Assembly: GCA_030141605.1 (NCBI GenBank)
Contig: JAQGDQ010000038.1
Location: 124,001 to 188,000, forward strand
Direction of reading: 5' to 3'
DNA: 64,000 nucleotides
From: Tubiluchus corallicola
Taxonomy: Eukaryota; Animalia; Priapulida
Part shown: piece after piece, positions 1-64,000 of the stretch
Layout of the letters: each line of letters begins with the position of its first letter
Position numbering within the stretch: the first letter of the stretch is position 1
Program-made: the position numbers and the translations under genes
The notes under the pieces: model-generated
What the model saw: only the letters and a program-made list of their open reading frames with translations
Told to the model about the DNA's origin: nothing
Databases searched by the model: none

Positions 1-694
1 CTTGAGAATTAAGCAAACTTGTTCGCTGAGACGAAAAGAGGCTAAAATGGCGAAACGCCATCCACTTATTTGAGGAGTAACTTATCAGCAATTTGCACAT
101 AATTGTTGTATTTCGTTTGAAATAAAATTTTTGAAATTAGAAAGTGAAAGTAACAAAAGCGGAAGCTAAAAGCTTAAGCTGCTTGTCTTGACTGCTAAGT
201 GTATGAAACTATATAATACACTCATGAAGTTTTCCACTTTATGTCCGATTTTTGGCCTAGTCTGGGCAAATAGATCCATTACAACAGGAAAAATAAGTTC
301 ATATTTGCATTCAGGTTCAGCATTCTGAAATGCCACATTCCAGTAATTTTCAGATTAAGCAGTTAATATTAGGCCTACGGTGCCCTACATAAAGACCCGA
401 AAAAACATAAATTGGGTTGCGTGGCAACCAGGCCATCTGTACAGAAAAAACTAATATCAGATTGCAGTCAGTACCATAAAATGCCCCTTTACTCGTAATT
501 TTCCTGTTTAAACAGTCAATAATGAGGCATATCCCTGATGTGGACCCGGAATGCCCTAAAAGCTCATTTTTGCATTAAGTTATTATTGGAAAAAAATGGC
601 ACCCACTTTTCTCACACTCTCTAGAGGGAAATGACTCTATTTAAACAAAAAATGAATAACTTTAGCACAAAACCCCACGGAATGACATAAAGGC

Positions 695-715
695 CCCTGC
701 TGTAACGAGTGTTAA
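695..715. mobile_element. Possible right terminus of a piggyBac-like (TTAA-flanked) element whose left end lies outside the window
   Basis: Reverse complement reads TTAA|CACTCGTTACAGC, resembling the TTAA|CACTAG ends of the element at 28661-29322. No partner end was seen. Confidence 0.3.
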
Positions 716-1822
716 GGAATTTAGAATGCTTTATCAGCTAAAACAAAGGTCGCAAAAATATCTGGGTTTTCATTTGTCAACTTTTCGAATTCCAGTAAGT
801 TTACAAGACCAATTCCCTGATAATAACATTTAGCTGTAGACATATTGTTAACTAGTATTAAGTTATCAATTCTACAAAAGTAATTTTAAATATATTATTT
901 TAGGTTTATCAAATAAGAATAAGACTGTTATACTTCTTAAATTAGCCCAATACAAACGTGAAGCATGAATAAACCAACTGAAAATACTTTTTCTATAGAT
1001 GATGAAAAAAGTACGCCAACAATGTACAACGTAAACAAGTAAAGTGGAACACTTGCGACTATAATGGCGTAAAATTGTAGAAGTGGAAACGCTGAAATAA
1101 AATAATGAAACGCGGGAAGCGTGACAGTGCTCCTAATGTTACACAATAAATGTAATTAAACAAGTGCATGTATATTGTATAATCAAGGCACAAAGATTTA
1201 AAAGTCGCTTATTTTAAACAACGCCACATACTATTTTTAAATCAGCTTAGTTGTTGCATACAGGCAAACGTATGCAAAATGAAGTTGTATTTCTGCTTTA
1301 ACTATAGCTAGAATTATATTCGTGTAGGCTATCGAGTGAATGAATGATTAATTTATGAGTAACATTCAGAGTCGCACTCAATAAATAGAATATCACGCAT
1401 TTCTAATGGTTGTCTGTTCATAAAATAAGGAAAATTCAGCGTTTCTAAAGTTTTTGCAGGTTATTTAAGTAACGAAGCAGCAGTAAATCAGCACATTTCA
1501 ATTATTAATCATCTTCAAAATAATAAAAGAGGAAGCATAATTATAATAATAGCCAAAGCACATGCGGTAAATTAAGGTGCAAAAATTAAACATATTAACT
1601 TAGTAAAATGCACCAGACAGAAGTCGGGAAAGTGTATAATTGTATGAACTATGCAATTTCAATATTACGGAGATTACGCAAATTTGTCACTCACACCAGT
1701 CAGACTTGAAATCGGTCGCACCTGATAGTCTGTACAACATATTAATTATTGTTATATTTTACAATTTGGATTGGTGTCAAGCCCATTGCGCTGCTTACTT
1801 AAATTTTCTTCATATATTTTAG

Positions 1823-15165
<13,343 letters not shown>

Positions 15166-15192
15166 ACACCAAAGACTACAGATTTTGGCTAA

Positions 15193-15325
15193 AGTTTACA
15201 ATTCCCCTCACTCAAGAAATTAGTTCGTGAAACGGATTAGGGTTAAGGTTATGGTTAAGGTTAGGTCCAGGGTTAGGGTTTGAGTTTGGGTTATGGCATT
15301 TAAATTGTGTGGGGCATTGTAAACT
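15193..15325. mobile_element. Small inverted-repeat element (MITE-like) enclosing degenerate TTAGGG repeats, in MMP 3'UTR
   Basis: Arms agtttacaattcccctcac and gtgtggggcattgtaaact (17/19 complementary) flank ttagggttaaggttatggttaaggttaggtccagggttagggtt. Confidence 0.65.
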
Positions 15326-15853
15326 CCTTCCCAGGTTTTTACAGTATTTGTAAATTGCAATAATTACAGGCAAATATTTATCTTTCAGCAAAGCAAAAAT
15401 AAGATGTTTTACTAATTAAGTTATTTTTATTTATCAATACCTAGGCATTCAAATCCAAAGGCAGCTTAAGATATGTACACAACTAGATTCCCTGTGTCAT
15501 GTTCACTGTGTGTGTATGTCTACATTTATGACAACATTGCTCTTTATAGAGTATTATTCCCTTCACCTTTTATTGACTTCCACGATTTTAGAACATAATG
15601 CTGTACGGAGCGCAGGTACTTAGCAAATTCAATAGCATTTTGTATTTATTCACATTCTGTTTCATTTTAATAACAACGATTACCAGTCAATGTACATTTG
15701 TGTTCCATAAAAATAAATGTGATATATTTCTTTAACTAGTGTGTAAAAAGTATTTACTAAAGAAATGTTTCATTACAATGCAAAATGCTTCTTCGTGCAT
15801 TTACATAAAAAATAAAACAAAATAAGCTCACTCTTATTTATCCACTAGAAAAG

Positions 15854-18800
15854 TCAGCTAACATGATCCACAGAGCAATCACTAAAGTAAGTGCAGAGAA
15901 TATCCCTTGCTTGTTGTTGAATTTGTTCATTTACGTGGTTCTTGGATAAAGCACACAAACTCTCCAAAAATGTCTTTCTACCTTCAAAAGTCTGTAAAAC
16001 GTGTTAAAAAATCACTACACAAGCACTAAATCCTTCGACTGATAAAATTATTGAGAAATAAGTTAATAGTAACACAAAGAAACACACATTAATCAGATTA
16101 ATAATTCACAAAAGGTTTTTATAAACAAAAATTTATCAGCAGTAAAAAAGTTTTGTAAAAATTTTTTTACGAAAATGCTAACTTTGACGTAATAATATAA
16201 ATACAGACTATGAACTCTCTTAATCACAATGCAGAAACATTACATAAATTAGAAAAAATGCAACGAAGGTCCATAAACAAATGACAAGTACCAAATTATG
16301 GTGCAAACCCACGATTACGAATTTTGAAACAAAACTTTAAATAACAGAAAAGGTGAAAAAGTTGGAAAGCAGCCTAGATTTGAGTGAGGGTGGATTATAA
16401 ACCAACGTCATAACCACCAGACAACAGTATTTCTCAATGATCATGACAGTCCAGACACCAGACAACAGTATTTCTCAATGATCATGACAGTCCAGACTTC
16501 ATTTCTTACAAGTTAGCTATGTCCCAACTTTCTCACATTAAGATTATAAGTAATTAATTACATTCACATAATTTACATTAAGAAAAACAAGTGTCACTTT
16601 TTGTCCGAGAAGCCTAACAAATTTTATTTCTTCCTCAATAAATTTTTGAAGAATTGTTATACGTATGTACCATTGAATACAAATTTTAACATTATAGTAC
16701 ATATTACTAGGTAACTGTCTAGAAAACTGCAACTTGTTTAAACTTTGTGTCAAAGGAACAGTATTTTTCCCTTTTTACAAGCATCAATGTGAGTATTAAC
16801 TGTTAAATTATTCATGAATTTTCATTATTTATTTACTAGCAACCAAAGCTCCAAAATCAGCGCGACAGTTATTAAAATGAACTAAAATGTTATAATTCAA
16901 TATGCATATAAAATTAATAGTACAAAATAAAAAAACATAGTTGATAAATACTTTACAAAATATTTAATTTATTCCAGATAATACAGAATTTAAACTAAAT
17001 TTTATGTTTATTTCACAAACTTCAAATGATAATGGTTTGTGAATAAACCAAAATATCGTGCTTTTACATAATCTACTAATTATCAATAAAATGCCAGATA
17101 TTATCAAGAAGTCATCAAGTTATTAATGAGCCATAAAATTTCTTACCTTCAACTGTGATAAACGTAAGATTAGTTCAAGGAATGCCAATGTGAGCAAAAC
17201 TAACTCGTCATCAGGTGAAAGAAGCAGATCCAGCATGGAAACGACATTACTTAATGTAGAGACAGCCATATCAGGGCAATGATAATGCAAATTGCACAAA
17301 CAAACAATAGCCTAAAAAATAGAAAACGTCAAGAGCAACAAAAATATACTGAAAAACACATGGATAATGACAATTTGAACTAAAATGATTTGCAACATTT
17401 AGAAATAGTAAATAATGATAGAATGCTTCGCCCAGTGGTCTAGGCATGACGTTGGCATCAAAATTAACAATGGCACCAAAGCTAGCTTGTGCATTAGTGG
17501 ACACATGAAAACCACTCTGACTCCCACTCAGGGTAATTTCTTTCGCCATGCTGATTATGGCTATTTGCCTCACAGAGGTAAGATGTATACACATCCGAAT
17601 GTGGCCGAGACAACTTTCCTAAAATCATTTTTAGCGGTTCCAAAAGCCATAGTCGTGATATTGACACAGGTAGCAGTCTCACCAAGATCATCCAGTTTCA
17701 GTAGGACCTGATGTTCAATACTGTATTCTGGCTTGTAGGATTCCAGTTAATGTAAAATATGTTAGTTTCATGCCGTTACAAAAATAGATACTTTTACAGT
17801 AAAATAAGCTTGTAATACATACCAGTAACACACACGTTAAGCTGAAAAACAATTTCGAATTATACAAAATGTTTCACCTCTTTGGTACACTCGGGTGAAA
17901 TTTTACTCATTCTCCACATGATAGCTTCTTGACCAGAAATCAGCATTGCAATAGCAGAATTACCTGCACGAACAAAAACACAAAGTAAACACACGTAATA
18001 AAATGAATATAAATTCAACATTTAGAAGTAATATATATTGTTATATAAATTTAAAATCTAGAAGTAGTGTATCTTGGAAATTGATAATAAAAAGCCTACC
18101 AAGCATATTTGACAATGCCCACAGAGCTTCCTTCATTGCACAGTTTGAATGAGTGGTTGTTACGATGTAATCAAGCAAGGGTAGAAAGTGACTGACGAGA
18201 TCTGAGGCTACGTCTTGAGAAACTACTAGCGGTGAACCAAACAAACCACCGATGCAACAAAAACATAAGAGAGATACCTAAACATGCAGAGTGAGATCCA
18301 CTTAAACATGTTTCCATTACATAATAATCACACAAATACGTTCATTTTGCATAATGAGTTAAAATGGTTTAGGTAAAATTTAACTGCAATGGTTTTAGCT
18401 TCCTCAAAACATAAACGATGAATAATAAAGATAAAAACAGTATTTGTGATAAATAACTGTGAAAAATCTGATTCACCATAAATAGTAGTAAACGGTATTC
18501 AAAGAAAAAAAGTATACCACCACAACTAACTGCATTAAACAAATTTTGATAATAATAATAACAGTTCAGCATTTTTCTATTAGATAAACTATGTTACATA
18601 CCTGAATACTAACATGCTCTTCAGATTTTTGCAGCAAAATTCTCTCCATCACAGGACAAAGGGAAGATATTATTGTTTTCGCTGTTTCACTGAAGTCATG
18701 GGTTTCTCTAAAATATCAAGATGGTGGAAATTTTGAAAACCTTCTGGTGAAAATTTTTTCGCAATTACGAACAGATACGATATAAAACAGTGATTCAACA

Positions 18801-21800
18801 ACCAATTTTTACAGATGACTCTTTTTGTTGTATGACTCCCCAGTTACAGTAGCTATGACAGGAAATAACCACTATAGACCTATCCCCTCCAGAAATTAAA
18901 ATAAAGTTTTGCTTTAAAAGACAATATGCATTTTCCTGAATTTATTATCCCAGGTGGTGTCTATTATGGACAAAACTAACTTACGTGGACAAAATGTAAG
19001 CTAAATCCCATAATATTTGAGTCTGGATATCAGTTGTTAGTTCTGGCTTCCTTCTTAAACCCGTACAAAGACTGTTCACCACTCTAGATTTGTTCAATTG
19101 TCTTAAATCATAAAAACAAAAAAAATATTAACTTCATAAAAAAATTGACAAAAAAAAGATATCACAGTCCAAATCTAACAAATAAAGTGCAATGCAATCA
19201 CAAAAACTGGTCCATCTGTTTACCTGTTCACTCATTTTCCTGCAGCACATCTTAAAAACAAGCAAATGCAATTATCATAATAATCAATCATCATGCAATC
19301 ATAATATATCAATCATCATCAATAACGCAATTATCAATCATCATTATCATAACATAAGCAATCTAGTAGAAGTATTATTCTTACCATGACACAAGGCGTG
19401 CCATGTTTTTCATATCACGTGGTGCAAAAATGTGCCAAAGTTTTGACTTCGATACTATAAGAAGAAAATGACGGAATCTGCCAAAAAACCATTAAGCTGA
19501 TGTTGCATATAATTGCGTGTAAACACCAAAAATTTCAGGTCATTTCCTTAGACATTTTCCAAGATGCAAAGTTCTAAATCAATCAATAAAAAAACAAATG
19601 CTGGCAAAAATTTTTTATGTCACTATTATTAAAATATACAGCAAGTGCTCTGTGCGTCCATCACTTTCACTGTAAACAAAGGCATTTCTTCCAACACTTG
19701 ACACAGTCTTTTCTGTCTGAGATATTTGGTCCCAATAATCAACAATTTTTCTTAACAAAGTTTTATCAGTGCTTTATTTTCTGTGGTTGATGATGTTGGT
19801 GATGATGTGGTTTATTTTATGATGCGAACTGGTTGATTTCTTTATTGTTTTGCTGCCATGTAGGGAGTGCTATACTACATCAATGTGGCTTTTTTCAATT
19901 AATGATTAGTTGACATTGCTCAAGCATTTCATTTTTTAACTCGAAAAACTTTTCACTCATCACTTAAAATACGCTGCAGCTATGAACTTATAACTTTCAC
20001 AACCATATGCTAATGAATAACAATAATGTACTATGGAATTTCAGCTTTCTGGGTCACTTGCTTCTAAGATTATTGTAGTGTAAACTTTGGCACGTTTTTT
20101 GTGCCACCTGATATGTAAAAGTTTCAAATAAAAAATCATTGTAGTGCAATGTAATAGCTAAATTTGCCAGAAGGTTTAAACAACAACTCATTGTAACTTT
20201 TGCACATCTCAAAACAACTGAGTAAATAAAAACAACCTCAACTTTGACACTACTTTCGGCAATGTTCACGTATAAGTCATCATATTCAGAATTACACTTT
20301 GACCTAGCAGCAATTCAGAAAATGGATATTGCAAGTTAGTCCAGTTAACCCTTACAAGTGTACATATTCTTAGCTTACTGTAAGATAAGGTCATCTTGCA
20401 TTAAATTCATCAAACAAAATCCTGCAGAATAAACAACAGAGTCTGCATGAGAGTCTAGAAGATGCGGCAAAGGATGCAATATGCCTTGTGCCACCAACAT
20501 GGTTCTACATTCATTGCCGTCCGCTGCCAAATTCCCAAGTGCCCATGCACATTGGTCCTATTAAAACAATATAGTATGTTAGATCATGCTTACAAGTGCT
20601 AATGAAGCAGGACTTATCATACATTCATCAGCAGAATTTTGTTCTTTGCCTGCTTTAATTTTGATAAGAAAAACGGTTTACTGGTATTCAAATTTATTTA
20701 TACAGAGACAACAAGTTTTTCACTTTTGGTGGTCGTTATTAATAGTAAATATTTATCTTTTTGTGAAAAGTATAAATTTTGCTGCAAATTACCATTTCCA
20801 ACAATGATCATTATTATGTTTGCAGTTCCCGTTTTGTTTGATAGATTAATATAGTCAGATGCTCATACTTGCACTTAAACATTTCTGTTGCCATTACACA
20901 AAGCTCTACAAAACCAATTCAGAAAAGTGGAAAAAATGACAAAGCCACAACAATGATAAATACAAATGTTTTTCTCATTAATTTACAAACATATTAATCA
21001 TGTGATGTAAACAGGATTGCGATACCTGTAGTAAGATGCTGTTACTGTTCAAATAGGTGATAAGATATGGTCCTGCCATTTTTGCTATTGAGAAGCAACA
21101 TCCATGTTCACCTAAACAAAATAATCTGTTAATAACCAAAAAACATAAATATATAAGCCTACAATTAAGTGAATTTTGAAACTAACTATCGAAAAACAGG
21201 AAATGGAGAAAAGTTGGAACACAGCCTAGATTCGAACCAGGGACCTATTACTTACAAGACAGAAACCACAACCGTGAAACTACCATGTTCTTCAGCAATC
21301 ATGACACTGCAAGTTCATTCTTTGCAGCTGGCCAATCAGTTTAACATTTCTGATGTCATAAAACAGCTGGGAATATGGGATTGCAGAGTGGTCCATGGGT
21401 TATGACATCTAGCTTGTACACAAAATATCCCTTGTTCAAATCCAGGCTATGTTCCAACTTTTGTTGTTCTCCTATAATTTGTTTGGTTTCAAAATCCATT
21501 TAATTGCAGATTTGTATTATCACTAATAACACTCTTAACATTGAGATTATAAATAATTAATTAATTATTCTCAAGAAATGCAGGCTCAAAATTAATTAAA
21601 ATTGAGTTTATTTAATTAATTAGGAGCACTCTAGCATGAGCGACCTAACACTGATGGTGTTGAAATAGCTGGTCAACTACAAGGAATTAACTTCAGACTG
21701 TCACTATTGCTAAGGAACATAGTAACCTAGCAGTTACGGCATCTGCCTTATAAGAACATCATGGTTCAAATTCAGGTAGTGTTCCATCTTTTTCAACTGT

Positions 21801-24800
21801 TTTTTAAAGTTTGGTTTCAAAATTCAGTTAAGTGTGTGTGCTTGCAAAATTGTTAATAAATATCTTGATTTTGATATTATAAATAACTAAGCACTAAACA
21901 GCTAGCCATTTGGTATATAGTGTACATAAATCATGTTTAGATTGATAGCTGTAATTGCTTAAAAATGAAGTAACGCCCTAAAAATCACGGATTCGAAGTG
22001 AATATTCGGATAATGTGCGGTGCTACACAAACCATCAAAGGCTGAGAGACTAGTCAAATTCACTCTAAGAGCATTTCAATCCAGGTTTCGAGCTAGGTTT
22101 AAAATCCAATCCCTTATTCTGTTTATCCAGTAAAGACAGGTGTGGCAACTGACAAGTACTCAAGATATTGCAAACAGCTTCGCACTCATGACCATAGACT
22201 CAAAGAGGTCTACTGTAACTGCATGCACCAAAATAAATGAATTTGTCAAATGTAAAATACATACTTCATGGCAAAACGTATAGCTTACCTGCCGTTATGT
22301 TTGTAAGACAAAATGCTGCTTCCATTTGCAATTCTGCATCATTTCCCGTAAAGATGCTAGTCAGTTTCTGCAGGCAGCCATCAACTCTAGAAAAAACAAA
22401 AGTAGTATATGTCAGAATAGGAGTAACAGCTAGGACAATAGCTATTACCACACTTTAGTGTGACTTTCGTATTTGGAAGTTTTCTGTTAATGTTATTGAG
22501 GTTTTGCTTCATGCCAGTCGTAGTTTTAGCGTTGCTTAGTACTCATAAATTACCATCATTTTTTTTTTCAATAACAGATACAGGGAGTTTTTGTATCCAT
22601 GCAGTCACTTTTTCCCTCTATCTAATAATGTCGTTTCCAACTAAAACACGGCTTTTGATCTCTAGGTAAAAACTTTCTTTTCTCTTTTGATCAAGTTGAA
22701 ATTAAGTACTGATTATTTCAAAAAGAGAATGCACATATCATTACAGCACGTCTGTAGAATGTGAGGAGCTATCAAATTCACTTATGACAAAATCCAAGGG
22801 AACCAAAAATGTGCATCAGTAAATCTGTGTAGTAAAAAATAATAATATACAAGCAAATTAAGAATGCACTTTGTAGTTAAGAGCTTTTATAGTGCCATAT
22901 AGTGCATAGACATGGTAGTTGAGTATACGAAACACTCACTTGAAAAATTCTGTCATGAGTTCATCATCCGACACAAATGCTTGGTTTAGCAGCTTTAATG
23001 CCTTGAGTTTATCAGAAGAGGATCTGGCCTTCTTAAAGTCAGCAATGACTGCTCTTATCTGTGTGTAAAAAAATTTTAATTGTTAAATTTACAAACTCTA
23101 ATTGTGAATTCAATATACGATACAAGTTAAAGTTGATAAATTTGCTGATATTATGCAAGGCTTCCACATTCACACTATGCACCAACTTTATTTACAATAA
23201 ATTTTTGAACAAAGCTAGGGCTTTTGTATGCTAACAATTGCATGGAACAACACGTTATTTGCTTTGCAGTTTTCATTTTTTTTTTATGTTTTTAGTTTCC
23301 ACAATTAAGCAAAACAGCCAATTTAAGACAAATTTGACAAAGACTACTTACCATATTTCCTCCGAGTGTTTTGCCACATGAAAAAGTACAATGTAATTAG
23401 AAATTGAATCTCGCAATGCAAGACAAAAATAAAACAAGAAAAATCTCTATAATGCAAAAATATCAAAAACAATGGAGGAAACATGGGAAGTCAAAACACA
23501 ATAAGATATTCACCTAATTCAAAGAATATAAATATTATCTTTATTTAAATTAGAATTTAAATAGAATACAGTTAAACAATGAATGAAGATTTATGATTCA
23601 CCTTTTTTTAATATTATCACTACTTGCATAATTATATCTCAGTATCGATACAAAGACAACACTACATTGATATGCCCCTCACAGTATCAAAAACACCTTT
23701 ATCAAATAACAAGTTGTTTAAACTATAATTTCAGTTTGACAAACAGTGTCAGCATTAGAGTTACGAGAACTAACAACTACACAATGACTAGCAACATCCT
23801 GTAACTTAAGCAAAAATGAAACAAAACTTTGCACACTTATAAAAATGAGTTCAGATTAGGAATGTGCCATTTATTCAATTTGTATTAACAGTAGAATATT
23901 TGCTGACTTTTTAACGTTTGGTAATATAGGTTACTATATACGTGTTCACAGGTATTGGCACATGATTATTCAGCAATATTTGTTATTAGAGAAAATGGTA
24001 ACATCTTGACCAAATATTTTACTAGGTACATTGAACATGGTTTTTCTAAAAGCTGGAAAGTCTTTTGAGTTTATATTTTACACTGCTCGTGTGGTACATG
24101 TAAACAATATCATTATTCTTTACAAAATTTGAATTGCTCTTAAAATCTTTGATTTCTTTAGGAATGCAGTAATTTACGATAAATATAACACCACTATGGT
24201 AGTATTAGCACTGACTTACTATTTAATTCGCTTTGGTTATTCTATTTTTACATATAAATCTAGTCAGTTAGTATTCCACATATGACTATTTAAAAAAAAA
24301 CTTGTATTCATCACACCCCTCATTCAGATTTCAAGAACTGTTTCAGCCCGATTTGTATTTCATAGAAAGTTGTCAGCCAAATCAGAATGAAATCAATAAT
24401 TAGTCAATGCCAGTTAAACGTCTGTTATGTTCGTATTTTTGTTAAGCACTACCTAAAAACTTATTTCTGAATGCAACTGAAGCAAATTAATGTACTGATA
24501 AAGCGATTAAGAAAGCCTGTTTTGAACACAGTTCATTGTGACTTTTGCTTAGTTATATTAGCAATTAGAGAAAATTAGTAAACATAAAACATGCAGTTTA
24601 TAAAATGTAAACTTAGAGCATTTGATCACCTAAATCAATAGCAAAAAGCTTAGTTTACATAATGAAAGTCTTATAATGTTTATCGAAACATGAAAATATT
24701 TAAAAATTTACATGGCATCAAAATGAAATTTATGAGCTTCCTGAAGTCTTTCTTTGCGATCTGCAACTGTTTCTCTCCAATGCAAAATGCCAATGATACC

Positions 24801-27800
24801 AGCAACGAAGCCAACACTTCCAAGTAAAGCTGCACCAGTGTATATAAGTAAATCACTCGGTGTCACAAACAGTTTCATAGTCCATTTGCTAGGCTTACTG
24901 TTCGGATATGGTATTACAATCACCTGAGAATTTGGTATTATTGATGTCCATCGATGTTGCCTGATATCCTCACCTTTAGGATGAGGAATCCCAACTATTA
25001 AGTTATCAACAAAATTTGGAGTGCGACCTAGCCCAAAAACAGTATAAGGGAGCTGCAATGAATAATGGGCAGACTGAGAGAGCTGCGTGGATCTACTTTT
25101 CTGAGCAGAACCATCAGGACGAGATGTATCATACTGAATAGTTGGCCCTACTTGATTGGTTCCGTAAGGTGGCTTTCCCTCATTAATGCAATTAGTACAT
25201 AATCCGTTTAATGTAAGCACTTTTAGAAAGCAGGCATCATCAGAAAACATATTCTTTAATGCATGCACATTAGATACATCAGCATCTTGTGATCTATTTA
25301 CAACGAGCAAATCCAAAATGCCATTTTCATACAAATCAAAGAATGCTACAACAGTTGGATTTTCGATCCCGTACAAAGGTTTCATATCCCACTGCACAAC
25401 AAAAAGACGATTCAAGCCTAAGCATGTGTCACATGGCATATTTAGGAGCAGAAATGCACGTCTTTCCTGTCCTTCAGATTTCTGCAAAATTGTCACGATA
25501 TCGGGATAGCCATCGAGATTAAAATCACCGACCCAGAAATTCATACCAGTTGGCTCTGAGCTAGGAGGAACAAATCCCCAGGTGTCTGAGCCATGCTTAA
25601 AGCTAGTTAATGTATCATGCCACGACAAAGTGTCATAAAAATAAGCAAATAAATAAGATGATTTGCATGAATCGCCACAAGCTGCTATCACATGAACAAT
25701 GTTTCCATCACCGTTAAGATCTATGAAATGTGAAGGTCCAACATGGTCCATTTTTTTGCTGTCGTTGAAAGCATAAGTATGATTTAGAGTCAAAGAGCCA
25801 TCAAAATTGTACCAGACTTCATATGCATATATGCCACTACGTTTAGTTGTCACAAACAGATCTGCTGTTAAATCACTGTCAAGGTCGACAAAGGCACAAG
25901 AGTGTGGAAAGGCTAGCATATCATAAGTTCCGTTTATCTTAACAGTGACAAATCCACCTTCTGGAATCGAAGACCATGACCAAAAGTACCTGCTAATATC
26001 TGATGCACTTGTTTCTCCAAACAGGTCTGGCTGCATGTCCGCATTATAATCAACAAGTAATGGTTGATCTCGTAAAAGAACAGGTAAATACGAGACCCCG
26101 GGGAGAAAAGCATTCAAATTACCAAAGTGAATGCTGACATTGACAGGTGTTTCTGTACCATCAGTAACAGTGGTAATTAAAACATCCATCTTAGAATCAC
26201 CATTAAAGTCAGCTGGCATAACACTAGTAATCTCTCTATTTTTTGGAACGGAAATTGTCACATCGGATTTAGTGAAAAGAGGAGCATCTTTATTGCCTAA
26301 GTATAGCTCAACAGTTCTAGCATAGTTTTTTATTACAAAAATATCTGTCAGTTTATCTGCATTAAAGTCACCAAATGCAGCTATCGTGCCATTAATCTGA
26401 CCAGCAAAAACATCGGATGTGACATCTGACACAAGGATGTTTGCATTTGCTAAAGTGAAGAAATTCATTAAAAACAATAGCATCGTTAATTTCCACACCT
26501 CTTCTAATGAGACATCACTGAAGCCAGCAGGAGGTCCAAATGAGCGAAATCGTTTCTGTGACAAAATTGCAGCACGTTTCTCTTTTCTCGATTCTAAAAA
26601 TACGAAAAATTGTTTTTTAGTATCACAATACAAGATGCTTACAGCAAAACCGGAACCAATCTTAAATTGTAGATCAAAACAATCTATTCTTTAAAATATT
26701 GAAAGGAAACAGGTTTGTTTTTCAAAAATGACTTACGCAAAAGAATTATTACCACAAAAACGCAATTTCGTGTTCGCACCACTAGTTCTTCGCTGTTATA
26801 CGCAATTTGTAATTCGCTACTTAGACAGGCACTAGCGCCAGCATATCAGAAACGCGTTGCACAAAAACAGGTGCTGTACCTCTCAGTTCAGAGGTGCATA
26901 TTTGTTTGTGACATACTGCACGTGTTCGACAGCACATGCATGAGTACAGTGGTAAAATTGAAATTTGAATTTTTATCTTAAAATTTGCCAACGCTTTAGT
27001 ACAACACACTGAATGTCTTATAGTAGTGCTGTACTTCAATTTTTGCTTTTGCAGACACGTGCAACACGCTCATGGAATGTTTTGCTGTTGAAAGTTATGT
27101 TCGTTCGTGACATCATCAATAGTTGGGCCAACCTATCGTTAATTAAGATTTTAATCTGTTATCTAATTATCAGAAATGTTTTTGCCGTATTATTTGTGTT
27201 AAAAGGTATACTTTTTGCCATACTTGAAAATGGGGCAGTGTATGAAAAATCAACCTGTCTTCCTTTAAATAAATATTTCTGTAACTTAGGGTTTGCAATA
27301 GAATTGGGTAGTACTGTAATTACTACAGATAAATACAAAATTTTCATTGAAGTAAACAAATAATAAATTGTTCATTATTAATTCAGTTTTTCAGTTCACA
27401 CATTTCTGTATCAATAGTAAAACTGACTTAAACAATCGATGTACTACTCTAGTAACCCTACACGACATGCTTATTAACTTAAAAATCTTATAAGCCTATA
27501 TAGGTTAAAGCTGCTTCTAAAGGAATTAAAAGTACTTATTGTTAGTATTCTGTTGATTTAAATCATTTTTTGGCTGTTTCAATTTTAATTGTTCTGAAGC
27601 TGAATTTTTACACCAAATATTTTAGAAAATTTATCAAAGCAATACAGTTGAAGTCAGTATTTGATTTCTATAAAATGCACTGAATAATAGTAATAGTAAA
27701 CAATTATATGCCACCCTACAGCAATGATCAATGTGCAAGTAGCTGTTTTAGAGTCTTCAATGGAAACAAGACTGTGTTCAGTACGCGAGTCGCGTCATGG

Positions 27801-30800
27801 TATGGAAACGAGACAGATGCAGTTCCTCTGCATTCGTAACAGCTGTGTTCCAAACTGTGTGAGTGAATACAGTAATTTTTTGTAAAATCTATGCTGAGTT
27901 TCTGAAATTAGGAATACGGACAGAAGACCGCAAACATGGACATACTCGGAGTATGCAAAATTAAGAAAAGTGATAAAAACCAAAAATAAAAATAAAACAG
28001 ATTGAAATAAAAAACTGGAAAAAAATCATGATTTTTGATTTTTAAAAAAATTGAAAAAAGGAAAACTACTTCTTTTTAAATAAAAAACTGTGGAAACTGA
28101 GATAGATCTACAGACGTCTTAAAAAGCATGGCTACACGCATCTCCCATGAGATTTGTCTTTTATGAATTCTTAAGGGGTCTTTAACAACCTTTTTGAGAA
28201 CAAGATCTATAATGGTTAAAGGAGCATTGGGGTTTTTTAGTTATCATGTGCAAAAAACTGCTTATGAAACCCCAAAACCAAATATCAATTTTGCTTCACC
28301 TGTGCTCTCACTGCACCGTTTGTTTAATATTGAGTGGGTCATTACACAGATTTACTGTGATATTTGCCAACATGAGTTCATTAGTATCGCTACAGTGGGT
28401 GGCCTTCACTCTTAAATTAGATAAGAGAGCAGGTGATTAATATATACATGGAGCAGAGCTTTCTGTGTCTCATTCACTGAATTCCTATGACCAGTTTGCT
28501 GAGTCCAAATTTTAAAACAATCAGCGAACAATTTATCAAGTGAATAGCTTTACCAGTCATTACTGACATTTTTTCTAGATGGTCCGTGTCTTGTTGTGTG
28601 ACAATAATTTAATACACAAATGCTGTTTATTTGGTAGTAAATAAAATAACACATTATTAACACTAGAACGACCATGCGCGTCAACTGATACATTTTTTTA
28701 TTTTGTATATATATATATATCTGAAATTTCTGGAGAATACATTCCTATTTTTATTACTTCTCATAGTTTAGTGCTAAGTACAATTGTACAGAATTTCAGG
28801 GCTGAAATGTTACTCTGACCTTGTTAAAGATAGGTTACTACCTACGGAAGAACCATCTATATGAATTGATGTCAATACATATTGTACACTGCAAATCGTC
28901 ACAATGCACTGGTATCGTATTGGGCAGACATCACAATAGTAAATGTGAATGTAAATCTATGAATGTAAATTCACTAATGTAAAACAGCAAAATGTTTTGA
29001 CATCTTATTATGAGCTAAAAACTTGTGGTCTGAATTTTCTTGACGGTCAGTTCTCAGGATGGCCACCAGGTGGCTTGATTCGATGCAGGTTCTTGAAGCA
29101 CTGCAAAAACTGCCATTGGATGAGTCATTACACTTGTGCTGTATAAACTGCTTCAATTTTACATAGATTCAATTAATTTTCTGATGTATAATTGAATTTC
29201 AATAAAAACTGACTGGACTGATAACTACTAATTTTATTTTAATATATAAATACAAACTATGATTGCATCAATTGATGTAAGCTGGTCTTTCTGTTTAGTA
29301 AATTTTTCTGGTCCTTCTAGTGTTAATGGCATCAATTAATCAATTTATTTTTATTCACTCCATTTTTAATGTGTCTTGAGTGCTTTGTATCCCACCTAGA
29401 ACGAGGACTGCATTTACACTGAAAATTTTTTGCATAGCACTAAGTGCTACACAAATCTAGAATTGTGTTGCAGTTTCCATAGGGACATAGTCTACCAATA
29501 GAGACATAGAAACAATTTAGTCTAGTATAGTGACAGTTTTGTCTAGCATTTTGTAACTATTGTAAATAAGGAAAACAGTATAAAATTTGGTTCAAACTTA
29601 ACTATTTAATACAAAAGCAATCGACTGAATCTAATTCTCATACCTACAAAATAAGGCTTAGTCACTGTAACGTTTAGAGGGCTATTGCATTCCTAATTTT
29701 TATATAATGATCAGGAAAATATACTACATGTATTTTTACGGGTTCGTCTGCTGTTTCTAAGGCTATTTAGTTAAAAACAAAACAAGATGAAATATAAATT
29801 TTAAAGCTATAATTATTACAAAAGAAAAGAGTACAACAACAAGTCAACAATAAGAGTTCAAAATTACTACTAATCGCTTGCTGGGAAAACCTCCAAGGAA
29901 AGTCGAGGATAAGAAAATGAATGCGCATAACTTATCTGAATGTTCATGACGATATTACGCACAATGCAACTATCCTCCTCGTACAATGACAACGCTGACA
30001 CCGGCAACATGACGATCCTCCATGAGTCATAACAATGCAGATGGACAACAGCTAACCAACAGCTTCCAGCTACCCTCTTGTAGTCTACAACAACAACGTA
30101 CCAACAGCTGACTGGAATAAAATAACATCACACTTCTGTGGCTTGACCAGCTCTTCAAACCAGGTAACAGCAACGAGACTGAGAAAGACAGGCTATACAA
30201 CAGGAACACTGTCCTTTTTGCCAAAACAACACTTAGCTCAGCTTTGCATGGTAAAGAAGCTACATCACAGATCGTGTACCAGCCTTTCCAGACAAATACA
30301 TTAACTACAGGTATGCTGGAACATGCCCACTGGTCAGACCAACAACAAACGTCTGTACCAGTGAAAAGTATCAACTCAACTGTTCAGAACAGGTATTCCT
30401 TTTACTGCATAGGTATACGAAGCACTCCAACAGGTAGGTACAAAACATGACAGGGGTGAAGAGATGATTAAATGAAAGAATACATACAGCAGTGCAAGCC
30501 AAGCAAGCCATTTACTATCAAAATTAGCAACACACACCTCACAGTCACCAAAAATATTTATCAAAACTGTTCATTTCACTAACTTTGGTATATATAATAC
30601 AGTAATACAGCAAAAATGTCCTACAAAGGAAATGTCCTTGTAGGAAACAATGCCTTCCACAGAAAACAATGTAAACGTTCAGTTGCATTCCCTACCTAAA
30701 GATCAATCATGCTTGGCATACATTAGAGCACTCATTAAGTTGCCCTGGAGGACAAAAATCAATAATACCTGGCTATGTAAAGTGCTCAGTAGCCTTATTA

Positions 30801-32537
30801 GACAAATATTAATAACTAAAAGCTAAAGAGAACTAAAGTTTGCTGTGACAATTCAAATTTGAAACATCTTTCTTTCTTGCAGCCACATATCTTCCTCTGA
30901 TTGATGTCCTTCTGCCATTTCTTCCTCTTTCTTTTCTTCTATGCTTGGTTTTTATAAAAAAATCTAGTGTTGGTTGCACAGACTCTTCTTTTTTTTCTGC
31001 TAAAACTTCTTTTCAACACTGTAAAGCACTAACAGCATCCTGTCCACTTCCAAACTTCGCTCTGTATTTGGGTTAAAAAAATTAAAGTCTAGCGCCAATA
31101 CTGTATTTTTAAAAACTCTATACAGATGTTTAATGCTAGACCTTTATTTCTAATTAACACTCCTGAGAATATTTCTATTGTTGTTTTTCCAACAACGTAA
31201 ATGCAAATGAGGTGAACACATCAATAATTACAATATTAATATAACAGGAGAGATTTTTATCAGAGGAATTCTACCCACATGGAAAGGTGTTATAGCAATT
31301 AGCTAGTGGTCAGTAATGAATCATCGTTGCCGGTCTCCGACTGCTTAACAGGACAAATCAAATCACTACAGCGATTTCTGTTAATAGGACAAGTGCAGCA
31401 AACATTTCAGTGCTTGAAGGCTGAAGAAATTGTCGTTAAAATGAAACATCCATCGTTAAGTGAATAAAAGATGTCAAAAGATCAACATCGTAAAAACGAA
31501 ACGTCACTAAACAGGGAGTCGTTAAGCGAGGATTTACTGTACTATAATCTATCTTATGCTATTGGTACAGCCATATGTGACTGTAACGCTTTTTAGGATG
31601 ATACAAAAATGTATAGCTCACTAAACAATGATCAATCAATGGTTCAATTTCAATAAGACATTAACATTCTGGTTGACTGGTGCAGGTTATTGCAATTAAA
31701 GTTTAATACTGAGAAATGTAAATTGCTCCATATGGGTTCTAATAATCCAAAATACTCTTATTCCATAGAAGATGATAAAGGCAAAATAAAATCATTAGTG
31801 GTCACAAACTGTCAAAAAGACTTCGGTGTGCTGACTTACATAAACAGTGACATGATTGTTCAAATTATCAAAACTGTTATTAGGACAACACCTAGAATAT
31901 GCTAATGTCGTGTGGGGACGAAAGTTTATAGGAGATGCTCTACTCATAGAAAATATTCAACAAAGTGTTAAAGAGCTGATTCCATCATTCAATAACTTGG
32001 ACTACACAGAAAGACTAATAAAATTAAGCATTCAATCTTTACAATATAGACGCCAGCGAAGTGATAAGATCAAGATTTTTTGAATTATCAATAAAATCGA
32101 CGTTTTGGGCGAGTTAGCATTCTTCTTTAGGAATGCAGCAACTACTAGAGGTCATCCTTGTAAATTTTGCAAACCCAGAGCCAGACTAGGTGTAAGGAAG
32201 TACACCTTCAGCAATCGAGTAGTCAAAAGCTGGAATCGTTTAAGCAGCAAAACTTAATCATCTAAGTCAATAAATGAATTCTAGAGCAATTTAGAACATG
32301 AATGGAATCACGCAAAATTCCCTGTACGGTGTACTAAATGCCAGTAGAGAACAGGCATTACAGGTGAACCACGGATCTACTTCTGCTTCTACTTCTACTA
32401 GTCAATGTGATTTCAACATTGGATGTGGATGATATGTCGTTTCATATTTTCTTACCACATACAACAGACCGCAATGAAGATCTAATTGAGTTTGTTTCCT
32501 GTAGCCCAAATTTATATAATGACTGATAAACTGACAT
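15854..32537 (-). CDS. TMCO6: Transmembrane and coiled-coil domain-containing protein 6 (importin-alpha-like: IBB-like N-terminus plus ARM repeats), about 482 aa
   Basis: Twelve phase-consistent GT-AG exons: 32537-32456 (MSVYQSLYKFGLQETNSIRSSLRSVVC), 26593-26499 (ESRKEKRAAILSQKRFR..SLEE), 23058-22940, 22386-22289 (LTSIFTGNDAELQMEAAFCLTNITAG), 21111-21026 (AGPYLITYL), 20557-20379 (DQCAWALGNLAADG), 19101-18985, 18707-18602, 18277-18100 (KEALWALSNM), 17963-17878, 17311-17147, 15991-15854. Total 1449 nt including the stop. Motifs match recalled TMCO6 better than canonical KPNA. Confidence 0.82.
16320..16530. mobile_element. Partial copy of the tRNA-related palindromic element (see 21162-21506)
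   Basis: aattttgaaacaaaac...aaaagttggaaagcagcctagatttga matches the left arm at 21171-21235; gctatgtcccaactt matches the right arm. Confidence 0.6.
16416..16497. repeat. Perfect 41-bp tandem duplication
   Basis: accagacaacagtatttctcaatgatcatgacagtccagac occurs twice in tandem. Confidence 0.95.
17490..17715 (-). pseudogene. Degraded mariner-type transposase C-terminal remnant
   Basis: Frameshifted pieces (LLEPLKMILG..SDV..; RNYPEW..W.SCVH) resemble the mariner C-terminus LFGPLK..LGG..F.SD..KLP.RW.KCV. It forms a GC-richer island in an intron. Confidence 0.35.
21162..21506. mobile_element. About 345-bp fold-back element built from two outward-facing tRNA-like (A/B-box) arms
   Basis: Termini caattaagtgaattttgaaactaa and ttggtttcaaaatccatttaattg (21/24 complementary). 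B-box GGTTCGAATC on - at 21229-21238 and TGTTCAAATCC on + at 21433-21443. Confidence 0.65.
21650..21835. mobile_element. Inverted half-copy of the same tRNA-related element
   Basis: Its reverse complement matches the spacer and arm at 21165-21350. B-box GGTTCAAATTC at 21763-21773, followed by tgttccatcttt...gtttggtttcaaaattc. Confidence 0.6.
24708..26483 (-). CDS. ITFG1: T-cell immunomodulatory protein / LINKIN (integrin-alpha FG-GAP repeat protein 1), uninterrupted CDS of 591 aa, nested in TMCO6 intron 2
   Basis: Signal peptide MLLFLMNFFTLANA; FG-GAP-like repeats (AFGDFNADKLTDIFV, PADFNGDSKMDVLI, FVDLDSDLTADLFV, VGDFNLDGYPDIV, FFDLYENGILDLLV); QLSQSAHYSLQLPYTVFGLGRTPNFVD; IIPNSQVIVIPYP; one TM helix; diagnostic C-terminus EAHKFHFDAM. 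Confidence 0.95.
   Translation of the reverse strand: MLLFLMNFFTLANANILVSDVTSDVFAGQINGTIAAFGDFNADKLTDIFVIKNYARTVELYLGNKDAPLFTKSDVTISVPKNREITSVMPADFNGDSKMDVLITTVTDGTETPVNVSIHFGNLNAFLPGVSYLPVLLRDQPLLVDYNADMQPDLFGETSASDISRYFWSWSSIPEGGFVTVKINGTYDMLAFPHSCAFVDLDSDLTADLFVTTKRSGIYAYEVWYNFDGSLTLNHTYAFNDSKKMDHVGPSHFIDLNGDGNIVHVIAACGDSCKSSYLFAYFYDTLSWHDTLTSFKHGSDTWGFVPPSSEPTGMNFWVGDFNLDGYPDIVTILQKSEGQERRAFLLLNMPCDTCLGLNRLFVVQWDMKPLYGIENPTVVAFFDLYENGILDLLVVNRSQDADVSNVHALKNMFSDDACFLKVLTLNGLCTNCINEGKPPYGTNQVGPTIQYDTSRPDGSAQKSRSTQLSQSAHYSLQLPYTVFGLGRTPNFVDNLIVGIPHPKGEDIRQHRWTSIIPNSQVIVIPYPNSKPSKWTMKLFVTPSDLLIYTGAALLGSVGFVAGIIGILHWRETVADRKERLQEAHKFHFDAM
26737..26900 (-). promoter_or_regulatory. Candidate ITFG1-specific promoter / non-coding first exon inside TMCO6 intron 1
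   Basis: CpG-enriched island, ending at consensus donor GC|GTAAGT (26737/26736), 143 nt upstream of the acceptor of the shared exon (26594/26593). Confidence 0.45.
28661..29322 (+). mobile_element. Non-autonomous piggyBac element
   Basis: TTAA at both ends (28657-28660, 29323-29326). TIRs CACTAGAACGACCA and CACTAGAAGGACCA (13/14). A decayed Cys-rich C-terminal domain remnant (..KTAIG..HLCCINCFNF..) lies at about 29100-29165. Confidence 0.85.
30860..31541 (-). mobile_element. Degenerate Tigger/pogo-like DNA transposon relic
   Basis: Terminus TA|CAGTAAATCCTCGCTTAACGAC (reverse complement of 31518-31541) is Tigger-like. A decayed C-terminal transposase-like stretch (DAVSALQC..KK..VQPTLDFF..acidic tail) lies at 30870-31060. 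The second TIR was not found. Confidence 0.5.
31595..32400 (+). mobile_element. 5'-truncated CR1-clade LINE (RT C-terminal part), degraded
   Basis: DDTKMY..LVDWC..QLKFNTEKCKLLHMG; HLEYANVVW..IENIQ..LDYTERL..LQYRRQRSD; TTRGHP.KF.KPRARLGVRKYTFSNRVVKSWNRL, with stops and frameshifts; (TACTTC)n-like tail at 32378-32400. Confidence 0.88.
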
Positions 32538-32780
32538 GATGATTATTTGATAACTTTCTGTATTTTTTCTTAAATAAACCGTACACTACACTGAAAATTT
32601 ACGCCATGGTTGTTTATACCTGTCGCAATTCTGACAAAGAAAGAAATACTAATTTTTGTTAGAAACGACCAGTGTTTTGCAGCTGAAGACAGAAATAATG
32701 CTGCATTTCTTTTTTGCAAAAATCGATCGTTATAAAGTCATTAAATTATTTTTCATTTTTGCAAAGCTAAGACATCAGCC
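32538..32780. promoter_or_regulatory. Bidirectional promoter region between TMCO6 and MND1
   Basis: Divergent starts: TMCO6 ATG 32537 (-) and MND1 candidate ATG 32781 (alternative 33056) (+). Confidence 0.55.
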
Positions 32781-33570
32781 ATGGTAGCGTACGCAAAAGT
32801 CTGAATTGCGGGAAATTTAGACGCTGAATTGAGTGAATTCTGTGATTTAATTTCAGTCATAATAATTTCATAAGACTCTGAAGATGTATGAAAACTAGAA
32901 TCTGAAATGTGATACTTCTGATACCAATCTTTGTATATCCTCTTTCATTTGTGAAAAAAAGAATTATGATTGTATACATCAGTCACATATGACATGAATA
33001 CATTATTTACGTGGGCTTACAGATTGGAAGTTATATACCATAGCAGAATCTCAACATGGTATGCATGAAGACCTAAAGTGTAACTCAAATAACAACCTAA
33101 GTATAAATAATCACAACTAACAGCAACATTTTAAGCCAATGATTGTATCAGCTTGTTTGTATGCATTTGCTGAATTAGCCATCATAATATAATCACTGTA
33201 GTTAAGTGCATGCGCCACAAAAATGTTGTTTAGAGATTGTGTGTCTGATATAACCCAGTTTTGAGTTCCTTACACAATGGCTACCAGAATTAAAGGTACT
33301 ATAATATTCAAAATGATGGGTTAATAATAACAGACACCTTGTCACACAGAATGTCAAACCTGTCAACCATTTGACAAAATGGGTGTGAAACTTTAGAAAG
33401 TCTGGAGATCATCTCGCCCCTGGCAGCTGTCCAAGGGGCAAATTATGTTTCAGAAAGTTTTGCTTTTTTGGGTACCAAAATAAAATTGTGAAAAACAAAA
33501 AAATTACTGTTATTTTTATTTTTGGCTACGACTGAGCTTTCTTAGGTTGTTATTGCAGTTTACAGTGTTT

Positions 33571-33634
<64 letters not shown>

Positions 33635-36600
33635 CAACCACCCAGTTTAGTTTAACTTTAATGTACACCATAAGACTCATGAGCGCTACAATACTAATGA
33701 AAGTAGCACTGCTAATTGTGCTGTTATTGGTACTGATGGCAAAAGAAGCCAGGCAATTTGCAAAGTTACTTGTAAACTTTCAGAATGAAATCTGATCCGT
33801 GTCCATGTGTGAAAGACTGAAAGTGCGTTTGACACACGCCTGATGAGTGAGAGTTGGCAAATGGCAAGTCTGAAATGTACATTTTTAGAAGTTAACCATG
33901 TTTCAAAAAAATTATGAACACCAGTGGACATAGAATTTCTGTAGAAAGTAATTAATAAAACACTGAATACAAGACAGTTTTCACATACTATGCATTAATA
34001 TTACTAGATGGTACATTTTTTCATTTAAAACTTGACTACTTCTTGCCCGATGATGAGACTGTCCGAAAAACTTAATAAACTGCTGAATCGAAGAAACTGC
34101 TAGGTCCACAGACAAAATGTACATTATTAGCATACCACACACATAATTATCAAGAAGTAGCTATAAACAGAACCTGGCTGAACAGAACATGTACATTAAA
34201 TGATTCGATGACCCTTGTTCATACACTCAGGTCAGTGACTCACTCACCACCCTCAGATATATCACATTTAGGCTAGATTAGATTAGATAATCTTAATCTA
34301 ATCTTTGCTTAATACGATAATTAGTGTTCAACCATGCTGTGCATTACTGACTTTACATGTTTTTTTTCAGTCGAAAAAACGAGGTTTAAGTGCTGAAGAG
34401 AAACGAACAAGAATGATGGAAATATTCTTCGAAAAGGTTTGATATCACTTAGATGTTACCGCACATTATTATTAATTTAGAATTAGTTTAGTTATTATTG
34501 CATGACCAATAATGATGATGCCAGCAGCACCTAAATTCGGATAAACCTATTCAATTGCCTAGAGTACATTAGGTCTAATTTCACAGCAATGCAAGGCATT
34601 GTTATAAATCCTTCACTAAAAATGCGTTTGTAATGTAAGAAAGACAACATTTGAACAACCCAGTTTATTCTTCATTATTCATCAGACCAAACTCAGATTT
34701 TTCTTATAATTATTATATTATAAGTATTTAATTAGCTTCAAACAGCATTTTTTATATTAAGCATGCATCTAGTAGAATCTGCTACAAGAAATGACCTTTT
34801 GTCCATTTTTACATGAAAACAGGTTATTAGTTTATAAAGTTACACAAGTATTTTTTGCGTTTTTCATCGACCAAAACACCATCAATTAAAAAAATATATG
34901 TGAGGTTATAGAAAAATCAGAGCAGCAATTATGTTAGGCATAGAGAATGGTTTCTACTGTGGTTCTTATGGAGTGAGGTTTTATAAAGTAAAGAACAAAC
35001 GTTTAAATCAACAAATTACCAAAAATGCAATTCTGATCACTGTTTCTGGAAGTCAGGTTGGAAAGTAAAAATGTCTACCATCTTTGGAAACTAGTTCATT
35101 TGTAGCCAATAATATTTCCTTGGGTATTATAACTTAAGCTAAGCCTCTTAAGAATTTATTTAATCTCTTAAGAGGTAAATCTCCTACAAAAGAGATACTG
35201 ATGCCTACTAATGACCTCTTACCTACCACTGATGCTATTGCCTCATTAATTCAACATTTCTATGTTTTATCATTAATTCACCAAAGTTGCTCTAGCTGTC
35301 TGTTAAAACTCATGTATTCTTGTTATGGAGAATTTATAAACCTTGCTCGTTTGCAATATTTAATTTGGCATTATTATTCAACTAATTTATTTAATATGTT
35401 TTCAGAAAGAATTTTTTCAACTAAAAGAACTAGAAAGACTTGGTCCGAAAGTGAAAGGTATAACATCGATGAGTGTCAAAGAAGTGGTGCAAAGTCTTGT
35501 TGATGATGGAATGGTGGACACGGACAAGATAGGCACCTCTATTTATTTCTGGGCACTGCCAAGCAAGGCCGTGAATAACGTAAGAACAATTTTGAATTAA
35601 ATACAGTATACTCGCTGAATGTGCACAAATAATCGATAATTTTATAAACTTATAATATTATTTACTACTTGAATCATAAAATACTATTCGATTTTCCTAT
35701 ATACAGCCTGTACGTGTACTGAATAAACACATGCTGAATGCCACTTGCTCATTTAGGAAAACAAACACCTTGGCATTGGGCCAGTATCATTGTTCCAATA
35801 GAAACAATCTGCTGTTTTTGCCTATTTATGGCAGAAAAATCATTTCATTGTCTGCTCTGTGATTGAAAGTCAGGAAGTTTGGTACTCTTTACATACCTAT
35901 TCATCGTTGTGGCATCAAAGAGCTGTGAACATTTTGAATAAATTAATTCAAACAATGTAGAATGTTCATTGTGCAAAAACAAATTAGTTTTCAAAAATCA
36001 ACAACTCCGTGTAAATCATTTATGGTATACAACTGATTTTCAAGTTCATACTGCAGTAATTTAGTGTTATTGTGTCAAATTGTGTGCATTAATTCTTATA
36101 AAAGAATAAACAAATCTATTACTATGTGGACCTGATTTTGATAATAAATCATTACTCGTGAAATGCAGATGTTCCTATCAAAATCTAGACATATTTAAAC
36201 AGCTGTTATTTCTTTCTTCTTCCTTTTGTTTGAACGTTGGTACTGTTTTAGATATTTGTAGCTATTGGTTTTGTTAAGTATTTTTAACTGAGTAAGCACG
36301 CTACCCGAGTTGTTACAGCACTGAGATCTAGAGTCTCTGGGTTCAATTTGTACTCATGTTATGTTTTTGAAAAATTTTGCTACTTGAACAAGGTTTTCTG
36401 GCTGCCTTCCCAGTTGCTGTACTGTACTTTTTAATCTAATTGCTAATTTCATTTTTGTATTAAACCTGTGCCTGCCTCGTATCCACAACTGTTAAGCATT
36501 TGGGCATTTAATACAGTACAGAAATACTGCTAACACTTAAGACAGCTGCTCGATGCTACTAATGATGAGATCCCTTTCACATGATTGATTATAAATTTAA

Positions 36601-38704
36601 TAAGATACGTGACGATCGAAAAATTATCTGTAGTAACATGGAGTGGCGATGTATTATTTCTGATTTTTTTATAGTACAATGGCTTATTGACGCTGTAATC
36701 ACTCACTTTACTAATTTTTGTATTTACTGTGAAATTGATATTTGTAATATGTATGACTACAAATTACTTGTAGTTTGCAAGATGACAATAATAGATAAGT
36801 CATTATAATTAATACAAGATATTTACAGTACTTACTAGTTTCTTTGTGTTAAACTGTAGCAAATTTGGATAGCTGTTACACAGTATGACATCAAATAATA
36901 GTAAAATTATTGGCCGACGAAATACAATGGTCTTCAATCTGATAAAAATGTTCAAAACTTTTGCTGAAATTAACCTCATTTAGCACTGAAAAGGACAGTT
37001 AAGCAGCTTAGGCTATATAATTTTTAACGTGTTTTAACATTTTTTATATGTGTGATCAATATCATTTTACATTGTTATCTGTAGTATTCTACATCGCCAA
37101 AAATTCAAGATGATTATGACGTTTCCCTTTCTCGACTGTGTAGGTTTCTGGGTACTGGTGAACTAACACGAAAGTAATGCACAGTGCTTTTCTTGCAAAC
37201 AATCGTGGCTTTGAAGTCTTGTGCCCCTAAATGCAGTATAATTCAGTTTCACATCATCGTTCATTGACAATAATCATTCATGACAAACATTTTGAGTAAC
37301 TAAAGTTTTATACTAGAAAAAGAAGAAGATCGAAGATCTGGCTCGCAAACTGGCAGAATCTGAACGAAAACAGGAAGCAAATGAACAACATTTAAAGAAA
37401 GTACACATAGGTCGCGAAGATAGTGTGAGTGTATTTACAATTTAATACATTTGTATTTCAAAGGATACTTTTCTCTAACTAGGAAATAAAGTTCAGTACG
37501 ACAACTTTTTACTGGGACACTAGAATAAAAAATAGTGGATCTATGGTAATTAAAATTCATTGGTATTCTTCAAGCTTTAATTCTTTAAAATTCTCTAAAA
37601 ATATTAAAGTTAGCAAATTCAATCAAGCAAAATATTTAAGAAAATTAGCAATATGTTGTTATGTACACGACAAATTTAATTATTAGCATCATTTTGCAGG
37701 CTCAACGTAGTGATGTTTTAAAAACACTTAAACAGACGGAAGTTGAGAAAAAGAAATTGTTGGCTGAGCTGGAAGTCTACAAAGAATGTGACCCACAAGT
37801 ACTGAAAGAAATGGAGTTGCAGACAAAAGTAGCACATGAAGCTGCTAATCGATGGACAGGTCATTATACTGCACTGTGTTTCTAATTTAAATCACGAAAA
37901 ATGATCAAGCCTTGCTAAATATCTCTACTTTGCATAATTGACATTTGAGCAACTAATGATGATAACTGCATTGTGGTGTAGTGAAATGTTAAGTGGCATT
38001 AAGACTTTAGACAAATTTAAGCTCCAGTTTTGATATGCTATTTAAAAAAAATCAGAGACCATCTTAAAGTAGTTTTTTTAACAACTTTTACATTTTTCAG
38101 GTTTTACCCGTAAATGTCAACACTAAAAATTTTACTTGTGACGTTCATTTTCCTAAAAAGTATTACAGTTGTTCTATTAGGAACATCTTTAAATACCCTT
38201 CAATTTATGTTTAGCAGTAATAGTGCATAAATACGAACGACTCACATGCTACATATTTGATTTACTTAAACCAAGCACTACTGATTTTCCAGTCAACATT
38301 TATCAATTCCAGTCGACAGGATCGATTTCCATACATTTTGTATGGGCACTAACATTTCAACTGATAATGATTCACTTAGCACAATGTTTTATTTGAACAC
38401 ATGATAGTTAGAAGGAGCGACTTAGTAGAAATATACAAAATGTGCAGTATTTTGTCCCACAGCATTTTCATTTACATAAGGACTTGCTTCTGCCGGTGGT
38501 GCCTTTAAATACTGCTTAGTTTAAAAAAATTAGTTGATTGATTTTTTGGCACATAATTTTCACATGCCATTTACTGACTGTTGTTAATTGCTTGCAGATA
38601 ACATATTTTCAGTAAAAACTTGGGCTAAAAGAAAGTTTGGATTCGACGAGCAGATGATTGACAAAAACTTTGAAATTCCCGAAGATTTGGATTACTTGGA
38701 ATGA
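32781..38704 (+). CDS. MND1: Meiotic nuclear division protein 1, 205 aa
   Basis: ATG-only first exon (cagccATG|gtagcg at 32781 or caacATG|gtatgc at 33056; unresolved). Then 34371-34436 ([19 protein letters not shown]), 35406-35579 ([37 protein letters not shown]), 37317-37424, 37700-37859 (YKECDP..AANRWT) and 38598-38704 ([20 protein letters not shown]). AATAAA at 38831. Confidence 0.95.
33572..33628. repeat. (TA)n microsatellite
   Basis: Seen directly, with one interruption. Confidence 0.97.
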
Positions 38705-39284
38705 ATGAGGGACTTGAACGAACACAAAAAAGCTACTCATGTAAATATTTATTATTATATATTTTTTATTTAGTGGATTGTAAAATATAACTTTCCAAAC
38801 ACATGCATATATTGAAAGCCAAATTTTGTGAATAAATCCTGTTCTTTATAAATCAGAACCTGTATAGTTGTACATTGGCAATTTTTCCTCCGTGCATTGA
38901 ATTAGTGATAGTCATCTTGTATGTGATCATATCTATTTCATCTGGTGTACCTTCTATTTTGAACAAGCATAATATTAGCTACTTTATTATCTTACATAAA
39001 AACTATGATACATACATGTAGGCAGAAGTCTACCATCAGTCACAAATAGCTGTTAAATCCTTCAAAACAAATCTAAACTTATTTATTGGTTGATAAAAAT
39101 ACTAGAAAATGGAAATGAGTATATGATAGTCAAAGAGTTGACGACCAAACTTTTCAGACTGATAGTACCAGACGATAAGACGATAGATATTTTGATGCAA
39201 TAGTTGGCGACCTTGAATGTATCACAATCAAAGATCAATTATAACTCAAAAGCTGTAGGTTGGACAACAAAACTGGTAACTTAT

Positions 39285-40359
39285 CGGTGGCGTGCAATCC
39301 ATGCATGCAACGCATGCACTGCATGCCTTCTAAATCCCAAAAAATGATTACGATGTAAAAAGTACTTGTAAATATTCCTAATAATTAACTATTATTGCTA
39401 ATTTTTATTAACATTTTACGCTCGTATTGTATTATAACGTCGGTAGGCTATAGGTTTTGCGAAACCATTACACTATGCAAGTGACAGAGCTGTATGCATT
39501 GACAGTTTTTTCCAACGTGAAGCACACTCATTACAATTTACACAGGACGCTTGAAGGCGTGGCTTAATCAAAATATGTCCAATCACAATTAGCCTCATCA
39601 TGGTTTGTATCCCGGGTTTATCCGCCAGAGAAATATCGGCATTCATTCAACTTGGGTTTTCGCTGCCCAGCTACACGTGAATGTCTACGTGCATCACGTG
39701 GCTAGTTTGAGCCATTGTTTAATACGTATTGTAGTCGGTCTAGTTCTGTACAACTGTTGCAGAGTGCTAGTCTACTAGATCATAATTGACATGGTGTTCA
39801 CCTGTTTTGTAAATTACTGTAGTGCTTAAACTTTTCATTGTGCGAATTTCGGTTTTCAGGGCATCAGTATTTTTATTGCTTTAGTATAGTTATCCTGATC
39901 ATAGGACTTTAGTGTAGTGTTAACGCAGTAGTTGGATTTCAGTATGCTAGAAGTGCATGTGTGGTAAGCATTTCTTTTCATCTTTTCTAAATTGAAATAT
40001 TTTTAATTAGCTAGGATATAAGGATTGGCTGTAAAACAATGTACGGCTTTGGTACAAGCAATAGACTGCATCATTGAAGTTGAATTACACTACCTAATTG
40101 TAGCCTAGATCTGCATCAGTTACAATAAATACCAGACATTACAATTCTCCTGATTTGGAATTTTTAATTGAGATTTTAGTGATAACCTTCCCTTCTGATT
40201 TGCCTCCAAATTGCTACCTCAACCTAAACATAACATAAAATGTGACCGCTAGAAGTTCCCTTCCCTTTGCAGGAAATAAAATCGCCCATCGACGGTCCCA
40301 GAAGTGAAAAAAATTATCTGGGGAGAGCAGCAGCTAGCACGGGGTGTGGTGCGCCACTG
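39285..40359. mobile_element. Probable non-autonomous hAT-like element in the MND1-AIFM3 intergenic region
   Basis: Ends CGGTGGCGTGC... and ...GTGCGCCACTG (CAGTGGCG-type TIRs) with a CpG-richer interior. The 8-bp TSD is not conserved. Confidence 0.45.
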
Positions 40360-42099
40360 CACTTAATTAACTGCCTTAATGCAACGTGGCAGGTTAAAAC
40401 AGTATTCTGTGATTCACGCTAGGATTTCGATTTATGAAGCCACTAAATTTAGCAAATTTCACCCAGTTTATGACGACAAGTTACTTGGCAATAGAGCAAG
40501 CCCCTGTCGAACTGCCAAAAGACAATTGAGTTTTAATACATTTATACCCAACCACATTTTAGATACGCTACGAATCATGAGTAAAATTCTGATAGAAAGG
40601 TTTACAGCAGTGTTTTTTCTCGGGTAACTTATTTACTCATTAGAACAAAAAGCCATAAAGGTTTTTCTAAATTTTCTTTGGTTGGTTGTATTACTTTGCA
40701 TTTCAACATTACCAATCAGGCAATTTTGTATGGTATTCGGGCTTTCTGTGACTATAAGCCAGTGAATTTATAAGAACAAATTGTGTGCAGAATTTAAAAT
40801 CGTCAACGAGACAATTTATCAACAAGTGAATAGTTTTATATTTATAAACATTTTTCTAAGTGGATAGTGAATAAAAATAAAGTATTTACTTTAATGCTAT
40901 GGCTACATGAAATGAATTTAATTAAATGGGCTAAATATAGTTATTGGCTCTGTTCTGACTGTATTCCTGGATGTTTTCTCTCACTGTGTGTAGGCCACTT
41001 TCAATATATAAGTGAACTTAGTTTAGAGATCGCTTACCTATCTCAAATGTAAAGAAACTATTGTTATTATTTTGCTGTAATTATCAAGTGCTGCAGAAAT
41101 GTCATTCATTTGAATGAATGAGCTGCACCAGGATATCATGTAAGGTTGACCAAGTATTCAGCTGCTATTGGCCAACAGTTATTTAATTCTGTTTATTTCT
41201 AGTCTTCTGTTTATAACAAAATAATACTACATCAATAATGTATTATCTGTATCCGAAATTGTTGTTTTGGTAAATATGTGATGTTCAAGTAAGTTAAAAC
41301 TTGGTTGTACAATACTTTCTCAAGTATTCTAGGTAAGCCCAGGAAAACAGAAATGGATGGAGGCCTACAATTTGTTGGTTCATCCATAGGGCTGCTGAAT
41401 TTCAAATAGCTAGAATGTATTCTTTACGTTAGCTACAAAAGTTATAGATAAATTTGCCCAAAAATTTACTTATTACAAGTACATTTATCACGTTTGTGTA
41501 CCAGAATTTAGACCTCATTTGAAGCCTCCAAAGCCCTTCAATACAGCAAAATGTGTTACTGCAAGTTCGGTAACGAATTTCATACATAACTGATAGCACC
41601 AGATGGGGAACAGATTTCAGTGGGCAGTTGGACAGCAATAACCTACTGCTTATGTAGTAAATGAGAGAAAACTGGGACTCTGGCTAGAAGTATCATTGGA
41701 GCTTCTCCATCAATTTGATTTCATTTCATTAATGAAGAGGGGCATATTTATTTTGATCATTGCCTGTCACAGATGCAGTTTGTGTTAAACATGTGTAACC
41801 AAAAATATCATTTATTAATAGAACGAATATTTTAATTACACTTTGAGAGATTTGCATGTTGATGTAAGAAATTATTTAGGAACATTTAGGAACAATTTAA
41901 ATAAATATGCAGCAAGATTTAACAAACTTTGTAGTATGGTACAAACAATGCAACAATGTTTTTCTGTGCAATTACATTTCTAAATGCATTTTATTTATAA
42001 AGTTTTATCTAAATTCTATTATAAAAGTAGACCTATTAATTACAAAATGCAAATAAGAGAAAAATTCCCAATGAGATTAACATTGGTAAGGTGGCACCA

Positions 42100-45000
42100 C
42101 TATTTATTCACTTGAGTAAGCTTGTCCAACCAGCCATCATGTTTTTCACTGATAACCTCTGATTTGTTGATCACATGCCCTTGATTCATCACTTCTGCAG
42201 CTTGTGCAGCAATGGGATCATATCCCATACTAGCCAAAGCCACAACTTTGTCACCTCTGCAAACATTTAGAGTTGATTATATTGACAGGAGTCTGTTACG
42301 AGCATAATTTTTTCTGTATTATAACTAACAAACATACTTAGTGGCAGCTATTGTCCGCTAGCCCAAGTGAGTTATATTGTTGAACAAACACCGTAGTAAA
42401 GCCATTTATTTCAGTAGTTAAAATTCAAAACACAAGTAGTCCTGTCATGTTAGGCTAAAACCTACAAAACTGAGGCTTGGGAAAACAGAAAAATCAATGT
42501 ACAGTATAAATTTAATGAGTGTTGTTATGAAATCCTAAATGCAGAACTGTCACGAAATGTTAATCTTTTGAAGGAATAAGAACTGTTCAATTAACTTACT
42601 TAGTGTAATATGCAACAAAGATGCAGTTGTCCGGGTCACCATGGATGATAACATCATCAAAACCTTCACCATAACCTATAACAGTATTCAAAGTCAGAAA
42701 ATGTTTTTCAGTTTTACCAATTTGGAAATTTTGACAAAGAATCAAAATTGAATCTGTTTGTATTGGTATGAAGAACATACCTGTATATCGTATGTTCTTC
42801 CCATGCATTGAGGTCCAAAAGAACGGCACACTGTCAATTTCTGACTTTTTACCCAGCATGTTCTTAGCAGCAATATTACCTATAAATAATACAGTAAACA
42901 GAGTTATGCTAATTATTAAAATATTTTATTCTGATCTAATTCAAGGGGTTATGTGCTAATGTTTCTTGTTTTAAAAGTAGGTCCTCTTATCTTTAATAAA
43001 GTTCACTGTTATATTTTATAGTACAGCAAGTCCTTAACAATGCCAATGCATTTTAGCAGAATGAAATGTCAAGCACTTAAAGTTCTACCTTCTATGGGGA
43101 ATAAACATGGAGACGTGTTCCAGTGACAAAAATCAATCATCATTAACTCATATAAATCAAAATCTAAGTGACGATTTACTGTATTTAATTAGATTATGTT
43201 ATTCTTTTGCAAATAAACAACCAGTTAAAACACTCACCATGTTTTGTTGCCATTTGCCAATGTTGAATATTAGTTGGATTGTCATTATTGATCATCAGTG
43301 GGAAAACAACAATGTCACCACCACTGTAAACATCATCTATACTTGTCTTCATACACTAAGTGAACACAAAAGCCGTTGTATATAATTTGCTCACATATAC
43401 TTTGAGTTTCTTTATTTAAGTGAATAAAATTGTAGGCAACTTTGATGAGCGCCTTTTTGAAATCATTATCTATTAATCCATGAGCATGATAATGATATCA
43501 TAATTCTTACATGACAAAAATTGTCATAAATTAGTGCAATTTACCTTATCCACCACAATATGGCCCCTGTCTGTCATTTCTAAACCCGAGTTTTTGAGGA
43601 AATCAGTTGCTGGCTGAACTCCTACACCTATTACGCAAAGATCAGCATCTAACTCAGTGCCATTGGTAAGACTAACTTTTGTGAGTCGTCCATTTTCACC
43701 AGTGAACTTCTGAATGCCTGTGCCAGTGTGGAATTTTATACCTTTCTCTTCGCTAAGCTAAAATCACAAAATAATGTAAGGAATGTGGATGGTTTATAAG
43801 CTGTATGCTATAGCATTAAACTAATTGCTAAAATACATTTATGTAACTTAGTTACCCAACAGTTAATAAGAGAAATCCTTACAATGTCTAATCAATAGGG
43901 AAGGTTCTTTTATTCTAAGGCAAGGTTTATAATAGTAAGATGAAATTGCTACTTTTGCTACGATAATGTTACCTTACAGATTTTCTATGGTGTTGGTGGT
44001 GCCACTCAGGGTCATTGCTGTTTTAGAAAGTTAAGACTATCGCCTTGACAATAGTGAACTAATACTAACAATCCTAAAATATTTCGACGTTGCGCTAATA
44101 AAGCTATTTAAATAAACAGCAAAAATACCTTTTTTATAAGTTTCCCTATACGACCACCAAAAACATTCTGAAATGGAAGTGCACTGCGTCCTATGACACT
44201 TACTGAGCTAGCTTTTGATGCTAAAAATGCAGCAACCTCCATGCCTGAAACGTTACAAAAAAATGATACTATGGTATGCAACGAGAACGCTCTGCGTGAA
44301 AACTGTCAAATATATTCTTTAATAGTCATTTAAGAGCCACCCTTCTCATTCATAAGTGGAGGACTAAACTAAACTTAACAATGATGCAGCTTAAACAACA
44401 ACTATACACACGTACGTAGTATAATAATGGCCAATATTAAGTACAGTCACTGAAATAAATAATAGTAAAATCAATGTAGTACTGGTGCTACATACCAATA
44501 AATGACGTGCCAACAATAACAACTCGCTTTCCAGCTGTTTGTTGACAAATGAAATTGCCATCTTCAGGTGTTCGCAGGTAGCAGACATTTGAGATATCGT
44601 GTCCAGGATTAGACACAATTCTTGGCCTAAACAAACAAAAAAATGTTGTCTTTTCTAACGAAGCAAGTAAAAGCAATCACGCTGTACTTGTGTATGTACC
44701 ACAAATTACAGAATAACATGTATAGTAATAGAATGCTTCAAATATAGTGACAGTAGAGGCAGAAAACTAAAGAGGGTTATAGGCCTTTTCAAAGCAAGGC
44801 AGCAGGTTATACATGACAAGGGGTTGTAAAATAAAAAAGCAAAGTAAAATGTGCATCAGAAGATATTGAATCAGCTCACTGAACAAGTGAAAATAATGTT
44901 TTTGTTGAGAATGTAGTCTATTTATGAGTCAGTTGTCATCCGAAGGTATATTGGTGATTCGGTTAAGCAGCTGTTCCTCCTGATTTATTCTGTTCTGTGC

Positions 45001-46530
45001 ATAGTGCAATGGTTGAAAAGAAAATCACGTGCTTATGTCTGGTCAATGTGGTTCCTGGTTGTTGCTGCTACTTACATTCCACCAGTGGCGATGAATAGCT
45101 TATCATAATTCTGTTTGCGACCATCTTTAAAACAAATACTTTTCTTGGAAAAGTCAACTGATGTTGCCTCTGCGGAGAACTGTAGCTCTATATCATAATC
45201 TTTGAAAAATTTTGCATCACGCAATGCCAACTTTTCTGCAGTCATATCCAAACTCTGCCCAAAGAACATAAGCAATTATTACTCTCAGGGAAAAATTATA
45301 AATCTTCATGTTGGTTGTTATACAAAATCCTACTGGAAGTGGAAATCATACAAAAGTTTTCGAAGAATAAATGATATTTGATTTTGTTGTGCCTTAAAAA
45401 GGTTTTGGGCTGTTTTTTAAACAATAATTCAACAAACATGTCATTCATGTTTTTCTAAATTTGAAAGTACATTAATCACCTTGCTGAGTTTTGGCTTATC
45501 ATACGGGAGGAGTTTTTCCTTAGTAGCTATTATAATACGACCTTGAAAACCTTCTTGGCGCAATGTTTCACTGCATTCAGTCGATGCTGGACCACTGCCA
45601 ATTATTAAGAAAGTTCGTGAATCACTGCTTGTTTTCTTTGACATCTGCTTTACTCGTTTAGTCTTTGTTACAGCTTCTGACGTTGCCTTAACTACAACAT
45701 CACCATCACGTAGTTCAACTTGATAGACTGGTATTGAATCCAACCCAGGAAAGTCTTCAATATCTCCAGTTTTTATATTGAAACAAGCTCCATGCCAAGG
45801 ACATCGTATTCTATTTGTGCACAGTGCACCTAAAATATTAACAACATTATCAGCTTGAACTTGACAATAATTTTTCAGTTTGCTTATTCATCCCATTGCT
45901 TTATGAAAAAAAATTATCCATTTTATATGACTGACCTTTTGCAAGTGGAGCACCATAGTGTGTGCATTTTGTACCAATTGCACTGTACTCTCCGTTCTGC
46001 CGAACTAACAAAATTTTTCCTTCTCCCACCTCAACTTCTTTCATTCTGTAATGTGTTTTAGAGTGAATTAATAAAAACAACGGTTCTGCACATAGTTAAC
46101 ATATTTTCCCCACACCGAAAGGTATCAAAAATAGTGACATTTCTAAGTGAACAGCCTTTTACTATACACAGTATTGCTGATCCTGTTAATTAGTCACACA
46201 AATAGGTGTGCATCACCATCATCATCGTCATCACCCCTTATCTCCTGGGCTTCATGGATTCGACAAAATTGGCAGTTTGTATCAAAAAAATGCATATCAA
46301 TAGAAAGGTCGAGCAAAGCCATTATTTTTTTAGCTTTTAAACTAATGCCATATTGCATATATTGCTAATTGTATCGTTATATTTAATAGAGACGTAATAA
46401 GGTTTTTCTTACTCTCCATCTTTCAGATCATCTTTCTTGCAAACAGTAACTTCCATAATATTTTCAGAAGCTGGCTTATCAATCTTTAAGCTACTCTCTT
46501 GTCCTGTCTCAGCACCAGTTATGGTGACTT
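42100..46530 (-). CDS. AIFM3: Apoptosis-inducing factor 3 (Rieske 2Fe-2S plus FAD/NAD pyridine nucleotide-disulfide oxidoreductase); first coding exon uncertain
   Basis: Exons 46530-46413, 46045-45936 (KCTHYGAPL), 45829-45480 (RCPWHGACFN..GDIEDFPG; IIGSGPA..LRQEGF..PYDKPKLSK), 45254-45076 (YDKLFIATGG), 44626-44496 (VVIVGTSFIG), 44244-44129, 43757-43545, 43355-43238 (GGDIV..IQHWQMA), 42879-42781 (VPFFWT), 42675-42600, 42256-42100. All are phase-consistent. Confidence 0.93.
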
Positions 46531-47988
46531 CTGCACAATAAATAAACAAAACTTCTGTTTAGCAATTTTATGAACATTTATTAAGAGCAATAACGGTACA
46601 ACAATAACTTTTGTTTAAAAGCAACATACTTAGCAAAGAACACTCTTTAACACGTTGACTTCTATATCCACAACAATTTTTTATAATTTTTGTGTCCTGT
46701 ATAGTTAAATTAAGTTGGTTCAACCAACAAAACAGTGATTAGCTGAATTTTGTTGGCTTACTGAGTGTGTTATCTTATGCCCAAATTATGAAAAGCTTTG
46801 TAAATACAGTGTTGTTAATAAAATAGTTAGATTAGCCTGCAATTCACAGCAAAATTTTGTCATGATGTGATTTGGCAGCCTCTATAATTTAACCATAAAT
46901 TAGCTCTGGAACAATTAAAAAACTGCTAATTTAGTTGTTAAAAATTTACTTTCGAAGAAGCTTCATCCACATTTTTTATCAACAGTATTTTGGTCGTACT
47001 ATATTGAAGAAAAGCTGGCTCAAGTCACTGGACCATGTTTTCTAAATAGCTCATGATAAAAAAAACAATTAGGTCAGGGACAGGAGACTTCAGCCTGGTT
47101 CACGATTATTGAAACCACTGATGCGTTGTTCCAGGATTACAGTTATTTAGCGCTCTGGGGACTGTGACCGAGTTATTTCCATGGCACTCATACATATTTT
47201 TATCTGGCTGACCGACCATGCTTTTCCAACATGTAGCCTGATCGCATTTTAGATCCCAGCTACAGTAAATTCCTTAACATGCTTATTATGTAGGCCTTCA
47301 AATTCCTGATTGCAAAGTGCAAATTGAGGAAGTATACCAGGAGAAGAATACTATGGCAAATTACTGTATTATTAAAATTTAATGCGCTAGTTTAGTTTTA
47401 CACATGTCTGTGCTAATACAAGTTTAGTGGCCACACGTTTACATTAATTACATCAGTTATTAATCTGATAAATGCACATAATCTGTACGCATGTAATCAG
47501 CAAAACTAGCCTAAATTAGTGGATTCAACGACGCGGGTTACAATTAACTACGTTTTATTTAATACAATTATTGTGTTGGAAGCTAAATATAACACACAAA
47601 CGTATAAAATATTAAAAAGTACAATACGTACGTTTCTCGTTACTATATACCCGTCGCCAAGCATCATAACATTCCTGGGAATTCCTTAGCAACATTTTTC
47701 CATGCCGTTATGCATATACGGCAAGCAATCAAAGGGCAATTAACAATACACTGCGAAACTCTTTAACCTATAAATAACGATAGTGCCGCAATATCGATTT
47801 GCAATGTTGGTTACCATGGGTAACAGGCCCTGGACGTGCCTTTAACTATTAAGTTTCATGGCATCGAAATGTAGATTTATCTTTTAAAACTTGGTTATTA
47901 ATTAGCTACTGTATTACGAATTTAGTCTCAAATGCCTAATAATACCTTGCGAGTACTTTCAAAGAAGAAATAACAAAGACATATTGAA

Positions 47989-48187
47989 TTAAGTGGCATT
48001 TGCCTACTGGCATCCGGAATGCGTTTTATCCGCCTACGGAATAGGTACGTTTAAAAAATCAATAGGAAATAACTGCAGAAAAAATAACGCATAACGCAGG
48101 TTTGATAAACCAGTACATTGAAAAGAATACAAACCGATTTTATCTATTCCGCATAAGCATTCCGGATACCAGGTAAACGCCACTTAA
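47989..48187. mobile_element. About 200-bp MITE with long imperfect TIRs, TTAA at both ends
   Basis: ttaagtggcatttgcct..ggcatccggaatgc versus gcattccggataccaggtaaacgccacttaa. Confidence 0.75.
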
Positions 48188-51100
48188 TGGTGTGAAAGAT
48201 AAGTATGCTTACGCTTAGATTTTCCGGTGCCCATCTCGAAGAGCACCGCCGGAACGCTCACTGGTGCTTAGAACTCCCAGACTAATTTTACTGAAACAAA
48301 AAAGCAGCATGTAATATCTTACTTTAGACACCACGCAGATTTAACAATAAAGAATAGAATGATTCAGTTTCACCATGCAGATCGATTCGCATGATTTAGT
48401 TAGATTGATTGACTTTGGTACAAACTATATGAGCACAGAATTTTCCCATTAATAAAGTCTTTCTCACAAAGGAAATTAGAAAGTTACGTGTCAAAAATTA
48501 CCAATTTACCGAATACTTATCACCGATCTTCTTACCCTTTCCCCTCCAGCTCCGGTTTTCCCTTCCCATCCAGCGAGCGAGACTCTAGACCTTGGTGCAA
48601 TAATGACCAGCCAATGAGGCTGGATGACATCCAACACAGTTCTTAGTTTAATAACTTAAAATAACCCGAAATTAGCTTTGTATAAATTTTGCTTACTGTA
48701 ATTATATTTCCACTTCTGCGGTTTTCAACGAATTGAACAGCTTCGTTTCACCTTTCACATTTTGTGTCACCTTATTAGTAATCTTGACTGATTTTTCAGC
48801 TACTGCCGAATCTTCCAGGTCTTAGTTTGCGTGCACTACATAAAAAAGACTTCAATGGGTGACGCTGCGCACACGCATTTCAATTCCAATGAGTATACGC
48901 GATTTACACATTGAAGATACCGACAGTTGCAGCTAGTTATGTTTGAAGTGTTCAATGTCCTTGGCGGGCCAGGATTGCTTAACATCCCGCCCACGCTATA
49001 CGCGTAACTGGGATGCTACTGTGGTAGGTGCTGTACAGCAACGTAAATACACTAGGTGGAGAGTTTGTACATACTTGACTGCTAGTAGTTATTGGATAGT
49101 GGATGCGAGAAATAATAAAATAATTTCTCCAAATTTAATGTCATTATTTTTATTCTTCCTTTTCCGTACTTTAGTGTTACTTTTCAGTGTATTCACACAA
49201 TTAACATTTTACCACTTTATTTTTGTCCATCGATAGTTTAATCTTCACTAAAATAAACAATACATAGATCGCAGAATGTCAGTCAACCAGCGGGCTTCCA
49301 CCGTGCAATGACCAATCAGACACATTGTATTTTGGCTCTAACACTTTTCGATTACTTGCGCCAGGACTTACTCCCAACCTTCATGATTGTTTTTACTTGT
49401 TAAATTCATTTAATAGCAGTGAAAGAGAGTAGAAAATGGTGATCGAGGCGTTGTGCTTGGGTCACATTGAACATTGTTAGTTCCCTAGACACTTAGCACC
49501 ACCGATGGATCGAAGGATGCGGGAGCAACATGGACAGCACAATCCATTCAAAATTAACAGATATCCTGCTGTCTGCTCAAACTTTCCTAATTAACACTTT
49601 ATTGTTACTGCTGGCTACATGTAGAAATGCGGCGTGCTATATCAAGACATAGCGCACGGGAATAAGATATTTCAAAGTACTATACTGTACAGCATAACAT
49701 GAGATTTCGTTCGTTGCACATAACTGTATGAATGAACACTATAGACTATACGTTTTTTAATTCTTAATAGTCACAATGTTTAGCTCGGCTAGCTTACTTG
49801 ATTTTTATTTATTTTATTCGGGTATATTATGGTATAATTTATTATCATACATTACTAGTTGACATTATAAACACTTTTTTCTTTTTTTCACTTGATAATA
49901 AACTAAACTGCTATTATGACCAAACCTACTACCAAAAAAATACCAGTAGGTCTACTGTATAACATATTATTAATAACACTAGTATAAATGATAATATACT
50001 AATAAATGTTGCTTAAACAATCTAGTTAATTGAAACAAATCTCAACTGCTACTAATATTTCGAAAAATAAATTACTGAAGCAAAGAAATACTGAATATAA
50101 TAATAGATGCATTATTTGCAACCTGTTTTCTTTCTGCCATTTTTAAAACTTTGATCTTTTCTACTGATTTTTAAACTAAAGACTAGGGCAGATCACAACA
50201 CAGGAGCTATACATGCTTTCACCTTTGTTTATATGTTGAAGCGACTTTCAGCGAGCGAATGTTTGTGAGAACGTCTGTTACGTTATCAAGGTAGGCGGGG
50301 CTAAAAGCCGTTTGCGATCTATGTATTGAGTTTTAAGCACGTATATTCATGTGCGTACGCACGCAGTATACAACTATTATACATGTGCGGCTCCAAAATG
50401 TCTCTTTTTCCCACGAAAATGTTGCTGGATTTTTTTTAAGAGTGCTGTGTCCGCCTGTGTGTATCCCCAGCATTTCTCGAAAATAAATGAAAGCATGTAA
50501 CTAAATTTCACAGAAGAATTGCTTTTATTGACAACTTAAATCACAAGATTTTAGGTCAAGGTCAATTCTTACATAGGTCTATCTTCCAGTCACTGTGGTT
50601 TCAGACCTTTAGCATCAACCTTTAAAAGTCAGATATTTTTCAATATGATGCCGGTCTTTGTCTGCATAGTCACTCTTGATACCAAGTGGCCAATTAAGTG
50701 TATTGTGGGAAGTAACTATAATGCCATGGTAAAAACGTCAATTATAATTGTTTTTTTCACATTACAGGTGGCAAGACTATAATAATTTTCTTCCTTACTT
50801 TAATGAAGCAGTTCAAGATTCCTGTCAAAGATGTGAGACATTTCAAATTGGATGTTGGCCCAAAGGAGTAGTATGGTAAGTGCTGTCCAGAATTCAAAAG
50901 AATCGTCATGATACGTAGCAAATTTGGGGAGTATAGAGTCTCATACCAAGTTTAGAGACTAATGATGGAAGAAATAATGAGAAAGTGGGGCATTGCGTCT
51001 TATGAGAAAGTTCACTAGACTAGACTATTTGGTCCAGTGATTCTAGTTCACTTTTTGTCTCAGTTCAATTTTTATAGCTCACCAATCAATCTTCAGGGGT

Positions 51101-51391
51101 TAGAGTACAAAGTCACTTCAGAGCATCTTTTAATGAATTAACATTTGAAAATGCTGTGTCTATAATAAATCTGATCTGTAATGCTTACAGTTGGATTAAT
51201 TAGTTTCGTAACTAATTGAACATATAAAGTGATCAGTGGGTAATGAATATTGATTCAATTATAATTATTACTATTATTGAATAATTTAATTAGAGTGCTC
51301 AGGATAAGACCCGTTAACAGTTGTGTGATTTTGCGTGTTTGTTGCGGTGCACCATTTGTTACGTGCCTGCTTGGTTTATGAATTGAAAAAA

Positions 51392-54300
51392 ATGGCCACC
51401 GAGGTAGTACAAAATTCTGAAAATGTGCCGGTTTTAGCCGTTACTGCTGCTGTTGGAGCCATAATAATGCTTATTGTGCTAATATGCAACTTGCGGACCA
51501 AAAGCAATGAGAAAGTTAACGACAAGGGTCTGTAAAATTAATAAATTGTAACTTTCAGAACTCTCAGTAGTCCATTCAGGAAGCAAAAATCAAGACTAGG
51601 GGCAGTAGGGTACCCTTTTCCGGGTACTCATTTATAAAGATTGAATCGCAATGAAGAAATTGAAATCATTCACCTAGCTGCACTGTTATCTTAACAATAA
51701 GCATTCAGTTATTGCACGCTAATAGACTGATCATTCTGATTGAGCTAGTACTAGTAGTACTAGTAGTAGTAGTACAACTATAGTACTACAAGTACTAAGT
51801 AGTAATTGTAGTATGGGTTTTGAAACTATGCTAGTTAGTGTTTTGCTACACATCGCATTTGACTGAGTTTTTGCGTTTATTTGCCAAACTTCTTAATTAC
51901 TTGTATTACACGCTTTATCAATGGGTCAGCTGTGGCAGCCTTATTCATTCAGAATATAGGGATTAAGAGAATATCTTTATTTTTTTGAGCATTGTTACAC
52001 TTAACAATACATTCTTTCATACCTTTGTTAGTGGTGTGAAATAGTTTTAAAACGTTAATAAACAAAAAAAAATTGTTTCGATAGCTAACGTCTTGGTAAA
52101 GAAATCCTAGTTTGTTTTTTGTAGGTCACATTGTTTTTCTCTTGTTTTAGTTTTTTCTTGCTTTGAAATATTATAAACTCATTCACACAAAAGTAATCGT
52201 ACAGTATTGCTAAGTAATCAATACCAGAGACTTGACGCCAAGTAGTCAAGTAATTAATTGCTAAGAGTCGATTATTCACGCAACTACTTGGAACACCATT
52301 GCTTGGAACATTAAAATGATTTTGTTTGCTAGGTTTCTTTGCTATTGCAACACGTGGAGCCCCTATCATATCCTATATTCATATAGCCTGTAATCACTGT
52401 GACTGAATCAGCAAATAGGCTTCTAAAATAAACCTGAAATAAATGCTATTATCTATGATGATTGCTAACATATGTAACAATGTACCCATAAATGCTTAAT
52501 ATGTTGATTTGGCCTCACAATACCATTTGTGCATCTGTCAAACAAACAATAGCATCTGCCTTTACAAAAATGACAATACTAGCCATTCTGACAAAGCATA
52601 TACTACCAAAAATGGCTAAATGTTCTAGACAGTTTAATGTATGGCAATTATAATATTTGTATTAATATAATAAATATGACATTTTAGAACTTAACTGCAA
52701 ATGACTTCAGCTTATGGTGCTCCTATGTTAGTTAGCATGCTAAAGCCTACTACATTGTGTGGTTTTGAGTGCTAGAATAATTACACTAATTACATCATGG
52801 TCTATGAAATGTATTTTAAGCTATATCATGCATTGGTATATCAATAAATTAAAAGGCATTGGTTCAAACAAATAAATCAAAATGTGCTCTATGAAAAACA
52901 TTAATTTTTCGATGTAGTTTAGTGTTCTTCATTTATAACTAATAATACTGCTTGAAATTTAGCTAGTTTAGTTTATTTATTCAGAATTAAGGCACTGTTT
53001 AATTTTTGCTGCACTTGCATCTTTGGTGGGTCCCCGCAACCGTACATATATATATATATATGTTTGTGTGTGTGTATACGTCATTGCCGCTGATCGTCAC
53101 TGTTCATATATTATAATCATCAGACATTGTCTAATCTTCAAGCTACTGTTATTTTCAATGTATTAAAAGAGGAGCTCACTCTATTCAACAATGCCTAAAC
53201 TAGTCAGCTTGCATTTTTCAACCAAAGTACTTTTGTGCTCTTTGATTTATGTCGAATTTATCTATATCGTGAGATAGTGAATTTATTTATTTAGATGAGG
53301 ACGCATCACGTCACATTAATAACAGTCAGAAAAAAGAAAAGAAGAAGGAACGTGTGTCATCCAAGCGAAAAGAGGTGAAATCTACTTTTTCACATCCATG
53401 GTTAGCGTCTTCCCTAAAAGCGCATAGCGATGTAATACTTGGTTGTGATTTTAGTCCAAATGGAAAGTATCTTGCGTCATGTTCTGCAGGTTTGTCATTA
53501 TTTTGTATTTCTAATTAGTATAGTTTTTACTATGTATATGTACTTAAAAGACTGCTACAGCTTTGCTAATAATGTCTTATAAAAATTTGTGTGATTTTTC
53601 GTTTTTTTGCAATAATCAGTGGAACTAGTTTAGTATCATAAAAATCAGTGTGCATATACTAGCATTTTTAAGGAAAAATGCAGGCCTTATTTTGCTCTAC
53701 ACTCTTATTTTTGTGGGTTATGCAATACATACCTATACATTTAATTTGAGTGTACACACTCAAATTTTACAGATAATCCCAAATAGCTGAAAATTTTAGC
53801 TATTATGAAGAAATAGCAAGGCATATTTTTTTTACTTTAAATTGTAAAATGCAATTGTACCATTGCTGTTTTTTGGAGGGCGCAGCCTTGTTTGTTTAAA
53901 GAATTCATGCAAGCTTTCATTGTGCAGCTGCTGCCTGTACCTATGTCGGGTCAGCAGTTGGATCTGCATCAACATTATTTTATAGCAACAAGAACGGGGC
54001 AAAACAAAAGAATCACGAAAACTGATAAGTCAAAACTGATACGTGAAAATGTTTTTAGAAGCGTTTGACAATAATAAAACAAGTAAAATTTAAATAGTAA
54101 GCAAAATCTACAACAGAATTGGGTTTAAAAAAAGCATTTTATAGCTGTTGAAAAATCTTGTTTATTATGCTGAATTCAGTAATTGAAATGTAATGGGTTT
54201 ATTATTGCTTCTAAGAACTAACACTGTGTATTATTCTATTTAGAAGTCTGCTTTTTGTCTGAAACTGTGATCAATAACATAATTAATGTGTTTTGTACAA

Positions 54301-57300
54301 GTTCTGTTTTTGATATTAGTAGTATTTAATATAAGCTGCAATGATTATCATAATAACACTTCCTCTTTATATTTTGGTTAATAGTTCATCAGATTGGCAC
54401 CCTATACTTTTGTTCCACCCTATACTGCTATCTGGAGAGTGACAGTACTGAACTTTTCAGTTTTGTCAAATTTATGGCAAATTCTTGAACTGGACTGTAG
54501 AGTCGGAGTTGTGGAGTCTGAATTGGAGTTGGCAGTAAATTTGTTGCTAAAAGAGTCGAAGTTGTTAAAAATTAGGGCCTGGACTCTGAAGTACACTTAT
54601 TGTTAGAGGGCTCGGTGAAAATAGACGAACTGAGAATCCAGTTACTTTTGAAACAATTATACCTAATACTATACTTATACCTAATAATGCCACGATATTA
54701 ATAATATAATAGTTATAACCATTAGGAGTCAAATTCAGAGAAGTTGGAGTCGGGAGTTTAGTATATCGATCTCCACAGCCCTGTTCTTGAAATATTCTAC
54801 ATTTCCTGTGCCTGTGCTGTCACTGTGTATACGTCGTGCAACTTGTTTTCAGATCGGTCTGTCCTACTGTGGTCAGTGAAAGAATTTTCACAAAAGGAAC
54901 ATAAGTCAGTAAGAGCTAATGTTGAACTGGACCATGCCACTCAAGTGAAATTCAGTCCTGATTCAAGGTAGATTTTTTTGATATTGTTTTATATTTACAC
55001 TTTGTCTTTTCTAAAATATAAAGCACAAGAAGAAGAATTTAGTGTTCACGGAGAGCTTAGCAGCTGAACTTAAACACTGCCAGACCTCATTTGTAAATGT
55101 ATGGGTGATCACCAAAAGCAGCCAAACTGTACATCATAAAAATATTGTACTTTGCCCATTATACTCTTATTTCAGTAATGTACAGTCAATTGTTGTTGTA
55201 CAATTTCTTCTCCTGTGCAAACCAGCAATGTGACTTTATTCTAGAGTGAATTTTGGTGGCGTCATGCCCATGATAACTTCATGTAATAGTAATTTTTAAA
55301 AGGGACTGTAACGAGTTACATTTTTAAATATGTAACTGTAACTGTAACAGATATGTCAGTAAAGGAACTATCCGAACAGCTACTCAATATTTCATGTTAC
55401 AAAGTTATTCTTAATGAGATAAGTTCTATTCCTTATACTAACAAGTCGTAGTAAATAAGCCGTGTCGTTGAGTACTGAATTCCAGTTTGCAGTTCCGAAT
55501 TATGTAACAAAAAACATTAATAACAAGCTAAGGAAACTGAGTGTGTAGCGTTTCTTTTTTTAATTTCCCCTTAATGCAAATTACTTACAGAAATTTCATG
55601 TAAATTAAAATAATCTCTCAGTACAGTCTTCTCCTCATTAGGCTTTGTATTTCATATTACATTTTTTGTATTCTATTGCATCATATACTTTCTTATTGCT
55701 TTTACTTAAAAGACTCGGAATAAACGGTAAATATATGCTAGTACACACTATAGATAGTTTTGATGCATATACATTATAAATCTATGAGCTTAGGCTAGAC
55801 AGCTCAAGTTGTGACTATTTATTAGTTATATATTTTGCAATTTTGCAAAATTATTTTAGTATCATGCTGTCATCACAAAATTTGCAAAACTTTGTGAATA
55901 TATATGTTGGTAAGCAATAGTGGTGGCATAGAAACAGTTGCCAATAACTTCTAAAAAGTAAATTCCCATTTTTTAGTTAGATAGAGTTGTGATTTTTTTT
56001 CATTTGCTTTTTAATATTGCATGTGTGGACTATGGAGGCTTGTGCCCAATGCCTAAAGGCTAAAGCAGCAATGCTGCGGCAGACTCCAGTCATACCACTT
56101 TTCCATACAATGTCTAGTTGACTAGCAGGTGGACCTTCCAAGTCAGTTTTGAGACCAAGTCATTGGCTTGTCTCTTCTCTCGACATAATTTCTAATTCAG
56201 TTACAAAATCACTTATTGTATCTTTAATTATATTAAGCATATTATAATGTATTAATTAACACTATTTTGTTTAGGGCATTTTTGACTAGTTTAGCTAATA
56301 ACAACACTGTAAGGATTTTCAAACTTGGAAAGAAAGCAGATGGTTCATTGGGAAATATTGGTGCTGATACTTCCACAGATTTTCCCCAGGTAAATATTTT
56401 AATAATCATTTAAGTATTAAGAACTATGCTGAAAAGTTTTATAGTTTAACCATGGTTTGGTTCGTGGAAGATTGTTTTTGTTGAAATCAAATTATTAACT
56501 AAATGAAATTTGTTTCAATTCTTATCCTGTTGAATAGTTTTCATATATGAAACAAAAATTGAGGGAAAAATTAACAAAAAATCTAGAGGACCCGTTGTTA
56601 TCATTTTTTATAGTTGGTAGAAATGCTTTTTCATTCAGTTAATTTAAATAATTTAAAGTTAATTAATCAAAATAACTTATTTTTTAAACAAGACCAAGGA
56701 TCTTTCACATGTATTTGGCAAGTTCATTCTAATGTAAAAATTTAAACTTTTTTATGTGAAAGCTTTTGTTATTTAAAGTAATCTAACATAGGCAGTTATT
56801 TATGGTTTTCATCATTTTTATCAAATGTCTGTTACCCCGAGATGAACAGCTGAGCTAACAGCAGTAGAGTCATCAAAATCATTTGATAAGGTTTGAAGTG
56901 TTAATTGGAATAATTTTAGATAACTTATGCCTTGCAACTGAAATACTCCTAAAGATAGACCTAACTTTAATCACTTTAGTGGCACAATAATGACTAATAG
57001 CCTACTCTTTATTTACTCTGTTGTTTAGCGTTACAATTACGATAAATAATTTCCATTCAAATTGTTTATTTATTTTTAAATAAGATCAAGCTTCTTTCAG
57101 ATATTTATTTGACAAGTTAGATCTAGATATGATTGTTGTGAATAGTTTGGTTTAATTGTAAGCTGCACATTTGTTCCAAATTAATTTTTTGTTACAATTA
57201 ATCAATAGTTACTTTATTTCAACGTTGTTATAAATACCATCCAAACATCATTACTAACCATGTTTAGTTAAATTACAAGCAAAACTGAGTCTTTGTATTG

Positions 57301-60300
57301 AATGTGATAGCTACATACTAAACGCTTGAAAAATATTGATTATTACAGGCTCATAAAGCTGAAATCATTAATATTGGTATTGCATCTAGTGGGAAATTCA
57401 TTATGTCCATTTCGTCTGACACAACCTTAATTGTCTGGGACCTAAAAGGCGAAGTTCTTGCAACAATTGATACTCATCAGATGCAGAATTATCATGGCAC
57501 AGTGTCACCTTGTGGCCGCTTTGTAGCCAGTTCAGGTATGAGAAACATAAATCTGAAAAATGTGTCTAATGTCTCATTAGATTAGTCATTAGTGTAATAT
57601 ATTTTTCTTGTACATGTTTTAGTGCATGTGAATATTTTTTGGAGTACGAATTGATTAAGTTTCGTGAAGGACTAGGAAGCTACAAGAACAGTAGCAACAA
57701 GAAAAGGGGGATTTTCCCGGATACGTCAGAGAATTAAGATTTATGTCAGGGAGTCAAATGTGTCTGGAAATTGTTATAAAATCAGCATTCTGTAGTCATT
57801 TCCTATTTTTGAAACTTGCAACCATTTAACATGCAGTGAATGCATATGCTACCAATGAAGCTAAATCTAAATAAATATTTGCCAGGTTGATTTTCCAGCA
57901 CAATTTTAATAATCATTAAGTTTGATTTTTTTGGCTTTTTTAAAGTTTGTTTATAAATTTTCTTCCTTTATTTCGCTTTTTGTCTAGCTTACCAAGATTT
58001 TGTAAAATTTTGTAAATCTATATTGATCATTGACAAATTTGATATATATAGTTGCAGTCTAAAAACCAAAAAAAATCATCAGCAGCTGCCATTGAAATCT
58101 CAGAATATAGTTTCAAAGCATGAATTTTTTATTTATTAGTGGTATTAAAATCCCAACTTACTGTATTTCATCACGTTGCCAGACAGTATAGTAGTTCTTT
58201 TTTATTTTAATAATTTTTCAGTATTTTGCATGATTTGCATAAACAGTATTGAAATTTTATAAGTCTTTGGCTCTCTGCCTTGCATTACTGGCCTGCTGTG
58301 AGTCCAGGCAACTCACCTCCATCCCAACCCCCAGGGAAAATGAAAAAATATACAAAATCAGGAGTTGAACCTGAGCAGTGATTACCTGTATTCCTTGCCA
58401 GTGCTGCAAGAACGAACCTGTGATGTTAAATGGAGTACCTGTTTCAGTTCTGATTTGAAAACTAATTTTTGCTTCTTATTGCCTTTCCTTTTCTCGTATG
58501 ATGTTTCAGAGTATGAATTCAGAAAGCCTAATTTCTTTTTAGTAACATCTTACAATTCAGATGAATTTGCAAATAACTAAAATTCTCATTGCTTATAATT
58601 AAACTTAAGCGTTTAATTTAACACATTGCCTGAAAAAGTATGCACAATCTGTCTGTCTGAGGAAAACTAGCAAAATTGCCTCTGTTACTAGATTTTTATA
58701 CGAATTGGTATAATTATGCACGAATCATGCAGATTATTTATTTTTGTTTTGTCACTTATACACAACTAGTTTACAACTTTATGTAATTTTTATGTATACA
58801 CATTTATTATTTGCATCTGAAATAAACAACTCTAATTGGTATACTGGTGATCTAATTGCAAATTATATTATTACTTCCTTTCTCTATAGAAAGCTATTCA
58901 AATTGACAATTAATATAAATTCATCTTTTGCTTATTTAAGGTTTTACACCTGATGTTAAAGTGTGGGAAGTTTGCTTTGATAAATCTGGAACATTTAAGG
59001 AGGTGGCTCGAGCATTTGAACTAAAAGGTCACACTGCTGGGGTGTACAGCTTTGCTTTCAATAATGATTCTACTCGTATGGTAACTGTTTCTAAAGATGG
59101 CACCTGGAAATTCTGGGACACATGGGGTAAGTGTTAATAAATGATCCTCAGTGAACATAGGATAAGTTTGCCCAATTAAGTAATACCCCTGTACACTTCG
59201 TTACGTTGCAGCTTCCTCATGATTTATTTGGAAATCACAAAGACTTAACAAGGCTTTATAAAGGGGACATCGACACACACAAACCTGTGCAATCGCATGC
59301 GTTTTATGGCTCAATTATGATAGAAAGTTGTACTTTAAATATCATGATTATTTATTTATTTATTATTTTTTTGTAAAGCTACATCATTCACTGTCGTATG
59401 TTTTTTCTTTGTTAAAGTTAGTTTTCAATTTTTGGTTGTGCCACGAAATTTAAACTTGTTTTGCATATTGAGAGACAAATTTTGTTTTGGGATCCTCTTT
59501 TCTGCAAGCTCATTTGAGTTTTATGTAAATACATTATTGTCATCTTACTTTCATTTGAGTTGATCTTATTGAATAATGCCTTTAAAAGATAAACCTGATG
59601 TTTTTTCATTATGATATAGTCAAAAAGTGTGTGCACAGGTTCTAGAATAATCTTTTTAAATTTTTAATAATTATACAGTTGAGTACAAACTACAGCAAGA
59701 TCCCAGGCTGCTTATAACTTCAAAGTATAATTCCCCGGGACCAAGTAAGATCGCACTGTCTCCAGATGGTAGGGCAGTTGCTGTAGCCTCTGATCGGCAC
59801 TTGTGGATGTACATGGCAAGCACCGCAGAAGAGATGGCTAGTATCGACGATGTTCACGATAGTAAGTATGCAGCTGAGATTTTAAGATTTACGTGCTGAG
59901 AACTTAGCAAAATGTTCATAAAGATCTTTAAGACATGCTTGAAGATGTTCACATTTAAGCACCACATTGGCAATGCAGGTCCAAGACTTTGAAATGAATT
60001 AGGTGATAAATTAAAAATGGCCTCATCACCATGGAAATTTAAAAATAAATTCAAAGCTAACATTTTCAATAAACATTGTAATTCTCCCTGATATATCTGT
60101 TGTAGCTGCTGCATTACCTACTACCACATTGACAATTAATTGACATAAGTTAATAATGTGGTATTTATCGCAATGTACACCATCCCTTCCCTTCCTTGCG
60201 CTAGTTTTTCTCAAAGTTTATTACTGTTACTAACCTTCTTTCTTCTCTTATTTCACATGTACCTCCATATGTGAATTTTACTGAAAATCATATTAATTAT

Positions 60301-60669
60301 TAGATTACATCGTGTTATAGTTTTATTTCTGTATGTTTTGTACTGTTGTATTGGATGTGATAATTAAATTACTATTACAAATTACAATAGCTAACCTGTA
60401 CTTTTCTCTGCACTAATGTGCACGATGAATTTGTTCATTTTGTTCTAGGCAAAATAATGGACCTTGCCTTTGATACTTCTGGTCGATATTTGATAACAGC
60501 TGGAGGACGGCATATGAGAGTCTTTCACAATGTAGTCGGCTACCAGGCCACGGTAATCGATCTTAAGGACAAACTAAAAAGTGCCAAATCTGACACGCTC
60601 AAAGAACGATTGCAGCAGCAGTTGAAAGAAGTGCAGAAAACGCTAGCATGTATACTAGAAAAAGGATAA
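51392..60669 (+). CDS. TBL2: Transducin beta-like protein 2 (N-terminal TM anchor plus WD40 repeats)
   Basis: Exons 51392-51527 (TM VLAVTAAVGAIIMLIVLI), 53295-53489 (FSHPWLASSLKAHS..DFSPNGKYLASCS), 54853-54967 (RANVELDHA..FSPDS), 56275-56389, 57349-57535, 58941-59126 (GFTPDVKVWEV..RAFELKGHTAGV..SKDGTWKFWD), 59679-59861 (VEYKLQQDPRLL), 60449-60669 (RVFHNVVGY..RLQQQL). Confidence 0.95.
54490..54783. mobile_element. hAT-family MITE with GGAGTC subterminal repeats
   Basis: Perfect 8-bp TSD TTCTTGAA (54482-54489 and 54784-54791). Ends ctggactgtagagtcgg and tctccacagccctg (CAGGGCTGTGGAG-type). Confidence 0.88.
59935..60070 (+). mobile_element. Short 3' fragment of a CR1/L2-type LINE in the last TBL2 intron
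   Basis: Translates KHHIGNAGPRL*NELGDKLKMASSPWKFKNKFK, like the GPRLWNEL..FK..LK end of LINE ORF2. Confidence 0.6.
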
Positions 60670-61748
60670 CTTATAGTTACTGATTTTTTCTTACACTTTT
60701 TTTAACTTAATAAAATTTTCTATGGCATTTTTGTGAGTTTTGTTTTTAATGGTATGATAATGCATACTCCAAACTAAAAGGATTGTGCAAGCATGTCACG
60801 TCCGCTGAGTAAGTGAATGTGAAAATGAATACTGTGCAACAAACTAACACAATTTAAATATTAACAATGTTGGAAATGTTTTTGGTCCATTAGTAGAACC
60901 GGTATGCCATTTTAATTACCATGGTGCATTTCATCTGTGTTTAGGTGTTGGTCACATTGTAGGTAATGAGTTGTGCTAATTGATATTAAATTATGATATT
61001 TGTTTACAAACGTGCTCAATAATAATGTCTTGACGGGATTTTCCTTATTGTGATGATTATGAGTATTGTTTGTAAACAAAATACTGTATGTATTTGTTTG
61101 AGACTCCATTTATTTAACTGTTACTAATAAACCGGGACCTTATTAAAGTAGTTATTGCCGGCCAACATAGTATGATGTTAGTAGCAGGGAAAAATATATT
61201 AGAAATATGCTTGACTGCACCAAGTTGAACTGCCACTGTTTCAACTCGGCATGCACTATTAGTTATGAGTCATTTTAATAAATATACACACTAAGTTGCT
61301 AAAAGATACTATAGCAAAATAACAAATTCAGGAAATAATTACAGAGGTGCAAGATCTGCAAGTAAATTGATTAAATAAGGGGATATTTACACAAACAAAT
61401 AATAAATGCCAGTACTACATGTGTAATTGTCTACAAATCAATAAATATGGTATTTGCTAACAAGAAACAAAGTTGACCAGCAAAATAATATGAAAATAAT
61501 AACATATTCTTCTTAAAACTGCAGAAAAAAACAGTTTGTGCGATGATATGTTCACCGACAAACTATAAAGAATAATCTGTAAAGGATATGATCTAGAATA
61601 TGAATAGATCTGTGTCACATGCTTTAACATCAATTTCACGTGTAGCTGTTACACGAGCAAAATTTTAAAGAAACAACAGATATACAGTTTATAAATTAAA
61701 GGCAATAAATTGCAAGGAAAATACAATATACTGACATAGAATTTGTAA

Positions 61749-63505
61749 TTAGCGATTGCCATCTGAACTAATATCATGAGGCACACTCATAGCTGACATA
61801 TCATCTGCTATAGCGTCCAGTACATCTAGCAATAGCTCTCTGCTCAAAGACCGAATTCGGGAAAGTTTGGCCACCTACAAAAATTAAACAATTCCATTTT
61901 GTAAAAAGTACAGAAATTGTTTTATTTATTTCTATAAAAAAAGAGAAACATTTGTTGAATTTACGTGATAATTCTTACTGCATGAAATAAAAACAAACAA
62001 TTGAGTTTTTCTGTAGAAATTATGCTACAGTGTTATGTTGCAATCTGAAATAGAAAATGCATGAATTCCATTTGTGCTTCAGAAAGTGCTGCAAAGTTTT
62101 AGTTTTACTTTTTATTTACTAGATGATCTTAATTATACAGTATTTACAGTATTTTTTACATTTGGTTAGTACCAGTTTAAGATATTTTAAAAGAACAAGA
62201 TGTTATAACAGCAAATACACAGTACAAGAGGGCATTTGCATGAAACTTATCATGCCATGTATGAAAATTTAGGAAGCAACACTAACGCCAAGTCAAAAAT
62301 AAGTTTTCTAAAATGCAAATAATTATTATATATGCACTATGTAATAGAATAAATACTATATACTTTAACTGTTGTTTTTTCAACCAAGTTGTTTTGTACA
62401 ATAAACAAATTTACCTAAATTTGGTAGCATGTTTTTATAAGCTAAAAGCAGTGGTTTCATTCTCAACAAAGTCTAACAGAAGAAAAATAGTTACCTTAGT
62501 AATGGTTCTTCAACTTAAACTATGTTAAATACAATTCAATTACATTTTTGTCTACTGCATCTGTTATTTTTCCCTAGCATTACGAACAAACAGGGCTTGC
62601 TAAGTCTGGTCTTTGCCCTTTGGGTAGATAGGCCAGTAAACGATATAGGAAAGTTACTTTGATGAGAGATTAATAAATTAATAAATTAGAAAATGGCTCA
62701 ACACAGATTATTACAATTACCTTTTTGAAGTGTCTGACAATAATGCCAAGAGCATGTTTCTTCATATCAGTTGCTTGAATACGATCAGCAGCTTCCAAAA
62801 TCTAAACATAATAAAAATTTAACAAAATGAAAAATTCATTTAAGTAGGTCTAGTAACCTAATGTTCGGCATTTCCTTGCAATAAAACTGTTAAACACCAG
62901 CATCACATGTAAGTCCTGTGCAGAAATTATGAAAAACTTGAGACAAAACCAAAAATGCAAGAAGAATACAATGAGAATAAGTAAACAGATTTAAACAAAT
63001 TTTACTTTCAGCAGTGTTTAAGCTGATATTGGAGTGCGCTGATTTGTTATCTTGAAAAAAATCGACAGACCACTCAATCTTAAGGCTAAGGGAAGCGTAC
63101 CACTTTCCTTGGCCAATCTTCTCAAAACTTCAGAAACAAAACACTCACATGAGCTAATAAAGGAAGTGCTAGTCTAGTCTGCCTCGGAACGGTACTACTT
63201 TGCCACTTAACTAATTCTTTTTCTAGGTTCTCAGTACTCTTGAAACAGAGAGAAATGCAAAATATTAAGTTATCAGTTACAATGTTTAGCGCTTGACAAA
63301 CCTGAACAACATTTTCAAAGGTGACGTTACGCTCAAGGTTTTGTTTGCAATATGCCTGCAATCGATTATTAGCAAAGCCGTAGAAGTATGGTGCAGAAAA
63401 CAGATACAGTGAGTCCTCTGGTGGCATAGACACGTCACCGGAGTAAATATATCGCAGAAGTGAGTCGAACGACTGTTTTGATGGTATCATCTCTCCAATG
63501 GTAAT
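61749..63505 (-). CDS. LZTR1: Leucine-zipper-like transcriptional regulator 1 (Kelch-BTB CUL3 adaptor), last three exons; gene continues beyond the window
   Basis: 63505-63302 ([58 protein letters not shown]), 62801-62721 ([18 protein letters not shown]) and 61874-61749 ([20 protein letters not shown]) closely match the recalled LZTR1 second BTB/BACK region. Confidence 0.95.
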
Positions 63506-64000
63506 CTATATATTATAATTATTATTACTTCAGACTATATTATTATTATTATTATTACTTTTATTATTATTACTAATTGTAAAAAAGAAAAGACTTTACA
63601 GGTCAAAAAGCACACAGCAATGCCAGTATAATTTTAAACGTTTACTGAGGTTGCATTTAGTGTGATTCTGTGATTGGCCAGGCATTGTAGATATTTTCCC
63701 CCTGTCCACGTTTTATACATGAACTTATACATTAATTAGTCTACATCAAGTGTTTTGACTTTGGTGTAGCAAATAATGTATTTTTTCACTAGATTCAAGA
63801 AGGACATAAGGCAGTATCAGATGGCCAAATAAGACAAAAAATAGGGGCAGTTTTCATTTGCTGTTGGATCAGAAGGAAATTCCTGAAACTTTTTCATTAA
63901 TAAATTCATTAAATGGTTTGGCACAAGCTGCATTCAGCCATATCAAAATCTTGCAGAAAACTTAGATGACAAAATTAGCAGCAGTTGAAAACACATTTAC

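What the first reader, a model, noticed from the sequence alone, without database searches (positions are those of the whole stretch)
24708..26593. One exon, two unrelated genes: TMCO6 exon 2 reads in frame straight into nested ITFG1
Seen: the 95-nt exon 26593-26499 (ESRKEKRAAILSQKRFRSFGPPAGFSDVSLEE) is required for TMCO6. It is phase 1 with exon 32537-32456 and phase 0 with exon 23058 (IRAVIADFKK...), and together with exon 1 it forms the IBB-like N-terminus. Its donor is the weak GAG|GTGTGG. Skipping it gives GTG TGG AAA TTA ACG ATG (VWKLT-M) with no stop, entering the ITFG1 signal peptide whose ATG (26483) is only 15 nt past the donor. Any ITFG1 mRNA with a 5'UTR longer than 15 nt must therefore contain TMCO6 coding sequence. 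Inference: one splice-versus-readthrough choice yields either an importin-alpha-like ARM protein or a cell-surface adhesion receptor. From the TMCO6 ATG, readthrough gives an approximately 655-aa chimera with 64 extra, basic residues ahead of the signal peptide, which could convert it to a signal anchor or leave a nuclear-targeted N-terminal peptide after cleavage. The two genes are unlinked in human; I know of no report of this arrangement.
Basis: partly seen in the sequence, partly recalled or inferred. Interest (0 to 1): 0.88.

Follow-up and report, generated by a model that had tools for sequence, protein, structure and literature searches.

The report
Nested gene starts at splice site
In a probable priapulid worm, the whole intron-free cell-adhesion gene ITFG1 sits inside another gene (TMCO6) and starts right at the end of its second exon, so that exon likely codes for one gene and serves as the RNA leader of the other; a fused protein is possible but untested.

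Summary
The layout is real. A 12-exon, 482-aa TMCO6-like gene needs exon 26593-26499. An intact, intronless 591-aa ITFG1 lies in intron 2 on the same strand. Its ATG is 15 nt past the donor, in frame and with no stop between. A contig from a sequencing run spans the junction.

An in-frame, stop-free spacer arises by chance about 24% of the time, and the donor is not unusually weak for this gene.

New here: the donor's GTG lies where ITFG1 homologs start (42 residues before the first GDFN motif; family mode 43), so it may be ITFG1's former or current start codon.

No RNA covering either gene and no relative with this layout was found, so every transcript claim is inferred. Most likely ITFG1 RNA reads through the donor and starts locally: a 328-nt ATG-free stretch lies upstream, partly inside a repeat. 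That would give ordinary ITFG1 (0.45). A host-initiated 655-aa precursor with a long signal peptide is the main rival (0.3). This resembles the ChAT/VAChT and CSB-PGBD3 loci but uses donor read-through. Verdict: new variant of a known kind, interest 0.55.

The parts
32456..32537 (-). TMCO6-like host exon 1 (start ATG at 32537, phase 1)
   Evidence: best of 215 candidate first exons; head-to-head with an MND1 gene
26499..26593 (-). Dual-use exon 2: second half of the host's IBB-like segment; predicted 5' leader of ITFG1
26484..26498 (-). Splice donor GT and 15-nt open spacer (VWKLT); the GTG lies at the ITFG1 family's usual start position
24708..26483 (-). Intronless ITFG1/LINKIN coding sequence, 591 aa, inside host intron 2
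26504..26515 (-). Three-codon out-of-frame upstream ORF inside exon 2
26516..26843 (-). 328-nt ATG-free stretch (repeat end, intron-1 tail, most of exon 2); candidate local 5' leader
26637..27271 (.). High-copy repeat with inverted arms (26697-26724 / 27243-27271), ending about 45 nt before the exon-2 acceptor
23870..24227 (-). Candidate ITFG1 polyadenylation signals in host intron 2 (ATTAAA at 24227, AATAAA at 23875); untested
22940..23058 (-). Host exon 3
15854..22386 (-). Host exons 4-12 (22386-22289, 21111-21026, 20557-20379, 19101-18985, 18707-18602, 18277-18100, 17963-17878, 17311-17147, 15991-15854), ARM repeats

Best explanation
An intact, intronless ITFG1 gene lies in intron 2 of a TMCO6-like gene and begins 15 bases after the exon-2 donor; its mRNA likely starts just upstream of exon 2, reads through the donor and is likely translated from its own ATG into ordinary ITFG1. 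Shown: exon 2 is required TMCO6 coding sequence; ITFG1 is complete, in frame and has its own ATG and hydrophobic leader. Inferred: (1) ITFG1 RNA begins in the last few hundred bases of intron 1 (possibly in the repeat) or in exon 2, so exon 2 is its 5' UTR. (2) It ends at a poly(A) site inside intron 2. (3) RNA from the host promoter is mostly spliced 26499>23058 to give TMCO6. (4) A share of host RNA would be cut at the intronic poly(A) site before splicing and would encode the 655-aa precursor as a by-product; signal peptidase would likely cut it to the same mature ITFG1. (5) The donor's GTG is likely the remnant of ITFG1's older start codon.
For: Layout. No acceptor AG inside the spacer. 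The ATG-free stretch 26843-26516 is the 2nd longest of 1321 gaps on the minus strand, P 0.0007 by shuffling and 0.004 from dinucleotides. CpG observed/expected is 0.92 in the unique part 26400-26636 against 0.61 for the window, top 10% of 140 host-span windows. ITFG1 keeps an ATG followed by a hydrophobic stretch, and similarly short leaders occur in homologs (5 of 116 at 37 residues or fewer; L031). The Priapulus ITFG1 record carries no TMCO6-like extension. Precedent for a promoter in a host exon plus a fusion form: CSB-PGBD3 (PMC2268245, passages).
Against: No RNA evidence at all. About 200 of the 328 ATG-free bases lie in a high-copy repeat, whose own CpG ratio is 0.99, so both signals may be properties of the repeat; the ATG test was post hoc and 5 of 64 trimers are absent from that stretch. 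The repeat leaves only about 45 unique bases before the acceptor. An upstream AUG at 26515 ends 20 nt before the ITFG1 ATG and would dampen translation. The leader from ATG 26483 is short for the family and has no basic residue, while the spacer supplies one. The in-frame junction favours the chimera about 3- to 4-fold.
Confidence: 0.45

Rival explanations
1. Shared host promoter: ITFG1 is made mainly from exon 1 > exon 2 > read-through RNA, translated from the host ATG as a 655-aa precursor whose roughly 78-aa signal peptide carries the IBB-like segment. One donor choice sets the TMCO6/ITFG1 ratio.
For: In frame and stop-free. The host ATG has A at -3, and two more AUGs lie before the ITFG1 ATG, so such RNA would give mainly the chimera. 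The repeat sits directly upstream of exon 2. ITFG1 abuts the donor at the family's start position. Long signal peptides work (PMC2447879, abstract). Some ITFG1 homologs have long leaders (P0021; L008/L010/L012 lack an in-frame ATG and have a 25-aa basic extension).
Against: The frame match is 24% by chance. ITFG1 keeps its own ATG. The upstream stretch is ATG-free. No TMCO6-ITFG1 fusion was seen among the 120 listed of 654 ITFG1 hits of 325-1035 aa, and the Priapulus record has none. The exon-1 half of the IBB is depleted of basic residues.
Confidence: 0.3
2. The same GUG is both the splice donor of TMCO6 and a non-AUG start codon of ITFG1, giving a full-length signal peptide that begins with WKL after the initiator.
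For: GTG is 42 residues before the GDFN motif; mode 43 (55 of 116). It is in register with Met6 of Priapulus ITFG1, with KL matching (2 of 116 homologs have KL there). 45 of 119 homologs start MW and 6 start MWK.
Against: Most MW starts are teleost fish, one clade; 5 of the 6 MWK are Antarctic fish. The rest of the leader shares almost no identity with Priapulus and MAFFT places a gap in it, so the register is unsure. An ATG five codons later makes GUG initiation unnecessary.
Confidence: 0.12
3. Overlap is negligible: ITFG1 RNA starts within the spacer or the last bases of exon 2, or gains a leader by trans-splicing or a cryptic acceptor near the exon end.
For: AG dinucleotides with 8-11 upstream pyrimidines lie at 26517, 26503 and 26500.
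Against: A leader under 16 nt is unusual (general knowledge). A promoter would still have to lie in exon 2 or upstream. One paper search showed no title or abstract start on spliced leaders in priapulids (listing only).
Confidence: 0.09
4. Assembly artefact or dead copy.
For: No RNA holder; no genome at hand to show that this is the only ITFG1.
Against: An X1 contig spans the junction. The frame is intact over 591 aa at 55% identity to Priapulus, with the conserved C-terminal end.
Confidence: 0.04

Closest known systems
Cholinergic locus (ChAT/VAChT; cha-1/unc-17)
   Same: Two unrelated proteins from one locus; the nested gene lies in an early intron on the same strand and shares an exon with the host (PMC3469465, passage).
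   Different: There the first exon is shared and the nested exon(s) follow it in intron 1. Here the shared exon is internal and coding, no acceptor precedes ITFG1, and the donor must be read through. Sharing of RNA is shown there and only inferred here.
CSB/ERCC6-PGBD3
   Same: An intronless ORF in a host intron, in frame with the upstream exon; both a fusion protein and a solo protein from a cryptic promoter in the host exon (PMC2268245, passages).
   Different: PGBD3 is a transposase joined by its own acceptor. ITFG1 is a conserved cellular gene reached by donor read-through, and its signal peptide would likely be cut off with the host part.
Chimeric and orphan retrogenes (jingwei, TRIM5-CypA)
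   Same: An intronless copy of an intron-rich gene beside or inside a host gene whose exons it may borrow (PMC5470649, passages).
   Different: The host remains whole. No poly(A) tail or target-site duplication was found, and ITFG1 is also intronless in several arthropod-like contigs, so intron loss may predate the nesting.
Host/nested pairs with intronic polyadenylation (H13/Mcts2)
   Same: A nested gene whose transcription ends host RNA early (PMC13309782, abstract).
   Different: Here early-ended host RNA would encode an in-frame, stop-free precursor of the nested protein.
Long bipartite signal peptides (NtraC, shrew-1)
   Same: A signal peptide of 40 or more residues with a separate N-domain (PMC2447879, abstract).
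   Different: Applies only if the chimera is made; the N-domain would come from another gene.

Membership tests
ITFG1/LINKIN | FG-GAP repeats, membrane-proximal C2 domain, one TM helix, conserved short tail | tested here: met
   Pfam FG-GAP and C2_ITFG1; 55% identity to Priapulus XP_014670356.1 over the full length
ITFG1/LINKIN | Cleavable N-terminal signal peptide | tested here: inconclusive
   Hydrophobic stretch present; no signal-peptide predictor available; leader shorter than in 111 of 116 homologs (one search counts 5 at 37 residues or fewer)
TMCO6 (importin-alpha-like ARM) | IBB-like N-terminus followed by ARM repeats, about 480 aa | tested here: met
   the exon-1 half of the IBB is low in K/R, and exon 2 alone has no Pfam hit
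TMCO6 (importin-alpha-like ARM) | Groups with named TMCO6 rather than canonical importin-alpha | tested here: met
   Quick tree only (careful search unfinished): in a 97-support animal clade of 22 rows with the one named TMCO6 (P0357), apart from a 100-support clade that I read as canonical importin-alpha from recalled N-termini; both host and P0357 are long branches
Same-strand nested gene | Whole coding sequence inside one host intron | tested here: met
   26483-24708 lies within intron 26498-23059
Shared-exon locus (cholinergic type) | Both mRNAs contain the shared exon | not testable with these tools
   No RNA run covers the genes; forced by geometry only if the leader exceeds 15 nt
Shared-exon locus (cholinergic type) | Nested gene joined through its own splice acceptor | tested here: not met
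   No AG between the donor and the ATG
Chimeric retrogene | Intronless copy of an intron-bearing gene | tested here: met
   Single frame here; 7 of 38 loci (L029, L030, L032, L034, L035, L037, L038) match in separated exon-like pieces; C. elegans lnkn-1 has introns
Chimeric retrogene | Poly(A) remnant or target-site duplication | tested here: not met
   Longest A runs 7 and 10 nt, over 1 kb downstream; longest shared word 8 nt; expected to decay in old copies
Chimeric retrogene | Fusion transcript or protein expressed | not testable with these tools
   No RNA or peptide data

The most novel reading that the evidence does not exclude
ITFG1 has given up its own promoter and start: its old ATG became the GT of the TMCO6 exon-2 donor, and the animal makes its ITFG1 by leaving that donor unused, translating from the TMCO6 ATG and clipping off a roughly 78-residue signal peptide built from an importin-beta-binding-like domain. 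One splice decision would then trade a nuclear-type ARM protein against a cell-adhesion receptor.
Probability: 0.2. Interest if true: 0.82.

Novelty: new variant of a known kind. Interest (0 to 1): 0.55.

Why it matters
Shared-exon loci and host-retrogene fusions are known, but they normally join the nested gene through a splice acceptor. Here two conserved, unrelated genes meet at a splice donor that falls on the nested gene's usual start position. If the host-promoter route holds, the locus shows how a cytosolic domain can become a long signal peptide, and how donor use against intronic polyadenylation can balance two genes. If ITFG1 starts locally, it is a tidy case of one exon serving as coding sequence and 5' UTR, and a trap for gene annotation. 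One long-read cDNA library would decide it.

Tried and rejected
No whole genome is held, so other ITFG1 or TMCO6 copies could not be checked.

No RNA holder was listed; this is no evidence on expression. X1 behaves like low-depth DNA, since it covers introns. X2 (guessed RNA, same species label) laid 5 contigs at 88% on 13600-33500, none on the TMCO6 or ITFG1 coding parts, and 0 on 26100-26690 at 80%.

No priapulid TMCO6 turned up in three searches (all 260 host-family proteins ranked, best 35% over full length) or in cluster look-ups of 20 proteins, so the planned test of accession adjacency to XP_014670356.1 could not be run.

The metagenome scan gave 38 ITFG1 loci; none had a TMCO6 profile hit better than E 0.3 in its flanks, but many flanks are short or are transcripts.

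Earlier findings: three look-ups returned nothing. Paper searches for TMCO6+ITFG1 and ITFG1+'nested gene' gave 0; TMCO6+importin gave 1 unrelated paper; ITFG1/LINKIN/intronless listed no title on this layout among 20 shown of 1,124. The library holds open-access papers only.

Rejected: an alternative exon 2 or donor; an unusually weak donor; the frame match as strong evidence; CpG enrichment as independent promoter evidence, since the repeat has the same ratio. No structure or complex prediction was run, as it would not decide the transcript question.
Full report
Organism. The nested protein's best relative is Priapulus caudatus ITFG1 (XP_014670356.1) at 55% identity, against 39-45% for the other 119 listed of 654 hits. 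The window is therefore probably from a priapulid (inference). No genome is held.

Observation. The host is a minus-strand gene of 12 GT-AG exons, 482 aa. It aligns to Dreissena P0121, which has Pfam IBB and Arm domains, at 33% identity and E 1e-68, with no gap in the first 217 residues. Exon 2 alone has no Pfam hit and scores weakly alone (E 0.13), but it is the best match to the IBB columns among 2892 six-frame ORFs, is found by tblastn with P0293 (E 0.007) and adds 23 bits to the family score. Omitting it breaks the frame. Exon 1 is the best of 215 candidates and 26499 the best of 20 phase-0 donors. A quick tree puts the host in a 97-support animal clade with the one named TMCO6; the careful tree did not finish and both are long branches. 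ITFG1 is a single 591-aa frame at 26483-24708. From the host ATG, read-through gives 655 aa without a stop. An X1 contig spans 26334-26690 with one other letter, so the junction is not an assembly artefact, though X1 may be the assembly's own sample.

How much is chance. Given a nested gene starting 15 nt after a donor, the spacer is in frame and stop-free about 24% of the time. The donor has 5 of 9 consensus matches, as do 3 other donors of 11, and ranks 4th of 11 in a leave-one-out matrix. The first 64 residues of the chimera have 11 K/R and 6 D/E, and the exon-1 half of the IBB is the least basic, tied with one of 24 family rows. The closeness itself is the striking part.

The donor sits on the start position. 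In 116 of 120 homologs that could be anchored, the first Met lies a median and mode of 43 residues before the first GDFN motif (55 of 116). The ATG at 26483 gives 37 (5 of 116 are that short or shorter); the donor's GTG gives 42. It is in register with Met6 of the Priapulus protein, with KL matching; 2 of 116 homologs have KL there. 45 of 119 homologs start MW and 6 start MWK. Most of these are teleosts and not independent, and the rest of the leader has diverged, so this is suggestive only. It fits the GT of the donor being the remnant of ITFG1's start codon, or a working GUG start (inference).

Where does ITFG1 RNA start? No RNA run covers the genes. The spacer has no acceptor AG, so a leader over 15 nt must include exon 2. 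For a local start: 26843-26516 has no ATG, the 2nd longest of 1321 gaps (P 0.0007 by shuffling, 0.004 from dinucleotides, post hoc), and CpG is raised (0.92 in unique sequence, top 10% of 140 host-span windows). Against: a high-copy repeat covers 26637-27271, holds about 200 of those bases and has the same CpG ratio, and a small upstream ORF ends 20 nt before the ITFG1 ATG. For the host promoter: the frame match, the repeat pressed against the acceptor, and an A at -3 of the host ATG, so such RNA would give mainly the chimera. ITFG1 needs a poly(A) site in intron 2 (candidates at 24227 and 23875), so some host RNA would be cut there and would encode the chimera whichever promoter dominates (inference; compare H13/Mcts2, PMC13309782, abstract). 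A long N-terminal domain before a short hydrophobic stretch would tend to stay cytosolic and leave a cleavable site (established knowledge, not predicted here), so mature ITFG1 should be the same by either route. I put the local start at 0.45, the host promoter as main route at 0.3, GUG initiation at 0.12, negligible overlap at 0.09 and artefact at 0.04.

Relatives. No priapulid TMCO6 was found, so conservation of the nesting is untested. The Priapulus ITFG1 record has a Met at the GTG position and no TMCO6-like extension, which is weak evidence against an old fusion. In 5 of 6 species with both proteins listed with a scaffold length, the lengths differ (Lineus, Liolophura, Mactra, Owenia, Antennarius; equal in Saccostrea), so the genes are mostly unlinked elsewhere. 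That they are unlinked in human is recalled, not tested. Of 38 ITFG1 loci from metagenomes, none has a TMCO6 hit better than E 0.3. ITFG1 is one continuous frame in six contigs of 4-9 kb (L008, L010, L012, L014, L019, L022; arthropod-like by best hit) and split into exon-like pieces in seven others. Intron loss may therefore be older than this nesting. No poly(A) tail or target-site duplication remains.

Known systems. ChAT and VAChT share a first exon with VAChT in intron 1 (PMC3469465, one passage). CSB-PGBD3 makes a fusion and a solo product from a promoter in the host exon (PMC2268245, passages). Chimeric and orphan retrogenes are common (PMC5470649, passages). Long bipartite signal peptides function (PMC2447879, abstract). 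LINKIN is a type I membrane adhesion protein with a short signal sequence (PMC4275582, passages). The locus works like these but fails one test of the cholinergic type, as the nested gene has no acceptor of its own. Searches for TMCO6+ITFG1 and ITFG1+'nested gene' found 0 open-access papers; no supplements were read.

Verdict. The arrangement is real, not found in the papers searched, and seen in one species only. It is a new variant of a known kind. The chimera remains a testable possibility without direct support. Interest 0.55.

Noticed in passing
window 32606-35579 (+): An MND1 gene (Pfam Mnd1, E 2e-25) lies head-to-head with the host. Candidate one-codon first exons at 32606 or 32781 are 70-245 nt from the TMCO6 ATG, so the host promoter is likely bidirectional.
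   Followed up: partly
L008 900-1070; same region in L010 and L012: ITFG1 has no in-frame ATG before its signal peptide in these three loci. An invariant acceptor-like sequence precedes a roughly 25-aa basic extension, which points to an upstream exon or a non-AUG start.
   Followed up: partly
window 26637-27271: High-copy repeat with inverted arms (MITE-like), summed depth in the thousands in X1, directly upstream of the exon-2 acceptor.
   Followed up: partly
P0164, P0167, P0174, P0187, P0192, P0226, P0333-P0339: Many unnamed proteins of about 200-260 aa match only the N-terminal 40% of TMCO6 (IBB plus first ARM repeats); possibly a truncated lineage-specific form.
   Followed up: no
window 32456-32537 (-): The exon-1 half of the host's IBB-like segment has lost most basic residues (2 K/R; 23 of 24 family rows have 3-6).
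   Followed up: partly
window 12632-14980 (+), 45441-45887 (-), 63122-63505 (-): Other genes seen: a plus-strand gene ending near the host's 3' end, with a spliced X2 contig at 14782>14928, that I read from memory as a matrix metalloproteinase; a Rieske + Pyr_redox_2 exon, AIFM3-like from memory; and an exon that I read from memory as LZTR1-like (no Pfam hit).
   Followed up: no
run X2 on window 13973-14979: The run with the same species label differs from the window at about 5-8% of letters in its contigs, suggesting a divergent population or a related species.
   Followed up: no
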